From positions 1 through 64,000 of the forward strand of contig NIVC01001689.1 in the NCBI GenBank assembly GCA_002269645.1: a DNA stretch of 64,000 nt, written 5' to 3'. Position numbers and translations under genes: made by a program. The notes under the pieces were generated by a model. It did no database searches. It had not been told where the DNA came from and worked only from the letters and a program-made list of their open reading frames with translations. Below, piece by piece: positions 1 through 64,000 of this stretch (within the stretch, counting starts at the first letter, position 1; each line of letters opens with the position of its first letter). The stretch is from Macrostomum lignano (lineage: Eukaryota).

Positions 1-19
1 GCAAAGCACTGCAGAACTC

Positions 20-260
20 CAAAAAACCACAACAGCAACTCCAATACCACTACAGCAACTCCAAAAACCACAATAGCAACTCAAGACCACTACGGAAACC
101 CCCGAACACTACCGCAAAAACTACACAAACTACTGCAAAATCTACACAAACTACTGCAGAAACTACACAAACTACAGCAGAAACTACACAAACCACAGCA
201 GAAACTACACAAACCATAGCAGAAACTACACAAACCACAGCAGAAACAACACAAACCACT
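20..260. repeat. Degenerate ~21-bp tandem repeat (ACTACAGCAGAAACTACACAA-like)
   Basis: Direct periodicity; the ORFs over it are repeat translations. Confidence 0.85.
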
Positions 261-612
261 GCTATGTTGTTCCACAGCTTCCAAAAGTAGAAAATTTAGC
301 CTGTGTATGAAGTTTGCACACAACAGGTAGTTCTGCAAAACCCGCTTATCTGACGGAGAATATCTTCATTCTAAAGAATAAGCCACGCTAGCAACAAACT
401 GCCCCTGTTATATTATCCTTTCTACCTTTCTAGCCTTCTGAAAAGCGTATCATTTACTTTTATACTGCATTTCTACTATTCATAGGCACACTCTATTACT
501 AAAAAATTAAAACTCAAAGCTGTTTCTGCGAGTGATAAAATGAATGCGACTCACTAGGATGGCTTCCTGCAGCTATGATGGAGGCGTCTTTGCTGAGTGA
601 AGGGCATTCTGT

Positions 613-1335
613 ACTTCTCTGGCACCTCTGCGCCCTTTCTGGCACCTCTGCGCCCTTTCTGGCACCCCTGAGCCCTTTCTGGCACTCATGAACCCTTTCT
701 GGCACTCATGAGCCCCTTCTGGCACCCATGAACCCTTTCTGGCACCCATGAGCCCTTTTCTGACACCCATGAGCCCTTTCTGGCACCCATGAACCCTTTC
801 TGGCACTCATGAGCCCCTTCTGGCACCCATGAACCCTTTCTGGCACCCATGAGCCCTTTTCTGACACCCCTGAGCCCTTTCTGGCACCCCTGAACCCTTT
901 CTGGCACTCATGAGCCCCTTCTGGCACCCATGAACCCTTTCTGGCACCCATGAACCCTTTCTGGCACCCATGAACCCTTTTGGCACCCCTGCGCCCCTTC
1001 TGGCACCCCTGAGCCCTTTCTGGCACCCATGAACCCTTTCTGGCACCCATGAACCCTTTCTGGCACCCATGAACCCTTTTTGGCACCCATGAACCCTTTC
1101 TGGCACCCATGAACCCTTTTTGGCACCCCTGCGCCCCTTCTGGCACGCCTGAGCCCTTTCTGGCACCCATGAATCCCTTCTAGCGCCTATGAACCCTTTC
1201 TGGCACCCATGAACCCTTTCTGGCACCCCTGCGCCTTTTCTGGCACCCATGAACCCTTTCTGGCACCCATGAGCCCTTTCTGGCACCCCTGAACCCTTTC
1301 TGGCACCCATGAACCCTTTCTGGCACCCCTGCGCC
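613..1335. repeat. 20-bp minisatellite (CTGGCACCCATGAACCCTTT)
   Basis: More than 30 near-identical units. Confidence 0.95.
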
Positions 1336-1907
1336 CTTATAGATTCCTTGCACCGTACTATGCGAGGACTGCCTAATACTGAAAAAAGCTGCTTTCAATT
1401 AATTAATCAAAGTCTCCGCAGCCGCCAAGGCTGCCCCATTTGCAGGACAATTTGCAGTTGTTATTCACGTTTGAAAAACTCAAACTAAGTTCTACAGCCT
1501 CCCGAGAGTCGAAGCGAGCAGGAAAAGTAAAAAAGAGTTATTTTGTTTTATCCTGTTGCCTAGGATATTGAATTATGCGAATCAGACAGCTGGTAGCGCA
1601 GCCCTATCATTATTGCGCTGATCCGTACTTCCAACTTCCGGTCTGAAGATGAGAGTCTGTTTGAGCAGGAGGCTAATCAACAGAGAGATGTCGCATTAAG
1701 TACAAGATATCGAAATTGACAACAATTATTTTTCAATTTAGATTATCTTTCAATGCCACCAGGAGGCTGCAGGAGTCGTTTACGGGAAACTCTGCTTTTG
1801 CAACAGGCGGAAAAAAATTTCAGAGGTAAGCCAGCTTTGCAAGGTGTCGGGAAGGTAAACAATGTATCCGGTATAATAAGGATTGTGCGTTGGGGAGAAA
1901 TGCGGTA

Positions 1908-2295
1908 ATGTCAGTAAGGATGTGGGGTGTCAGTAAGGATGTGGGGTGTCAGTAAGGATGTGGGGGTGTCAGTAAGGATGTGGGAGTGTTAGTAAGGATG
2001 TGGGGTGTCAGTAAGGATGTGGGGTGTCAGTGAGGATGTGGGGGTGTCAGTGAAGATGTGGGGTGTCAATAAGGATGTGGGGTGTCAGTGAGGATGTGGG
2101 GTGTCAGTAAGGATGTGGGGTGTCAGTAAAGACGTGGGGTGTCAGTAAGGATGTGAGGTGTCAGTAAGGATATGGGGGTGTCAGTAAGGATGTGGGGTGT
2201 CAGTAAAGACGTGGGGTGTCAGTAAGGATGTGAGGTGTCAGTAAGGATATGGGGGTGTCAGTAAGGATGTGAGAGTGTCAGTGAGGATGTCAGTA
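1908..2295. repeat. 19-20-bp minisatellite (GTCAGTAAGGATGTGGGGT)
   Basis: Direct periodicity. Confidence 0.95.
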
Positions 2296-2784
2296 ATAAT
2301 TTCAGTGAGGAAGTGAGGACAGCAGTGGGAATGTGAAGACATCAGTAGGAGGTTCGTACTTTAGTCGGTGAAAATAAAAAACAGAAGAGTTTCAAGAGAA
2401 AACGAAGCAAAAGTAGCAAAAAGCGGCCGTCTATCTGCCCCACAGCCCGTGCAGCTTCCAGCACTCCATCCTTCCTCCTCTCTCCTTTTTTCCAGGAGGA
2501 AGGGGGGGGGCACGACAAGCCAGTTCTGCAGTTCAGAGGCCTGACAGCCAGATTGAGATGCGTGCAAAATCAATTTTTTGTTATTAAAAAATCGAGCTTT
2601 AAGTTCGCAAACTGGGTTTTAAAAAAATCACGTCTAAAAAGTGAAATCCTTTTTAACTCGACACGAGCTTTGAACTGCATGGGCGGCAAAGGAGTTGATT
2701 TGAACTCAGTAATAGGAACGGCCCAGGCAGGCTCAGAGAAGACAGAAGGAGAAAAACGAGGAGTTGGCTAAAGCTATTTTTTTT

Positions 2785-3355
2785 TTAGAGTAAAAGGAGA
2801 GGAGAGTAGATAGGAGCGGAGATGAGAAGGGAAAGGGAGAGAGGAGAGGAGAGAGGAAAAAGAGGGTACGAGAGGGGAGAGTAGAGAGGAGAGGAGAGAA
2901 AGGAGAGGGGAGGAGAGGAAAAAGGGTAGTAGAGAAAAGCAGAGATGAGATTGGAGATCGAGTAGAGAGAAGAGGAAAGAGAGGAGACGAGACGAGAGAT
3001 GAGAGAAGATGAGAGAAGAGGAGAGGGGAGAGTAGAGAGAAGAGGAGAGAAGAGGAGAGAAGAGGGGAGAGTAGAGAGAAGAGGAGAGAAGAGGAGAGGG
3101 GAGAGTAGAGAGTAGAGAGTAGCAAGGATGAGATGGGAGATGGAGAGTAGAAAGCAGAGGAAAGAGAGGAAACGAGACGAGAGATAAGAGAAGAGGAGAG
3201 GAGAGGAAACGAGACGAGAGATAAGAGAAGAGGAGAGGAGAGGGGAGATGAGAGGAAAGTAGAGAGAAGCAGATGAGAAGGGAGAGAGGAGAGAGGAGGT
3301 AGAGAGAAGCAGATGAGAAGGGAGAGAGGGTAGAGAGAAGCAGAAGCAGAGGCAA
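2785..3355. repeat. AG-rich low-complexity tract
   Basis: Almost purely purine on the + strand. Confidence 0.9.
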
Positions 3356-4028
3356 GGGGAGTATCGCAGGTGGGAGGGGTGGCCGTGGGGAGAGCTCAGA
3401 AGATATAATAAGGAAAAGAGAGGTGCAGATTGAAGCAGGTTAGGAGCAGAGAAAAATACTCACGGAAGAAGAAGTGTCTGAAAAGCATATTCGAGTCGGG
3501 AAAAGCTGATGGACACTCAGTGACGGATAAAGAAGCTTAAAAGCCACAAAAGCATTTTGTTAGAGTCTTTAAAAAGGCAGACAGAAAGTCGCTGTTGGCG
3601 GGGCAGCAGAGGACCGCGGTATTAGGGAAAACGGAAGACTTAACCATTAGGCGGGGAGCGGGCAGTCCCATCCGCATCTGCTCTGCCCCGCGCAGAGCAA
3701 ACTTTTCATGCATAATAAATGCCGTAATTATATAAAAGTATGATTTAGCCTACCATAAGCATATTGCAACTCATACTAATGTATTTAATAAAACTCCTGC
3801 GCAGAAACATAACTCTGGCTGGATGGCATAAGGTAGGCGAAACAGGGAGATGAAAACTTACTCACTTCCTAATAGGGATAATTATACCCTGTCCTGATTG
3901 GCGAGCGCAACGATACGATTAATTAAGATTATGTCAATCAATTCTAAGGTGCCCCAGGCTTCTATTCTGTTAATCTGTAGTTCACCTCGTCCTTTAGGTC
4001 ATTAGAACTTGATACTATGAATTGGAAG

Positions 4029-4975
4029 GTCATGACCCTGTCTTTAGGGCAGTCATGACCTGTGTTTAGGGCAGTCATGACCCTGTGTTTAGGGCAGTCA
4101 TGACCTGTGTTTAGGGCAGTCATGACCCTGTGTTTAGGGCAGTCATGACCCTGTGTTTAGGGCAGTCATGACCCTGTGTTTAGGGCAGTCATGACCATGC
4201 GTTTAGGGCAGTCATGACCCTGTGTTTAGGGCAGTCATGACCCTGTGTTTAGGGCAGTCATGACCCTGTGTTTAGGGCAGTCATGACCCTGTGTTTAGGG
4301 CAGTCATGACCTGTGTTTAGGGCAGTCATGACCATGCGTTTAGGGCAGTCATGACCCTGTGTTTAGGGCAGTCATGACCTGTGTTTAGGGCAGTCATGAC
4401 CCTGTGTTTAGGGCAGTCATGACCCTGTGTTTAGGGCAGTCATGACCCTGTGTTTAGGGCAGTCATGACCTGTGTTTAGGGCAGTCATGACCATGCGTTT
4501 AGGGCAGTCATGACCCTGTGTTTAGGGCAGTCATGACCCTGTGTTTAGGGCAGTCATGACCCTGTGTTTAGGGCAGTCATGACCCTGTGTTTAGGGCAGA
4601 CATGACCCTGTGCTTAGGGCAGTCATGACTCTGTGTTTAGGGCAGTAATGACCTGTGTTTAGGGCAGTCATGACCCTGTGTTTAGGGCAGACATGACCCT
4701 GTGTTTAGGGCAGTCATGACCCTGTGTTTAGGGCAGTCATGACCCTGTGTTTAGGGCAGTCATGACTCTGTGTTTAGGGCAGTAATGACCTGTGTTTAGG
4801 GCAGTCATGACCCTGTGTTTAGGGCAGACATGACCCTGTGCTTAGGGCAGTCATGACTCTGTGTTTAGGGCAGTAATGACCTGTGTTTAGGGCAGTCATG
4901 ACCCTGTGTTTAGGGCAGACATGACCCTGTGTTTAGGGCAGTCATGACCTTGTGTTTATGGCAGTCATGACTCTG
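4029..4975. repeat. 23-bp minisatellite (GTCATGACCCTGTGTTTAGGGCA)
   Basis: About 40 units; palindromic GTCATGAC core. Confidence 0.95.
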
Positions 4976-5002
4976 TACAGCAGTCATAACCCTGTTTCGG
5001 GA

Positions 5003-5200
5003 GGTCATGGCCCTGCTATGAGAGGTCATGGCCCTGCTATGAGAGGTCATGGCCCTTCTATGATAGGTCATGGCCCTGCTATGAGAGGTCATGGTCCTGC
5101 TATGAGAGGTCATGGCCCTGCTATGAGAGGTCATGGCCCTGCTATGAGAGGTCATGGCCCTGCTATGAGAGGTCATGGTCCTGCTATGAGAGGCCATGAC
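5003..5200. repeat. 21-bp minisatellite (GAGGTCATGGCCCTGCTATGA)
   Basis: Adjacent to the 23-bp array and shares its GTCATG core. Confidence 0.9.
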
Positions 5201-6089
5201 CCTGTATTACTAGGTGAGTCGTGACTCCGGCTTATGGAATGTCATAAGCCCAGGCTTCTAGGACATAGCAAGAAAGATTCATATATACTTGTCTTGCAGG
5301 TCCGTGTTTAAACACTAGGTCAGAGTCAATAACTGCAGATACGCTACATTCTACTCTAAACCATGCACCAGTAAAGCGTGAGCGCAAGCAAAAATAAGCA
5401 AGTCAAGTAGAAAAGTTGAATGAAAATTTATTAATATTTGGCCAACTATAGGCTTCAATGTAATAAAGCAGTGAGGAACACCGAGCTCACCATAACAGTA
5501 ATATTCTGCAGTGTTACAGACAGATTCTATTGCCAATAGTTAAGTATACAGAAATAGAATATTCGAAGGAGAGAAATGGCGCACTTTAAGGACACTGGAA
5601 GCTGGACAACTAACCAAGGAAAGACAATTAAATTGCCAAATCTACCGAAATCAGGGCTTAGTAAATTCTGGCAAAGCTAGTTACTATGCATACTAAATTA
5701 TGCACATAGTAAGGTTCATAGCCTTTTATTCTGAACTACTCACAAATTTTTGTCTAAAGCTAATTCCAAAAGATTCCCATCATATACTACTCAGAAAATG
5801 CGTTAAGTAGTGCGCTGTATGGTCCAAAACAATTCTACGAAATAAAAGCGACTTGAGCAACGCACAATTCAGAAGAGTAGGCAGGGTTGAAAGCTTTCTC
5901 TCAGCTAAAATACAGCAAAAAAGATAAAAAAACAGGTCGATCTAAAAGGAAACAAAACAATGTCACTGAGAATCGCTGAAGCTTATTTTCAAAACTATCG
6001 CAGCGTAAGGAAATGATAAAATATGACTGAAAATTGCGCGGCTAAAATGGGACGATAAAATGGCATCTGACTCACATCTGGGCGGCTCC

Positions 6090-6850
6090 CGGTTCTTGGA
6101 GGGCGGATAGGGGGAGGTTCTTGGGGGCGGATAGGGGGAGGTTCTTGGGGCGGATAGGGGGAGGTTCTTGGGGGCGGATAGGGGGGAGGTTCTTGGGAAC
6201 GGATAGGGGGGAGGTTCTTCGGGGCGGATAGGGGGGAGGTTCTTGGGGCGGATAGGGGGGAGGTTCTTGGGAACGGATAGGGGGGAGGTTCTTCCGGGCG
6301 GATAGGGGGGAGGTTCTTGGGGGCGGATAGGGGGGAGGTTCTTGGGGGCGGATAGGGGGGAGGTTCTTGGGGCGGATAGGGGAGAGGTTCTTGGGGCGGA
6401 TAGGGGGAGGTTCTTGGGGGCGGATAGGGGGAGGTTCTTGGGGGCGGATAGGGGGAGGTTCTTGGGGGCGGATAGGGGGAGGTTCTTGGGCGGATAGGGG
6501 GAGGTTCTTGGGGCGGATAGGGGGAGGTTCTTGGGGTGGATAGGGGGAGGTTCTTGGGGTGGATAGGGGGAGGTTCTTGGGGTGGATAGGAGGTGAGCAG
6601 CGGTAATAGAGGTGGATAAAGAGCGGCAGTAGGTGGATAAAGAGCGGCAGTAGAAGTGGATAAAGAGCGGCAGTAGGTGGATAGGGGGAGGTTCTTGGGG
6701 TGGCTAGGGGGAGGTTCTTGGGGTGGATAGGAGGTGAGCAGCGGTAATAGAGGTGGATAAATAGCGGCAGTAGAGGTGGATAAAGAGCGGCAGTAGAGGT
6801 GGATAAAGAGCGGCAGTAGAAGTGGATAAAGAGCGGCAGTAGAGGTGGAT
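6090..6850. repeat. G-rich 22-25-bp tandem repeat (GGCGGATAGGGGGAGGTTCTTGG) grading into a GAGCGGCAGTAGAGGTGGATAAA repeat
   Basis: Direct periodicity with runs of 4-7 G. Confidence 0.9.
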
Positions 6851-6927
6851 AAGCAGTGACTCTAAACTCGGATGCTGATGACAACAAAGGCCATTGAAAA
6901 GCCAGTTGGGTGCGCAGGACAATGAAT

Positions 6928-9900
6928 TCAATCTTGACCTGCAGCAGCCCCTAAAAGCTCCGCAGTCCGCTGCTTGACCCCCAGCGCTCCGAGCCGCTGG
7001 CCGGGTTCCGGGTGCCACAGCGCTTCCAGCAGGCCGTCGGCGAGGACGCGGCAGACGGGACCGCCGGCCAGCCAGGCGTCAGCAGGCAGGGCGGGCCTGG
7101 CGCACCGCGGCCGGCACACCAGCTGGCGCATGTCATCCAGGCTGGGATTGGCTGGCGCCCACTCGGCGTAGGGCAGACTGTAGGGCCCGAGGCAGCGCTG
7201 GCCGACCTCCCACAGCACCAAGCCGAGGGCGTACAAGTCGGCCTGCTGGAGGTTCGCGAAGCTGCCGAGCGCCGGACCGCCGTCAAGGAGCTCCGGGCTC
7301 AGGTAGCGGACAGTGCCAACTCGCCTGCGGTTTCGCACAAAATCAAAGGATTAAAAACCCTTCCCGCAACTTCATGGGAAAGATATACAATTGAACTCAA
7401 TGGGATTAAAATCCCACAACGTAACTCAATGGGGATTCAACTCCCACAATGTAACTCAATGGGAATTAAAATCCCACAATGAAACTCAATGGGGATTCAA
7501 CTCCCACAATGTAACTCAATGGGGATTAAAATCCCACAATGAAACTCAATGGGGATTCAACTCCCACAATGTAACTCAATGGGAATAAAATCCCACAATG
7601 AAACTCATGGGAAAAAAATCCCACAATGTAACTCAGTGGGGATTAAAATCCCCCAATATAACTCAATGGGGATTAAAATCCCACAATGTAATTCATGGGA
7701 ATAAAATCCCACAATGTAACTCAATGGGGATTCAACTCCCACAATGTAACTCAATGGGAATAAAATCCCACAATGAAACTCAATGAGGAATAATATCCCA
7801 CAATGTAACTCAATGGGGATTCAACTCCCACAATGTAACTCAATGGGAATAAAATCCCACAATGAAACTCAATGAGGAATAATATCCCACAATGTAACTC
7901 AATGGGGATTCAACTCCCACAATGTAACTCAATGGGAATAAAATCCCACAATGAAACTCAATGAGGAATAATATCCCACAATGTAACTCAATGGGGATTC
8001 AACTCCCACAATGTAACTCAATGGGAATAAAATCCCACAATGAAACTCAATGTGGATTAAACTTTCACAATGTGACTCATGGGGATTAAACCCCGACAAT
8101 GTAACTCAAAGTGTATTATTAAACTTCCACAATGTGACTCATGGGGATTAAAATCCTAAAATGTAACTCAATGGGGATGAAAATCCCACAATCCAACATG
8201 ACAAAATAATGGGGATTAAGGCCAAAAATCAGTTCAATGAGAATTAAAATTGAAGAGGCAGACAGAGACAGACCTGTCCCCATCCCGCCGCAGCTCGTCA
8301 GTCTCCCTGACGGCCAGTCCGAAGTCCGCCAGGCAGCAGGTGAGGTCGGCCTTCACCAGAATATTATTCGATTTCACGTCGCAGTGCGCGATGCCGGGCT
8401 TAACGAAACCGGCCGAGATGAGCTCGGTGTGCAGGTGGGCCAGGCCGGTCACAATGCTGTGGCACATGCCGGCTGCCACCCGACAGCTGATGCTGTGCTC
8501 CATCAGGTAGGTCTGGCCAATGAGAATGGGGCAGAGTGAATCTCAGCTCTGAGATTATCGCTGACACAGATAATCTTACACCTGTACCGATAGAGTCTGA
8601 GACTATCACTGACACAGATAATCTCACACCTGTACCGATAGAGTCTGAGACTATCATTGACACAGATAATCTTACACCTGTACCCATAGAGTCTGAGATT
8701 ATCACTGACACGGATAATCTCACACCTGTACCGATAGAGTCTGAGATTGTCACTGACACAGATAATCTCACACCTGTACCGATAGAGTCTGAGATTATCA
8801 CTGACACGGATAATCTCCCACCTGTACCCATAGAGTCTGATATTATCACTGACACGGATAATCTCACACCTGTACCGATAGAGTCTGAGATTATCACTGA
8901 CACGGATAATCTCACACCTGTACCGATAGAGTATGAGATTATCACTGACACGGATAATCTCACACCTGTACCCATAGAGTATGAGATTATCACTTACACA
9001 GATAATCTCACACCTGTACCGATAGAGTATGAGACGATCACTGACACAGATAATCTCACACCTGTACCGATAGAGTCTGAGACTATCACTGACACAGATA
9101 ATCTTACACCTGTACCCATAGAGTCTGGGATTATCACTGACACAGATAATCTCACACCTGTACCGATAGAGTCTGAGATTGTCACTGACACAGATAATCT
9201 TACACCTGTACCCATAGAGTCTGAGACTATCACTGACACAGATAATCTTACACCTGTACCCATAGAGTCTGGGATTATCACTGACACAGAGATAATCTCA
9301 CACCTGTACCCATAGAGAATGAGATTATCACTGACACGGATAATCTCACACCTGTACCGATAGTCTGGGATTATCACTGACACGGATAATCTTACACCTG
9401 TACCCATAGAGTATGAGATTATCACTGACACAGATAACCTCACACCTGCACCGACACTATAAGGATATCAAATGACGGAGAATAGCTATGGCTATAAAGG
9501 GCGACCATCCTCAACCCCCAACGCAGCCGCAGACCTGCAGGGACCCGTTGGCATGGTAATCGGTGATCAACCACAGCTGAGTTTCCCAGCCGGCGTCCAC
9601 GTTGTCAATAGCGATGAAGCCCAGGATGCTGGGGTGCGCCAGGCCAGGCGTGGCGTAGATCTCGCCTTCCCGAGACCAGGAGGCCTCCACCCGGCTGTGA
9701 AAAATCTTCACCGCCACCGTGTCGCTGACCTCTCCGGTGCGCCACGTGCCCTGCGATGACAGACGGGAGCAATGGGATTTTGATAGACTTATGTCTGTCT
9801 GTTTTAATGTCTGTCTGTTTTAATGTCTGTCTGTCTGTTTTAATGTCTGTCTGTTTTAATGTCTGTCTGTTTTAATGTCTGTCTGTCTGTTTTAATGTCT

Positions 9901-10379
9901 GTCTGTTTTAATGTCTGTCTGTTTTAATGTCTGTCTGTCTGTTTTAATGTCTGTCCGTCTGTTTTAATGTCTGTTAGTCTGTTTTAATGTCTGTCCGTCT
10001 GTCTGTCCGTCTGTTTTAATGTCTGTCCGTCTGTTTTAATGTCTGTTAGTCTGTTTTAATGTCTGTCCGTCTGTCTGTCCGTCTGTTTTAATGTCTGTCT
10101 GTCTGTTTTAATGTCTGTCTGTTTTAATGTCTGTCTGTCTGTTTTAATGTCTGTCCGTCTGTTTTAATGTCTGTCTGTCTGTCTGTACGTATGTTTTAGT
10201 GTCTGTCTGTCTGTCTGTCCGTATGTTTTAGTGTCTGTCTGTCTGTCTGTTCGTCTGTTTTAGTGTCTGTCTGTATGTATGTCTGTCTGTCTGTATGTCT
10301 GTTTTAATGTCTGTCTGTCTGTTTTAGTGTCTGTCTGTCTTAATGTCTTAGTGTTTGTACGTCTGGCAGTCTGACTATC

Positions 10380-10430
<51 letters not shown>

Positions 10431-10433
10431 TAA

Positions 10434-10472
<39 letters not shown>

Positions 10473-13400
10473 TTGTCCGTCTGTCTCTCTTAGTGTCTGT
10501 ACATCTGTCTGTCTGTCCGGCTGTCTTAGTGACGTTAGTGTATGTCTTACGAGCGTAGAGCCTGGGCTCCAGGCCTCCATCTCTCACCCTGAAAACCTGG
10601 CCAAACCGGCCCTGCCCGACCGGGCAATCCACCGTGGTGTCCCTGGCGATGGTCCGCCTAACCAGGTGCGGATTTCCGTAGCCGCTGCTGGAACAGCCCT
10701 GCTGCTGCTGCTGCCGCCAAACCGACGCCAGCTCATGCTGATGAAGCTGACCCTCGGCCCCAGCCTCCTGCTCCTGGTGCAGCCGCTGCATCAGCACATT
10801 TTGATCTCGCACGCTGTCGGCATCGGCGGCGCCACCCCGCCGGCCTCGGAAGAGCCGCAGCCGGGCCAGCAGGCGGTTCAACTTGTCGCGCCTCGGCAGG
10901 CCGCCGCAGCACCAGCAGGCGAGGACCAGGCCGGCGGCGGCAGTGGCCAGGGCCGCTAGTCCTACGAAGCCGGCGACAGCGCTGGCGAACGCCGAGGCCG
11001 CCGTCCAGCCGCCTGGCTGCCTGGGCGGGCCGAAGCGCAGCTGGCTTAAATTGGAGAGCCGCACCACCTGCTGCTGAGCATCGATCAGCGGCATCGCCTC
11101 GGCCAGGTTGCAGAGACTGCCGTTTTTGCAACAATTTCTGCCCGGCGACAGGTGGCAAAATGAGCCAGCTAGCAGAGACACCGTGGCGTCGGACTCGGCA
11201 GATGGGGAGTCAGCAATTAACTGGCGGCGAGTCAGGCACCTGGGTGTTTTGGGGAGATTAGAGGCATGGGGAGCAGTCTGTCAGCTGGGTGTTTTGGGGA
11301 GATTAGAGGCATGGGGAGCTGTCTGTCAGCTGGGTATTTTGGGGAGATTAGATACATGGGGAGCAGTCTGTCAGCTGGGTGTTTTGGGGAGATTAGAGGC
11401 ATGGGGAAGTCTGTCCATGCTTGGGGCTCAGTAGTCAGGACTCAGCAGAAGGGGCATAACTGCCTGCTCAATGGCTGCAAGTCCTACCTACTTCAAGTAC
11501 TAGCTCAAGTAGGATGGGAAACTACATTTCTTGAAAACATTTAGGAAGCAGGTTTTACCAAAAATACATTACAGAGATAGGGGGTTATAATTTTTTTAGT
11601 ACTCAGGGTTTATCTTTTAATATGTCTTATCTTTTATATAGCTCTATTGATATGCATAAGTTTTTATTTATTTAAGATTCTTTGCTTGTTTTAAATCAGA
11701 CATCTGATTCAGTAAATCATCATATTATTTTAAGTAGCAAAGAATAAAAAACATAGGATTAATTGTCCTGGTTTTTTAAGTACTCCATGATAAAATCCCT
11801 ATTGAAAAGAGTTGCTAAATGATAGACAGCTATCCAGCACATCTAAAAAATGACTGCAGTGCAATACAATGTGACATTTGGTGCTGCGCTTGGAATCCAT
11901 GTCAAAACAGTCAAGCACAGAATGGCCTAAATGTCATAAGTTAGCAAAGTTATTTGGAATGCTTTATGTAACAATGCTGCTTATATGTGCCACCACTGCT
12001 AAAGCAATGCAAAGTGCCAAAAAGTTGCTTTATTGTCACAATGCCTCTTAGGCCCAGGTGTGCACTTGGTGACCCCTTGATATAGCCTATGTACTTTGGA
12101 GAGTGGCCCTTTAGTACATTTTTGCTAGACCCTCTATATGCATCCATGCATTCTTAGATTTTATTTTTAGTACATAGAACTAAAATAGGGAATGAAAGGA
12201 TCATAATCATTTCAATAACTTGACATTTCAGTGACAGTTATTTTGGTGACAAGCAAGTCATTTCAGTGACAAGAAAAATACCCATTGGTGATAGCCATTT
12301 TGTTTTTAAACAGTAAATTACCTTGCAAATCTTAAGGGATATCAAGCCTTAACTTTTTAATAATTTTCTGCAATGGTTGACCATTACTTTATTTAATTTT
12401 GTTTATTTACAATTCTAGAATTGCAATCTTTTGAATTGATATGTTTTCCAATCTAATTCCAATTGTGTCTAGTGAATATATATATCTACTATTCTTGTAG
12501 TTAGGCCCTAGCATTTCATGAAGATTCTCTATAGGTTTATGGTTTTTGTGTCTAAATATTCTGGGACAATTCAAAATGATCTGCACAGAAAGAAAAGCAT
12601 ATAATTAGTTTGATTTCTTTTCCTACATATACTAATCTTTTGATAGAAATTTTCAAATATAAACAAAACATGAATCTTAACAAAATAACTACAAGCTGAT
12701 ATTATTAAGCACTTTCTGTCACTAAAATGACTATAATTATAAATTCTTTATTTTTTAACAAAAACAAAGTTTGTTTATAACAAAAGCAACTTGTCACCAT
12801 AATGACTATTTATCACCAAAAAGTCTGTTACCAAAATGACTTGTCACCAAAATGACCAAAACCTAAATGAAATGACTTACTAGATAAATAAACAAAGTCC
12901 TTAAGGAAGAAGTAATATTAATTTTTACAAGTATATTAGTTTTGCAATAGTTCATACTATTATATTAAAATTTTAAATGTATAAGAAAGTTATTACTATA
13001 AAATTATTAGAAATTATAATTGTAAATATTCAAATATTTGTATATTCACTCAAAATAGACATATGTATAGAAAGAAAGAATAACAAAATTCGAAAAGACC
13101 TCATTGGTTTATGCCGGTTTCCATGCATTTCGGTGCCCGTGCTTTTCGGTGCCCGGCATTTCGGTGCCCCAGATTGCTTTTCGGTGCCTCAATTTATGAC
13201 GCCAAAATGATGATAATAAAAAAGAAATCCAATAAACGTTCAAAATGTTCGATATTCCTAATAAAAGCAGTGTTCATTTTGTTAAGCTGGCACGCTTCTT
13301 AAATTTAGAAAAATCCGGTCAATTTAATTGCATGCATTTGCTGTACAGTACGTAATCATGTAATATACAATACAATCTGGCGGCACTCAGCAAGCGTGCC

Positions 13401-14622
13401 AGTGCTATGAAGACTTAGTTAGGTAAAGTTGAAATCTATTAATGATGCTACATGTAGTTTTGATCGAAATTATAAAATGTGACAAGTCTACATGTATTTT
13501 AGTTAGTATTGATTTTTTGTATCACACGCAACCGACGATCATGTTTTGTTTCATAAAACTGCCTAGGAAATGAAGTGTGTATTATTTGATGAGCTAAAAT
13601 GATTGGACCATAATCTATAAGATTTTATTATAAGCGCATTTGGGGCATTAGTTTAAAATTTTGATGTGGATGAGACATAGTAGCAAGCGACATGAAGTTT
13701 AATCAATCATTGAGTAATTTCGAAAACCATTTTTTTGAATTAAAACACCAGGTCAGCTTAACAAAATGAATAATACCTTGTTTTTAAAGGTAAGTAAGTA
13801 AGTACTGCAAAGACAAAGCACTCACTGCTAAATTAAAAGGGCTCAATTTCTATATTCTTGTGTCCAATTCCAATGTATAATATGGGCACCAAAAAGCAAG
13901 CTGGGGCACCGAAAAGCGTGGATACTGTTTATGCCAATATATTTATTGCCAAAGTTGGGGTGGGTTCACAGTATTTCACAGTAGGGCTAAAATAAAAAAT
14001 AGTTAATAAAAGGCAAAAGAACTTACCCAAATGATACATAATTTAATGTTAGTATATTTTTGTTCCATACTTTGCAAAAATTTGAAGTTTGTTTATCATC
14101 ATGTAAGTTATTACATTTTGTGTACTGATAAAGCTGCTGATTGCAAATTGTATTTATAGCCAAGCTATTGCCATTGGCATTATAATTTAATAGGCCTATC
14201 CTTTTAACATTCATACTTTTACATATATCATTTGTAGACATATAGCATTTTGAATATTCTAAAGGCAAATTTATAGTACAGCATAGTGGTCTATTAATAA
14301 GGTGATGAAACTGCTGTTTCACATCTTCAAAACATGACTCATTTCTTTTCAAGTAAGATCCATTTTCAATCATTACACAAGAATATAACTGGTGAAACAT
14401 AATTGAAACATGCACATTACTATTCCATGCTTTGATCATATCGGATGAAATTAGATTTTGTTGACAATATGAATAGTCATTCTTAGGTTCAAAAGATTCC
14501 ATTGAAACCGGAAAATCCATAATATGAGGCGTATAAACACAACTTGATGAAGTTTGACACAAACATTCTTCACACACAAAGTACAGAATGCTAGTTATGA
14601 GAATAATTTTCGTTGAATACAT
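6928..14622 (-). CDS. TGF-beta/activin superfamily type I receptor Ser/Thr kinase (ALK4/5/7-Baboon-like L45 loop), 5 exons, 699 aa
   Basis: Exons 14622-14027, 11239-10588, 9750-9535, 8512-8274 and 7324-6928. All introns are GT-AG and phase-compatible (2100 nt total). Signal peptide, Cys-box [11 protein letters not shown] helix, GS-like [62 protein letters not shown]. Exons 2-5 are secure; joining exon 1 rests on splice phase and Cys spacing. Confidence 0.9.
7395..8225. repeat. 30-bp minisatellite (60-bp dimer) filling receptor intron 4
   Basis: TTAAAATCCCACAATGTAACTCAATGGGGA units. Confidence 0.95.
8545..9450. repeat. 48-bp minisatellite filling receptor intron 3
   Basis: GAGATTATCACTGACACAGATAATCTCACACCTGTACCGATAGAGTCT units. 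Confidence 0.95.
9790..10545. repeat. (GTCT)n microsatellite with GTTTTAAT interruptions filling receptor intron 2
   Basis: Direct periodicity. Confidence 0.95.
11240..11410. repeat. 45-bp tandem repeat x4 at the 3' end of receptor intron 1
   Basis: Units start at 11240, 11285, 11330 and 11375. Confidence 0.9.
12220..12865. mobile_element. Old foldback/MITE-like element with TTTTGGTGACAAG subterminal repeats
   Basis: TTTTGGTGACAAG...GTCATTT motifs near 12240-12270 are inverted relative to AAAATGACTTGTCACCAAAA near 12830-12855; no TSD resolved. Confidence 0.45.
13112..13920. mobile_element. Foldback/MITE-like element with TTTCGGTGCC subterminal repeats
   Basis: TTTCGGTGCC repeated at 13125-13190; inverted GGGGCACCGAAAAG at about 13902-13916. 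Confidence 0.5.
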
Positions 14623-15799
14623 AGGTACTAATTATATTATATTATAAATTAAACACATAAATAATAGGATAGGATATAAATGGATATCGGAATGATGTAA
14701 AGCCTCAACCACTCGCTGCACCTGCCTATGTGTTCCCTTTAGAAAGTGTTATTCTAAGAAACAAAGCAAGTTAAAATGTTAAAAATAAAACAAAATACTT
14801 TTATATAAGAAGTTCTAAAAAGTTCTTAATTCTAAGGATATTTATTTACTTACAGAAAAATTATCTTTTAAATTGATTTATGAGTATAATTCATTTTTAA
14901 TTTAGCTTTTTATGGCAATATTTTCATTTTTAACTCAATAATTTATTGGAAATGTTTTAAACAGTGCTCACTGCTCACTCTATTGAATTAGAAACAGCGA
15001 ATTTAGTAAAAAAACACGATATCGTGCCTTTATAACGTGCTTACTTCAAAATGCTTCTGTTATTGAATTTTGATTTTACACAATAATATTTTATTTTCCT
15101 AGCTGTAGGCTCACTAGAGGCTGTAGCGTGTAGTTCAAGATCATGGCATCATGCAAAAAAGTATTTTTTCTGTTCTGTGGTGACCAGGATGGAATTCTTG
15201 TATTTCTTAAGTCAAACGGAATTATGCAATTTTTTTATGGCACGCAAAATATTTTTATTGGTCGCATTTTTTATTTTGGTACTTAGCACGTCGCAAAATG
15301 GTAAGAACAAGTTTTTTAATGGCTTAGCTAAAATTCTAAAAAGTAATCAATAAGACAATAATGAAAAATTCATTCTAAGAAAATGTAGTGATTTGAATTT
15401 TTGTCCAAATACATATGTTAGAGAATGTTACGAGTTTCTACTTTTTATAGAATTTTTTCGAATTTTTACTTTTGTGCCTTATTTAGTTTTTACTTTTTAT
15501 TTTTTTTTCCTTTGTGATCTTAGCTAGTAGGATTATCTTTTGCAAAATCCAATATCTCAAGCGCACTTTTGCATATATTAAGAATAAGCAATTTTGTCTG
15601 AAATTCTGCGACACATTTTTTTCCGGATTTTTTGATGCAAAATCGTATTTTTTCGCGCAATTGCATAACGCGTTGTGATTTTTCTGCAAGAATTACATCC
15701 AGGTGTGGTGAGGAGATAAATATTGTGGCAATCAATGCCGCGTTGGCCTATATGTCTTGTCTAATCTTGTTAAATGGTCTTGTGACGTTGTCAGTTTAA

Positions 15800-15821
15800 G
15801 GTGGTCCCGAAAAGGGCCGTT
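15800..15821 (-). other. Second, more degenerate histone-type stem-loop (AAC GGCCCT TTTC GGGACC ACC) on the minus strand of the solo LTR
   Basis: Reverse complement of 15800-15821; same flanks as the + copy; one stem mismatch and one wobble pair. Confidence 0.55.
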
Positions 15822-16534
15822 GGACTGCTGTTCTCCATAGTCATTCAACCCTTCAGTTTCATCGTTTCAACTAAACTTTTCCATTCGTTTATTGCGACGT
15901 TTACTTGTAGTAGTGCCCAACGATTTTGTGGCAATTTCTAATTCACTGTATATTTTGCTATCCTCTCTCGCGACCGTATAAAATTGGCACGATCGATAAT
16001 TTTAAGTTCTCTCGCCAGCCAATGAAATCACTCGTGCTCGCGCTACCCCCCTCTGCGCTCTTTTATTAAACCCCCCCCGCCTGGTGGCGGCACTCCTCAC
16101 TTGTTCCTTGTTTCCTTCCCTGCTGCCTCTTAGCTGTCTTATCTGTTCGTCTGGCTGCCTCGAGCCTCCTTATTTCTCACCGTGGCCCTTCTGTCTGGGC
16201 CAGCCTGCTCACACACTTACTTGACTGTCTCACGCCACGACCGACGCCAAACTCGCCACTACGTTTCACTGCCTTCACTGTGCTCATAGCCACTGCTCAC
16301 GTCACGTCGCCATTGTGTCATTCGCCTGCCACTTGACTTCATATCCAAATTATATTCAACCCATTGTTGCAGCCGCCAGTGCCCAGAAAGCTATAGTCTG
16401 TTTATTGCCAGTAACAACCAAACTTAATACTGATATTAACAATAAAGACAACTACGGCAGTTCCTGCCTTTATCGCCAAGTGCTCCGCTACAAAATCCGC
16501 TTTACAAGAATTGACTTCAACTTATTTTGGGACT

Positions 16535-16558
16535 AAAACGGCCCTTTTAAGGGTCACC
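16535..16558 (+). other. Histone-mRNA-type 3' stem-loop motif (AAAAC GGCCCT TTTA AGGGTC ACC) inside the solo LTR
   Basis: Matches the metazoan consensus GGYYYU-UUUH-ARRRCC-ACC with one G-U pair. Confidence 0.65.
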
Positions 16559-17559
16559 GCATAGCTGGCCGCTACGCCAATAACGTGACAGTCTATAACT
16601 TGCCGTTTTTGTGCAATGGCAGGCCAACCTAGCCAATCTAACTAGTATAAATTCAGTGTTGGGCACAAATTCACAATTCCAATACTCCCATAGGCTTCCA
16701 GACAATCCGACCACAATCAAATCAGCGACGGACAATCTGGCGACAGATCTTGTATTGTCTTGATTTTACAGATTTTAGATACAAACAAAACTTTACAGGA
16801 ATGGTAGTTTTTAATTTTACATGTAGTAGTAGTAGTAGTAAGTTTGGCTCAGGCAAGAAGCCTATATGGCCAATATTTCAATGTATTTAATTGTAATTCA
16901 AGAGTAGAAAGAAATATTTATGCATAAGTACAAGTTTTGCAATAATATAGTATTTGAAAGAGCACCCAAATTTTTTCTACGAAACTTCAAACAATCTTTA
17001 ACAACTAATAAAGCAAAATTTTTTTAAGTAAAGAATTAAAAAACAAGCATTGTATGAACTTGATGTATAGCAATTTGATTGATCCCATAGGTGATATATA
17101 TAAATAAGTTGGCGTCACTAGGAGAGCGAATAGATGCTAGCAGGAAAATAGGATTTCAATACTAATCTCTAGCTTAAGCCAAAAAAAGTTTTACAATGTT
17201 AAAACGAAATGCATATAGATATTGATCAGACAATAACAAAAATCAAATGTAAGGATTATTGGCAATTATTAGGCATTGAAGATAAAAGATATTTTTTAAA
17301 GCAAATATAAGAGAAAATGATAAAAATAGAGCACTTTAAACAAGTTTTAGGTAGGCATTAAATGTTTGCAATTAGAAAATTTATGGTACAAATGAACACA
17401 TAATGGAGAAATTTCACTGGTATTTTTTAAACAAAGAGAAGCAGGAACTTAATTGCAAGGAGGTATATTTTATATTGTATCTCTTATCTTGTATCATTTT
17501 TATCATACATAGTTTTGGGTATTTAAAATAGGTCCTTCAAGATGAAGCAGTGATAGAAA

Positions 17560-18080
17560 TTTATGGTATGAAATCTGCAAAAAGATTTTCAAGTCAATCA
17601 ATATCAGATAGGAAACTATAAATCTTTTGAATTGCATTGAGGTCTTTTTTGATTTGGTGATTTTGTTTTTGTTGTTGTTATAGCCAATTTTGTAAAAGTG
17701 TTTTGGTTTTAGGCTCTCTAGACCAAAGTATTTTTTTCTAATCTCAATCAAATTGGAACACTCAGCAACAAAGTGTAGTATGTCATTTCCAGCTTTTTTA
17801 CCACACAACCTATATGATTCCTATACAAAAATTCTAGGTAAGAATTCATACTTTAACTTTAACATGGTTGTTAGAAACTTTTTGATTCTAAAGACACTGG
17901 GGAAGTAAGTTTGCAACTTGGGTCTGCAAGTCCTTTTATATTTAAGGGTATGCTTGAAATATTTTGAACAACTTTGATCCTTTAATTTCATCCCTAGCTC
18001 TTTTTCCCAATTTAGTTTTAGCTCTCTTTTTAGGATTGATTTATCTTTACTAAAACTTTGGCTAGGCCTAGGGTTCACTA
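17560..18080 (-). pseudogene. Decayed non-LTR retrotransposon ORF2 3' end
   Basis: Broken frame ...RLCGKKAGNDILHFVAECSNLIEIRKKY resembles the C-terminal CxxC...H...C motif of L2/CR1-group LINEs; an in-frame stop lies upstream. Confidence 0.5.
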
Positions 18081-19684
18081 AGGTAATGTATTCTAGGTTT
18101 ATACTTTGTAGCTTTTTTATGACTTTTGCTCATGTAGAGAATACATATAGAGAATTCACTTTAAGATGACAAATATCTTTTCTAATAAAAATTGTACATT
18201 ATGTCTATACTTCTGACAGTTTAGGATGTCATATCAAATGCATTTTAATGTAATAATGTATTTGCATATGATAAAACTAGTGTGTAGCCTTTAGTGAAAA
18301 TATAAAAGAATGCATTGATTTGATGCAGTTTCCCATTTTTAAAGCAATATGTATTATCATTATAAGAAAACAAGCTGTTGATAGTTGATCAAAATCCATG
18401 CATTTTGAACCCACTAAATTTCAATTCTCAGAACTATTTTTGCATATTCTAATAAAAAATAGTTAATAATAATAATAGCAAATATAATTATAACAATCAA
18501 AGCTCTTTTAATCTGTTTAAATAACAGTATCTATTTTACATATAATAGCTTTTTACTACAAATTGTTGCTAGATTGACTGGCACCATTTTGACTGTCGCT
18601 AGATTGTTTAATGCTGGATTGTCTTGTTGCTGGATACTGGATTGATTGGATACCTTCCTATATTACTAGCAATACCTTTTTTGGGTATCAGAATATCAGA
18701 AGACTATACTTTTTATAGTATTAGACTTTGGTAACTTTCAATACAACTTGTAAATTTTCCCAATAGTCCGATACTTTGAGCATGCAAACAATCAAAATTT
18801 CTTTGAAACAAATGAAATAAGGGCATATTTTTCATGTAAAGAAATGAATAATGATAAGTACTTCATTTTTTTGTCAATTACATTGACCAAAATAACAATA
18901 TTAGGGTAAAATAACAATTTTTTTACTTAAAACAAGTTTTTTTCTTTTTAAAATAGCCTCCACCATATATTCAAGTACCTGTTTATTGGTTAGTAATTAG
19001 TAATTATTGTTAAAATTATAATATTCAATTATTTATTTATCAATAATAAATGTACTAAATGTATCAACAATAACAATTATCATGCCCAATGCCACAAATT
19101 CTACCACATTTTCATTGTTAGTCACTGATTGGCAATTGATTTTATAATCTATAATGGTAGATATACTAGTATTACACTATAATAACATAAGAAATTAAGA
19201 GAACAATGTATAAGCAGTTAGCAATAAATAAGTAAATCTATTATTTTTGGTATATACATTGTACATATATTGGGCAAGGCCAAGTTAAGTAAAGGGAGGA
19301 GAAAGTGATGTAATTTGCATGTAAGTTTATATGTAAATGCATAGAGAATGGCAAAGCCAAGTATTGTTCAATCAGAGGTAAGGCTTTAAAGTTTGTACCT
19401 GGGCTTAGAGCAGTTGGTCTGGCTGGCTAACTAAGTACACAATAAGTACACAATAAGTCCAACCAAAGGCTGAGAGGTTGAGTATGCAAGTGTAGCAATC
19501 ATTTGACATCTGTTTGTTTTTGATTTGTTGATTTGATTTTATTTGTTTTATTGATGGTTTCTTCATTTAAAACAATGCTAAGCTTGCTTTCTTTCTTTGC
19601 CTAGAAATTTAGGAGAAGGTCTAAGAAGCTTAAATTATGCATTATATTTATTAGACATTGCTTTTTGCAAAAACTGGGTATTGG

Positions 19685-19978
19685 AATAATAATAATAATT
19701 GATTACACCTGCCCAATGGGCAGATGTGCAACCGACAGCTCAGCCACAGCTATTGCGCGGCGCATCTGAAGGCTGCGTACGGCTGTTTAGTCCAAGGACT
19801 GGGGGGTCGCCACACACACCCTCAATTACCCCAGCTAATGCTGGTACCCATTTTACAGCTGGGTAAACTGAAGCAACGCAGAGTTAAATGTCTTGCTCAA
19901 GGACACAAATTGTTGCAGAGGGATCGGGAATCGAACCCCCAACCGTCGTGAGTCCGACGCCCTAACCACTAGGCTACA
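19685..19978 (-). mobile_element. tRNA-derived CORE-type SINE
   Basis: Minus strand: A box TAGCCTAGTGG, B box GGTTCGATTCC, central GTGTCCTTGAGCAAGACATTTAAC...CTGTAAAATGGGTACC resembling the CORE domain, and an (ATT)n tail. Confidence 0.8.
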
Positions 19979-21378
19979 ACCCCTTGGAATATACTGTATT
20001 GGAATAAAGTATCATTATTAAGGTATCAACAATACTCAAATTTGGGTATTGGACTTTAAGGTATTGGTGATACTTTTTATAGAAAAGGTATTGGGGTATG
20101 GTTTTCATCAATACTTTTTTGAGTATCATGCCCAACACTGTATATATTGTGGTAAAGTCAATGTAAGTTTGCAAAATTGATGGCTATTTTGTTTTTTTTT
20201 TTTTTTTTTGACAAAATTTAGCAATAATTAAATAGATATTGTTTTTGTTTTTTTTGGGTAAGTCATAGCTAGTATAATTTCAATAGTTGTACATATATTT
20301 GTATATTCATTATATATTTCATTTTTGTTTTAAACAAATTAGGAATTTGAAGCCATTATTAGAGTTAGGCTCTAGATAATATACATGTACACCAGAATTT
20401 TCCAGCATACAAAGGGATCTGCTATACACTATTGGCATACAAATTGGCATATAGAGGGGCCTAGCATACCCCTTGGTGTACAGATTGGCATACAAAGATT
20501 TGCCAAGATAGCAAGAGAACCAAAGTTCCAAGTCCCAATCAATATACAGTACTTAGTCAGCATACAAAAATGATTAAGTTCAACTTTGGTATAGTCTCTA
20601 TATACAGCTATATTTTAATCAAAAAGAGTAGCTCCCAGACCTTACAAAATAAATTTTAATTATTAAAATTTTGTGATCCTTAAGTATTGGTTGTAATTTT
20701 TAATTTTTGTTTTGGTATGTTTTTGTTTGAAATTAAAGTCTGTTGGTATTTGAGCCAGGGAAGCAATTTTTATTCTAGCATATACCAGTACATGATCCTG
20801 ACCCTGGCATTAGAAGACTTTGTTTTTATTCTTTTTTATTTACAATCTTTTCTCATTGACTTGCACTTAGTAAAATTTATTATTAAATGAATCTATTAAC
20901 AATCCATAGCTAAGAATAGGCCTCTAATATCTGACTGTTTTTCATTCCCTTATTCTTAAGCAGAGACTACCCATAGGGGCAATTATAGATATATTAGGCA
21001 TAGAGAAAATTATTTCCATTGATTCTGTTAACTAATTTGATTAACCCAAAATTAAATACAATCCAAAATAAACCAACTTGAATTTGGATTTCAAATTGTG
21101 TTATAGACCTCATTTTAAATGTTCCTTCAAGATACTAAGTCATGATATAATATAAAATGGTTTCTAAAAATAAAAGTTGTTAGATAAAAATTTTGCTATG
21201 CCTTTGGTTTACATTTTTCTTGGTCATTGGTCATTACAATATTCAATCATGTGTTTCGAGGTTGAAGAAGGCCCTATGTATTTGTAAAAAAATGAACATC
21301 TATTAAAGCTATGCTATTTGTAAGCCTTCAAACATGAATCACACTTTTATTGAATGCTTATAACATTTCAGAGCAGCC

Positions 21379-23918
21379 ATGACACAAGGCAGCTACACAC
21401 TGGCAGGTGCTGTAGATAGCAGTGACAAACAGCAGGAGGAACTGCTTGAGATCGATCTAATTCGACATCCTGGAAAGCCACTGGGCATTGAGTTCCTGTT
21501 TGGCCATCTGAGCCTACCGCGTGGTCCCACCAGCGGCCTCTTTGTACGACGGGTTGACAAGCAGACCGCTGGAAGTGACAGCGGAGATGCCAGCTTGCTT
21601 GAGGAGGGCGACTTTGTCCTGTCCGCTAATGGCCAGGTAAGTAAAATTTGTCTGCATTGCCTCGTTTGTAGGCTGCACACTCAGCATGCCTACCTAAAAT
21701 TAGGGAATTAGGGAGGGCAGCACACAGCCACCTGAAGAATTAGGGAGGGCAGCTCAGCCACCTGAAGAATCAGGGAGGGCAGCTCAGCCACCTGAAGAAT
21801 CAGGGAGGGCAGCTCAGCCACCTGAAGAATCAGGGAGGGCAGCTCAGCCACCTGAAGAATTAGGGAGGGCAGCTCAGCCACCTGAAGAATCAGGGAGGGC
21901 AGCTCAGCCACCTGAAGACTCAGGGAGGGCAGCACACAGCCACCTGAAGAATCAGGGAGGGCAGCACACAGCCACCTGAAGAATCAGGGAGGGCAGCACA
22001 GCCACCTGAACAATCAGGGAGGGGAGCACACAGCCACCTGAAGAATCAGGGAGGGCAGCACAGCCACCTGAACAATCAGGGAGGGCAGCACACAGCCACC
22101 TGAACAATCAGGGAGGGCAGCACACAGCCACCTGAAGAATCAGGGAGAGCAGCACAGCCACCTGAACAATCAGGGAGGGCAGCACAGCCACCTGAACAAT
22201 CAGGGAGGGCAGCACACAGTCACCTGAAGACTGCAAGTTCACAGCCGAATTCCCCGGGCAGGAGCTCCGCACAGCCGCGACAGAGGCGGCCGCACTGGAG
22301 GCGATCCGCAAGGCCGGTCGGCAGTGCCGGCTTCGAGTCCTGCGCAGCGACTTTGTCCGCTCCGAGTTTCTCAACTGCCTCGTCCGCTCTCTCAACGGCG
22401 GCGGCGTCATCGGCGGGTCTCGCCGCGGACCTTCAGCAGTTAATGACGACGTCGCGGTGCATCAGCGGCGTCCGCAGCAGCAACGACAGCGCCGAGCAGC
22501 TGCTGAATCAGCTTCGCCGACTCGATCCCCCCACCAGGCGCCGCCGCCGCCGACTCAGCAGCAGCCGCAGTCGATGCCAGCCCTGTCATCGGGTGCCAGA
22601 GTTCCGCTGGCGAAGCTGGAGCTGGCGCTGGCCCGGTTGGGCTACCGGTTCACCGCTGGCGAGCTGGCCGAGCTCAGGAATTCCGTTGGCGGCGGCGGCA
22701 GCGGCAGCGTGCCGTTCGGTCAGTTCGTGGTCGCCGTCAGCGACATCATCGGCAGGCGGCGGGGTGCTGGCAACCAGCTCGAAATTGAGGAGGCTGTGGT
22801 TGTTCGTAAGTCGCTGCGAGACTTTGCCACTTCTTGATATTCTGATATTTTTAAATGTGATTACCATCCTGTCACTCAATCACCATCTGATGCCCCTAAT
22901 TATCACGTAAAATCTTAGAAAATCATCTAACACCATTGATAATCATCTGACACCATTGATAATCATCTGACACCATTGATAATCATCTGACACCATTGAT
23001 AATCATCTGACACCATTGATAATCATCTGACACCATTGATAATCATCTGACACCATTGATAATCATCTGACACCATTGATAATCATCTGACACCATTGAT
23101 AATCATCTGACACCATTGATAATCATCTGACACCATTGATAATCATCTGATCATCGTTAGTTACCTTTACTAACGACTGTCCGCCGCCCGCCTCAGCAGC
23201 CGCAGCAGCGGCCACCTCAGCGGCGGCCCCACCTTCGCAGCGGCACCGTCAATCCGGCGGCTTTGAAGCTCGCGACAAACTGGACGCCGTCGACAGCGGC
23301 GCGGCGAAGCAACGGCCGTTTGTCGCTGCTACGTCGACATCGACTGGCTCGCAGACTGCGCTGACAGGCCCGGCCCAGGACGCTGCAGTCGCCGCCGCAA
23401 AGTCTGAGGCCCGCGAACTTGCCGACCAGTGCGCCGCTCTGCAGCGCCGCCTGGACGACGCTGAGGCAGCCAACGAGCGCGACAGGCGACGTCTGGCGGT
23501 GCTGGCTGGCGAGCTGCGGAAATCCGGCCGGCATAGCAACCGGCTAGCAACGGCGCTGCAGGCTACGCTGGACCTGCTGGGCCGCCTGGCAAACCTCGAC
23601 CAGGCCGAGCGGGCCGAGGCCGACGCCGTTGCCGAGCGGGCCGCTGAGTTGCTAAGCAACGAAGGCGTTGATGGCAACGACGACCTGCCGCCAGGTTGGG
23701 AGCCGGCGCAGCTGCGGCCAGGTGGTGCCGAGGCCGCCGCCGCCGTCTTTGCCAACCATGCCGAAGGTCGGGTAGCTCGGCAGCCGCCGGCAGCCGGAAA
23801 TTCCAAACGGGCCGAACAGGAGGCGGAACCGGAAGTCGACGGGCCGAAGCGGCTGCAGCGCTACCGGATGGACATTCTGGACCGCAACGGCGTGCCGGTC
23901 AGGCAGATCGCGCTGTGA
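21379..23918 (+). CDS. STXBP4: Syntaxin-binding protein 4 (Synip)-like: PDZ, EF-hand-like, coiled coil, degenerate WW
   Basis: Exons 21379-21636, 22262-22805 and 23197-23918, phase-compatible, with GTAAGT donors and a TACTAAC branch point at 23168. The PDZ (KPLGIEF...SANGQ-ELRTAA...AIRKAGRQCRLRVLR), EF-like region, coiled coil and LPPGWE...NH...PP follow the known STXBP4 domain order. Confidence 0.75.
21708..22230. repeat. 30-bp minisatellite in STXBP4-like intron 1
   Basis: CAGGGAGGGCAGCTCAGCCACCTGAAGAAT units. Confidence 0.95.
22920..23152. repeat. 20-bp minisatellite in STXBP4-like intron 2
   Basis: AATCATCTGACACCATTGAT, near-perfect units. Confidence 0.95.
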
Positions 23919-24004
23919 CGGCCTGGCGGCTGCTTTGTGACATCTCAGCTGTGCGGTCTGCCGCGGATTGCTTAGATTGTAATTCAGTAATTGCAGGCTT
24001 TCTT

Positions 24005-24155
24005 AACTGTCTGTCTGCCTGTCTGCCTGTCTGTCTGTCTGTCTGCCTGTCTGTCTGCCTGCCTGTCTGTCTGTCTGTCTGCCTGTCTGTCTCTCTGTCT
24101 GTCTGCCTGCCTGTCTCTCTGTCTGTCTGTCTGTCTCTCTGTCTGTCTGCCTGCC

Positions 24156-24188
<33 letters not shown>

Positions 24189-24335
24189 GTCTGTCTGCCT
24201 GTCTGCCTGTCTGTCTGTCTGTCTGCCTGTCTGTCTGCCTGCCTGTCTGTCTGTCTGTCTGCCTGTCTGTCTCTCTGTCTGTCTGCCTGCCTGTCTCTCT
24301 GTCTGTCTGTCTGTCTCTCTGTCTGTCTGCCTGCC

Positions 24336-24400
<65 letters not shown>

Positions 24401-24465
24401 GCCTGCCTGTCTGTCTGTCTGTCTGTCTGCCTGTCTGTCTGCCTGTCTGTCTGCCTGTCTGTATG
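24005..24465. repeat. (CTGT)n compound microsatellite
   Basis: Direct periodicity. Confidence 0.95.
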
Positions 24466-25646
24466 TATTTATGTATGCATGTTTGTATAGCATCGTTTCT
24501 ATTTAAACCATGCTTCATTACAGGTTTCAGTTTTACTCAATTCCGAACACGCAAGCCAAAGTGTAAATGCTTGGCTGTCTCTAGTCTTTTAATCGTTGGA
24601 TTTTGAATTTGTGCCTACAGAATCAAGTTTATAAAGTTTTTCTTATCATTTTTTATTCCAGCGCTTCCCCAAAAACATTCTGTGATTTGTTTTGATGGCA
24701 AAGTCTTACACATCGCCGTGTACTTCGCTTTTTTACTTTTTTGGTGAATGGTATCTCTGTAAGTATTTGAGTTTGGCTGTCTTCCTTTAAAGCGCAGATG
24801 TTTATGCACTGTCCCTCTTTTATTATTTTTTATCCCCAATAAGTTTTGATACTATTTATTTGCTTGTGAAAACTGTCTACCTTCTTGTTAATGCTTAGAT
24901 TTCCAATTAATAAAACTGCAGTTTGAAAACGCGATGCACTGCTGGTCACGTGCTGTGCGACGTCTCCAGCTAATTATTATAATTCTGGGGTTAAATTGTA
25001 CTTGAAATTTGACCAGCTTTGTGAACTGGCGCTGTACTTATCGCTGTTCAATAATCTTGCGCATCAACTCTGCCAGTTGAGCCAGAGAATGTGCAGCAAA
25101 CTTTCCTCCAGCAGCTATTTACACAAGTTTCGGTTATATCGCAGATTTGTTACTGAAAGTAGCGTGCTAAGCAAATGTTTGTTAATATTATACAATATTC
25201 CAAATGAATATCGCATATGCGAGTTTTCGAAACGCAGGCTCCGCTAGGCATGGCGAGTTGGACACGAATTGAACAAACAACACTTTAATGCCCTGTGCTT
25301 TTGCATACATTTGCACAAGTACATAGGTGACAGCACTGACTGTACGCTCGTGTGTTATCCACTCTGTGTGTCTGTCTGTTGTGTGTGTATGTGTGTGTGT
25401 GTGTGTGTGTGTGTCTGTCTGTCTGCATGTCTGGAGAGACTGTCAGGACAGCTCCAAATTCTGTATGTACAGACCAGGGCTGAATAAAGGTCCATTGGAT
25501 ACGGTTATAAATATCTGTGTATCATGCAAAGCTGAACAGCACCAGCGCATTCTCGGCTCTGAAGAACAAGCGATAAAAAAGTTGCGAATGCGCGCACGCA
25601 GAGTCGACGCGCGAAAGCCGCTGGCTGCTTGTTGCCAAGGCATTTT

Positions 25647-27022
25647 TCAGTTGCCTGCAGCGCTTGCCGTTGCGCTTCTGTTCACTGATGAGGGAAGCTG
25701 CGGCTGCACCTGGCGAAGCTGCTGATTGGGCTTGCCGGACTGGTAGTAGGACCTGCGCACTGCGGGTGGGGCAGTACCAGTCAGTGTAATAACTGCCTCC
25801 TCTGTGGCTTTTGTATTAACCTCATCACGCCAGCACCATCTCATTCTCTTGTCTCACTCTACTCTCCCATCTCTCTACTCTCTAACTTAAATATACTCTC
25901 CTATCTCTCGACTACTCTCCCATCTCTACTCTCCCATCTCTCTACTCTCCCATCTCTCTACTCTCCAATCTCACTCTACTATCCTATCTCATTCTACTCT
26001 CCTATCTCCCTCTACTCTCCAATTTCAAACTACAAATAAATATTCAAATTGATTGCTAATCTAGCCCACATGGATGCAGGAATAGATTGCTAATCTAGCC
26101 AGCAGGAATGGATTGCTAATCTAGCCAGCAGGAATGGATTGCTAATCTAGCCCACATGGATGCAGGAATAGATTGCTAATCTAGCCAGCAGGAATGGATT
26201 GCTAATCTAGCCAGCATGGATGCAGGAATGGATTGCTAATCTAGCCCAAATGGATGCAGGAATAGATTGCTAATCTAGCCAGCATGGATGCAGAAATGGA
26301 TTGCTAATCTAGCCAGCATGGATGCAGGAATGGATTGCTAATGGATTGCTAATCTAGCCAGCATGGATGCAGAAATGTATTGCTAATCTAGCCAGCATGG
26401 ATGCAGGAATGGATTGCTAATCTAGCCAGCATGGATGCAGGAATGGATTGCTAATCTAGCCAACATGAATGCAGGAATGGATTGCTAATCTAGCCAACAT
26501 GAATGCAGCAGGAATAGACCAGATTGCTAATCTAGCCCACATGGATGCAGGAATGGGTTGCTCTCAATCAGCCTCACCCAGGTCGTCGATGTGGTCGGAC
26601 ATGGACAGCGTGACGCCCACCAGGATGACGCAGATGGCCAGCAGCACGAAGGCCACCGCCATGACCACCCGGGCGATTCGCTTCTGCTTCTCGGTCGGCG
26701 GGCTGGCCTCCGAGTTGATGACCACCGTGGGCGGATCTGGCGGCAGAAGGTCGTCAGCGTCGCCGGAATAGCTGTTCAGCAGCTCGATGGGCGAGATGGG
26801 CGCCAGCTCCACGCCGAGGCTGAGGCCGCCGCCGCCGACGCCGCTGCAGACTGTGGAGGCGGCGCCGCACCATCTGTCAGTTCGAACGTCGTCTTCGATG
26901 TACACCGTGTGGTGCTGCTGATGCTGGTGCTGGTGTCGGGGATGCTGATGATGATGCTGATGGTGATGCTGGTGATGCAGCAGCTGGCAGTGGTGGCAGA
27001 ATGCCCGGTCAGGCTGCAGCAT
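25647..27022 (-). CDS. Uncharacterised single-pass membrane protein with His/Gln-rich N-terminus, 185 aa
   Basis: Exons 27022-26578 (GTGAG donor) and 25759-25647 (CAG acceptor), phase 1. TM segment KQKRIARVVMAVAFVLLAICVILVGVTLSMSDHIDDL-VRRSYY. Confidence 0.7.
26050..26550. repeat. 34-bp minisatellite in the membrane-protein intron
   Basis: GGATTGCTAATCTAGCCAGCATGGATGCAGGAAT units with deletion variants. Confidence 0.9.
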
Positions 27023-27184
27023 GGCTGCCCTGGATTTGATTCGCAAAGGTGTTGAACTCCTCCTGGCACTGCAAAGGTGTTGCAGTCAATGAATTACGAT
27101 GAATTAGCCTCTCACAGGGTGGCACTTTTCACATTATCACTGTCATCTGACATAACAAAAATTTCTATCTGACATAAAATCGCT

Positions 27185-28255
27185 ACCATCTGAGACAATA
27201 AAACTGCTACCATCTGACACAATCAAAGCTACCATCTGACACAATCGAAGCTACCATCTGACACAATCAAAGCTACCATCTGACACAATCGAAGCTACCA
27301 TCTGACACAATCAAAGCTACCATCTGACACAATCGAAGCTACCATCTGACACAATCAAAGCTACCATCTGACACAATCGAAGCTACCATCTGACACAATC
27401 AAAGCTACCATCTGACACAATCGAAGCTACCATCTGACACAATCAAAGCTACCATCTGACACAATCGAAGCTACCATCTGACACAATCAAAGCTACCATC
27501 TGACACAATCAAAGCTACCATCTGACACAATCAAAACTACCATCTGACACAATCAAAGCTACCATCTGACACATCAAAGCTACCATCTGACACAATCAAA
27601 ACTACCATCTGACACAATCAAAACTACCATCTGACACAATCAAAGCTACCATCTGACACAATCGAAGCTACCATCTGACACAATCGAAGCTACCATCTGA
27701 CACAATCAAAGCTACTATCTGACACAATCAAAACTACCATCTGACACAATCAAAGCTACCATCTGACACAATCGAAGCTACCATCTGACACAATCGAAGC
27801 TACCATCTGACACAATCAAAGCTACCATCTGACACAATCAAAACTACCATCTGACACAATCAAAGCTACCATCTGACACAATCAAAGCTACCATCTGACA
27901 CAATCGAAGCTACCATCTGACACAATCAAAACTACCATCTGACACAATCGAAGCTACCATCTGACACATCAAAGCTACCATCTGACACAATCAAAACTAC
28001 CATCTGACACAATCAAAACTACCATCTGACACAATCAAAGCTACCATCTGACACAATCAAAGCTACCATCTGACACAATCAAAGCTACCATCTGACACAA
28101 TCGAAGCTACCATCTGACACAATCAAAGCTACCATCTGACACAATCAAAGCTACGATCTGACACAATCAAAGCTACGATCTGACACAATCAAAACTACCA
28201 TCTGACACAATCAAAGCTAACATCTGACACAATCAAAGCTACCATCTGACACAAT
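27185..28255. repeat. 22-bp minisatellite (CTACCATCTGACACAATCAAAG)
   Basis: About 48 near-identical units. Confidence 0.95.
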
Positions 28256-29953
28256 TGTCAGATTGCACAGCTGGGCAAAAACGGCAAAAAATTACCAAAA
28301 TCCGATCAGCGTAAGAAGCAGAAATCTGCGGCCTCACTCTGCAGTGATTGTCAATAATTTAGCAGGACATTCGGCAGTCGCAGGCGGGCAGCGCAAACGC
28401 CAAGCAGATGTCAAAAATTGCCAACCGGGGCTGAAGCGGAATTGGCAGCAGCGGGTTGTGTCATGCCAGCGACTGCAGCACAATGGAGCCACTTTATGCC
28501 TTGAGTCCCGGCCTCTGCCCTCCAATCCGCTTCCCCAATAGTTATTAATTTTTGCTCTCGAGCACGTAGGAGTCCTCACTGACGTCAATGCAGCAGAAGC
28601 AGTAGGGGAGCTTGCTATTCAACTGCTTTATTCCCAGCAGCCGGGAGATGCAGATCGGGAGAGACAAAGCCGGGAAGTGGCTGCTAAATTTGGAGCAGGC
28701 TGGGCGTCTGAATGTCTTTTGTTTTTATTTCCCGAGAGAGAGAGAGAGGCCCTGATTGAAAGCCTCTCAAAGCAGTTTGTCTGTCTGTCTCCCGCTGTTG
28801 CAGAAACTGCTTTTAGCAGAGGCCTGCCTGCTCGATTGGCTGGAGGAGGTGTCGCTAGCTAGGAGTAAAGTCACGTCTTATCCGCCTGGGGAGCTGAACA
28901 CGCGCCAGCCAAGCTCAGCTGCTTTGCTTCCTTTCTTGTCCTCCTCCTGGGCTGCCCTCTCCCTGCCGATTCCACCCACCCCCCGCCCCGAGTTAATAAT
29001 AGCAACTGCTTTGCGTGAGTGCGCGGCTGAGCAGGCGGACTAAGAGGCTTGGAAAGGGGAGCCGAGGAAGGGGCAGAAATAACTGCCTGAGGACTGCAAG
29101 CAGGGAGAGGGGAGTCAGTGGGTTTGAGAGCGGGACAGAGGGAGAAATACAGTGCCGAAAATCCCCATGCTGTCTGTACCAGACCGCTCGGGCCTGGGCA
29201 GAGTGGGCCGGATTGAAAATTGGATATTTGGTCCCGTGGCTCACAAGCCCGTGTAGACGCACTCCGAGTGTAGGCTCAAGCGCGATATTAGAGACGCGGA
29301 GATTGAAGTACGCTTGGGCACACTTCTCAAGTCACTCTTTGCCACCCCCCGCCTCCTTCTCATCCGCTCTGGAGGTGAATTGATGCAGATAGATCGATAG
29401 AAGCCCATATGTATGTGTGTTAGCGGAACGGCCGGAGGGAGAAAGCAAAGGCAACGATTGGAGAGCACGAGCAAAACATCCTACCGCCCTGTATGGGCAA
29501 CTTACGAGACACGAGTATATTTGGAAAGCATTCGAAAAAAACTACGAGCGCTCGTATTTGGAAGAGTAAAAGGTAAATGAAGCGAAAGGAAAAAAAATAA
29601 GTTGCAGGAATTGCGAGAAAGGGGGGCTAAAAGCAGAAAAAAACGCACGCAAGCTGGCGAGGAGAGATAGGCTGAGGCGGGCACAACGCACGGGGCTAAA
29701 AAGGCCCCACAGACACCCACCCCCGCCCCGGGGGCAGAGCACCCACCCCCGGACCAAGCACTCCCAAACACGGGCGACGACAAGCCCCCCGGCCCCGCTA
29801 ACAGCGATTGGCCAGCCAATCTACACTTAGCGGAACGGCCGGAGGGAGAAAGCAAAGGCAACGATTGGAGAGCACGAGCAAAACATCCCAAAAAACCCCG
29901 AACAAAGGGATTAAAGAGTAGGGTACACGGCGACGGGGCGAGTTAGGCGAGCG

Positions 29954-30985
29954 CTAGAGAGGTGCCGACAGCACACGGTTGACCATTGGGCGCAGGAGAC
30001 GGAGGCAGCCTCCCGACTGCGGCAGGTAACGTGAAACGGCGCCGCTGCGCCAGCCGCCCAGCCGCTTGATCTGCTCCACGTCGAGGCCGCTGTCGAACGC
30101 CAGACAGGCGCCACCCCGTCGTAGAGAGTGGCCTGAGAAAGCTGTCGCCGCCCAACCTGCATCTGCCAGAGCCCGAGCGAGGCGGCGATCGAATTGACGC
30201 GATGTCATCGGGCACCAGCTTCCGGCGATGTGGACGCAAAACAGCCGAGTGAGCGCCGGCGCAGACCGCAGCTTGTTAGTCTGAAAATGCTGCCGCAGGG
30301 CTTGGACAGGACAAAGTGGGTGGCTTCCGAGTACTGGCAGCACCGCCTCCTGGTAGTCTTGTCCGCATTGGTTGGTCTTCGATTGTCGAACTCGGAGTCT
30401 CCAGCACTGACCATCGGCCTGAGCGTCGCTGACGAGAATGGAGTGGCGCCCGCAGACATTTGCTTTCCTGAGAAGTGCCCAGAAGCAGCAGAGCACGGCG
30501 GCCCAAAAGGCGGCGTCTGCAGGGTCTCTTGGGTTCACCTGGTTTGCCAATGAAAGCAGAACCGCCGGGGTGATGGGGTCTTTCTGCTTGACTGAATGGC
30601 GGCTTGTCCGTTTGGCGCTTTTAACTGCCAGATCGATCAGGCCGGACTTGGTGATGTCGGGGAGTTGCGCCAGCTTGAAGCTCCAGCTGATGGCCGCCAG
30701 GTGACCACCGAGGCTACCGGGTGCCACGCCGCGCTTAGCCAGGCGTCGCACATACTCGACCAGGTGCACCGGGGACGCCGCTAGTGGCTGAACACCTTCG
30801 AGGTTGCAGAAGCGCTGCCACTGTTCGACGTTTGAAGCGTACGATGCCCTCGTACTAGGAGCCCAGGCGTCGGCGAGGAAGCGAAGGAGCGGCCCGGGTA
30901 GGCGGGAGGCAGGAGGCGCCGGACCTGCAAAAGCAAAAGGGAGGCGGAGGCAGGGCAGAGCGCGTGGCGCGAGATGCAGCAGGAT
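29954..30985 (-). CDS. Tyrosine recombinase of the retroelement
   Basis: Frame open from 30985. N-terminal AWAPSTRASYASNVEQWQRFC, LLRKAN (R), SKTNQ (K), HSLRRGG, GGW, SRYL (Y). No in-frame ATG before the catalytic region. Confidence 0.9.
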   Translation of the reverse strand: MLLHLAPRALPCLRLPFAFAGPAPPASRLPGPLLRFLADAWAPSTRASYASNVEQWQRFCNLEGVQPLAASPVHLVEYVRRLAKRGVAPGSLGGHLAAISWSFKLAQLPDITKSGLIDLAVKSAKRTSRHSVKQKDPITPAVLLSLANQVNPRDPADAAFWAAVLCCFWALLRKANVCGRHSILVSDAQADGQCWRLRVRQSKTNQCGQDYQEAVLPVLGSHPLCPVQALRQHFQTNKLRSAPALTRLFCVHIAGSWCPMTSRQFDRRLARALADAGWAATAFSGHSLRRGGACLAFDSGLDVEQIKRLGGWRSGAVSRYLPQSGGCLRLLRPMVNRVLSAPL

Positions 30986-32691
30986 TCAGCAGCTAAATCA
31001 TGCAGGCTACGGTAGAAGCGGAGAAAGAAATTCTGCGCCCCGCTTCTAGAAGCAAGGCGAGAGGCCGGGTCCGCCAGGACCTGGAAGGCGCCTGGAACGT
31101 GAAAGGCCCGCAGCCGCAGACCCCACGCGTCGCAGGCAAGCGACAGCGTGTGCAGGAGCCGGTTGACGTCGTTACATGGCGAGCTGAGCTTGTTCAGCGC
31201 ACCGACAGCCGCCGAGCTGTCGCTGTACACGACGATGTCCGCGCCGGCGAAGCGGCCCGGGGCCGCGAGGATGCTGAGGACAGGCGTGATGGTCTCCTTG
31301 ACGTTGATGTGGGCCGAAGCAAAACGGCCACCAGCGTCGTTCTTCCAGTTGATGTAGAGCCAGTCGGACTTATTGGCCTCCCGAACAATGCAGGCACCAC
31401 CCGAGTTACAGGCGTCAGTCTCGATGACGATCCTTCGAGCGTAGCGAGGCCAGATGGGCGCGCAGCCAACGGACTGAAGGCTTCTCCTCCACCAGTGCAG
31501 CAACTCGGTGAGGTGCGGGGCCAGCCGCAATTTGTCACCAGGTCTAGTCGCCCGGCTCGCCAGCATCAGTAGAGGGCGGATGGAAGCTCGGCCTTTCCTG
31601 GTCACGCTGCTCACCCAGGACAGCTTGCCGCAGATCCGCTGAAGGTCGCGCTTGCTGATGGCACCGCGTCGATGCAAGCAGCTCCCAAGTGCGTCTTCGA
31701 GTGCACTGAGCTTGGCCGGTGGGATGCTCAGCGTCCCCGACTCCGTGTCAATCAGGACGCCCAGGAAAACCGTGCGCCGCGACGGCCCGCTAGACTTCTT
31801 TTCGTTGATGGTAAAACCGAGGCTCGTCGCCAGGCTCCTCAAGTTCTCGTAAGCCTCGACACAGGCCTCGTAGGTGCTCCCGGCCACAGCGAAGTCGTCG
31901 AGGTAGCCAACGCAGGTGAACCCGCGCCGTTGCATCATGCGCACCACCGCCTTAGACAGCCTGTTAAAATGGTACACCGAGGCCGCAGCGCCGAAGCTCA
32001 GCCGGGTGTCGACCAGGTAGGTAGGCTCGCTGTCGCCGCTAAATTGCCATTTGATGCCCAGAGCGTCGAGAGAAGAAGGATGAACACCTACTGAGCGATA
32101 CGCCTCCTTAAGATCGATCTTGGCCGTGAAGTCACCGGGCTTGAGTTGTGAGCAGAGGCCGCTAACCGTCTCAAACTTAATCTTGTGGTCTGCGATAAAG
32201 TGGTCGTTGACCGCACAGCCTTCCGGACGACTGCAGTCGTGGATGATACGGACTCCACCGTCCTCTTTCGGGATGGCACCAAGCGCGGAGATCTTGCACG
32301 GACGTCGGCTGACAGACACATACCGCCCTCTGGCGATCTCACGCTGCAATTGCTCTTCAACCAACGTCTTGTACTCAATGGCGGACGAGTAGTTCTCAAC
32401 TTCGGAAGGCTTAAAATCTGTTTCAGTAGTGAGCGCGAAGCCGTTTTGGACTCCGTAAATTAAAAAAGGCCCGTCGGGGTCGCCGTCCAGCTCCTTCGCC
32501 CAGGCATTTGCGTCAAGGGAGCCACTCGGATTGAAATTGATGTCGCGAATGGAGTAAAAACTTGGAATTAAAACTTGCGGCTGCCAGCTTGCCGGATCCA
32601 CTGGAGCCGCGGCTATTCGTTTTTTACCACGTGTTGCGTCTCGGCGTGGTCCGAGCGCAAGCAGACCCGGCACGCATGCGTGTACTTGCAA
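30781..32691 (-). CDS. Reverse transcriptase-RNase H of the retroelement
   Basis: RIIHDCS, KIDLKEAY, LSFG, YLDD; RNase H motifs IETDAC, HINVKE, YSDS, ADPASR; uninterrupted. Confidence 0.93.
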   Translation of the reverse strand: MQVHACVPGLLALGPRRDATRGKKRIAAAPVDPASWQPQVLIPSFYSIRDINFNPSGSLDANAWAKELDGDPDGPFLIYGVQNGFALTTETDFKPSEVENYSSAIEYKTLVEEQLQREIARGRYVSVSRRPCKISALGAIPKEDGGVRIIHDCSRPEGCAVNDHFIADHKIKFETVSGLCSQLKPGDFTAKIDLKEAYRSVGVHPSSLDALGIKWQFSGDSEPTYLVDTRLSFGAAASVYHFNRLSKAVVRMMQRRGFTCVGYLDDFAVAGSTYEACVEAYENLRSLATSLGFTINEKKSSGPSRRTVFLGVLIDTESGTLSIPPAKLSALEDALGSCLHRRGAISKRDLQRICGKLSWVSSVTRKGRASIRPLLMLASRATRPGDKLRLAPHLTELLHWWRRSLQSVGCAPIWPRYARRIVIETDACNSGGACIVREANKSDWLYINWKNDAGGRFASAHINVKETITPVLSILAAPGRFAGADIVVYSDSSAAVGALNKLSSPCNDVNRLLHTLSLACDAWGLRLRAFHVPGAFQVLADPASRLASRSGAQNFFLRFYRSLHDLAAESCCISRHALCPASASLLLLQVRRLLPPAYPGRSFASSPTPGLLVRGHRTLQTSNSGSASATSKVFSH

Positions 32692-33242
32692 TTCTGGAAC
32701 TTGCAGCCACCACGGGTGTTGAACTTGAGGCAGACGGGCGCTCCTTGAATCACCGGAATCTTCCTGTCCATGCGAGAACGGGCATGTTGTGGAGTCTGCT
32801 GCGGGGCGATGAGGTGCCGTGCCACCAGCGAGAAACTCGGTCGCGCCCAGTCTTGCATGCCCGCCTGCTGCTCTCTTCTGAATGCGTCGTCGAACCGCAT
32901 GATCCTGGTGGTGTCGTAACCTGCCTCGACCAGCTCACCGATCTGCACATTGTACTGCAAGTACTGCCGAACGCCTTCCAGGTCGAGCTGTCCCCTAGAG
33001 ATCAGGGCGTCGAGGATGCGCGCGTTGCCGACTATCCACTGACCGATTCCCAGCGATTCGGGTTTAGGCTGATTGGCGGTTGGATGCAGCACCTTTTCCC
33101 TACGACTCGCCGACGCCGTCCGAGGGTCGCAGCCGCAGAAATCCGCAACGACGAGTGGGGCCGCCCGTAGCCCTAGTTGAGCTACTGAGGGCTCGAGCCT
33201 GGTCTCGAACCCGGGACCTCTGAGCATACTCGGGATATTCAT
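32613..33242 (-). CDS. Gag-like ORF1 of the retroelement
   Basis: C-terminal Cys/His motif CLKFNTRGGCKFQNCKYTHACRVCLRSDH typical of DIRS-order gag; overlaps the RT frame. Confidence 0.8.
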   Translation of the reverse strand: MNIPSMLRGPGFETRLEPSVAQLGLRAAPLVVADFCGCDPRTASASRREKVLHPTANQPKPESLGIGQWIVGNARILDALISRGQLDLEGVRQYLQYNVQIGELVEAGYDTTRIMRFDDAFRREQQAGMQDWARPSFSLVARHLIAPQQTPQHARSRMDRKIPVIQGAPVCLKFNTRGGCKFQNCKYTHACRVCLRSDHAETQHVVKNE

Positions 33243-33344
33243 GTCGCTACTACAATCAGAGGGAAATTCGTGCCAAAAAAATTTATGATCCTCGCCAGTG
33301 TGACCGCGCGGCGCTCAGTTTATCTGGCCAATATATCTTGCAGC

Positions 33345-34325
33345 GCTGCTGGGCCAGCCTCCCAGATCCTCAGTTGCTGGGCCAGCCTCCCAGATCCTCA
33401 GTTGCTGGCCAGCCTCCCAGATCCTCAGTTGCTGGGCCAGCCTCCCAGATCCTCAGTTGCTGGGCCAGCCTCCCAGATCCTCAGTTGCAGGGCGAGCCTC
33501 CCAGATCCTCAGTTGCTGGCCAGCCTCCCAGATCCTCAGTTGCTGGGCCAGCCTCCCAGATCCTCAGTTGCTGGGCGAGCCTCCCAGATCCTCAGTTGCT
33601 GGCCAGCCTCCCAGATCCTCAGTTGCAGGGCGAGCCTCCCAGATCCTCAGTTGCTGGCCAGCCTCCCAGATCCTCAGTTGCTGGGCCAGCCTCCCAGATC
33701 CTCAGTTGCAGGGCGAGCCTCTCAGATTCTCAGTTGCTGGCCAGCCTCCCAGATCCTCAGTTGCAGGACAGGCTCGCAGATTCTCAGTTGCTGGACCAGC
33801 CTCCCAGATCCCCAGTTGCTGGGTCAGCCTCCCAGATCCCCAGTTGCTGGGCCAGCCTCCCAGATCCCCAGTTGCTGGGTCAGCCTCCCAGATCCCCAGT
33901 TGCTGGGCCAGCCTCCCAGATCCCCAGTTGCTGGGTCAGCCTCCCAGATCCCAGTTGCTGGGTCAGCCTCCCAGATCCCCAGTTGCTGGGTCAGCCTCCC
34001 AGATCCCCAGTTGCTGGGCCAGCCTCTCAGATCTTCAGTTGCTGGGTCAGCCTCCCAGATCCCCAGTTGCTGGGCCAGCCTCCCAGATCCCCAGTTGCTG
34101 GGTCAGCCTCCCAGATCCCCAGTTGCTGGGTCAGCCTCCCAGATCCCCAGTTGCTGGGCCAGCCTCTCAGATCTTCAGTTGCTGGGTCAGCCTCCCAGAT
34201 CCCCAGTTGCTGGGCCAGCCTCTCAGATCTTCAGTTGCTGGGTCAGCCTCCCAGATCCCCAGTTGCTGGGTCAGCCTCCCAGATCCTCAGCTTCTGGGCC
34301 AGCTTCTCAGATCCCCAGTTGCTGA
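33345..34325. repeat. 28-bp minisatellite (CCTCCCAGATCCTCAGTTGCTGGGCCAG)
   Basis: Direct periodicity; the three long + ORFs are repeat artefacts. Confidence 0.95.
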
Positions 34326-35059
34326 GCCCAACCCAGGCTTAGAGTTGCCAGACTTAATTTTTATTACAAATATGAAAACTTGAAGTCAAAATTCCTTGCC
34401 AGCACAAGCTGAACTTGCTGCAGCATAAAAGCGACATCGAGATTGCTCAATCACAGCGAAACGAAATCGAGTGGATTAAAAAATACCAAGCTGCTCAACC
34501 CCCCGTTATTCAAGTGCTTGACGAAAGCAGAAATTTGTTGAATTATAAAATATCAGCTGTAAAAGCGTCAGCCAAGAAGGGCAGCGGTTTGGTGCAACAG
34601 AAGACCTTCAGTTTCCATTGCACAGTCAGCTGAGAATTCGCATTTTGCAGCAGTAGCTTCGGTCCTGCCCATAGACAATAGACAGCAAGCAAGTTGAGAG
34701 TTCGGCCATAGACATCCCAGTAAAATAAGGATGCCATCAGACAAGGATTTCTAAATCTAGCAACTGGAATGACAACTGAAATAGCGGTGAGGACTTTTTT
34801 ATACAAGACAAGCTGTTGAAACCCGCGGATTTTGAACCCGGGGAATTTCAATCCCCGGAACTATTTTTGCATGTATTCTAAAATCTGAGGTCTAACTCAA
34901 ACAAAAACTTGTTAATAGTTACGAAAGAGTTAAACATAAAATAGAGTACACATTTGTGTAAAATTAGGATTTGAGGCAAACATTGATATTGTTGGCTAGG
35001 GTGCTGCGCAGAATGCCAGGCAAACTCTGGCAGTCTGGCTGGCCTCTGCCTCTGCATCT

Positions 35060-35318
35060 GCCTCTCTGTCTCCCTATGCCCCTTGGATCCTTTGAAATTT
35101 CTATCTTCTCTTCTGTTTCCTCTTTTCTCTCTCGTCTCTTGTCTCTTACTTCTCTTCTCTTCTCACTCCTTACTCTACCCTTTCAACACTTCCTTCATCT
35201 ACTCCTCTCCCCTTTCTCATCTCTTCTCTCAACTCTCTCCTCTCCTCTCTCCACTCTCTCCTCTCATCTCTTTCCTCACCTCTTTTCTCTCTTATCTCTT
35301 CCCATTACTCTCTGCTTG

Positions 35319-35382
<64 letters not shown>

Positions 35383-36240
35383 TCTCTCTCTCTCTGCTCT
35401 CTGCTCTCTGCTCTCTCCTGTCTCATCTGTCTTCTCCTCTCTCATCCTTTCCCCTCTTTCCTCTCTCTCTCATCCTTTCCCCTCTTTCCCTGTCCTCTCG
35501 ATTCTCTCCCCTCTCCTCCCCTCCTCTTCCTCACTCACTTCTCTCTCCCTTTGTCTCACCTCTCCTCTTTTCTCTCTACTCTCCCATCTCTCGTCTGTTC
35601 ACTCTTGTTTCTGCTCTCTTATCTCCCCTCTCTCATCTGTCATTAATCTCTTATACTCGTGTGTTCTCTCACCTCTCTCCTCTGTACTCTTCTTTTTCCC
35701 CCTCTCTTTTCTTTCTCCTTTCTTCTCTTCTCTTCTCTTCCCTCTTCTATACTCTCTCCCTCTCTTGTCTTCTCTCTTCTCTCTCCACTCTCCTCTCTTC
35801 TCTCATATATCGTCTGTTCACTCTCACCTTTGCTCTCTCATCCCCCTTTCCCTTCTGTCATCTCTACTCTCCTCTCTCCTGTGTACTCTTCTCTTTCCCC
35901 TCTTGTATACTCTCTCCCCTCTATTCTCTTCTCCCGTCTCTCTGCACTCTGCTCTCTCTTCCTTCATCTCTCATCTCTACTCTCTTCTCACTCTTCTCTA
36001 CTCTCCTCTCCCATCGATCCTCTGTCTCATCTCTCCCCTCTTCTCTCTCCCTCTTCTCACCTTTACTATTTCCTCTCCCTCCTCTCTCCCCTCCTCTTGC
36101 TTCTTCCTCCCATATACTCTGCTGTCTGCTCTCTCCTTACCCCTCATCTCTCTTATTATCGTCTATCTTTTTTCTTACCCCCTCTCGCCCCTCCTCCCTT
36201 TCTAATAGTCTATTCCTTCTCCTTTTCACTCTCATCTGGC
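35060..36240. repeat. CT-rich low-complexity tract including (CT)n
   Basis: Almost purely pyrimidine. Confidence 0.9.
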
Positions 36241-36339
36241 CCGCAGCCATGAGCTGGATAAAAAGCTGGATTTTACCTTTCAGGTAAAAATCTGCCGATC
36301 CCTGCTTCGAAAGCCAGTTTGCGGGACGTAGTACTATCA

Positions 36340-38735
36340 TGGTTGTTATCATTTCTCATGCTTTAATCACGTCATCTTTCTGGCCAATTTGCAGCCCTGA
36401 GAGGAATTTGTGTATCTCCAGCTCCATCACCACTCTGCAGCAGTCTAACAACCAAGGAAATACGCATTTCTTAGGAACCATTTAAATTTTGAAGTACTTT
36501 ATGCTAATCTTAATGTTAAAATTTTCGTGGTGTAACTTTTAGTAGGATTGCATTGCAATCAGTTATTTATTAATTTCTCGCTATTTTTACAAACCATCCC
36601 ACATCGCCTTGATTTGCCATCCATCCACTGTTAAACTGCTGCAGACTTGTCTATACAAAGGACAGTGGCTTGAATCTCTCGCTAAACTGTCAAACGTTGC
36701 CTCTCCACGCGCGGGGTGCAGAGAAGGCCATAAAAATTTATTCCAAAACACTGTACATTCGCTATGTACATTGAGCCCTATCGCCTGACCCTTCGTCTGG
36801 GCTGGGGGAATGAGTGAGTTGAGCGCCACAAACAACAGAAAAAGCAGACAAACTTCACATGCTTACAGTTTCTTTTTCGGTTGAGTTACAGAGTTGAAAC
36901 ATTTAGATAGAGAATGAGTCGATGAAGAATTGTGTCAAGTTTGAAGTCAATCGCTTTACGTGGAGCAAAGTTATGGCAGTTGAAAGTTAGTCAATTTTGA
37001 AACCCCTTTTACACATCTGGGCCCAGATCGGGAAAGAGAGGCAGGCGGTCGGAGGTTGGGGTGGTTGCTACGCTGAAAAAAACAGCCTAATTTTAAAAGT
37101 GCACAGCACCGCTCAGGATTAACTTTGAGACTCGAAATTTTACACGATTGTGCCAAAATAGTTGAAGATTTCATTTTCAAACGGAGACGTTTCATTGCGT
37201 CGTGCCTCTGCGGTCTGATCTCTGTCCCGCTCCTGTCGTTGCTGAGTCTGGACAGTCGTTTCATTGCGTCGTGCCTCTGCGGTCTGATCTCTGTCCCGCT
37301 CCTGTCGTTGCTGAGTCTGGACAGTCGTTTCATTGCGTCGTGCCTCTGCGGTCTGATCTCTGTCCCGCTCCTGTCGTTGCTGAGTCTGGACAGTCGTTTC
37401 ATTGCGTCGTGCCTCTGCGGTCTGATCTCTGTCCCGCTCCTGTCGTTGCTGAGTCTGGACAGTCGTTTCATTGCGTCGTGCCTCTGCGGTCTGATCTCTG
37501 TCCCGCTCCTGTCGTTGCTGAGTCTGGACAGTCGTTTCATTGCGTCGTGCCTCTGCGGTCTGATCTCTGTCCCGCTCCTGTCGTTGCTGAGTCTGGACAG
37601 TCGTTTCATTGCGTCGTGCCTCTGCGGTCTGATCTCTGTCCCGCTCCTGTCGTTGCTGAGTCTGGACAGTCGTTTCATTGCGTCGTGCCTCTGCGGTCTG
37701 ATCTCTGTCCCGCTCCTGTCGTTGCTGAGTCTGGACAGTCGTTTCATTGCGTCGTGCCTCTGCGGTCTGATCTCTGTCCCGCTCCTGTCGTTGCTGAGTC
37801 TGGACAGTCGTTTCATTGCGTCGTGCCTCTGCGGTCTGATCTCTGTCCCGTTCCTGTCGTTGCTGAGTCTGAACAGTCGTTTCATTGCGTCGTGCCTCGG
37901 CTGTTTGCTGTCTTTTTTGTTCACGTCGTCTTTCTTCCCAATTTGCAGCCCTGAGAGGAACCTGTGTACTTCCAGTTCCATCGGAAGTGCTGGCACCGGC
38001 TGCTGATGTCGATGATCTTGTCGGTGGTCGAAGGCTTCTTTTCTGGGCTTGTTCTCCTAAGGCACTTGCACTCGATCTGGCCTGGGCAGAGCTACCTGTG
38101 TTGTCTGCTTCCTCTGTGCTATGTGATGTTCCTGCTTCAGCCGCATTGCTTTGCCTTGTAGATCTCCATCGTCTAGCTGCAGCAGTGAAACGACCCAATG
38201 CGCTTTTCTTTGGGGGCATTTGAATTTTAAAGTGCCTTTAAATAGGACTTAGTGTTACAAATTCTATTTTGTGTGACTAATTCAGGAATCAGGATTGCAT
38301 CGTATCGCTTTTTGTACCACAGACAACTATGCTAGTCTTATCGATTGCCATCTTCCTCATCCAAGAAAGAAAGAAAGGCAGGCGGGCGGAGGTTGGGGTG
38401 GCTGTCTCGCTGAAAAAAACAGCCAAACTTTAAAAGTGCACAGCGCCGTTCAGGATTAACTTTGAGACTCGAAATTTTACACGATTGTGTCAAAATAGTT
38501 GAAAATTGATTGTGTCAAATTTGAAGAGGATCGGTAGAAGTGGAGCGGCGCTATGGAGGATTAAGTGAAAAAATCGCGCATTTTGAGCAGTTTTTTGTAC
38601 TTTTAGGTAGGAAGACTCAAATTTAGGAAATTTTAAGGTAGCCTAAGACATTCTCCGTAGTAAGTTTAGGCTGGGTGTAAAGTTTGGTGTAATTTGGTTG
38701 AGCGGTTTGGGAGTCCATAGCGAAGTAATTTGTCC

Positions 38736-38772
<37 letters not shown>

Positions 38773-38795
38773 GTTTCGATTTTTATATGTAGAGA
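36340..38795 (-). mobile_element. Non-autonomous Helitron-derived element with partial tandem duplication
   Basis: 5' end A|TCTCTACATATAAAAA...(TCTG)n...ACTCCCAAACCGCTCAACCAAATT resembles Helitron 5' termini. A ~125-bp block repeats at 37040 and 38376, and the ORF N-terminus is echoed near 36380-36480. The 3' CTRR end was not located. Confidence 0.6.
37140..38219 (-). CDS. Truncated Helitron-type N-terminal ORF with ten 23-aa STPR-like repeats
   Basis: Starts MPPKKSALGR; 10 copies of TAEARRNETTVQTQQRQERDRDQ (69-bp unit); no Rep or helicase domain follows. Confidence 0.55.
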   Translation of the reverse strand: MPPKKSALGRFTAAARRWRSTRQSNAAEAGTSHSTEEADNTGSSAQARSSASALGEQAQKRSLRPPTRSSTSAAGASTSDGTGSTQVPLRAANWEERRREQKRQQTAEARRNETTVQTQQRQERDRDQTAEARRNETTVQTQQRQERDRDQTAEARRNETTVQTQQRQERDRDQTAEARRNETTVQTQQRQERDRDQTAEARRNETTVQTQQRQERDRDQTAEARRNETTVQTQQRQERDRDQTAEARRNETTVQTQQRQERDRDQTAEARRNETTVQTQQRQERDRDQTAEARRNETTVQTQQRQERDRDQTAEARRNETTVQTQQRQERDRDQTAEARRNETSPFENEIFNYFGTIV

Positions 38796-38974
38796 TGAGG
38801 CTTACTGCAATTGCCACAGACAAAGGATTTGTTTGCCGCATCAACTTAGATTGCCACTAAGAAGAATCAGCTTCGCTCGCCTTATTTTGTCTTAGCCTGT
38901 AAGCACTAATTTGCCAGAGTGATTTTTCTGAAGCCAAGTCTCTGCGTCCCCTGCAAAAGTTTTGCGTCCTCTGC

Positions 38975-40060
38975 ATGCCAAATAAATGCGCCGTTTTTGG
39001 CCGCAAGTCCGGCAGCAAGTCGGCAACGGCACGGTCAGCGAGGATTTCATTCCACAAGTTTCCGAATCGAGACGACCTGCTGCAAAAATGCAGTTAAAGA
39101 GATTTCCCGAGAAGCAACTTTCAAGCCATCGAAGCACACTCGAATTTGCTCTCTTCACTTCACGGAATCAGATTTTATTACAACAACACGACACGAAGGT
39201 GCCAATCTTGTAAAACGAAGATTAAGAGAAGATGCAGTTCCCACCCAATACAGAACGACCAGCATGCCATCATATTTCACAAAAACTCCACCAGGTTAGC
39301 GATCAGGAAACGAATCGTCGCAACGGCGTCACGAGGTTCATGTCGCACAGGTGGAACAACAAGAGAGAGATTATTTTGCCAGTGAAACACTCACACTTTA
39401 GACACTCTCAGCATTATGCTTATAGCTAATGGTCTACCTCCCATGATCAAGAGTTGCATAGTCGTGAATTGTAAGTTGGAAGTCCTAGTTTTTTATGGCA
39501 GTCGGGCAGCATCGCCAAAACAGTACAGCCACATCATTCCAGTGTCCTCAACTCTGAAATCAGCCGTTGTGAAGTCTGCAACTGAATCCAATGCATTCCA
39601 CATTGACCACAAAGAGGCTGCATGCTCTAGATAGTCTCAAACAGTTGCTCCAGCAAGACAATTGTCCGTCAGTGCGCCGTCTTGCCTGGCTTTTATTACT
39701 GAGCAGCTCAAGCTGGTTAATGTGGACCAGCATGCTCGACGCTATTCACCCGAGTTAATAGTTTTCTCTTATATTCTGCTTTCTGTGAGTCCGGCTGCTG
39801 ATCAGCGGCTTCTGGAGACCAAATCGCTGTGCTGGCGTGTCTTCACAGAAGTCAAGAACACACCTAACCTAAAACACAAACTTCTGTCAGCTTCCAATCA
39901 AAGAGAGACATTTTATCTCGTGATGGACCTCGTGCTGACAGATCATGGTGACTTTCTATCTGGTAGGACACACTGCACCGCTGGCCATGATCTGGTCCGC
40001 GAGATTGCACCAACAGGTTTTTCAATTGCATGTCCAAGATGCTAATAGAGCAGATCAATC
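38975..40060 (+). pseudogene. THAP-domain P-type transposase pseudogene, internally deleted
   Basis: MPNKCAVFGRK...FHKFPN, then a frameshift, then RICSLHF...RLREDAVPT; later RRYSPELIVFSYILLSVSPAA; stops and frameshifts present. Confidence 0.75.
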
Positions 40061-41168
40061 AAGCTGAGACAAACAAAACATTGAAGAGGAAGTTGACGAA
40101 ACTGCCAAAACTCACAGGTGGGAAGCATTGATTTTGATGCGTGGTGCCCACTAACAATTTTTCGTATAGCCAGACTGGCGTAACTGACCTGGCAAAAGTG
40201 AGATTCATTTGGTTTTATTGCTGTATTCTTTCTTTGCTTGCCAGACATTTCTGAATTGTGCTTTCAGTTTTCGTTTCTTTTTGTTTGCTTTTTGTTACAG
40301 TTTCTCAATACAGTTTATAAGCCATCTACTCTTGCTTTGCTTGCTTGACATACTTCTGCGCCTACTTGTGTTACATCTAGAAATTGATGTCTTCTTATGT
40401 CGCGTTTCATTCCTCTGCTTTTGTTATTGTTTCGGAAATATACTTTGAAATACGATCCTTCTTTTTGAATACTCTGTGTGTTTACGTCGCACGCTTGCAA
40501 TCTCTAATATTGGCCTCATCTTGTAGAGCTGATATTTCAGTTGTAATTCCAGTTGCTAGATTTAGAGTTCCTTGCATCAGAGCACACTGGGACCCAGTCA
40601 GAGCGAATAATTAAATAAATTGCACAGCAAAGAGTTTCAGAAATATTTTCTCTGTCATGAAAACTGTGACGGACTCCAACAAATTATTTGGGCAGGGCAC
40701 GCAGGTGTGACAATCGCGCGCCTGTAATTATAACCCAGATTGCATACGTATAGTTTCCTCTCTTACAAGTTATTCTAGGCACAAAGTTGTTTCATTACAG
40801 TTCTGCGCAACTCTTTAATGTTAAATTGACTGAAAATGCAGCTGAAATCATTAATTAATTGATAAGGACGCACAATTCACAACAAACTAAAACACACCGA
40901 GCCTTTAAGTTAAAACGTGTCCTTTGAAACACCGACACACTACTTAGCGGAATAAGTAGTTAAAGCGCGTTTTGTATATGAACCCCCCAAAAATTACTGA
41001 ATATATAAAATTTAAAAGCCAGCCGATTCCAGCTAGCAGAGAAACCGCGGGCCAAAGCTGGCGGTGGGTGCTAAATGCACAGAGTGCGAATAAATCCAGC
41101 CGCAGTTCGTACAAGTAGCAGCAGTAGTATGTATTGAGTATATGCTACTTCACTCCTGGCCTGCTAGC

Positions 41169-44100
41169 TTAGTTGTCGCCGCCGCCGAAGAAGCGGCCTC
41201 GCTTGGCTGGTGGGCCGCCGCGGCCGCCGCCACCGCGTCCTCGGCCGCCGCCGCGACCTCCACGGCCTCCGCGACCGCCGCGACCGCCGCCGCCGCCGCG
41301 ATTGGCGCGGGACTCGTACTGCTGCTGACGGGCCTGGAACACCAGGGCCCACAGCCTGTCCTCCTCCTCGCCAGTTGGCACCGTGCCAGTCAGCTCGGCG
41401 TCACGAAATTTCACCGAGCCGCCTTTGGCTTCGCACAGCTTTGCCCAGGCCGGGGCGGCTGAGTTCTCCTCCTTGAATCTGCGGAGTGTGGACGATTCTG
41501 GGGTCTGGTGGCCGATTCTGGGGAGTCTGATGGGCGATTCTGGGGAGTCTGGTGGGCGATTCTGGGGAGTCTGATGGGCGATTCTGGGGAGTCTGATGGG
41601 CGATTCTGGGGAGTCTGATGGGCGATTCTGGGGAGTCTGGTGGGCGATTCTGGGGAGTCTGATGGGCGATTCTGGGGAGTCTGGTAGGCGATTCTGGGGA
41701 GTCTGGTGGGCGATTCTGGGGTCTGATGAGCGATTCTGGGGAGTCTAATGGGCGATTCTGGGGAGTCTGATGGGCGATTCTGGGGAGTCTGATGGGCGAT
41801 TCTGGGGAGCAGGGACTACTCAATTCTCGGGACGGGAAACGGCCAAATCATGCAGAAAAAAGATGGAGGCCGATTTTCTCTGCTCTCTGCTGATCTTATG
41901 TTTTATCGCAAGAGCTTCAGCTTTTCACTATGTACACAAAATTTATCCCTCTTCAACTTCCTGTAGCCTGTTTCTACTCAAATAATTTCGGATAAATGCT
42001 AGGAGACATTTTATACAGTACCCCTTTAATACACAAACTCGATGCTTGATAAGCCAAGTGCATCTGTTGTAGAAGTCTATGGGAAACACTGAAGCAAGAA
42101 GTGAAAGCTTGTATTATGTGATGGCCTAAAAGGTAAGGACTGATACCATAGAATGCAAATAAATAGTCAACTTTGGACTCCTCTGTGAGTTAACTTGGCT
42201 GGGTAGCCACGACACGACAGAAATTTTCATTTGCTCTTCCTAATTTTGCTTTGCGTTTTTTCGCATTCATGCCAAGGAAATGCTGTGTGCAATCATGCAA
42301 GTCGAACTATTTGAACGAAAAAACTTCTGTTAAAGTCTTTACTTTCCCAAACGATCCTATAGAGAAGGAAAAATGGCGACTGGCTCTACCAAATTTCATC
42401 AAGGTGAGTCGAGCAGTAAACTGGTAATAATGAAATTCGTGATTTTACTCTCTGCTGGGCAAGTTGGAGAGACAGTGCATTGTCTCTCTTGTTCGGAAGG
42501 ACAAGTTTTGCGAGGTATTGTTTCTGTAGCACACCGCTCATAATTCTACAGGATCCAACACCGCATATGGCAGTATGCGAGAAGCACTGGCCAATATCAG
42601 TGCCAATGATAAAACGCAGCAGATATGAGCGACCTGTCGACCCGCCGTCCGTCTTTGACGTTGCAATTCCCCCATCATGTTTTGTTCAATCGAAATGTGA
42701 GAATTTGTCAATACATAAACTGTACACGTATTGTGCTACCAACATACAAACGATTCTCCATCGCATTGCTTACGTCCATAATTTTAGCATTAGCGAGAAA
42801 ACCAAAAGTCCGTCGCGTTTTGTCTGCCGAAAGAAATTTTAAACCGGACGAGTTGGAAGAATTTCGTAAAATCGACAGTTTGCCAGGCTGGAGCGAGCTC
42901 GTTTCTGCACTCAAATCATCAGATATCGTTGCTCAACATTCGCTGTTTGTATCGTTATGCAATGAAGAAGTTTATTTGTTTGGTTTGGATTCGAGCGGAG
43001 AACTAAAGATCAAGATTTTTATTTCGTCCAACTTTGCAACTCGTGCTTTTCACTATCATTCGCCGGTTCCGCTGAGAGATCTGCTAGGATTCCAGCCTAC
43101 ATTGAAGTATTTTTCACAACTCGATGCCATTATCGTTCGATGCATGAATTTTCAACTGTCTGTTCAGCATGAGTTGAAAGCGATGTCGTCGTCATTTCTT
43201 CAAGTGTTGGAATTAGAAAATACTGTCATCACGAATCCATCGATACAGTTTTTAATTTCACAACTACAGCTAATTTCTACAAGTCCAGTGAGTCGTCGGT
43301 ACGACATTGCCACACTAAGGCAGTCAGCTCTTATCTATTTAATCAGCAGTTCGGCTTACTCTCAACTTCGCACTCTGTTGCCACTGCCACATCAAAGAAC
43401 TCTCCGTACAAATTTGGCCGGTCTTGGAGAGATTGGAACTGCAGCCGATTCTGATGAAACTATTCGAACAGTTTTTTCTGCACTTCGCGGCACCCAGCTG
43501 AACTGCGTTTTACTATTTGACGAGATGTACGTGCAGCCATCTGTCAGATTTAGATGTAAACATCTGTTTGGACAAGCGGAGGACGACTCGGCGAAAATTG
43601 CTCGGACAATTCTGGCGATAATGTTGAAGCCGCTAATGGGTGGAAAACCATTCATATTGCGCCTTATACCAATTTTTCTACTCACAGCCGAATTTCTCAA
43701 ACAGCAACTAAGTCAAAGCATTGAGTTGGTCAACAAGCATGGTGGTACTGTTTTCGCTTTGGTTTGCGACAATCATCCTACTAACAGAAAATGTTTTAAT
43801 TTGTTCAGAGATCAGCAGCAAAACAAGGATTGGATTGGACGAGACGTCAATCAGACTAGTCAATTTTTTATGATCAATGACATGGTCCACTTGTTGAAAT
43901 CGATAAGAAACAACTGGCAGACTGAACAGAAGGGGACTATAGCACTTCGAATTCCGGGATGCGACAGAGTCATTTCGGCGAAATGGAGTCACATCATTCA
44001 TGTCTTTAAGGCTGAACAAAACCACGTTGTCAGACGAACAAATCTCACTCACGGGGCATGCTACCCAAATGGAATTCAGAAAACCTGTGTTTCTCTTGCT

Positions 44101-47100
44101 CTGCAGGTATTTGATGACAAGGTAGTAGCTGCTCTTGCGTGCGATGGATTCCACGATACTGCAAAGTTTGTAGAATCTATTGTTAAGTTTTGGAAAACAG
44201 TTAATTGCCGCAACCCTTATTTGCACAAACGACTGAACGATCCTGATCGAAAGCCAATTTCCTCGATTTCGGACGAACGTTTAGTATTCTTAAGTGCCTT
44301 GGCACAGGCTGTGTCTGAACGTGGCGGTGGTAGAGGACGAAGTCGACATCAATGCCTTACGACCGAGACCAAAAACGCATTATGTAACAGTCTGTTCGGT
44401 GTGGTAGAAAAGTGTCACCAACTGCTGGAAACCGGTGCTATGCAGTATGTTCTGCTATCAGAATTCAACACTGATCCTTTAGAAGGTGAATTCGGAGTCT
44501 ATCGCCAAATGAGTGGAGGCAACTATTTTATTTCAGTCGAACAAGTTTTTCTTAGCGCCCGACTGAGACGAATGAAGCTCTTTACATCGCTTGAATTGTC
44601 CGACTTCAGTCACCAACAGAGCCACTGCTGCGACAGTCAACTATCAGATGAGGAATTAGGGACAGTCGACAGTTGCTGCATTTCTGCGGAGAATTTGACA
44701 TCGCATGAGAATGCTGCCCTATATTACATTTCAGGAAAGTTTCAAATTGCTTCTTCAAGCAATTTTGTATTCTTGCACGAGTATAATAATGTTCGTATAT
44801 ATATCTACTTTCATTTATCTTTTTGCTTTTAACTACCTAGGCTACGTTGCAGCAAAGGAAGGAATTCCCGCTGACGCAGAAGCAGCACGAAATGAACCAT
44901 GCGAATTTACGGAGCTTGTTTCCCGTGGAAAGCTAGCGCATCCACCAGAATGGCTTTTCCAATTCTCACGCCTTTGTTATGCTAGCTTCACATCATATTC
45001 ACCAAGCTGTGCAACCCGTGTGCAACAGATATTCAATGCTATCGCCGAATATTTCTTTCCAGACAAGGACATTCATACCACTTCGGTGACTCGTCGCCTA
45101 TCAAACTGCTTTTTCAAAGGACTTGTGCGAAACTGCAAAACTGCAGAACAAACACCAGACGCAAGTGATCGTAAAATCACAAAGCTACGCAGTTCATCTC
45201 GTTTATAAGCGCGATAGATACCGACTGAGACTACTGGATTACGAATTCGATTTGTCGCATTGCTTATATTTGCTTACTACTATTGGGATACTTTGTTATG
45301 CTTACTTTGTTTGTTCTGGTTCATGTGCGTTTTGCACTTGCTTGTGGTTCTCTTGCCTTTTGCTCTTATCGTGTTTATTGTTCTTTATATGCTTGTTGTG
45401 AATGTTGTGTTTCTTGTATTTATGCATTTGGTGTTGTTGAATAATTCTAGTGCACAATAGTGTGTATTCTAGCGCGATCGTTCTCCAAATCTTGGTATAC
45501 ACGTACTGACTATATACAACAGTTTTGTTAATCTTATATCTTATGTTGAATAACTTCTCGTATAATACAAGCTTTCACTTCTTGCTTCAGTGTTTCCCAT
45601 AGACTTCTACAACAGATGCACTTGGCTTATCAAGCATCGAGTTTGTGTATTAAAGGGGTACTGTATAAAATGTCTCCTAGCATTTATCCGAAATTATTTG
45701 AGTAGAAACAGGCTACAGGAAGTTGAAGAGGGATAAATTTTGTGTACATAGTGAAAAGCTGAAGCTCTTGCGATAAAACATAAGATCAGCAGAGAACAGA
45801 GAAAATCGGCCTCCATCTTTTTTCTGCATGAAATGGCCGTTTCCCGTCCCGAGAATTGAGTAGTCCCTGCTGGGGAGTCTGGTGGGCGATTCTGGGGAGT
45901 CTGATGGGCGATTCTGGGGAGTCTGATGGGCGATTCTGGGGAGTCTGATGGGCGATTCTGGGGAGTCTGATGGGCGATTCTGGGGTCTGATGGGCGATTC
46001 TGGGGAGTCTGATGGCCGATTCTGGGGTCTGATGGGCGATTCTGGGGAGTCTGATGGGCGATTCTGGGGAGTCTGATGGGCGATTCTGGGGAGTCTAATG
46101 GGCGATTCTGGGGAGTCTGGTGGGCGATTCTGGGGAGTCTGATGGGCGATTCTGGGGAGTCTGATGGGCGATTCTGGGGAGTCTGGTAGGCGATTCTGGG
46201 GAGTCTGGTGGGCGATTCTGGGGTCTGATGAGCGATTCTGGGGAGTCTGGTGGGCGATTCTGGGGTCTGATCGGCGATTATGGGGAGTCTGATGGGCGAT
46301 TCTGGGGAGTCTGATGGGCGATTCTGGGGTCTGATGGGCGATTCTGGGGTCTGATGGGCGATTCTGGGGTCTGATGGGCGATTCTGGGGTCTGATGGGCG
46401 ATTCTGGGGTCTGATGGGCGATTCTGGGGAGTCTGATGGCCGATTCTGGGGTCTGATGGGCGATTCTGGGGAGTCTGATGGGCGATTCTGGGGAGTCTGA
46501 TGGGCGATTCTGGGGAGTCTGGTGGGCGATTCTGGGGTCTGATGGGCGATTCTGGGGTCTGATGGGCAATTCTGGGGAGTCTAATGGGCGATTCTGGGGT
46601 CTGATGGGCGATTCTGGGGAGTCTGATGGGCGATTCTGGGGAGTCTGGTGGGCGATTCTGGGGTCTGATGGGCGATTCTGGGGAGCCTGACGGGCGATTC
46701 CAGAGCACACCAAGATCAATAAGAGTTACCTGGCATAGAGGACTGACTCGTAGAAGTCCAGATAAAAGTCCTTGCCAAAGGCGTCGCCCAGTTCGGCCCG
46801 CAGGTCCTGGAACAGTATGGTCAGCTTGGCCTTGTCGTTGGGCTCCGAGACCCCGTCAATCCTGAGCAGGCTGCCGCGGACAATTTTAGCCTTCAATTTC
46901 TCCTTGTCGATGGCCGCCTTGGCTTCGAGTCGTTTCGCTTCGATCTCGGCGCGGCGCTTTGAGTTCTCCTGGCGCTGCAGCTGAGTGCGCTCCTGGTGGA
47001 TTGTGGCGGCGTGGATTCCAGAGTATCTGTTACTAAGGCATTGGGATTTGTGCTGCTATGCGATTGGGATTTTGTTGCTATGTGGGATTTTGTTGCTATG

Positions 47101-48663
47101 GGATCGGGATTTTCGTTGCTATGGGGTTGGGATTTTGTTGCTATGGGGTTGGGATTTTCGTTGCTATGGGGTTGGGATTTTTGTTGCTATGGGATTGGGA
47201 TTTTCGTTGCTATGGGATTGGGATTTTTGTTGCTAAGGGATTGGGATTCTTAATATGGCTTTAGGATTCTGTTAATAGTTTGGCTGCGATGGGAAAATTG
47301 CGATAATTTGAAACTCTGGGATTGGAGCTCTATCTACAGGTCTGGGCGTCTGGGATACCTTGTCCTTGATTTACAACTTGGATTATCATTAGCTTAGGGA
47401 TTAGGGTGTTTAGTCACTGGGATTAAGGTACATAACAATATTTCCTGTGGGGAACCTGGCCGGCAACCAAGCTTAGGATTGGGGAATCTAGTAAGCGGGA
47501 ATTGAGGATAAGTAAAAAAGGTGGGCGCAGATGCCACCGAACTCCGCACCTTTTTCCTAGCAAAATGCTCCTCGCGCCACATCCGCTCAGCCAGGGCTTC
47601 GCCGCGGAATTTCACCTTGTCATCGTCGGCCGGGCAGGTCAGGAAGGCATTGGCGGCCTCCTTGTCGGCGTAGGTGGCGTACACGCTGCCCTTGAACTTC
47701 TTCGTGTTCACGTCCTTGCGCATCTGGATGTGCAGGGTGCGGCCGAACTGCTCAAGAAACGGCTGCACCTCGTCAAGGGTGGCGTCTTCTGGGAAGCCTT
47801 TGGCGTACACGGCGGAGTCTTTGTGCTTCTGCACCGCCTCTCTGTTGGCGGGGTGGATAGGAAACGGGATGCCAAATTAGCCACGAATCCCACCTGGATT
47901 GCCCAGATCCAGGATTATCCAAATCCCATCTGGATTATTCAAATCCCATCTGGATTATCCAAATCCCATCTGGATTATCCAAATCCCATCTGGATTATCC
48001 AAATCCCATCTGGATTATCCAAATCCCACCTGGATTACCCAGATCCAGGATTATCCAAATCCCATCTGGATTATTCAAATCCCATCTGGATTATCCAAAT
48101 CCCACCTGGATTACCCAGATCCAGGATTATCCAAATCCCATCTGGATTATTTAAATCCCATCTGGATTATCCAAATCCCACCTGGATTACCCAGATCCAG
48201 GATTATCCAAATCCCATCTGGATTATTCAAATCCCATCTGGATTATCCAAATCCCATCTGGATTATCCAAACTCCATCTAGATTATACAAATCCCACCTG
48301 GATTATCCAAATCCCATCTGGATCAACATCAACCCAAAATCCCATCCTGAAAAATCCTCAGTCTCACCTGAAGGAGTCAGGCGGAGGAGCGGAGACTACC
48401 CTGCGCACCTTGGAGTCGTCCTCGCTGAGCTCAATCAGTTCGGATTTCACAGCCTTGAGCGCGGCCACGATATTGTCGGCGTTCTCGGCAACAGACTTCA
48501 GCCGCTTGAACTTCAGCATGGTGTCCAGAGTGAACCAGCCGTCGTCGACCTTCATTTGTTCTTGCATGAACTTGTCCTTCGGCAGGTTGATGTCGCCGAA
48601 ATAGTACTCCAGCTGTTTGACAATTTTGTTCGATTGGGCATCTTCTTGGGCGTTCTCTGACAT
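41169..48663 (-). CDS. SSB: La/SSB RNA-binding protein, 4 exons, 386 aa
   Basis: Exons 48663-48368, 47841-47550, 46992-46730 and 41478-41169, GT-AG and phase-compatible (1161 nt). La motif KQLEYYFGDINLPKDKF, RRM1 VYAKGF...FKGSVYATY, RRM2 and an RGG-rich tail. Confidence 0.93.
41810..45869 (+). mobile_element. Full-length P-superfamily DNA transposon (4060 bp) with ~308-bp TIRs
   Basis: TIRs 41810-42117 and 45563-45869 are near-identical and begin CAGGG; 8-bp TSD CTGGGGAG. Confidence 0.93.
42269..45208 (+). CDS. THAP-domain P-element-type transposase, 4 exons, 864 aa if fully spliced
   Basis: Exons 42269-42403, 42552-42696, 42788-44734 and 44841-45208. THAP MPRKCCVQSC...W...VCEKHW; catalytic LFDEMY, VCDNHP and TDPLEGEFG. 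The third donor reads GAAAGT. Confidence 0.85.
47040..47245. repeat. ~21-bp minisatellite in La intron 2
   Basis: GGGATTTTGTTGCTATGGG units. Confidence 0.9.
47890..48345. repeat. 20-bp minisatellite in La intron 1
   Basis: GGATTATCCAAATCCCATCT units. Confidence 0.9.
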
Positions 48664-48789
48664 TGTGCCGGTTCCACTTGGCTGCAGTGGAAATTTGAGC
48701 AGTTTGTCAGCAAGCATGGAAGGCGCTGCAGTAGAGAATAATCTAGCAAAATACTGGCGTATGGTGGGCATAAAAGGGACACAGGAAGA

Positions 48790-50045
48790 GCATCAAAAGG
48801 ACAGGATGGTCATGGGAAAGACAAGAAGGACATGGAGAGGACAGGGAAAACATGGGGAGGACAAGGAGGGCATGGGGTGGGCATGGGGAGGACAGGGAGG
48901 ACATGGGGAGGACAGGATGGGCATGGGGAGGACAGGGTGGGCACGGGAGGACAATGACATGGGGAGGACAATGACATGGGGAGGACAGGGTGGACATAAG
49001 AGGACAGGGTGGGCATGGGGAGGACAGGGTGGGCATGGGGAGGACAGGGGGGACATGGGGAGGACAGGGTGGGCATGGGGAGGACAGGGTGGACATGGGG
49101 AGGACAGGGTGGACATGGGGAGGACAGGGAGGACATAAGAGGACAGGGTGGACATGGGGAGGACAGGGAGGACATAAGAGGACAGGGTGGGCATGGGGAG
49201 GACAGGGAGGACATGGGAGGACAGGGTGGACATGGGAGGACAGGGTGGACATGGGGAGGACAGGGAGGGCATGGGGAGGACAGGGAGGGCATGGGGAGGA
49301 CAGGGAGGACAGGGGAGGACAGGGTGGGCATGGGGAGGACAGGGTGGGCATGGGGAGGACAGGGTGGACATGGGGAGGACAGGGAGGACATAAGAGGACA
49401 GGGTGGACATGGGGAGGACAGGGTGGGCATGGGGAGGACAGGGGGGACATGGGGAGGACAGGGAGGACATGGGGAGGACATGGGGAGGACAGGGAGGACA
49501 TGGGGAGGACAGGGAGGACATGGGGAGGACAGGGTGGGCATGGGGAGGACAGGGTGGACATGGGGAGGACAGGGAGGACATAAGAGGACAGGGTGGACAT
49601 GGGGAGGACAGGGTGGGCATGGGGAGGACAGGGGGCATGAGGAGGACAGGGAGGACATGGGAGGACAGGGAGGACAGGGGAGGACAGGGTGGGCATGGGG
49701 AGGACAGGGTGGACATGGGGAGGACAGGGAGGACATAAGAGGACAGGGTGGACATGGGGAGGACAGGGTGGGCATGGGGAGGACAGGGGGGACATGGGGA
49801 GGACAGGGTGGGCATGGGGAGGACAGGGAGGACATGGGGAGGACAGGGTGGGCATGGGGAGGACAGGGTGGGCATGGGGAGGACAGGGAGGACATGGGGA
49901 GGACAGGGTGGGCATGGGGAGGACAGGGAGGACATGGGAGGACAGGGTGGACATGGGAGGACAGGGTGGACATGGGGAGGACAGGGAGGGCATGGGGAGG
50001 ACAGGGAGGACAGGGGGAAGACAGGGGGAATGGGAGGACATGTGA
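48790..50045. repeat. G-rich ~20-bp minisatellite (GGACAGGGTGGACATGGGGA) upstream of La
   Basis: Direct periodicity; all long ORFs here are repeat translations. Confidence 0.95.
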
Positions 50046-50904
50046 AGGGCACAGACAAGACAGTGCTCGCACAATATCGAATCAGTCTCATTTCCTAAGA
50101 ACTACTCTACGCACTGTACAATCTAAACTAATAAAAATGACCAAGCCAAACACAAGCCCGAGTTAATGAGTGTTAGACGGTGCTAATGAGGACAGACAAC
50201 ACAGTCTCTGCGTGCGGATGGTGAGTGCAAAGGCTGGTGCTGTTAAAGCGAGTCATATATTTAATTGTCTCAATACCCAGGTATGGTCAGGTATTTGAGA
50301 AGTTAGCTATCGGTTTAGCAGAGCTTTGCTGGACAAAACAAAGAAGCAGAGCGAAGCCTTTAGCTGAGAACTGAGACGCGACTCAACAGAAAAATCTGTA
50401 ATTATTATTTTGAAAATCAATCAGAACGGAGAGTAATTTAATTAGAAAATTAACAGGGGGCACGCGCGTGAAAATTTTACCTGGCTGGTAAATCAAAGAG
50501 TTTTTTTAAAGGTGCAAAAAATCCAGTTCCAGATGAGGGATAAAACGAACACAAAAAGCAGTCACTATACAGCAAGGTATCGCCACCAGAACACAGCCCC
50601 AGTCTGTCACTGCAGTCAGGGAAAATTAATGATAAAATAATAAATTATTATTATTATTAAAGCAAAGTAGACAGAGACGCCTTGAAGAATTCGCTTGTTT
50701 AAATAATTTTTTTCTGATTTTCAGGTCTACCGAACAGCGCGTTTCAATGACAGTCGATGAGAATTTTGCTGCTTTTGTGGGATAAAATATATTTTTTCAA
50801 TTTTCACTAAACGAAAATTCTGGATAGATAAGCGTGAGCGGGCCTCTGATAGCGGTAGCAGTCTGGCTTCCATCCATCATCATCAGATTATTAATCCCCA
50901 GTTG

Positions 50905-51260
50905 CATCCCCAAATATCCCCAAAACACAGTCAGATCCCCAAATATCCCCAAAACACAGTCAGATCCCTAAATATCCCCAAAACACAGTCAGATCCCCAA
51001 ATATCCCCCAAAACACAGTCAGATCCCAAATTATCCCCAAAACACAGTCAGATCCCCAAAAAATCCCAAAACACTATTAACTTCCCAACACCCCCCAAAA
51101 CACTATCAGCTCCCCAAAAATCCCCCAAAATACGATCGGCTCCCCAAAAATCCCCCAAAACACCATCAGCCCCCCAAAACACTATCTGCTCCCTAAAGAT
51201 TCCCCAAAAACACTATCAGCTCCCCAACAATCCCGAAATACACTATCTTGCAGATAGCTT
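50905..51260. repeat. Degenerate C-rich ~30-bp tandem repeat
   Basis: CAGTCAGATCCCCAAATATCCCCAAAACA-like units. Confidence 0.8.
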
Positions 51261-51448
51261 GCAGATCTTGCGACAATCGAATACTCCAACAGCTCTTACT
51301 CCATACTAACAGAGGCCCAGTCAAGTACAACAGGCACAACAATCAGTTTGATTAATATGTATGATATCAATTCCGAAATGTGTATCTCAAGTCCAGTTCA
51401 TCATCAACTCATCAGCCTCCCGCTTTCGCATCCGTCCAGACGCCGAAC

Positions 51449-52177
51449 TCAATTCTTGCTCTTCTTGCGCTTCTCCTTGCCGCCATCATCCTGCTGCTTC
51501 ATCAGCAGGATGAGCACAACGCGGAACACCTCCACGACGTCCATGAACAGGTCCAGGCAGTGCGAGATGTAGTCCTTGTCGCCCATGCGGGCCATCTCCA
51601 CAATCTTCTGGGTGTCGTACACCATGAAGCCGCAGAACACCAGCAGGGTGAGCTTCAGCGTCAAGTCGAACATGAAGGGCGAGCGGACGAAGATGTTCGC
51701 CAGGCTGAGCAGGAGCAGCACGGTCAGGCCGGAGGCCAGCGGCCCGGCCAGGTACATCATCCAGCGGCTGGTCTTAGCCAGCAGGGCGGCGCCGCAGAAG
51801 CAGACGGTGACAACCATGGTGATGATGATGGCGTTAACCAGGATGCTGGGATCCATGTCGATGGCCAGGCTGATGAGAGGCGCCATGCCGGAGCCGGACA
51901 GGGCGCAGAAGGCGGCGAAGGCGGCGTGCCGCTCCGGGCCGAAGGTGTCGCGGCCGCTCTGGATGTACAGCAGCAGGCCGAGGCTGGCCAGGGCGGCCAC
52001 CAGGCCGTACAGCGGCACCAGGTACATGCCGATGTAGGCGCCAGCGGCGGCAGCCAGGAGGCCCATGGCAAGACAGGCGTACACGCGCTGCAGATGGGAG
52101 CAGACGTGGCTCTCCAGGTGGGAGAGGTCGAACAGGCCGTTCATGGTGAGCCGGTGTCGGTTCAGCAGGGTGTCCAT
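51449..52177 (-). CDS. TMBIM6: Bax inhibitor 1 (intronless), 242 aa
   Basis: HLQRVY N-terminal motif, multiple TM helices, YDTQKIVE...DYISHCLDLFMD (di-aspartate region) and a basic C-terminal tail. Confidence 0.92.
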   Translation of the reverse strand: MDTLLNRHRLTMNGLFDLSHLESHVCSHLQRVYACLAMGLLAAAAGAYIGMYLVPLYGLVAALASLGLLLYIQSGRDTFGPERHAAFAAFCALSGSGMAPLISLAIDMDPSILVNAIIITMVVTVCFCGAALLAKTSRWMMYLAGPLASGLTVLLLLSLANIFVRSPFMFDLTLKLTLLVFCGFMVYDTQKIVEMARMGDKDYISHCLDLFMDVVEVFRVVLILLMKQQDDGGKEKRKKSKN

Positions 52178-52453
52178 GGCAGTTTAGTTTGCAATGAGCA
52201 GTAAAAGCCAATTTGTGAGTTAGACAATGGAAACTATGTGTATGTATTCTACCATGTGGCTGCTATCCCACCTTGTTACAAATAAATTAAATTAGGCTCT
52301 CGTTTGATGACAAAAATCATTGACAGTAAAAATGAGATCTTGGTTTGATTTCATAGCAAAACTGTGCAAATTTTGCTAGCAGACAAATAAAATATGGATC
52401 CCAGTTTTTCACAATCTAGGCCTGCGGGCTGGACTAAAGTGGATTAAAACAAG

Positions 52454-52727
52454 CATACATGCGCAACAGTCGGCCGAGTCGGCCGATTTGGCCGACCGAT
52501 TTGGCGGCCAACCAAGGAAGTTGCAAAAATGCCCACCCAAAGAATACCCAAGTGGTAGTACTAAGTAGCTGACGAGGCATTCTGGCTTAGTAAGACAGTC
52601 ATAGTTACTCCTGCCGTTTACCCAAAGTTGCGATAATTTTGCTTTAGGGTTTTTTTTACATGTAAGTCGCATTTTTGTTAAAACTAAGTCGCACGGCCGA
52701 CCGAATTTTCGAGGTTGCGCATGTATG
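52454..52727. mobile_element. MITE with CATACATGCGCAAC TIRs, copy 1
   Basis: Perfect 14-bp TIRs; 8-bp TSD AAAACAAG. Confidence 0.88.
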
Positions 52728-52908
52728 AAAACAAGCATAAATAATTTAATTATTTGTATAGTAATATATAGTTATTATATAGTAGCTATATAAATGGACT
52801 GATCATTTGCAATAGTTTTTAACTTTATATATGAAAAACTATAATAACAATCTGCTAAATTATATATAGTTGTACATATTGTAAATATATCATGTATATC
52901 TATATTCC

Positions 52909-53018
52909 CAGTGGCACAACTGGGGAGGTCGCTTCACAAGCTCGAAAAGCACTTCCTTTCACAAACCCGAAACTTCATAAGCTCGAAATTTCATATCCTC
53001 AAAACTGTAATTTAAGCT

Positions 53019-53052
<34 letters not shown>

Positions 53053-53120
53053 CTAAGATAGACAAGACAGACAGACAGACACTAAGACACTAAGATAGAC
53101 AGACAGACAGACAGACACTA

Positions 53121-53161
<41 letters not shown>

Positions 53162-53164
53162 CTA

Positions 53165-53199
<35 letters not shown>

Positions 53200-53448
53200 T
53201 AGACAGACACTAAGACACCAAGATAGACAGACAGACAGACAGACACTAAGACACCAAGATAGACAGACACTAAGACACTAAGACACTAAGACACCAAGAT
53301 AGACAGACAGACAGACAGACAGACACTAAGACACCAAGATAGACAGACAGACAGACACTAAGACACCAAGATAGACAGACAGACAGACAGACAGAGACTA
53401 AGACACCAAGATAGACAGACAGACAGACACTAAGACACTAAGACACCA

Positions 53449-53481
<33 letters not shown>

Positions 53482-53492
53482 CTAAGACACCA

Positions 53493-53529
<37 letters not shown>

Positions 53530-53568
53530 AAAAGACAGACAGACAGACAGACACTAAGACACCAAGAT

Positions 53569-53607
<39 letters not shown>

Positions 53608-53870
53608 GTACATTTTCGAGGATATGAAATTTCGAGCTTATGAAGTTTCGGGTTTGTGAAGTCGGCTGCTAAAATGGTTTTCAAGGTTTTGAAATTTCGA
53701 GGTTGTGAAATTTGAGCTTGTGAAAGCAACCCTTCAGGAGGAGGCTTGAAAAAAATCAAAAGGGGGACCAAGTGAATTTATGCCAAAAACAGAGCCACCC
53801 CTCCAACCCTCCTCCCAAGGTTTTACCTTGCAGAATCTGCCTCCTTAACAAATTTCTGGTTGTGCTACTG
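52909..53870. mobile_element. hAT-like non-autonomous element with internal inverted repeat and GACA microsatellite
   Basis: TIRs CAGTGGCACAAC / GTTGTGCTACTG (11/12); 8-bp TSD TATATTCC; inner 43-bp perfect inverted repeat at 52958 and 53660. Confidence 0.8.
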
Positions 53871-54862
53871 TATATTCCCTATTGGAATAACTGCATACAT
53901 GATACACAACTATCTGCCACACAATGTTGTTAAATTTTGGTGCTGCACTACACTACTGCAAATTAGTCATATACATGTATAGGGTCTATATTGATATATA
54001 TACTTATTATGAGTATTTTATTATAGAACATCCATTTATCTAAAGATGAGTAGAAATCATTTTGAAGGGTAACCACTTCCAAACAATACTATTTATTTAT
54101 GTTGCACAAATGTAAAAGGTAGTAATAACTTATAGCATCAATAATATAGTAGGCCTATATAGCCAATAGACTTGGAGAAAGGGTAGCAGTTATCAATGAA
54201 TATGGTCAATAAACCAAAGGACATAGATATAGGCTTACTCCACAATGCACATTGAAAAAATTCACTTGTAATATATAACTTTTTTGCATGAAGATTTTAC
54301 AATTGGACCAAAGGGATACCTAAACCTAGTAATCGCACATGAATAATAATAGACAGATAATACCACATTTTTGAGATTTTTGAGATTGGAAATCTATACT
54401 TATGAGACAATAAAGATTCAAAACTAAGCCCAATTAGCATCTAATACTAATAGGCTCATTTACATTATTCTACCTATCAAAGCTAATATTGTTATTTGTA
54501 ATATGTACAATAAAAATAATAGAAAAAAAACAATATTAATATTGAGCTTGTTAAGAACTAGATGTATATTAAATACAAATATGATAAATATCAATAATGA
54601 ATATTAAGTTAGGCCTAAGATTATCCTGTTTCTATTGCATTATCACTGAAATAAAATAAAATAACTTGACTAAGCCTAAGCCTAATATAGTAGACATATT
54701 GCCTATTGGAATGAATCCAGCAATATAGTATTAAACTAGGTAATAATGGCATAGACAAGGGGGATAAAGGAATATATCCCCCCTAGGGCTATGGGGATGT
54801 AGTGTAAGGGCATATATGAAAGTTTTTGTATATAATATTAATAAGCAATATAGTCTCACCAG

Positions 54863-55614
54863 GGGCCAATTGCATGAAGCAAGTACAAGACAAGTTGATA
54901 ATTTACAAGTGACAAGTTTAAAATATCACAATTATTGCATTTCATGATAAAAGATAACAATTTAACAAGTTATAAGTGATAAGTGACCATTTGTCAAGCC
55001 ATTTTTACCATTTGTTTGGCCATAGACAACATAGGTTTAGCTTGAGAACTATTGAAGGTTCCCACTTGTCAATGACAAGTCTACAAGTGGCCTAAGCTCT
55101 TGTCAACAGTCTATTTAGATAGAGAAATAGACACATAATAGCAAGCATACAGAATTCCTCTGTTCTCAATTTGTGAATCCACTTAAAATAAGCATGTTTA
55201 GCTATAGTGAAAAAGAAGATGCTCTTCTCAATGAAGCTTATGCAGTGCAGATCTTCAAAGAAACATTTTCCTCAATTTTTTCTAGAAGAAATAGTTTGTC
55301 CTTACAAGTATTTTTCATTTTAGGCTTAAAGAGATATAGAATGAAATAAACCAAAAAATGACACTTATAATTTAAACACTAATTATTTATAAGCAAAGCT
55401 CAGAGTTCAAAATTTGATGGTTTAAAGCCAAAGTTTATAGCCTTGGAAAAATGATTATAAGACCTAGTTGACCCATAGACTGCACAACTTAAGTCCTATT
55501 TTTAAACTTGACAAGTAGTTGCTAAATTCTCAGAAACTGAAATCCCTGCCACTTATCATTTATAATTTGTCAAGTTGTTGCTTATCACTTATACTTGCTT
55601 CATGAAATTGGCCC
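54863..55614. mobile_element. PIF/Harbinger-like MITE
   Basis: 23-bp TIRs GGGCCAATTGCATGAAGCAAGTA / TACTTGCTTCATGAAATTGGCCC (1 mismatch); possible CAG target. Confidence 0.65.
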
Positions 55615-56229
55615 AGTTGTATCCTCTTATGAAAAATTTCTAGCTATGCCTCTTAGCCTCTGCTAGGTAAAATGCAAAACTATATACAAGGTCTAATTTG
55701 AGGATACAATTTTGAAAGTAAGGATGTTATATAGCATCCCTATTGGACAAAATGACAAAAGTAAACCTAGGTAGGCCCCTCACTCTCAGAGCTGTTACAC
55801 AATATACTAGAAAAAATGAGTCCTTGCATCATAAATCCAAATTTATCCTAGAAAAACAAATTTACTCATGATCTATATACCAGACATCAAAACATATCAA
55901 AACATATCAAAAAGTATTGCAACAATAAAAGACCTTTTTTGCTTTGCAACAATATAAGACCCTTTTTGTATTATGACATTTGGTATTTTGTATGCTAATA
56001 GCTATGCTACTAGCAATCTACGCCCCCGTTGGGGAGCCAAAGAAATGCAATAGCTACACGTTTTTTTAATAAGCTACATGTATCCTTGAAATCTTAAAAA
56101 ATCTCCTGTCAAACCTTGTAAGCCTTGACATGTCAGTAATTCCCCACCACAAGCTTTAACATATCAACTCCCCCCCCTTGACATCTTAGCAATGCCCCCA
56201 ATAAGCCTTGGAAATCTAAAAAATCTGTC

Positions 56230-56290
56230 AACCTTCTAACCCTAACCCTAGCCTAACCCTAACCCTAACCCTAACCCTAACCTAACCCTA
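56230..56290. repeat. Short interstitial telomere-type (CCCTAA)n tract
   Basis: About 8 imperfect CCCTAA units. Confidence 0.8.
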
Positions 56291-57169
56291 AAGCATTGAC
56301 ATTTCAGTAATTCTCTCTAAGAGTCATTATAGCACTGCTACAGCATTATAGCGATTTCCTGCAAGCCTCGACATCGTAGGGATTCCCAAATGAATCTCTT
56401 AACTTCGACATGAAGCTTCTTTTATTTTTTACATTACGCTTTTTTTATCAGCAATCCCTCCCCTGAGGAGGCATCAAATAATGTAATAAAAAGTTTTCAA
56501 TAAACTTTACATGATTGTTTACATGTAGCTTCTGACTTTAGCTTTGAAATCTCATTTATACCCCCGTGAGCCTTGACATCTCAGCTATTCCCCCCGTAAG
56601 CCTTGACATGTCAGCAATGGCCTCCATAAACCTTGAAATCTGAAAAATCCCCCGTTAACCTTGAAACCCGATAAAATATAACCCTCAACCCACACCTGAC
56701 CTAAACCTAACTTTAACCCAACCTAAAGCCTTAAATCTCAGCAATTCTTCTCCCTCCAAGCTTTGACATCATAGCAATTCCCTAATGAATCTTTTAACTT
56801 CGACATGACTTTTCTTTTATGTATTACATAGTGCTACTTTTATTTTTTTACATGACTCTTCTTCTATCAGCGACCCCCCCCCGTGGCGAGCCAACAAAGA
56901 ATGTAATAAAAAAATTGAGTAAAGTACATGAACTTTGAAGTAGCTTCTGACTTTTGCTTTGACATCTCAGCAACCCCCCCCCCGTAATCTCAGTTATTCT
57001 CTGAGAGCCTTTGCGTCTTAGTTTTTCTCCCCAGCACAGCATTATAGCTGCATTTATTTTTACATGACACCCTTCATGTCTGACATGACGCTTCTTTTAT
57101 TCTACCATGATGCTTCTTAATTTTTAAATGACACTTTCCTTAGTTTTTAAATGAGGCTTCAATGATTTT

Positions 57170-60100
57170 TTCATGATGCTTCTATGATTTTAACATGACG
57201 CTTCTATGATTTTTTACATGACGCTTCTATGATTTTTTCTTGACGCTTCTATAATTTTTACATGACGCTTCTATGATTTTTTACATGACGCTTCTATGAT
57301 TGTTTACATGACGCTTCTCTGATTGTTTACATGACGCTTCTATGATTTTTTTAAAAAACGCTTTCTATGATTTTTAAATGACGCTTCTACGATTTTTTAC
57401 ATGACGCTCCTATGATTGTTTACATGACGCTTCTATGATTTTTTACATGACGCTTCTATGATTGTTTACATGACGCTTCTATGATTGTTTACATGACGCA
57501 TCTATCATTTTTACATAACGCTTCTATGATTTTTACATGACGCTTCTACGATTTTTACATGACGCTTCTATGATTTTTTACATGACGCTACTATGATTTT
57601 TACATGACGCTACTATGATTTTTACATGACGCTACTATGATTTTTACATGACGCTACTATGATTTTTACATGACGCTACTATGATTTTTACATGACGCTT
57701 TTATGATTTTTTACATGACGCTTTGATGATTTTTTACATGACGCTTCTACGATTTTGGCAGGACGATTCTATGATTTTACATGACGCTTCTATGATTTTT
57801 TACATGACGCTTCTATGATTGTTTCATGACGCTTCTATGATTTTTACATGACGCTTCTATGATTGTTTACATTCTTCTATGCGTGTTTACATGACGCTTC
57901 TATGATTGTTTAAATGACGCTTGAATGATTGTTTACATGACGCTTGAATGATTGTTTACATGACGCTTTTATGATTGTTTACATGACGCTTCTATGATTG
58001 TTTACATGACGCTTCTAGGATTGTTTACATGACGCTTCTATGATTGTTTACATGACGCTTCTAGGATTGTTTACATGACGCTTCTAGGATTGTTTACATG
58101 ATGCTTCTATGATTGTTTACATGACGCTTCTATGATTGTTTCATGACGCTTCTATGATTGTTTACATGACGCTTCAAGGATTTTTTACATGAGGCTTCTA
58201 CGATTTTGGCAGGACGATTCTATGACTTTACATGACGCTTCTATGATTTTTACATGACGCTTTTATGATTTTTACATGGCACTTCTATGATTGTTTATAT
58301 GACGCTTCTATGATTGTTTACATGACGCTTCTAGGATTGTTTACATGGCGCTTCTATGATTGTTTACATGACGCTTCTAGGATTGTTTACATGACAATTC
58401 TAGGATTGTTTACATGATGCTTCTATGATTGTTTACATGACGCTTCTATGATTGTTTACATGACGCTTCTATGATTTTTACATGACGCTTCTATGATTTT
58501 TACATGACGCTTCTATGATTTTTACATGACGTTTTTATGATTTTTTACATGACGCTTTGATGATTTTTTACATGACGCTTCTACGATTTTGGCAGGACGA
58601 TTCTATGATTTTACATGACGCTTCTATGATTTTTTACATGACGCTTCTATGATTGTTTCATGACGCTTCTATGATTTTTACATGACGCTTCTATGATTGT
58701 TTACATTCTTCTATGCTTGTTTACATGACGCTTTTATGATTGTTTACATTCTTCAATGCTTGTTTACATGACGCTTCTATGATTGTTTAAATGACGCTTG
58801 AATGATTGTTTATATGACGCTTGAATGATTGTTTACATGACGCTTTTATGATTTTTACATGGCGCTTCTATGATTGTTTACATGACGCTTCTATGATTGT
58901 TTACATGACGCTTCTATGATTGTTTACATGACGCTTCTAAGATTTTTTACATGACGCTTCTACGATTTTTTACATGACGCTTCTATGATTGTTTACATGA
59001 CGCTTCTATGATTGTTTACATGACGCTTCTAAGATTTTTTACATGACGCTTCTACGATTTTTTACATGACGCTTTTATGATTGTTTACATGACGCTTCTA
59101 TGATTTTTACATGACGCTTCTATGATTGTTTCATGACGCTTCTATGATTGTTTACATGACGCTTCTATGATTTTTACATGACGCTTCTATGATTGTTTAT
59201 ATGACGCTTCTATGATTGTTTACATGACGCTTCTATGATTGTTTCATGACGCTTCTATGATTTTTACATGACGCTTCTATGATTTTTACATGACGCTTCT
59301 ATGATTGTTTACATGACGCTTCTATGATTTTTACATGACGCTTCTATGATTTTTTACATGACGCTACTATGATTTTTACATGACGCTACTATGATTTTTA
59401 CATGACGCTACTATGATTTTTACATGACGCTACTATGATTTTTACATGAGGCTACTATGATTTTTACATGACGCTTTTATGATTTTTTACATGACGCTTT
59501 GATGATTTTTTACATGACGCTTCTACGATTTTGGCAGGACGATTCTATGATTTTACATGACGCTTCTATGATTTTTTACATGACGCTTCTATGATTGTTT
59601 CATGACGCTTCTATGATTTTTACATGACGCTTCTATGATTGTTTACATTCTTCTATGCGTGTTTACATGACGCTTCTATGATTGTTTAAATGACGCTTGA
59701 ATGATTGTTTACATGACGCTTGAATGATTGTTTACATGACGCTTTTATGATTTTTACATGGCACTTCTATGATTGTTTACATGACGCTTCTATGATTGTT
59801 TACATGACGCTTCTAGGATTGTTTACATGACGCTTCTATGATTGTTTACATGACGCTTCTAGGATTGTTTACATGACGCTTCTAGGATTGTTTACATGAT
59901 GCTTCTATGATTGTTTACATGACGCTTCTATGATTGTTTCATGACGCTTCTATGATTGTTTACATGACGCTTCAAGGATTTTTTACATGACGCTTCTACG
60001 ATTTTGGCAGGACGATTCTATGACTTTACATGACGCTTCTATGATTTTTACATGACGCTTTTATGATTTTTACATGGCACTTCTATGATTGTTTACATGA

Positions 60101-61860
60101 CGCTTCTATGATTGTTTACATGACGCTTCTAGGATTGTTTACATGGCGCTTCTATGATTGTTTACATGACGCTTCTAGGATTGTTTACATGACAATTCTA
60201 GGATTGTTTACATGACGCTTCTATGATTGTTTACATGACGCTTCTATGATTTTTACATGACGCTTCTATGATTGTTTACATGACGCTTCTATGATTTTTA
60301 CATGACGCTTCTATGATTTTTACATGACGCTTCTATGATTTTTACATGACGTTTTTATGATTTTTTACATGACGCTTTGATGATTTTTTACATGACGCTT
60401 CTACGATTTTGGCAGGACGATTCTATGATTTTACATGACGCTTCTACGATTTGTTACATGACGCTTCTATGATTGTTTCATGACGCTTCTATGATTTTTA
60501 CATGACGCTTCTATGATTGTTTACATTCTTCTATGCTTGTTTACATGACGCTTTTATGATTGTTTACATTCTTCAATGCTTGTTTACATGACGCTTCTAT
60601 GATTGTTTAAATGACGCTTGAATGATTGTTTATATGACGCTTGAATGATTGTTTACATGACGCTTTTATGATTTTTACATGGCGCTTCTATGATTGTTTA
60701 CATGACGCTTCTATGATTGTTTACATGACGCTTCTAGGATTGTTTACATGACGCTTCTATGATTGTTTACATGACGCTTCTAGGATTGTTTACATGACAC
60801 TTCTAGGATTGTTTACATGGCGCTTCTATGATTGTTTACATGACGCTTCTATGATTGTTTCATGACGCTTCTATGATTGTTTACATGACGCTTCAAGGAT
60901 TTTTTACATGACGCTTCTACGATTTTGGCAGGACGATTCTATGATTTTACATGACGCTTCTATGATTTTTACATGACGCTTTTATGATTTTTACATGCCG
61001 CTTCTATGATTGTTTACATGACGCTTCTATGATTGTTTACATGACGCTTCTAGGATTGTTTACATGGCGCTTCTATGATTGTTTACATGACACTTCTAGG
61101 ATTGTTTACATGACGATTCTAGGATTGTTTACATGACGCTTCTATGATTGTTTACATGACGCTTCTATGATTTTTACATGACGCTTCTATGATTGTTTAC
61201 ATGACGCTTCTATGATTTTAACACGACGCTTCTATGATTGTTTCATGACGCTTCTATGATTGTTTACATGACGCTTCTATGATTGTTTACATGACGCTTC
61301 TATGATTTTTACATGACGCTTCTATGATTGTTTCATGACGCTTCTATGATTGTTTACATGACGCTTCTATGATTTTTACATGACGCTTCTATGATTGTTT
61401 ATATGACGCTTCTATGATTGTTTACATGACGCTTCTATGATTGTTTCATGACGCTTCTATGATTTTTACATGACGCTTCTATGATTTTTACATGACGCTT
61501 CTATGATTGTTTATATGACGCTTCTATGATTTTTACATGACGCTTCTATGATTTTTACATGACGCTTCTATGATTTTTACATGACGCTTCTATGATTTTT
61601 TACATGACGCTTCTATGATTTTTACACGACGCTTCTATGATTGTTTACATGACGCTTCTATGATTGTTTACATGACGCTTCTATGATTTTCACATGACGC
61701 TTCTATGATTGTTTCATGACGCTTCTATGATTGTTTACATGACGCTTCTATGATTTTTACATGACGCTTCTATGATTGTTTGTATGACGCTTCTATGATT
61801 TTTACATGACGCTTCTATGATTGTTTACATGATGCTTCTATGATTTTTACAGGATGCTTC
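57170..61860. repeat. 4.7-kb satellite of 22-24-bp monomers (CATGACGCTTCTATGATTGTTTA) with higher-order structure
   Basis: About 200 monomers; landmark variants recur. Confidence 0.97.
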
Positions 61861-61925
61861 TTTTTAAAAAGTCTTTTAGTTTTCCTGACGTTGAAAAGCT
61901 TTAATTAAAAAAATTATACTCTATG

Positions 61926-61984
61926 AAAATTCGAACCATCGTCTCTGCATTTAGCAGTTCAGTTTGTTCACCTCTAGGCTAGTT
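61926..61984 (-). mobile_element. Degenerate tRNA-derived SINE head
   Basis: TAGCCTAGAGG (A-box-like) and GGTTCGAATT (B-box-like) at tRNA-like spacing; resembles the head of the 19.7-kb SINE. Confidence 0.4.
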
Positions 61985-62579
61985 CTTATCGTTTTGATAA
62001 CATCAAATTTTGCACTTATATAATTCAACACTTTAAAATCCTAGCAGTTACGACATAATCAATATCCAGTCAGTCAGTATCAGTTAACAATATGGTTACG
62101 CAATCTAAATCAAGTCTAGTGCTACGCTTCCACACTGCATTTTCAATTCAAGTCGGAGTTACAATTCAGTTATGACACAATCTATTTCGGAATCAGAATT
62201 CAACCAGTCAGTTTTTTTCTCTAGCATTCTTACAATGCATTTCAAGTCGAAAAGTTTGCTTGACCTTTGCAAAAAAGCATGTTTTTCGAATATTTAATGC
62301 CTTTAGCATCAAGCAATTTCTTAGCCACAATGCATGTACCGTCACGGGAAAATTTCTGATCGAACAGTGCAAGTCTCATGAAAATCGGTTAAGCCATTTT
62401 TTCTCTAATCGATTACAAGCAAGCAAGCAAGATTTTCATTTTTAGTATATTAGATATGCTGGCTCTATGGTGCAATTTCCTGTGTATTGTTCCATATGCT
62501 AGATACTTTATGCCAACCATTTTTGGTCTATTAAATACTAGAATTTTCTGGCATAAATATAAGATTTAAGAGTGGGAGG

Positions 62580-62915
62580 TAGAGGTTAGATAGGATCCCA
62601 ATTCTACAACATTGGGATCCCAATCCTAAAAAATAGGAACCAAGAATAGGTTTTTTGGTTTAAAATCTATGGAATTGATGATTGTTTTAATGCATTTTTT
62701 ACTTGTACTCATTATATTGTTATAATTCTTTGGTTACAAAACTTTGCATTATTCTATTCTATTTTATTCTTTTGATCTTAATATTGTTCAACCTTGTTAA
62801 CACATATTGATTATAATATTTTAAAGACCTAATTCCAATTCCTAAATCCCAACCCTAAAAAATTTTTTTCCCAATCCTGATCCAACCCAATGACTTCAAT
62901 CCTGTCCAACTTCTA
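62580..62915. mobile_element. Old hAT-like MITE
   Basis: TAGAGGTTAGATAGGAT / ATCCTGTCCAACTTCTA imperfect TIRs; flanks GTGGGAGG / GTAGGAGA (6/8). Confidence 0.5.
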
Positions 62916-63365
62916 GTAGGAGATAAGCCCTAGGGCCCTATAGTCTAGATCCTATATTTTAGTATATGCTAAGTCTAGTATAGAAAAAAATATACTATAA
63001 GACCTTGGTTAAATGCTTGGACTAAAATGCATCATTGACAAAATGTTTTAATAGTAAGTCAATTTGCCAAAAGTTGATTTGCCAAAAAATCAATTTACCA
63101 AAAGCAGGTTGTTTTGCCAAAAGTTATTTTGTCAAATAAATAAACAACAAACAAATTTCAATGAGCAAATGAAATATATATAAACAATTAATAATGTTTA
63201 TTTATCTTGTGCATATTTGTTTGTTTGTTTAAAATTGCTGTTTAATAATCTGGATACCTTGTTTATGGCTAGCCTAATGAATCAATAATAAGCCTAATGC
63301 AGCTAGCCTAGTCAGTCACAGGCTCATAGCGGCAACTGGGGGCAGGGGGTGCTAGGCCTCTGTGA

Positions 63366-63661
63366 CATACATGCGCAACAGTCGGCTGAGTCGGCCGATC
63401 CGGCCAACTGATTTGGCGGCCAACCAAGTAAGTCGCAAAAAGGCCCACTTGAAAAACACAAAGTAGTAGTACTAAGTAGCTGATGAGGCATTTTAGCTTT
63501 ATAAGACAATCATAGTTACTCCTGCCATTTACCCAAAGTTGCATTTATTTGCTTTCCGGTTTTTTTACATGTAAGTTGCATTTTTTGGCCAAAAACTACG
63601 TCACATTTTTGTTAAAACTAAGTTGCACGGCCGACCGAATTTTGGAGGTTACGCATGTATG
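63366..63661. mobile_element. MITE with CATACATGCGCAAC TIRs, copy 2
   Basis: Clearly homologous to 52454-52727; TSD CTCTGTGA / CTCTGTAA (7/8). Confidence 0.85.
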
Positions 63662-64000
63662 CTCTGTAATGGGGAGGGGGCCTGAAAATTTGGCCTAGAT
63701 CAGCTGGCCGGGGGGTGGGGAGTCATGACTCCCCCTTGGCTACGCCCTTGCCTAGGCTTAAATTAAGCCTCGAGGCAATTTAATGGCTAATGGCTAACTC
63801 TTAAGAAGTTTACTGTGAGTCTGTGTAGGCCTACTTATAATTTAAATTTAATGAAATGAAATGGTAAATGTTAAGAGCTAGTTTTTTTATAGGCTTAAGC
63901 TTTTGTTTTATAAGCAAAGCTAGGCGGCTATCCTGTAGTTTCGCACGTTAAATTATTTTACGGAATTATTTCGCCCTCTATTCAAGGGTGGTGGGGGGTG

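Follow-up and report, generated by a model that had tools for sequence, protein, structure and literature searches.

A type I TGF-beta-family receptor of Macrostomum lignano with a predicted composite, cysteine-rich ectodomain

Animal type I TGF-beta-family receptors bind ligand via one small three-finger domain, and the constancy of this arrangement underpins structural models of ligand-receptor pairing. The canonical ectodomain consists of a single such domain of roughly 80-100 aa with 10 Cys. A locus in the flatworm Macrostomum lignano raises the question of whether a receptor of this class can carry two: within the window analysed here (64,000 nucleotides of contig NIVC01001689.1), the original prediction had recognised a type I receptor with an apparently doubled ectodomain, that is, with a tandem or extra Cys-rich module. 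Gene models of this receptor are already in GenBank as "hypothetical protein"; what is added here concerns how the ectodomain is interpreted and not the existence of the gene. The explanation that we prefer, a receptor gene with a composite ectodomain, is fairly probable as a whole, and it is held no more firmly than that because the ectodomain reading is its weaker part.

The gene and its first splice junction

The locus contains a five-exon gene on the minus strand, with GT-AG introns throughout, that is predicted to encode a 699-aa receptor. The ATG at 14622 (minus strand) starts a 199-codon ORF, from which exon 1 (14027..14622, minus strand) takes 596 nt, or 198 codons plus GG, with a translation ending ..NYVSFG. 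The donor GTAAGT begins at 14026, the phase 2 intron 1 (11240..14026, minus strand) is 2787 nt long, and the acceptor CCCAG occupies 11244-11240, the first base of exon 2 being the G at 11239. The codon across the intron is GG+G, encoding Gly199, and the next, TGC, encodes Cys200. The exon 14622-14027, its TTTGG/GTAAGT border, the phase and the in-frame joining to CCCAG/G-TGC at 11239 are all present as originally predicted, and the roughly 245 residues estimated from the start Met to the end of the Cys box come to 243 when counted (Met1 to N243).

Exon 1 encodes the start Met, a signal-like hydrophobic N-terminus and an N-terminal Cys block, and it reaches halfway into the membrane-proximal region. 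The putative signal peptide (14557..14622, minus strand; aa 1-22), recognised by its hydrophobicity in translation, aligns with the hydrophobic N-termini of two paralogous sequences (P0005 and L004), and the N-terminal Cys-rich block (14221..14541, minus strand; aa 28-134) is supported by alignment with the same paralogue group. Exon 2 (10588..11239, minus strand) supplies C200, C227, the Cys box, the transmembrane helix, the juxtamembrane segment, the GS region and the start of the kinase. The kinase N-lobe follows in exon 3 (9535..9750, minus strand), which was aligned to TGFBR1 and includes the VAVK motif (9700-9717) and the 12-residue L45-loop region (9577-9612). Exon 4 (8274..8512, minus strand) carries the 10-residue catalytic loop (8363-8392) and ADFGLAV (8309-8329), and exon 5 (6928..7324, minus strand) the C-lobe (GTVRYLSPE...) and the stop codon.

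Several sequences contain the same junction. M. lignano has at least three near-identical copies of the receptor, this locus among them, and the ORF is intact in three. Two GenBank models (PAA93745 and PAA69461, ~96-97% identical) read ..NYVSFG/CLTRRQ.. across the junction, and the M. lignano annotation was built from a genome-guided RNA-seq transcriptome (PMC5730564); the exact 699-aa product of the window copy was absent from the protein collection searched. In a second genomic copy, L001, the exon structure and the splice flanks of all five exons are identical. Exon 1 is 96% identical between the window and L001, whereas identity falls to 81% upstream of it and to 67% in the neighbouring intron; the exon contains two indels, of 3 and 6 nt, which keep the frame. 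The position of intron 1 is kept even in a 22%-identical paralogue locus (L002), whose exon 1 encodes aa 1-174 and ends ..HYYTAG, and an intronless transcript contig from another sample (L004) unites in one 815-aa ORF the N-terminal block, ..HYYTTGC.. and the Cys box.

The 199-aa exon 1 ORF is not a product of chance. When positions 12001-21000 were shuffled 300 times, the longest ATG-initiated ORF reached 148 aa at most (median 76 aa), whereas in the real sequence the 199-aa ORF is the longest and the runner-up has only 77 aa. Alternative upstream exons within intron 1 were discarded, as the minus-strand ORFs at 11950-12147 and 12407-12586 and a tandem-repeat ORF at 11232-11402 are not Cys-rich and none is needed given the RNA-based models. 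It is unlikely that the receptor begins farther upstream than position ~21 kb, as a plus-strand gene begins near 21379. Within intron 1, an 813-bp element bounded by terminal inverted repeats lies at 13116-13928 and is missing from L001, and the acceptor is flanked by a 45-bp tandem array at 11240-11415.

Base composition changes abruptly at the junction. Exon 1 has 29% G+C and a GC3 of 0.25, in surrounding DNA of 29-30% G+C, whereas exons 2-5 have 63-71% G+C (67% in exon 2) and a GC3 of 0.65-0.83. Retrotransposon-like ORF fragments share the AT-rich block with exon 1. These observations would fit an exon foreign to the receptor, belonging to a small secreted-protein gene or a transposon ORF whose frame matches by coincidence. 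A word-indexed protein search with the exon 1 ORF alone also came back empty, as did one with the ectodomain alignment, yet the N-terminus of one M. lignano protein (P0001) is ~93% identical, and we regard both results as search misses. We consider a foreign exon extremely improbable: exon 1 is joined identically in the GenBank models of two other copies, which are based on RNA-seq, the paralogue keeps the intron position, and exon 2 by itself would have neither start codon nor signal peptide, and its ectodomain would be missing the first half. Moreover, the paralogue group has the same AT-to-GC switch in GC3 at the homologous point, including in intronless contigs from other samples, where block and kinase form one ORF.

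Receptor class and selection on the kinase

The assignment to type I receptors, already made in the original prediction, is borne out by the GS region and kinase, for which the best match in a PDB search was TGFBR1 (E 1.6e-78), followed by BMPR1B (6.7e-74) and ACVR1 (about 1e-69), with type II receptors at 1e-50 or weaker. Pfam records for P0001 comprise PF07714 and PF00069, and PF08515 is not among them. The GS region (10639-10692, minus strand; aa 382-399, 18 residues) aligns with SGSGSGLPLLVQRTIART of TGFBR1, although its motif is degenerate. Like TGFBR1/ALK5, ALK4/7 and Drosophila Baboon, the predicted protein is single-pass and has a CC-x5-CN Cys box ahead of the transmembrane helix, and, as in TGFBR1/ALK5 and the activin-branch receptors, the GS region directly precedes a serine/threonine kinase. 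The helix (10915-10989, minus strand; aa 283-307) coincides with the Kyte-Doolittle maximum at aa 286-309, the sole other hydrophobic stretch being the N-terminus. The Cys box, CCKNGSLCN (11107-11133, minus strand; aa 235-243), is of the CC-x(4-8)-CN type and invariant in all relatives. The kinase is ~47% identical to insect TGF-beta receptor type-1 proteins, and the L45 region resembles ADNKDNGTWTQ of ALK5 in alignment; judged by these alignments, kinase and L45 region appear nearest to the TGFBR1/activin branch (ALK4/5/7, Baboon). We hold the five-exon gene model and the type I class to be correct with high confidence. The receptor is a lineage-restricted variant of a known receptor class.

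Two substitutions set the protein apart from the TGFBR1/activin branch: the catalytic loop has HCD for HRD, and the GS motif reads SSSGYG in place of SGSGSG. Both are found in the window, P0001 and P0076. The second M. lignano paralogue group, BOX15_Mlig028938 (P0005/P0080, 822-823 aa), with the Logan transcripts L004 and L003, keeps the canonical HRD and SGSG and has a homologous long ectodomain throughout. Identity between the two groups is about 47-50% in the kinase and only 22-25% in the ectodomain, and the BOX15_Mlig028938 group differs further in its 12 or 14 ectodomain Cys and a longer juxtamembrane region.

HCD and the degenerate GS motif, together with the odd ectodomain, could mark a degenerating or regulatory, decoy-like copy, shaped by relaxed constraint after duplication of genes and genome and not by a new binding function. 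The ectodomain does evolve faster than the kinase, with a dN/dS between copies of 0.37 for exon 1 and 0.30 for the N-terminal block against 0.09 for the kinase, and M. lignano has many recent duplicates (PMC5730564). However, the kinase value indicates strong purifying selection, the kinase retains its catalytic Lys and Asp as well as DFG, the ORF is intact in three copies, and the HRD-bearing paralogues also have a long ectodomain, which is therefore older than the HCD and SSSGYG substitutions. A degenerating or decoy-like copy is improbable. Every Cys is kept between the copies compared.

Cysteine framework and relatives of the ectodomain

The mature ectodomain has ~220 residues and 16 Cys, as opposed to roughly 100 residues and 10 Cys in the TGFBR1/activin branch. 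Half of the Cys lie in the N-terminal block (C28, C53, C82, C97, C114, C115, C126 and C134, spaced by 24, 28, 14, 16, 0, 10 and 7 residues), which contains the conserved motif F..L.N.PLC(C); the 14-residue motif originally placed at the end of the first block corresponds to aa 113-126. The membrane-proximal pattern C..C..C..GC..FC..CC..CN comprises C160, C170, C183, G199-C200, F226-C227, C235-C236 and C242-N243. With the BOX15_Mlig028938 group, to which the ectodomain gave BLASTP matches at E 2e-7 and 6e-6 (P0005/L004), it has in common the motifs C.Y.P, WN, F..L.N.PLC, L.Y...G and NCC....CNL.

Beyond these paralogues, the ectodomain stands apart. A profile search of 1.84 billion representative proteins returned only P0001, P0006 and P0003, with no other relatives, and the ectodomain profile retrieved no Echinococcus or Schistosoma protein. 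Sequence and profile searches of the PDB gave nothing significant, the best profile match being an unrelated protein at E 0.13, and Pfam PF01064 is recorded for no member of the receptor group. With hhalign, the N-terminal block had no profile similarity to 17 canonical type I ectodomains (P 0.7) and, when compared with the membrane-proximal block, revealed no internal repeat beyond the residues deliberately put in both, but these negative results are weak, as the control missed one in three pairs of canonical groups. What does align with canonical domains is the second half of the three-finger fold (GC..C..CC..CN), weakly (P 0.0056, probability 6.5%), the canonical C2, C3 and C4 being without clear counterparts; only this half is recognisable, unlike in the TGFBR1/activin branch. 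AlphaFold2 models of the mature ectodomain (6-row alignment) and of the N-terminal block (4 rows) have mean pLDDT values of 32.9 and 35.0, and both low-confidence models place a helix-hairpin-helix at mature residues 38-87, with a pLDDT of only about 45-58.

Three-finger (Activin_recp/Ly6-uPAR) domains are small extracellular modules rich in disulfides. Their framework opens with CxC or C-x2-C at the N-terminus, has four to five disulfides within about 80-100 aa and closes with CC-x(4-5)-CN. The membrane-proximal end of the M. lignano receptor keeps the CC-x5-CN knot of three-finger/LU domains. In contrast, the N-terminal block has neither the CxC start nor the CC-x5-CN end, and its Cys spacing and the helices of the low-confidence prediction are unlike those domains. 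Thus, as regards the tandem or extra Cys-rich module, the extra conserved Cys-rich region stands, being shared by P0005 and L004, whereas a tandem three-finger arrangement is not supported, given the lack of profile similarity and a spacing unlike Activin_recp/LU. No ectodomain duplication is detectable, and the sequence comparisons do not support one.

Two tandem Activin_recp/LU-type modules, the N-terminal block having arisen by an ancient duplication of the ligand-binding domain and since changed too far for its sequence to be recognised, would account for the 8 + 8 Cys in the two halves of the window copy. Three-finger domains are short and diverge fast, as the one control pair of three that hhalign could not detect illustrates, and the poor model scores of the N-terminal block leave room for such a fold. 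However, the 8 + 8 arrangement exists only in the window gene (P0005 has 7 + 5 Cys and L004 8 + 6), the sole moderately scored model segment is helical and not all-beta, and C115 and C200, which would lie in different domains, covary. Together with the missing repeat and the Cys spacing, this makes tandem modules quite unlikely. A complete second domain made up of the last eight Cys, as had been proposed, is not supported either, since C170 and C183 are specific to the window gene lineage and C200 goes with C115 of the N-terminal block.

The window, P0001 and L004 have both C115 and C200, whereas P0005 has neither, a co-occurrence that amounts to a single loss event among three lineages; the joint presence or absence of the two Cys suggests one disulfide-linked composite ectodomain. 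The family-conserved Cys are odd in number on either side of any boundary drawn between C114 and C160. On the premise that all ectodomain Cys are oxidised, C17, C20 and C22 being lost with the signal peptide, the two blocks are therefore probably disulfide-linked and not independent modules.

An inter-block disulfide would also be predicted if one canonical three-finger domain had been enlarged by long loop insertions, the N-terminal Cys being the canonical C1-C5 spread apart with no added module. A permissive hhalign run maps C126/C134 to canonical C1-C3, C160 to C5 and C200 to C6 (P 0.025, not significant). Even so, some 100 upstream residues with 5-6 conserved Cys (C28-C115) would match nothing in the canonical domain, C4 of the canonical set is missing, and the absence of PF01064 records from the group also speaks against it, so that we judge loop expansion unlikely. 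We favour a composite, non-duplicated ectodomain, for which we put the chances at somewhat better than even.

A candidate composite architecture

Exon 1 supplies the putative signal peptide, a ~135-aa Cys-rich region with no known occurrence outside this receptor group, and the membrane-proximal region as far as its midpoint. Exon 2, which opens at the conserved GC, contributes the knot of the Cys box along with transmembrane helix and GS region. In the composite reading, the ectodomain would be a single unit whose canonical remnant is the second half (aromatic strand-GC...C...CC-x5-CN), with the N-terminal region replacing or heavily remodelling fingers 1-2. At least one disulfide probably staples this region to the remainder, C115-C200 being the candidate pair. 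By family analogy, a dimeric TGF-beta/activin-type ligand together with a type II receptor would expose the GS region (SSSGYG) to phosphorylation, and the activated kinase would then phosphorylate a Smad2/3-type R-Smad. From disulfide link and composite fold to ligand class and signalling, this scheme is inferred.

A stronger version is more speculative. Macrostomids may have swapped fingers 1-2 for a new 8-Cys module that is helical in part and stapled by disulfide to what survives, the Cys-box knot. They would thereby have gained a new ligand- or co-receptor-binding architecture, kept by several species and by two paralogue groups, in which pairing with ligand or type II receptor is altered; we offer this tentatively.

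Literature searches turned up no description of a TGF-beta receptor from Macrostomum, or of a flatworm type I receptor with an extended ectodomain; a paper on Echinococcus receptors was the one relevant work. It describes Echinococcus EmTR1/3/4 and Schistosoma SmRK1 as GS-box type I receptors of flatworms that have a Cys box with 7 Cys ahead of it and lack a canonical signal peptide, and some of them are also long, at 721-772 aa (PMC10073696). Unlike in the M. lignano receptor, their 7 Cys ahead of the Cys box are the canonical count.

The M. lignano receptor keeps the GS region and kinase of its class, yet its conserved, selected Cys-rich region is more than twice the usual size. If this region takes part in binding, it would represent a natural experiment in rebuilding ligand or co-receptor specificity. 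RNAi and transgenesis exist for M. lignano, and the binding question is therefore testable. On a smaller scale, the sharp, conserved AT-to-GC switch at intron 1 offers a handy case for the study of compositional heterogeneity inside one gene.

Gene architecture and receptor class

The receptor gene comprises five minus-strand exons (14622-14027, 11239-10588, 9750-9535, 8512-8274 and 7324-6928), the last three recognized by three-frame reading with GT-AG borders. Together these yield a 2100-nt CDS encoding 699 aa, with a transmembrane segment at aa 283-307 and an 18-residue GS region at aa 382-399, and VAVK, the L45 region, the catalytic loop and GTVRYLSPE are all present in the kinase part. 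The GS region and kinase best matched human TGFBR1 chains (E 1.6e-78), followed by BMPR1B and ACVR1, with far weaker matches to type II receptors; this agrees with the original assignment to the type I TGF-beta-family receptors and, at the sequence level, places the gene nearest the TGF-beta/activin branch. Given the family membership and an ALK5-like L45 region, a type II receptor would be expected to phosphorylate the GS region, with signalling then proceeding through Smad2/3-type substrates.

Exon 1 (596 nt) opens with the ATG at 14622 and holds a 199-codon ORF whose translation contains many cysteines and starts with a 22-residue hydrophobic, signal-like stretch. Its 3' end, TTTGG, is followed by GTAAGT; the exon 2 acceptor CCCAG lies at 11244-11240, codon 199 (Gly) takes its last base from the G at 11239, the following TGC encodes Cys200, and the Cys box ends at residue 243. 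All sequence details quoted in the original prediction were found in the window. The DNA around the ORF has a G+C content of 29-30% and frequent stop codons. Over 300 shuffles of 12001-21000, the longest ATG-ORF reached 148 aa at most, with a median length of 76 aa, and the second-longest real ORF in this block is 77 aa; thus, the 199-codon ORF is not a product of chance.

A protein search with exons 2-5 identified the M. lignano model P0001 (BOX15_Mlig032202g1, PAA93745.1, 696 aa), which matches the full query at 98% identity and in which the N-terminus corresponds to the exon 1 ORF and the junction is exactly as originally joined. A second GenBank model, P0076 (BOX15_Mlig014156g1, PAA69461.1, 697 aa), has the same architecture, and the full-length identity of the window model is 96.4% to P0001 and 96.7% to P0076. 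The exact 699-aa product was not found in the protein collection, and the window is therefore a third copy or derives from another assembly. The Mlig_3_7 GenBank annotation is not ab initio but comes from a genome-guided transcriptome, built with StringTie/TACO on RNA-seq and a mapped de novo assembly (PMC5730564). Hence, the exon 1/exon 2 junction in the sister copies rests on transcript evidence, and the proposed in-frame join of 14027 to 11239 recurs in RNA-seq-based models. GenBank and UniProt already contain these gene models, labelled "hypothetical protein" or "receptor protein serine/threonine kinase"; our literature search for Macrostomum TGF-beta receptors, or for a type I receptor with such an ectodomain, found no description. 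The flatworm type I receptors in an Echinococcus study have the usual seven cysteines before the Cys box (PMC10073696).

The window and the genomic locus of P0001 (L001, NIVC01000022.1) are collinear, including introns and minisatellites, with an identity of about 80-94%, and all five exons map onto L001 with identical acceptor and donor flanks. Where aligned, exon 1 is 96.1% identical, compared with 81% for the 480 nt upstream and 67% for the adjacent intron; its indels, of 3 and 6 nt only, keep the reading frame, and none of the ectodomain cysteines differ. Nei-Gojobori dN/dS values are 0.37 for exon 1, 0.30 for the N-terminal block (aa 28-134), 0.22 for exons 2-5 and 0.09 for the kinase, indicating that exon 1 is coding and under purifying selection that is less strict than in the kinase. 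Type I receptors have HRD in the catalytic loop. This motif is replaced by HCD (8363-8392, aa 529-538) in the window, P0001 and P0076, in contrast to the paralogue group BOX15_Mlig028938, which keeps HRD; furthermore, the GS motif of the window lineage is SSSGYG, compared with SGSGSG. These two substitutions would suit a relaxed or decoy-like receptor copy, a possible reading that is less well supported.

Paralogues and the age of the long ectodomain

The M. lignano BOX15_Mlig028938 members P0005, P0080, P0004 and P0012 (822-823 aa) are about 47% identical to the window protein in the kinase and 22% in the ectodomain, and the P0005 group aligns along the entire ectodomain (BLASTP E 2e-7). Shared landmarks are the N-terminal C.Y.P, WN, F..L.N.PLC, two close cysteines, L.Y...G and NCC....CNL. 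At the paralogue locus L002, exon 1 covers aa 1-174, and its last residues, ..LHYYTAG, are homologous in position to ..LNYVSFG of the window; a 9.5-kb intron comes next. Two intronless Logan transcript contigs, from runs that by their sequences appear to be from macrostomid flatworms, encode related receptors. In L004 (SRR30276804), a continuous ORF of 815 aa starts at MPAKIVIPIF, upstream of the gene caller's start, and spans everything from the N-terminal block through ..HYYTTGC.., the Cys box and the transmembrane helix to the kinase; L003 (SRR28338163) lacks its 5' end and still crosses the homologous junction. As the paralogue group indicates, the long ectodomain is old. Assignment of exon 1 to another gene is contradicted by the sister-copy models, the paralogue intron position and the intronless contigs.

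Cysteine pattern and relationships of the ectodomain

The original prediction was of an apparently doubled ectodomain, with a tandem or extra Cys-rich module; the available evidence is against two three-finger modules, given the absence of profile likeness and a cysteine pattern and spacing unlike those of two such modules. Word-indexed protein searches with the exon 1 ORF or the ectodomain alignment gave no match, with P0001 and P0076 (about 93% identical at the N-terminus) in the same database; an exhaustive HMMER search retrieved P0001, so the word-indexed negatives are untrustworthy for AT-rich-encoded or Cys-rich queries. An exhaustive search of 1.84 billion representative proteins with the ectodomain profile recovered P0001, P0006 and P0003 only. 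Sequence and profile searches of the PDB with the ectodomain gave nothing significant, and PF01064 is not recorded for any member of the receptor group. When the blocks were compared by local hhalign with 17 canonical type I ectodomains from the matches, the N-terminal block showed no likeness (P 0.7), whereas the membrane-proximal block aligned weakly (P 0.0056) over 32 columns, YVSFGC...FC...CC....CN only, which correspond, in the register expected, to the second half of a three-finger domain. Compared with each other, the two blocks matched solely over the ten residues deliberately included in both. These negatives are meaningful but not conclusive, because canonical subgroups detected one another, at 94-96% probability, in two of the three control comparisons and not in the other.

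The N-terminal and membrane-proximal blocks contain 8 + 8 cysteines in the window, 8 + 6 in L004 and 7 + 5 in P0005; C170 and C183 are confined to the window lineage, where they lie in an insertion that is itself lineage-specific. P0005 lacks both C115, the second cysteine of PLCC, and C200, the cysteine of the GC at the exon junction; the window, P0001 and L004 have both, and this joint presence or absence fits a C115-C200 bond. Of the family-conserved cysteines, 7 precede residue 150 and 5 follow it; with the boundary at 123, the counts become 5 and 7. Because each side holds an odd number, at least one disulfide must cross any boundary between C114 and C160 if all are oxidized. The pattern across lineages thus argues against two autonomous modules, and the spacing within the N-terminal block (24, 28, 14, 16, 0, 10, 7) matches neither the framework of Activin_recp domains nor that of LU domains. 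A tandem three-finger pair diverged past recognition is possible but less well supported, and the same holds for a single, hugely expanded three-finger domain.

Most likely, the ectodomain is a two-part composite restricted to this lineage, in which an N-terminal Cys-rich region (about 135 aa) without detectable relatives is combined with a three-finger domain remnant retaining the aromatic strand-GC, the Cys that follows it and the CC-x5-CN knot. These parts are probably disulfide-linked. AlphaFold2 gave only poor models, with a mean pLDDT of 32.9 for the mature ectodomain (6-row alignment) and 35.0 for the N-terminal block (4-row alignment). In each run, mature residues 38-87 were modelled as helix, beta-hairpin and helix at a pLDDT of only about 45-58, which is at most a hint against an all-beta fold.

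Base composition, introns and surroundings

The G+C content switches sharply within the receptor gene, exactly at intron 1, from 29% (GC3 0.25) in exon 1 (14622-14027) to 63-71% (GC3 0.65-0.83) in exons 2-5 (11239-6928). The L004 transcript changes from GC3 0.34 to 0.82 at the homologous point, L002 shows a milder switch, and the window is AT-rich throughout 12-21 kb. Isochore-like domains, biased gene conversion or a separate origin of exon 1 could account for the switch.

Minisatellite arrays at 7387-8192, 8548-9454, 9792-10526 and 11240-11415, with units of about 30, 48, 12-20 and 45 bp, largely fill introns 1-4 and occupy the same places in L001. Intron 1 also contains an 813-bp stretch (13116-13928) flanked by terminal inverted repeats (33-nt arms, 91% complementary) in which GGCACCGAAAAGC motifs lie. 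L001 lacks this stretch although it is otherwise collinear with the window, and neither the window nor the fetched loci contain another copy; the stretch looks to be an insertion of a MITE-like DNA transposon into the window copy alone. A 212-bp single-copy block in the same intron (11859-12070) is 94% identical between the window and L001, compared with 83-88% for the surrounding intron, and could be a regulatory element, or a small unannotated exon or RNA.

On the plus strand, G+C-rich ORF pieces of another gene at 21379-23918, with PDZ-like (..GKPLGIEF..GLFVRRV..) and WW-like (..LPPGWE..) segments recognized by eye only, bound the possible 5' region of the receptor. Within the AT-rich block, a 101-aa minus-strand ORF (17503-17808) contains the CxxC..H..C-type motif CGKKAGNDILHFVAEC; such motifs occur at the C-terminal end of ORF2 proteins from non-LTR retrotransposons, and the ORF is probably a decayed LINE fragment. 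Two adjacent long minus-strand ORFs at 29954-32691 (636 aa and 271 aa) resemble, by eye only, reverse transcriptase/RNase H and a tyrosine recombinase (..GHSLRRGGA..), respectively, an arrangement that, likewise judged by eye, appears to be that of a DIRS-like retroelement.

Follow-up and report, generated by a model that had tools for sequence, protein, structure and literature searches.

An inserted element in Macrostomum, most likely a solo LTR, with histone-stem-loop-like motifs near both ends

The window (the whole 64-kb stretch of DNA analyzed here) contains an 810-bp mobile-element insertion whose ends are exact and whose target site is duplicated over 4 bp. Near each of its ends, a 22-nt module resembles the 3′ stem-loop of histone mRNAs. 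Our comparisons support the view that this resemblance, which includes the sequences flanking the stem-loops, is far above window-level chance. The explanation that we put first, tentatively and at somewhat less than an even chance, is that the element is a solo LTR whose family has genuine histone-type hairpin modules, decayed in this copy. Coincidental resemblance, with the modules serving as a structural inverted repeat, ranks nearly as likely.

Results

The segment is an insertion missing from a collinear locus

The element begins with TGTGACGTT and finishes with AACGTGACA, and GTCT is found on each side (Table 1). TG...CA ends with a 4-bp repeat are by themselves weak evidence, being present in 21% of shuffled sequences; ends, target duplication and the 8/9 terminal inverted repeat are found together in 0.04% of them. 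The insertion and its exact ends are proven by the collinear M. lignano locus L010, because this is an empty site with one GCCT: the element is absent and the sequence runs on continuously across the site, with L010 9213–9330 corresponding to window positions 16709–16593 and L010 9329–9405 to 15780–15704, making the element's flanks contiguous there. A preliminary description of this DNA had proposed an 810-bp TG...CA element with a GTCT duplication, and its coordinates and letters agree with ours; the empty site provides independent proof. The comparison also shows that the element inserted after the adjoining receptor-kinase locus diverged from its M. lignano counterpart L010. The second paralogue, L009, offers no empty site, since its upstream sequence is unrelated beyond ~500 bp from the ATG. 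No other copies of the element were found in the window, L009 or L010; the element's flanks are unique within the window, which contains no LTR pair.

Table 1. Features of the inserted element (window coordinates)
Feature	Positions	Strand	Basis
Target-site duplication, left copy, GTCT, 4 bp	15777..15780	.	read directly
Inserted mobile element, most likely solo LTR, 810 bp	15781..16590	+	sense from TATAAAA then AATAAA
Left terminal inverted repeat TGTGACGTT, TGTNR-type end	15781..15789	+	8/9 inverted match to 16582-16590
Left 22-nt histone-stem-loop-like module AAC-GGCCCT-TTTC-GGGACC-ACC; stem-loop 15818-15803	15800..15821	-	RF00032, 18.1 bits
Promoter-like segment: two 21-nt direct repeats 15964-15984, 16008-16028; TATAAAA 15977-15983, CCAAT 16019-16023	15964..16028	+	motif matches
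Only + strand AATAAA of element, 94 nt upstream of + hairpin	16441..16446	+	motif match
Right 22-nt histone-stem-loop-like module AAC-GGCCCT-TTTA-AGGGTC-ACC; stem-loop 16540-16555	16537..16558	+	RF00032, 20.6 bits
Right terminal inverted repeat AACGTGACA	16582..16590	+	inverted partner of 15781..15789
Target-site duplication, right copy, GTCT, 4 bp	16591..16594	.	read directly

The interior of the element is strand-asymmetric

The element is richer in GC than its flanks (~0.48 vs ~0.30), and its interior is strand-asymmetric: there is one TATAAAA and one + strand AATAAA, and the + strand reaches up to 76% pyrimidine. As far as motif matches go, a single TATAAAA followed by a single AATAAA is the order expected for an LTR. 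The longest ORF inside the element encodes 73 aa and drew a blank in an exact look-up, and a single-frame translation of the element, with stops written as X, gave no protein match.

We lean toward reading the element as the solo LTR of an LTR retrotransposon of integrase type, with its sense on the + strand. Its U3 would then hold the repeated TATA/CCAAT segment, leading into an R that is long and pyrimidine-rich and then a short U5. The solo LTRs of M. lignano Ty3/Mdg4-type families (PMC12801592) are similar in host genus, in their TG...CA (TGTNR) ends and short target duplication, in the shared orientation of their promoter-like motifs and poly(A) signals, and in insertion near a host gene. 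They differ in that none is reported with histone-type hairpins, and our element, seen as one solitary copy with no partner LTR or internal region beside it, is a putative member of this group. A subterminal pair of 22-nt inverted modules is itself unusual for an LTR.

Both modules match the histone stem-loop model, flanks included

On both strands, the fit to the Rfam Histone3 family (RF00032) covers the 5′ flank, the 5′ arm, the U-rich loop and the 3′ ACC, with both scores falling well short of the family's gathering score, 34. The E-values given, 0.46 (+) and 4.1 (-), include a factor of 4227 for the number of families; taken per family, they correspond to ~1e-4 and ~1e-3. These two hairpins are the only RF00032-like matches at E<=10 in the whole window, and a further 57 kb of M. 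lignano sequence related to it has none. The A-rich 5′ flank and the ACC 3′ flank of the histone stem-loop are present in both modules: the + hairpin, 35 nt from the element's right end, lies between AAAAC and ACC, and the - hairpin, 22 nt from the left end, between CCAAC and ACC. The preliminary description had placed outward-facing histone-type hairpins near both ends, and their positions and letters are borne out.

The 12 nt spanning the flank, the 5′ arm and UUU are identical in the two modules; what differs is the 3′ arm and loop position 4, a position given in lower case, as weakly conserved, by the RF00032 consensus line. This shared 12-mer, AACGGCCCTTTT, is found in the window at these two places only (0.26 expected with one mismatch allowed), and a pattern made of the 12-mer, a gap and AACGTSACA has 2 matches where 0.00 are expected. 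Searched for elsewhere, the pattern AACGGCCCTTTT-N(15-40)-AACGTSACA had 0 matches in viral contigs. Its 7 matches in metagenome contigs were rejected: they share the pattern only, with no wider similarity, and are not histone hairpins.

The + stem has six pairs including one G·U, at pair 2, and the - stem has a C·A mismatch at pair 3 and a U·G at pair 6; of the 6-bp stem and 4-nt loop described earlier, the hairpin positions and flanks stand, and the clean Watson-Crick helix is found in neither stem. Folding of the + hairpin is predicted at -8.8 kcal/mol (z -1.0 vs shuffles), and for the - hairpin the canonical fold is not predicted (z -0.7), meaning that neither is more stable than shuffled sequence. 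Established U7-dependent processing leads one to expect a purine-rich downstream element. Judged by general motifs rather than by the species' own U7, neither hairpin is followed by a visible purine-rich run of AAAGAG or GAAAGA type before the element's end, and there is no U7 snRNA gene in the 64-kb window. In short, the modules share with RF00032 a 6-position stem, a GGCCCU 5′ arm, a 4-nt UUUN loop and AAC/ACC flanks, on both outward strands; they differ from it in their sub-threshold scores, imperfect stems and lack of a visible purine-rich downstream element, in having no histone ORF upstream, and in their location within a transposon. The earlier proposal that the element had co-opted the SLBP/U7 machinery thus gains no measurable support from score, pairing, stability or downstream sequence, and we treat the function of the hairpins as SLBP-type signals as putative.

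The modules are two arms of one inverted repeat

The left and right modules are inverted partners matching at 18 of 22 positions. The two outward-facing hairpin copies are therefore not independent evidence: because they are the arms of one inverted repeat, their presence at both ends counts as a single observation. Inverted similarity extends 41 and 54 nt into the element from its two ends, and the ends have only two inverted blocks in common: the 22-mer that holds the hairpin and, at the very tip, a 9-mer (8/9). Spacers of 10 and 23 nt, unrelated in sequence, separate these blocks. We rejected one long terminal inverted repeat, since the terminal inverted alignment barely exceeds shuffles (score 33 vs 23.5 +/- 4.6, ~2 sd above). 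Similarity of this shape is more suggestive of two modules, each kept on its own, than of a single long inverted repeat in decay.

Discussion

Alternative explanations

The strongest competitor takes the inverted repeat at face value: the 22-mers would be subterminal binding sites for an integrase or transposase or for a dimeric host DNA-binding protein, or a U5–U3 pair that joins the ends of the genomic RNA, and the likeness to histone hairpins would be coincidental, with no involvement of SLBP or U7. We find this plausible, if somewhat doubtful. It accounts directly for the 18/22 inverted match, and as + strand RNA the modules are predicted to pair with one another far better than shuffled sequences do (-34 vs -13.4 +/- 3.1 kcal/mol). 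GC-clamped hairpins are, moreover, common near transposon ends. Complementary 5′ and 3′ sequences of retroelement genomic RNA reportedly pair in the CYC5/CYC3 system of Ty1; our element is similar in that U5-side and U3-side sequences on one RNA can pair (a prediction here), and different in that the Ty1 sequences are short and bear no likeness to histone hairpins. The sub-threshold Rfam scores, imperfect stems and lack of a visible downstream element also favor coincidence, as does the arithmetic of searching: a 20-bit match at ~1e-4 per 64 kb implies a chance expectation of ~1-2 per gigabase, and a broad scan will meet some of these. On the other hand, the A-rich 5′ flank, UUU loop and ACC 3′ flank are all matched, which would be superfluous for a DNA site or for RNA–RNA pairing, and a chance match must also land within the terminal module of a transposon. 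Furthermore, the differences between the arms either fall at loop position 4, which histone stem-loops tolerate, or break pairing, and the mutual pairing is no better kept than the hairpins are.

A second possibility, which we consider unlikely, is that the element is not an LTR at all but an entire DNA transposon, non-autonomous and bounded by inverted ends, mobilized by an integrase-related (Ginger-like) transposase, in which case the symmetry of the hairpins would be the symmetry of its terminal inverted repeats (TIRs). Ginger1 and Ginger2 of marine invertebrates have TGTNR termini, a 4-bp target duplication and continuous TIRs of 40-270 bp, with a target preference for CCGG/CCGT (Ginger1) or RTATAY (Ginger2) (PMC2836005). 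The present element resembles them in its termini (TGTGA / TGTCA), its 4-bp duplication, its inverted ends and an aquatic invertebrate host; the depth of inverted similarity exceeds that usual for LTR ends, and neither a partner LTR nor an internal region is known. It differs in showing two short inverted blocks with unrelated spacers instead of a continuous repeat, and its G[T/C]CT target (GTCT, with GCCT in the empty site) fits neither Ginger preference. The strong asymmetry of the interior also speaks against this reading, as does comparison with a neighboring MITE, whose genuine contiguous TIR contrasts with the interrupted ends seen here. We found no transposase relative for the element.

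We think it improbable that the element merely carries fragments of host histone gene 3′ ends, captured passively and playing no role. Such an origin would explain why the sequence is near-canonical, flanks included, and transposons do carry host fragments (PMC6839031), but a fragment would be needed at both ends in mirror orientation, and no further histone-derived coding or 3′ UTR sequence lies beside either hairpin.

Finally, a decayed divergent histone gene pair, which the preliminary description had named as its refuting alternative and with which the outward-facing stem-loops and the TATA and CCAAT boxes between them would agree, is excluded, as is a chance arrangement without a mobile element: between the hairpins there is no trace of histone coding sequence (Pfam histone models, six frames, E<=10; the earlier statement that no histone ORF is present holds, the longest ORF being the 73-aa one), the 721 bp separating the stem-loops are insufficient for two genes, and the whole segment, inserted between the copies of a target duplication, is missing base for base from L010.

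A solo LTR from a family with histone-type hairpins

Returning to the solo LTR reading, that the 22-nt modules are genuine histone-type hairpins kept near both ends by the family, rather than chance look-alikes, seems to us possible and a little short of an even bet. On RNA, they would act as SLBP-type 3′-end or stability signals for transcripts leaving the element in either direction: a sense transcript would end ~30 nt before the right edge of the element, and an antisense or read-in transcript ~18 nt short of the left one. Both hairpins of this old, solitary copy have probably acquired non-canonical pairs and are probably inert. A difficulty with this explanation is that in a 5′ LTR the R/U5 hairpin would also lie ~550 nt from the start site, where it would compete with full-length transcription.

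Published work on flatworms provides context for this reading. Canonical histone mRNAs of flatworms are stem-loop-terminated, and SLBP is required by flatworm stem cells (PMC10954484, PMC4603911). M. lignano has 137 curated LTR-retrotransposon families, and these provide a precedent for the adoption of host regulatory motifs, some of them having picked up heat-shock elements in their LTRs (PMC12801592). The full proposal, which we regard as unlikely, is that histone-type stem-loops bound by SLBP take the place of poly(A) tails on both the sense and the antisense transcripts of a flatworm retrotransposon family, coupling these RNAs to S phase. In these animals, S-phase coupling would mean coupling to dividing stem cells (neoblasts). 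The planarian PIWI pathway specifically handles stem-loop-terminated, non-polyadenylated histone mRNAs (PMC10954484), and transposon RNAs of the proposed kind might enter that pathway or be shielded from it.

Another parallel comes from human HERV1/LTR12, in which HDE-like motifs complementary to U7 snRNA repress LTR transcription (PMC11417402). Both cases would involve an LTR family with a sequence element of the histone 3′-end machinery, and CCAAT occurs in both. In LTR12 this element is the U7-complementary motif instead of the SLBP hairpin, and what it does is repress LTR transcription, not form 3′ ends, whereas the Macrostomum element has the hairpin and no visible U7-complementary element. 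In the literature that we searched, no transposon is reported to use histone stem-loops. To our knowledge, histone stem-loops that work as signals are almost never seen outside histone genes.

If the proposal is correct, the histone mRNA 3′-end system would have its first known borrower among mobile elements. Should the family really keep such hairpins at both ends, it would reveal a new means by which a mobile element times its RNA to stem-cell division or terminates outgoing transcripts, and would offer a natural setting in which to learn how histone RNAs are distinguished from other RNAs by SLBP, U7 and the piRNA pathway. If instead the resemblance is coincidental, what lies near the receptor kinase gene is a solo LTR or small transposon of the ordinary kind, with its chief value as a dated insertion marker between duplicated Macrostomum loci. 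Genomes and RNA-seq data exist for M. lignano, making the idea checkable.

Genomic context

The adjoining gene encodes a receptor Ser/Thr kinase with 96.7% identity to a Macrostomum lignano protein; an exhaustive search of representative proteins recovered a 93% identical M. lignano protein. After splicing, the kinase has 699 aa, of which the first exon encodes 199, and its ATG is at 14622 on the - strand. The LTR had been placed about 1.2 kb upstream of the receptor ATG, and we measure 1159 bp to 15781: the insertion sits in the promoter-proximal region of one copy of this Macrostomum gene, with no effect on the gene implied. Exact look-ups of the window's ORFs and of the spliced 699-aa kinase matched no record. 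A 520-bp MITE with a true contiguous terminal inverted repeat lies 77 bp from the element, and the window also contains an RT ORF, whose best protein match in a word-indexed protein search has 45% identity.

The insertion and its ends

The 810-bp element begins with TGTGACGTT and ends with AACGTGACA, and its GC content is about 0.48, compared with about 0.30 in the flanks. Two M. lignano loci of related receptor-kinase genes, L009 and L010, were available for comparison. Window 25433-13929 aligns collinearly with L010 at about 86-92% identity, and around the element this collinearity holds exactly: window 16709-16593 corresponds to L010 9213-9330 on one flank, and window 15780-15704 to L010 9329-9405 on the other. 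Read in the orientation of the window, L010 has ...TTGTTAAATGGCCTATAACTTGCC... at the place of the window's ...TTGTTAAATGGTCT (810 bp) GTCTATAACTTGCC.... L010 is a textbook empty site for the element; the 810 bp are therefore an insertion with exact boundaries, and the 4-bp repeat is its target-site duplication. We regard the insertion and its exact ends as proven, and with them the boundaries and the GTCT duplication proposed in the preliminary description. The case would have been weaker without L010: TG...CA plus any 4-bp repeat was found near the hairpins in 21% of shuffles, a frequency that drops to 0.04% once the 8/9 terminal inverted repeat is added.

Two other origins were rejected. 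A chance arrangement with no mobile element is ruled out by the paired pattern of end modules, the shuffle test and the empty L010 site. A decayed divergent pair of histone genes, the alternative named in the preliminary description, is excluded as well: there is no coding remnant (no histone Pfam match in six frames of the element at E<=10), only 721 bp separate the stem-loops, and the segment, absent from L010, was inserted.

Features of the element and its surroundings (window coordinates)
Feature	Position	Strand	Remarks
Element	15781-16590		810 bp
Target-site duplication	15777-15780 and 16591-16594		GTCT, both flanks of element
Terminal 9-mer, left	15781-15789	+
Left hairpin module, antisense	15800-15821	-	stem-loop 15818-15803, 22 nt from left end
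Two 21-nt direct repeats	15964-15984, 16008-16028	+	carry the sole TATAAAA (15977) and a CCAAT (16019)
Pyrimidine-rich stretch	about 16050-16330	+	56-58% GC
AATAAA	16441	+	only one on + strand of element
Right hairpin module	16537-16558	+	stem-loop 16540-16555, 35 nt from right end
Terminal 9-mer, right	16582-16590	+
Receptor Ser/Thr kinase gene	14622-6931	-	five exons, uninterrupted, 699 aa; 96.7% identical to PAA69461.1
Kinase exons	14622-14027, 11239-10588, 9750-9535, 8512-8274, 7324-6931	-
MITE	15184-15703		520 bp, 29% GC
SINE-like repeat	about 19690-19983	-	tRNA-like head 19983-19919
PDZ-like exon ORF	21379-21711	+
RVT_1 ORF	30781-32691	-	636 aa
P-element/THAP9-like transposon	41808-45871		inverted ends 41808-42117 and 45562-45871; ORF 42625-44832

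Class of the element

The element is probably a solo LTR, as the preliminary description had it; that it is a mobile insertion stands, while the LTR class is likely but unproven. In favor of an LTR, the interior has a direction: promoter-like repeats come first and AATAAA after them, and the strands are strongly asymmetric. For M. lignano, 137 LTR-retrotransposon families have been curated (PMC12801592). No ORF in the element is longer than 73 aa. Neither the window, L009 and L010 nor the viral and metagenome contigs searched yielded a second copy, and look-ups by ORF found none.

The TGTNR ends and 4-bp duplication fit LTR retrotransposons and, equally, Ginger-type elements, integrase-related DNA transposons that are present in aquatic invertebrates (PMC2836005). 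We nevertheless consider a non-autonomous inverted-end element unlikely: Ginger elements have continuous inverted repeats of 40-270 bp and CCGG/CCGT or RTATAY targets, whereas the inverted similarity here is confined to two short blocks, the 9-mer (8/9) and the 22-mer (18/22), with G[T/C]CT as the target. The spacers between 9-mer and 22-mer (10 and 23 nt) are mutually unrelated, and the inverted alignment of one end with the other scores only some 2 sd higher than shuffles.

Hairpins resembling the histone stem-loop

The two outward-facing modules, AAAAC-GGCCCT-TTTA-AGGGTC-ACC on the + strand and CCAAC-GGCCCT-TTTC-GGGACC-ACC on the - strand, are as previously described in letters and position, and they are the sole matches to RF00032, the Rfam family of the histone mRNA 3′ stem-loop, when all 64 kb are scanned permissively. 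RF00032 had no match in another 57 kb of related flatworm sequence. The printed E-values (0.46 and 4.1) are multiplied by 4227 families; for RF00032 alone they correspond to about 1e-4 and 1e-3. The 12-mer AACGGCCCTTTT is identical in both modules and absent elsewhere in the window. The observation is thus real and beyond window-level chance.

Both modules agree with RF00032 in the 5′ flank, the GGCCCU arm, the UUU of the loop and the ACC flank, the parts important for recognition by SLBP. Between the two modules, the differences fall at loop position 4, a position of weak conservation in the Rfam consensus line, and in the 3′ arm; the other 12 nt agree. The stems are not clean: the + stem has a G.U at pair 2, and the - stem a C.A mismatch at pair 3 and a U.G at pair 6. 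Neither is more stable than shuffled controls (z -1.0 and -0.7), and folding in context does not predict the - hairpin at all.

What the hairpins might do

Both ends have retained the module but not the stretch that separates it from the terminus, which suggests a maintained module rather than the leftover of a long inverted repeat. We tentatively favor a family that carried genuine outward histone-type hairpins, of which the present copy would be a decayed member. The insertion is younger than an 8-14% divergence of the two loci, so that a few substitutions in 44 nt would be expected. The hairpins would give sense transcripts SLBP-type 3′ ends or stability, and antisense or read-in transcripts would be stopped at the element's edge. 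Several points weigh against this: both scores (20.6 bits for the + and 18.1 for the - hairpin) fall below the gathering score of 34, the - stem is broken, a purine-rich downstream element is not seen, the two ends form one inverted repeat and hence a single observation, and the hairpin would also be present in a 5′ LTR, some 550 nt from the start site, in competition with full-length transcription. Co-option of the histone 3′-end machinery, as proposed in the preliminary description, is neither supported nor excluded by this copy: the resemblance is real, and the functional marks are missing.

The main rival, which we hold to be a serious if somewhat doubtful reading, is that the 22-mers are structural, as subterminal sites of protein binding or as elements that pair U5 with U3, and that the histone likeness is coincidental. 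The predicted RNA pairing of the two 22-mers (-34 kcal/mol, versus -13.4 +/- 3.1 in shuffles) would fit such a role, and a rate of about 1e-4 per 64 kb means one or two such matches by chance in every gigabase; the histone-type reading has on its side the retention of the modules without their spacers. Passive capture of histone 3′ fragments is improbable, as it would require two mirror-image captures.

We found no description of a transposon with histone stem-loops in the literature searched. The nearest LTR link to histone 3′-end machinery is human LTR12, whose U7-complementary HDE-like motifs repress its transcription; those motifs belong to another part of the machinery and act differently from what is proposed for these hairpins (PMC11417402). 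In planarians, canonical histone mRNAs end in a stem-loop and are selected by a PIWI protein (PMC10954484) and SLBP is required for stem cells (PMC4603911), and M. lignano LTRs have adopted host heat-shock elements (PMC12801592). This flatworm background makes the hairpin idea testable.

The kinase locus and other features

An exhaustive representative protein search matched the 199-aa ATG ORF at 14023-14622 (-) at 93% identity to the 696-aa M. lignano protein PAA93745.1, which UniRef names ‘receptor protein serine/threonine kinase’. L009 and L010 are the genomic loci, in assembly GCA_002269645.1 (contig prefix NIVC, Mlig_3_7), of this protein and its cluster mate PAA69461.1. The exact 699-aa product of the window has no entry in the protein collection searched, so the window represents a further paralogue, a different assembly or a closely allied species. 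Three diverged copies of the kinase locus are now known, in the window, L009 and L010. The kinase introns are filled with GC-rich, strand-skewed minisatellites collinear with the paralogues. Window 20248-25433, around the PDZ-like ORF, is collinear at about 92% with L010 385-6951, in which a 509-aa gene is annotated in the orientation opposite to that of the kinase gene.

A second window-specific insertion, an AT-rich MITE 77 bp left of the element, is absent from L010; it has terminal inverted repeats of about 15/17 and an 8-bp target duplication, TGTGGTGA (15176-15183 and 15704-15711), of hAT-like length. Within 16709-20053, a stretch not aligning with L010, lies a SINE-like repeat with a tRNA-like head (Rfam tRNA, 29.7 bits) and a body ending in an (ATT)n tail. 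The P-element/THAP9-like DNA transposon has 310-bp inverted ends, 99% identical, and an uninterrupted 735-aa ORF with Pfam TNP-like RNaseH_N and GTP-binding insertion domains; 22-bp minisatellite arrays border it on both sides. The RVT_1 (reverse-transcriptase) ORF appears DIRS-like by motif reading, and its best database relatives, the named ones from coral and amphioxus, are only 45% identical. Minisatellites with periods of 8-12, 20, 22-23, 28, 30, 48 and 69 bp are very dense in many places (for example 550-1300, 4000-5000, 7300-11200, 27050-28000, 33300-34400, 37050-38050, 48700-50000, 53000-53600 and 57100-61800). They are GC-rich with strong GC skew, alternate with unique sequence of 30% GC, and give rise to many long spurious ORFs.

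Follow-up and report, generated by a model that had tools for sequence, protein, structure and literature searches.

The window analyzed here is a 64,000-nt stretch of the Macrostomum lignano genome (contig NIVC01001689.1, positions 1 to 64,000; assembly GCA_002269645.1), and the element described below lies on its minus strand. Pfam searches matched a 636-aa ORF to RVT_1 and the ORF following it on the same strand to Phage_integrase. By these domains, the element encodes an RT/RNase H and, in place of a DDE integrase, a tyrosine recombinase (YR). Upstream of RT lies a gag-like ORF homologous to the upstream ORFs found at 49 related loci, of which it matches only the C-terminal halves; the N-terminal ~120–200 residues present in relatives are missing from the window gag. 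Coordinates are collected in Table 1.

Table 1. Features of the element, with positions counted along the window.
Feature	Position	Strand	Basis
Gag-like ORF, 209 aa from first AUG, C-terminal CCCH-type zinc-knuckle region	32613..33242	-	ORF and homology
RT/RNase H frame, -1 to gag, open from 32934, stop 30783-30781	30781..32934	-	Pfam RVT_1, E = 1.5e-13
Slippery heptamer A_AAA_AAC, X_XXY_YYZ phase in the gag (zero) frame	32619..32625	-	read directly
Gag stop UAG, one codon 3' of the heptamer	32613..32615	-	read directly
Spacer GAAUAGCC, 8 nt, heptamer to hairpin	32611..32618	-	read directly
Putative frameshift-stimulating hairpin, -17.5 kcal/mol	32577..32610	-	folding
Tyrosine recombinase frame, -1 to RT/RNase H, open frame without an AUG before residue 259	29954..30985	-	Pfam Phage_integrase, frame analysis
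Splice-acceptor-like site UCCGCCUCCCUUUUGCUUUUGCAG{{pipe}}, 62 nt upstream of the conserved YR N-terminal motif	30925..30948	-	sequence
Split direct repeat, copy B1, 62 nt	29827..29888	-	repeat family D9; 100% identical to B2
Split direct repeat, copy B2, 62 nt; the element's probable 3' end	29420..29481	-	repeat analysis

A truncated Ngaro-like element and its relatives

An earlier sequence-only reading of this DNA had placed the element in the DIRS order. Its assignment to the YR retroelements of that order stood and could be refined: judged by gene content, the split direct repeats at the 3' end, and the SGNH/GDSL hydrolase ORF carried by relatives, the element appears to be Ngaro-like rather than DIRS1-like. 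Ngaro elements are told apart from DIRS1-like and PAT-like ones by having no methyltransferase domain between RNase H and YR. No methyltransferase domain was matched in the 636-aa ORF, and there is no room for one between RNase H and YR because the YR frame overlaps the end of this ORF. A distant match of the RT search, only ~27% identical, bears an extra domain, PF05869, which we take to be a Dam-type methyltransferase. At the element's 3' end, B1 and B2 flank 345 nt. No A1 copy of the repeat was found in the window, which fits 5' truncation, and the window copy appears to have lost both A1 and the N-terminal part of gag. An SGNH/GDSL hydrolase ORF is known as an optional component of Ngaro-like families (PMC9210276); no SGNH hydrolase or other domain was detected in the window ORFs downstream of YR or upstream of gag.

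Compared with Ngaro (Goodwin & Poulter 2004; Poulter & Butler 2015) and its Xenopus families (PMC9210276), the window element has the same order of gag, RT/RNase H and YR on one strand, overlapping ORFs, no methyltransferase domain, and the direct-repeat 3' end just described. On the other hand, the window copy lacks the 5' A1 repeat and the gag N-terminal part, and it carries a canonical frameshift signal at its gag/RT junction and none at its YR junction.

Relatives were collected through an RT search, which yielded 86 related loci with RT identities of 34–45% and none above 45%; a gag search gave no matches at E ≤ 1e-5. Reading frames were compared across 68 related loci, counting the window, in which the upstream ORF spans 100 codons or more, and upstream ORFs of at least 300 codons were checked and found homologous to the window gag. 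Within the window, blastn and tblastn searches for further copies returned only the element itself.

The gag/RT junction of the window element

A -1 programmed ribosomal frameshift signal consists of an X_XXY_YYZ heptamer in the zero frame, a spacer of 5–9 nt, and a stable hairpin or pseudoknot. The sequence-only reading had proposed such a signal at the gag/RT junction, and its component claims held up: the heptamer in the gag frame, the 8-nt spacer and the two hairpin arms were all recovered at the positions proposed, the arms by folding. On the minus strand, gag ends in CAC GUG GUA AAA AAC GAA UAG, and A_AAA_AAC is the sole in-phase canonical heptamer within the 322-nt gag/RT overlap. Frame analysis likewise agreed that RT occupies the -1 frame of gag, as given by the codon starts on the minus strand (33242 mod 3 = 2 for gag, 32691 mod 3 = 0 for RT), and a shift at the heptamer would enter the RT frame at 32619. 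This frame contains invariant RT and RNase H-like residues in the alignment of relatives. Its first AUG, at 31938, lies 229 codons downstream of the heptamer and, as the earlier reading had remarked, inside the RT domain; RT motifs such as IHDCS and KIDLKEAYR precede it.

The hairpin is made up of a 5' arm (32610-32600), an 11-nt loop (32599-32589), and a 3' arm (32588-32577) with one bulged C. Its predicted fold, (((((((((((...........))))).)))))), comprises 11 GC-rich base pairs, of which 10 are Watson-Crick and one is G-U. Folds as stable were found in only 0.28% of 34-nt windows over the coding region of the element, and in a 50-nt comparison the hairpin region was among the lowest 5% of local control windows. 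The 91-nt context was modestly unusual relative to dinucleotide shuffles (z = -1.71), with 11 of 200 shuffles equaling its stability. A pseudoknot, which the sequence-only reading had suggested looking for, was not found: the hairpin loop pairs with the 70 nt downstream over at most 5 bp including wobbles, which we judged not convincing. Rfam gave no matches at E ≤ 1 in 29000-34000. A heptamer two codons before the gag stop with a very stable hairpin 8 nt further on is not a chance arrangement, because in-phase heptamers occur at only 0.39% per codon in the gag bodies of relatives (43 of 11013 in-phase sites) and because of the position of this one and the rank of its hairpin.

We consider it likely, from this arrangement and the recurrence of the heptamer in relatives, that this Ngaro-like YR retrotransposon carries a programmed -1 ribosomal frameshift signal where gag meets RT. 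At GUA AAA AAC, ribosomes translating gag would have tRNA-Lys and tRNA-Asn in their P and A sites, respectively, while the GC-rich hairpin 8 nt downstream would sit at the mRNA entry channel and resist unwinding. Some of them would then slip one base in the 5' direction (AAA AAC to A AAA AA) and carry on in the -1 frame, yielding a Gag-RT/RNase H fusion with the junction ...HVVKN-RIAAAPVDPASW..., and the rest would terminate one codon on at UAG and release Gag alone. The ratio of Gag to Gag-RT would be set in this way, as in retroviruses. Slippage, its efficiency, and the action of this particular hairpin as stimulator are what we infer from the sequence. Because the window copy is 5'-truncated, the signal is best taken as a feature of the family that is not necessarily in use at this locus; without its 5' part, the copy may never be translated.

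Conservation of the proposed signal and alternative explanations

RT was found in the -1 frame relative to gag in 36 of the 68 loci, 31 of them non-redundant (window included). An in-phase X_XXY_YYZ heptamer (Y = A or U) was present no more than 27 nt from the gag stop in 27 of these 31 loci; with the window left aside, it occurred at the same position and phase in 26/30 non-redundant -1 relatives, and also in L001, the nearest relative (45% RT identity). Six heptamer types were represented: AAAAAAC (20), CCCAAAA (5), GGGAAAC (3), CCCAAAU (2), UUUAAAC (1), and GGGAAAA (1). A canonical heptamer was absent from the remaining four non-redundant loci (the L030 and L042 groups, L051, and L083). Near the gag stop, 32 matches were in phase, compared with 1/279 and 2/279 in the wrong phases (3/558). 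The binomial P for the enrichment is ~1e-35, a figure that overstates independence since the relatives share ancestry. The codons flanking the heptamer vary among loci. By these comparisons, the heptamer is conserved among relatives beyond coding constraint, and the downstream structure only partly so. The proposal of a Gag-RT fusion made by -1 frameshifting is strongly supported by the heptamer in 27 of 31 loci. Because most relatives also carry a textbook -1 signal, it is very likely that the little-studied Ngaro group would make its Gag-RT fusion as retroviruses do.

Whether the hairpin takes part is a separate matter. The 27 heptamer-bearing loci had downstream structures only slightly more stable than local control windows (mean z -0.52), with 6/27 in the lowest 10%, and many relatives, L012 and L082 among them, lack a notable fold. 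The -1 heptamer could be real and the hairpin at 32610-32577 an incidental GC-rich structure, with stimulation provided by the adjacent stop codon, an undetectable pseudoknot, or a trans factor, or with unstimulated, low-level shifting. This inconsistency among relatives favors such a reading, as do the gag stop lying directly 3' of the heptamer in 11/27 heptamer-bearing loci and the 59–63% GC content of the element, at which stable local folds come easier. However, even against the 34-nt windows of its own GC-rich element the hairpin ranks in the lowest 0.28%, and it stands at the canonical 8-nt distance. In L001, moreover, the junction UCA AAA AAC UAG is followed after 6 nt by a hairpin of like architecture, with the outer stem GCGGC/GCCGC of the window element and an inner stem that has changed from CCAG/CUGG (window) to GGCCG/CGGCC and is still complementary, although the linker peptides encoded in the two elements differ. 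These two hairpins were compared by eye; in a MAFFT plus RNAalifold analysis of the pair they were out of register, and the pair counts were uninformative. Strong folds at the right spacing were also seen in L013, L046, L069, and L070. On balance, we regard an incidental hairpin as rather unlikely. As far as the folds indicate, the hairpin is strong in the window element and L001 and not universal across the -1 class, so the conservation across relatives that the sequence-only reading had listed as a check was borne out for the heptamer and, over the whole class, not for the stem. We propose a stimulatory role for it in this lineage only.

Explanations that dispense with ribosomal slippage fare worse. 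RT might be made from a spliced mRNA, by non-AUG or internal initiation, or by termination-reinitiation at the gag stop. The family does appear to use the spliceosome, given that the downstream YR gene seems to depend on splicing (see below), and 6/31 -1 loci have an RT-frame AUG upstream of the conserved N-terminal block. Spliced and internally initiated messages had both been named in the sequence-only reading as outcomes that would count against frameshifting, and the comparison disfavors both. No conserved or phase-constant splice acceptor was found before RT in relatives (the best pyrimidine fraction averaged 0.58, and phases were divided 23/21/18), and 25 of the 31 non-redundant -1 loci have no RT-frame AUG upstream of the conserved block, the window element itself having none until far into the domain. 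Since none of these routes accounts for an in-phase heptamer at the gag stop in 27/31 loci, we hold them to be quite improbable. The frame might instead change at the nucleic acid level, through slippage of RNA polymerase II or of the RT that the element encodes on a run of six A, so that transcripts gaining or losing one A would fuse gag to RT. The commonest site, AAAAAAC, does offer such a run, but in 7/27 sites (GGGAAAC, GGGAAAA, CCCAAAU, or UUUAAAC) the runs are just three or four bases long. Heptamers with short runs suit tandem tRNA slippage and are poor sites for polymerase slippage. The strict phase of the matches (32 in phase versus 1 and 2 out of it) is also a property of ribosomes and not of polymerases, and this route seems highly improbable. 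Lastly, the frame offset might reflect decay of a dead copy, with the heptamer and hairpin coincidental. The copy is indeed 5'-truncated and adjoins a satellite array, but its RT/RNase H and YR frames are intact across more than 900 codons, and relatives repeat the -1 offset together with an in-phase heptamer, as counted above. Decay is therefore scarcely credible as an explanation, and a programmed -1 signal remains the reading we prefer.

YR expression, sister strategies and known systems

Because the window YR frame is -1 to RT and lacks an early AUG, a second -1 frameshift at the RT/YR junction was considered. It was rejected because no in-phase heptamer was present near the RT stop in any of the 31 loci in which the two frames overlap in the -1 relation, and because frame relations at this junction are mixed (31 in -1, 28 in +1, and 3 in the same frame). 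The lack of heptamers despite a -1 overlap makes RT/YR an internal negative control for the gag/RT result. A splice acceptor appears to explain YR entry better. The acceptor-like site upstream of YR is the probable entry point for its expression, and equivalent phase-constant sites were found in 31/31 anchored relatives. A strict search for splice donors near the gag AUG was mostly empty. In a relaxed search, phase-1 donors clustered in mid-gag. Codon usage confounds this pattern, as GGU GAG and GGU AAG are frequent codon pairs and donors in phase 2 would contain stop codons.

Relatives outside the -1 class appear to join gag and RT in other ways. In 23 of them, the two are in one frame and are parted by a single UGA (14) or UAG (9), never UAA. 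UAA was used at 0/23 in-frame loci versus 12/40 in the shifted classes (Fisher p = 0.0024). UGA was followed by C in 10/14 cases and UAG by G in 8/9; UGA-C and UAG-G contexts are those of leaky stop codons. These 23 sister relatives resemble gammaretrovirus-type gag-pol readthrough, which the window element does not use. In seven further relatives, forming one clade, RT is in the +1 frame and an exact CGU UUU CGU lies inside the overlap, where the neighboring proline codons vary synonymously. Sites of the UUU_CGU type support +1 frameshifting in influenza A PA-X (reviewed in PMC8310308). The predicted likeness is confined to the seven relatives, which are cellular retroelements and not an RNA virus, and the motif is absent from the window element.

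Viewed across lineages, the gag/RT junction appears to be a recoding site in general. A broader reading would combine an evolutionarily plastic gag/RT boundary (-1 with six heptamers, UGA-C/UAG-G readthrough, and UUU_CGU +1, a type otherwise known in RNA viruses, all interchanged among related lineages) with YR made from a spliced mRNA, in which a phase-1 donor in mid-gag would be joined to the phase-1 acceptor upstream of YR to give a Gag(N-terminal)-YR fusion. We see the case for this combined reading as evenly balanced. If it is true, splicing would replace the frameshift proposed in reviews for YR.

The closest parallels to the window signal are the -1 signals of retroviral and LTR-retrotransposon gag-pro and gag-pol junctions, for example MMTV gag-pro. 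Shared features are the heptamer, a spacer within 5–9 nt, a stable RNA structure, an enzyme ORF in the -1 frame without its own start codon, and a zero-frame stop shortly after the site. The window element differs in having a tyrosine recombinase rather than a DDE integrase and in lacking a protease, and its putative stimulator is a simple hairpin with one bulge, a structure that is variable or absent in relatives. The mechanism is canonical; its placement in this retroelement group is apparently undescribed within the literature searched. There, we found no published gag/RT frameshift signal for the group, though Goodwin & Poulter (2004) and Poulter & Butler (2015) may mention one, and the sole frameshift proposal encountered concerns the YR ORF (Poulter & Butler 2015, as quoted in PMC13003380). 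The earlier remark that the expression route of YR retroelements is not well established was fair, then, except that it overlooked this proposal for the Ngaro YR ORF.

Protein expression in YR retroelements had previously been left at the statement that their ORFs overlap. For RT, the site and its conservation in relatives suggest a specific answer that can be tested at low cost, namely a retrovirus-like Gag:Gag-RT ratio that would be set by -1 frameshifting. The relatives, which span six heptamer types and include loci both with and without downstream structure, also form a natural series for studying what eukaryotic -1 frameshifting requires. If the sister strategies (readthrough, UUU_CGU +1, and a YR message made by splicing) are confirmed, known viral recoding motifs would gain counterparts in cellular mobile elements. 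Annotation could be improved as well, as these RT ORFs come out of gene callers split or truncated and the RT genes of relatives have been called from internal AUGs.

The gag/RT junction of a truncated Ngaro-like element

The minus strand of the window carries three consecutive frames coding for gag, reverse transcriptase/RNase H (RT) and a tyrosine recombinase (YR; Pfam Phage_integrase), and the C-terminal region of gag contains a C-x8-C-x5-C-x3-H knuckle. The two identical direct repeats downstream of YR, with 345 nt between them, fit the B1-A2-B2 part of a split-direct-repeat layout. Because a matching 5' repeat (A1) is absent from the window, relatives' gag proteins align to the window gag with their C-terminal halves only (its N-terminal ~120-200 residues are missing), and a satellite array adjoins the 5' side, the copy is a 5'-truncated Ngaro-like element. 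Pfam detected no methyltransferase domain in it, nor is there room for one, and the window holds no second copy.

The sequence-only reading had proposed that a heptamer, spacer and hairpin at the gag/RT boundary of this DIRS-order element form a -1 ribosomal frameshift cassette yielding a Gag-RT fusion. All of these parts, including the phase of the heptamer with gag, were read directly in the sequence or recovered on refolding. The hairpin is predicted to have an 11-bp stem (10 Watson-Crick pairs and one G-U) that closes an 11-nt loop and is interrupted by one bulged C. Although the element is GC-rich (59-63% GC), just 0.28% of the 34-nt windows of its coding region fold as stably, and when 50-nt segments are compared the site ranks in the lowest 5% of local windows; relative to dinucleotide shuffles, its 91-nt context is modest (z = -1.71, with an equally good fold in 11 of 200 shuffles). 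RT does lie in the -1 frame of gag without an early AUG, as claimed: the first one, at 31938, is 229 codons 3' of the heptamer and past conserved RT motifs, too far 3' for translation started at an AUG to yield an active RT. The 322-nt gag/RT overlap contains no second in-phase canonical heptamer, and no Rfam family matches between 29000 and 34000. The cassette as observed is confirmed, and its interpretation as the site at which a Gag-RT fusion would be made is supported; the proposed mechanism is standard for retroelements.

Features of the element and its surroundings in the window
Feature	Position	Strand	Details
Exon-like ORF	10375-11181	minus	transmembrane stretch, weak GS-motif hit, apparent kinase-domain start
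Tandem array	26047-26562		34-nt unit, 15 copies
Tandem array	27182-28255		22-nt unit, 49 copies, 95% match
Direct repeat, copy 2	29481-29420	minus	62 nt, downstream of YR
Direct repeat, copy 1	29888-29827	minus	62 nt, downstream of YR
Acceptor-like site	30925-30948	minus	UCCGCCUCCCUUUUGCUUUUGCAG/GU, ends 30925, 5' of YR
RT ORF	32934-30781 (open)	minus	-1 frame of gag; Pfam RVT_1, E = 1.5e-13
Hairpin	32610-32577	minus	predicted fold, -17.5 kcal/mol
Spacer	directly 3' of heptamer	minus	GAAUAGCC, 8 nt
gag stop codon	32615-32613	minus	UAG
Heptamer	32625-32619	minus	A_AAA_AAC, exact X_XXY_YYZ phase with gag
gag-like ORF	33242-32613	minus	209 codons; 3' end CAC GUG GUA AAA AAC GAA UAG
Satellite array	33347-34328		28-nt unit, 35 copies
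Low-complexity tract	35215-36058		long, TC-rich
735-aa ORF	42625-44832	plus	intact; Pfam TNP-like RNase H N-terminal and GTP-binding insertion domains

Conservation of the proposed frameshift signal

The best RT match among the proteins searched was 45% identical, and a gag search gave no matches. The comparison set consisted of six contigs, obtained by exact protein look-up, together with 80 RT-aligned metagenome loci. Every locus whose upstream ORF reached 100 codons was classified; the upstream ORFs of 300 codons or more were checked and proved to be gag homologues. RT was found in the -1 frame of gag in 36 loci (31 non-redundant, window included), in the same frame with one stop codon between in 23, and in the +1 frame in 9. 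An in-phase X_XXY_YYZ heptamer (Y = A or U), counted if no more than 27 nt from the gag stop and inside the open RT frame, is present in 27 of the 31 non-redundant -1 loci, strong comparative support for the site proposed in the window. Its six types are AAAAAAC (20), CCCAAAA (5), GGGAAAC (3), CCCAAAU (2), UUUAAAC (1) and GGGAAAA (1), some loci having two overlapping sites. The in-phase background in gag bodies is 43 of 11013 positions (0.39%), and the two wrong phases near the gag stop gave 1/279 and 2/279 (binomial P ~1e-35 for the enrichment, a figure inflated by the shared ancestry of the loci). Flanking codons are unconserved, and the phase is strict. The nearest relative, L001, is too truncated for frame classification; its gag ends UCA AAA AAC UAG.

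Four non-redundant -1 loci (two sister groups, L051 and one degenerate-looking locus) are without a canonical site. The sister groups (L030/31/33/35 and L042/43/44) have in common a C_CCC_CAA two codons 5' of the gag stop, and gag of L051 ends CCU UUU UAG; these may be non-canonical, P-site-only shift sites.

Evidence for the downstream structure is mixed. The L001 hairpin starts 6 nt past the heptamer and has the outer stem of the window (GCGGC...GCCGC) and also a 3'-side bulge, while the inner stems differ, each being complementary (GGCCG/CGGCC in L001 versus CCAG/CUGG), and the encoded linker peptide is unlike the window's. In this comparison of just two sequences, the change has the form expected of a selected RNA structure. 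A consistently strong fold did not hold up across the 27 heptamer-bearing loci (mean z against local windows -0.52; lowest 10% in 6 of 27), which makes the heptamer the conserved core of the signal; its stimulator either belongs to particular lineages or escapes MFE folding. No pseudoknot partner was found for the window hairpin. Many -1 relatives (L023, L039, L049, L074, L083, L085 and L011) have, in place of a hairpin, C-rich tracts such as CCCCACCCC within the first ~40 nt past the gag stop; they may code for a proline-rich linker or be a different kind of stimulator.

Internal initiation and splicing, the two refuting scenarios of the sequence-only reading, are disfavored. Internal initiation of RT is unlikely, given that 25 of 31 loci lack an RT-frame AUG ahead of the conserved N-terminal block and that the first one in the window is deep inside the domain. 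A spliced RT message is also unlikely, since even the best acceptor-like sites 5' of RT are weak (pyrimidine fraction 0.58 on average), lie at scattered positions and favor no phase (23/21/18). Polymerase slippage on an A-run agrees neither with the GGGAAAC, CCCAAAU and UUUAAAC sites nor with the strict codon phase, and decay of the element does not fit frames that are intact over more than 900 codons and a -1 arrangement that recurs in relatives.

Other putative recoding classes and expression of the recombinase

The 23 in-frame loci (L006, L014, L016, L022, L028, L034, L038, L041, L054, L065-L067, L071, L072, L076, L079, L081 and others) have 14 UGA stops (followed by C in 10), 9 UAG (followed by G in 8) and no UAA, compared with UAA at 12 of 40 gag stops in the shifted classes (Fisher p = 0.0024). 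These stop contexts resemble readthrough contexts, and the single stops of these relatives look like programmed readthrough. Seven of the nine +1 loci (L015, L018, L020, L021, L024, L029 and L037) form one clade in the RT tree, and all seven carry exactly CGU UUU CGU, in the gag frame and within the overlap, preceded by proline codons that vary synonymously. The UUU_CGU core corresponds to the +1 site that the review PMC8310308 describes in influenza A PA-X. These sister classes support the gag/RT boundary being a recoding site throughout the group.

The window YR is -1 relative to RT and has no early AUG; across loci it is -1 in 31, +1 in 28 and in frame in 3. In-phase heptamers near the RT stop are absent from every -1 YR locus. 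Anchoring on the YR N-terminal motif was possible for 31 loci (spanning L003-L080); each of them has a polypyrimidine tract plus YAG 56-81 nt 5' of the motif, and the distance is in one codon phase in 29. Donor-like AG/GUGAG or AG/GUAAG sites of matching phase (phase-1) cluster in one mid-gag alignment region, a pattern confounded by codon usage. The conserved acceptor-like site, the mixed frames and the lack of a heptamer at the RT stop suggest that YR is probably made from a spliced mRNA with its acceptor upstream of YR. Such a message is at odds with the proposal of Poulter & Butler 2015, quoted in PMC13003380, that the Ngaro YR ORF is reached by frameshifting.

Relation to known elements and genomic surroundings

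No paper in the searchable literature combines 'slippery' with DIRS and tyrosine recombinase, and the only relevant use of 'Ngaro' with 'ribosomal frameshift' there is the quoted YR proposal, the 2004 description and 2015 review being outside its scope. For two Xenopus Ngaro families, PMC9210276 describes overlap among all ORFs and offers no mechanism. Documentation of a -1 signal in Ngaro-type elements by comparative statistics is new, with an earlier mention possible in the 2004/2015 Ngaro papers; the more novel reading would be three interchangeable recoding modes at one boundary together with a spliced YR message.

Among the relatives, L002 (ENA ERZ23499208 scaffold_526, 1-7367) has two tandem copies of gag and RT, repeating every 3656 nt, and no detectable YR; the contig represents a tandem or circular assembly or else a derivative of the family that has lost YR. 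GDSL/SGNH lipase-like ORFs lie just 5' of gag in L003 (374-916) and L005 (1164-1670), the latter also having a NADAR-domain ORF; none was found in the window copy. PMC9210276 describes a GDSL/SGNH hydrolase as an optional extra ORF of some Ngaro elements.

Two tandem arrays and the TC-rich tract surround the window element. The intact 735-aa ORF is presumably a P-element/THAP9-type transposase and, if so, marks a second, unrelated mobile element. The exon-like ORF points to a metazoan host. Its GS-motif match to TGF-beta type I receptors is weak (20.9 bits, against a Pfam cut-off of 21.3); its GQGRFGQVF resembles a kinase domain start, and the ORF runs into a TDRQ-coding tandem repeat.
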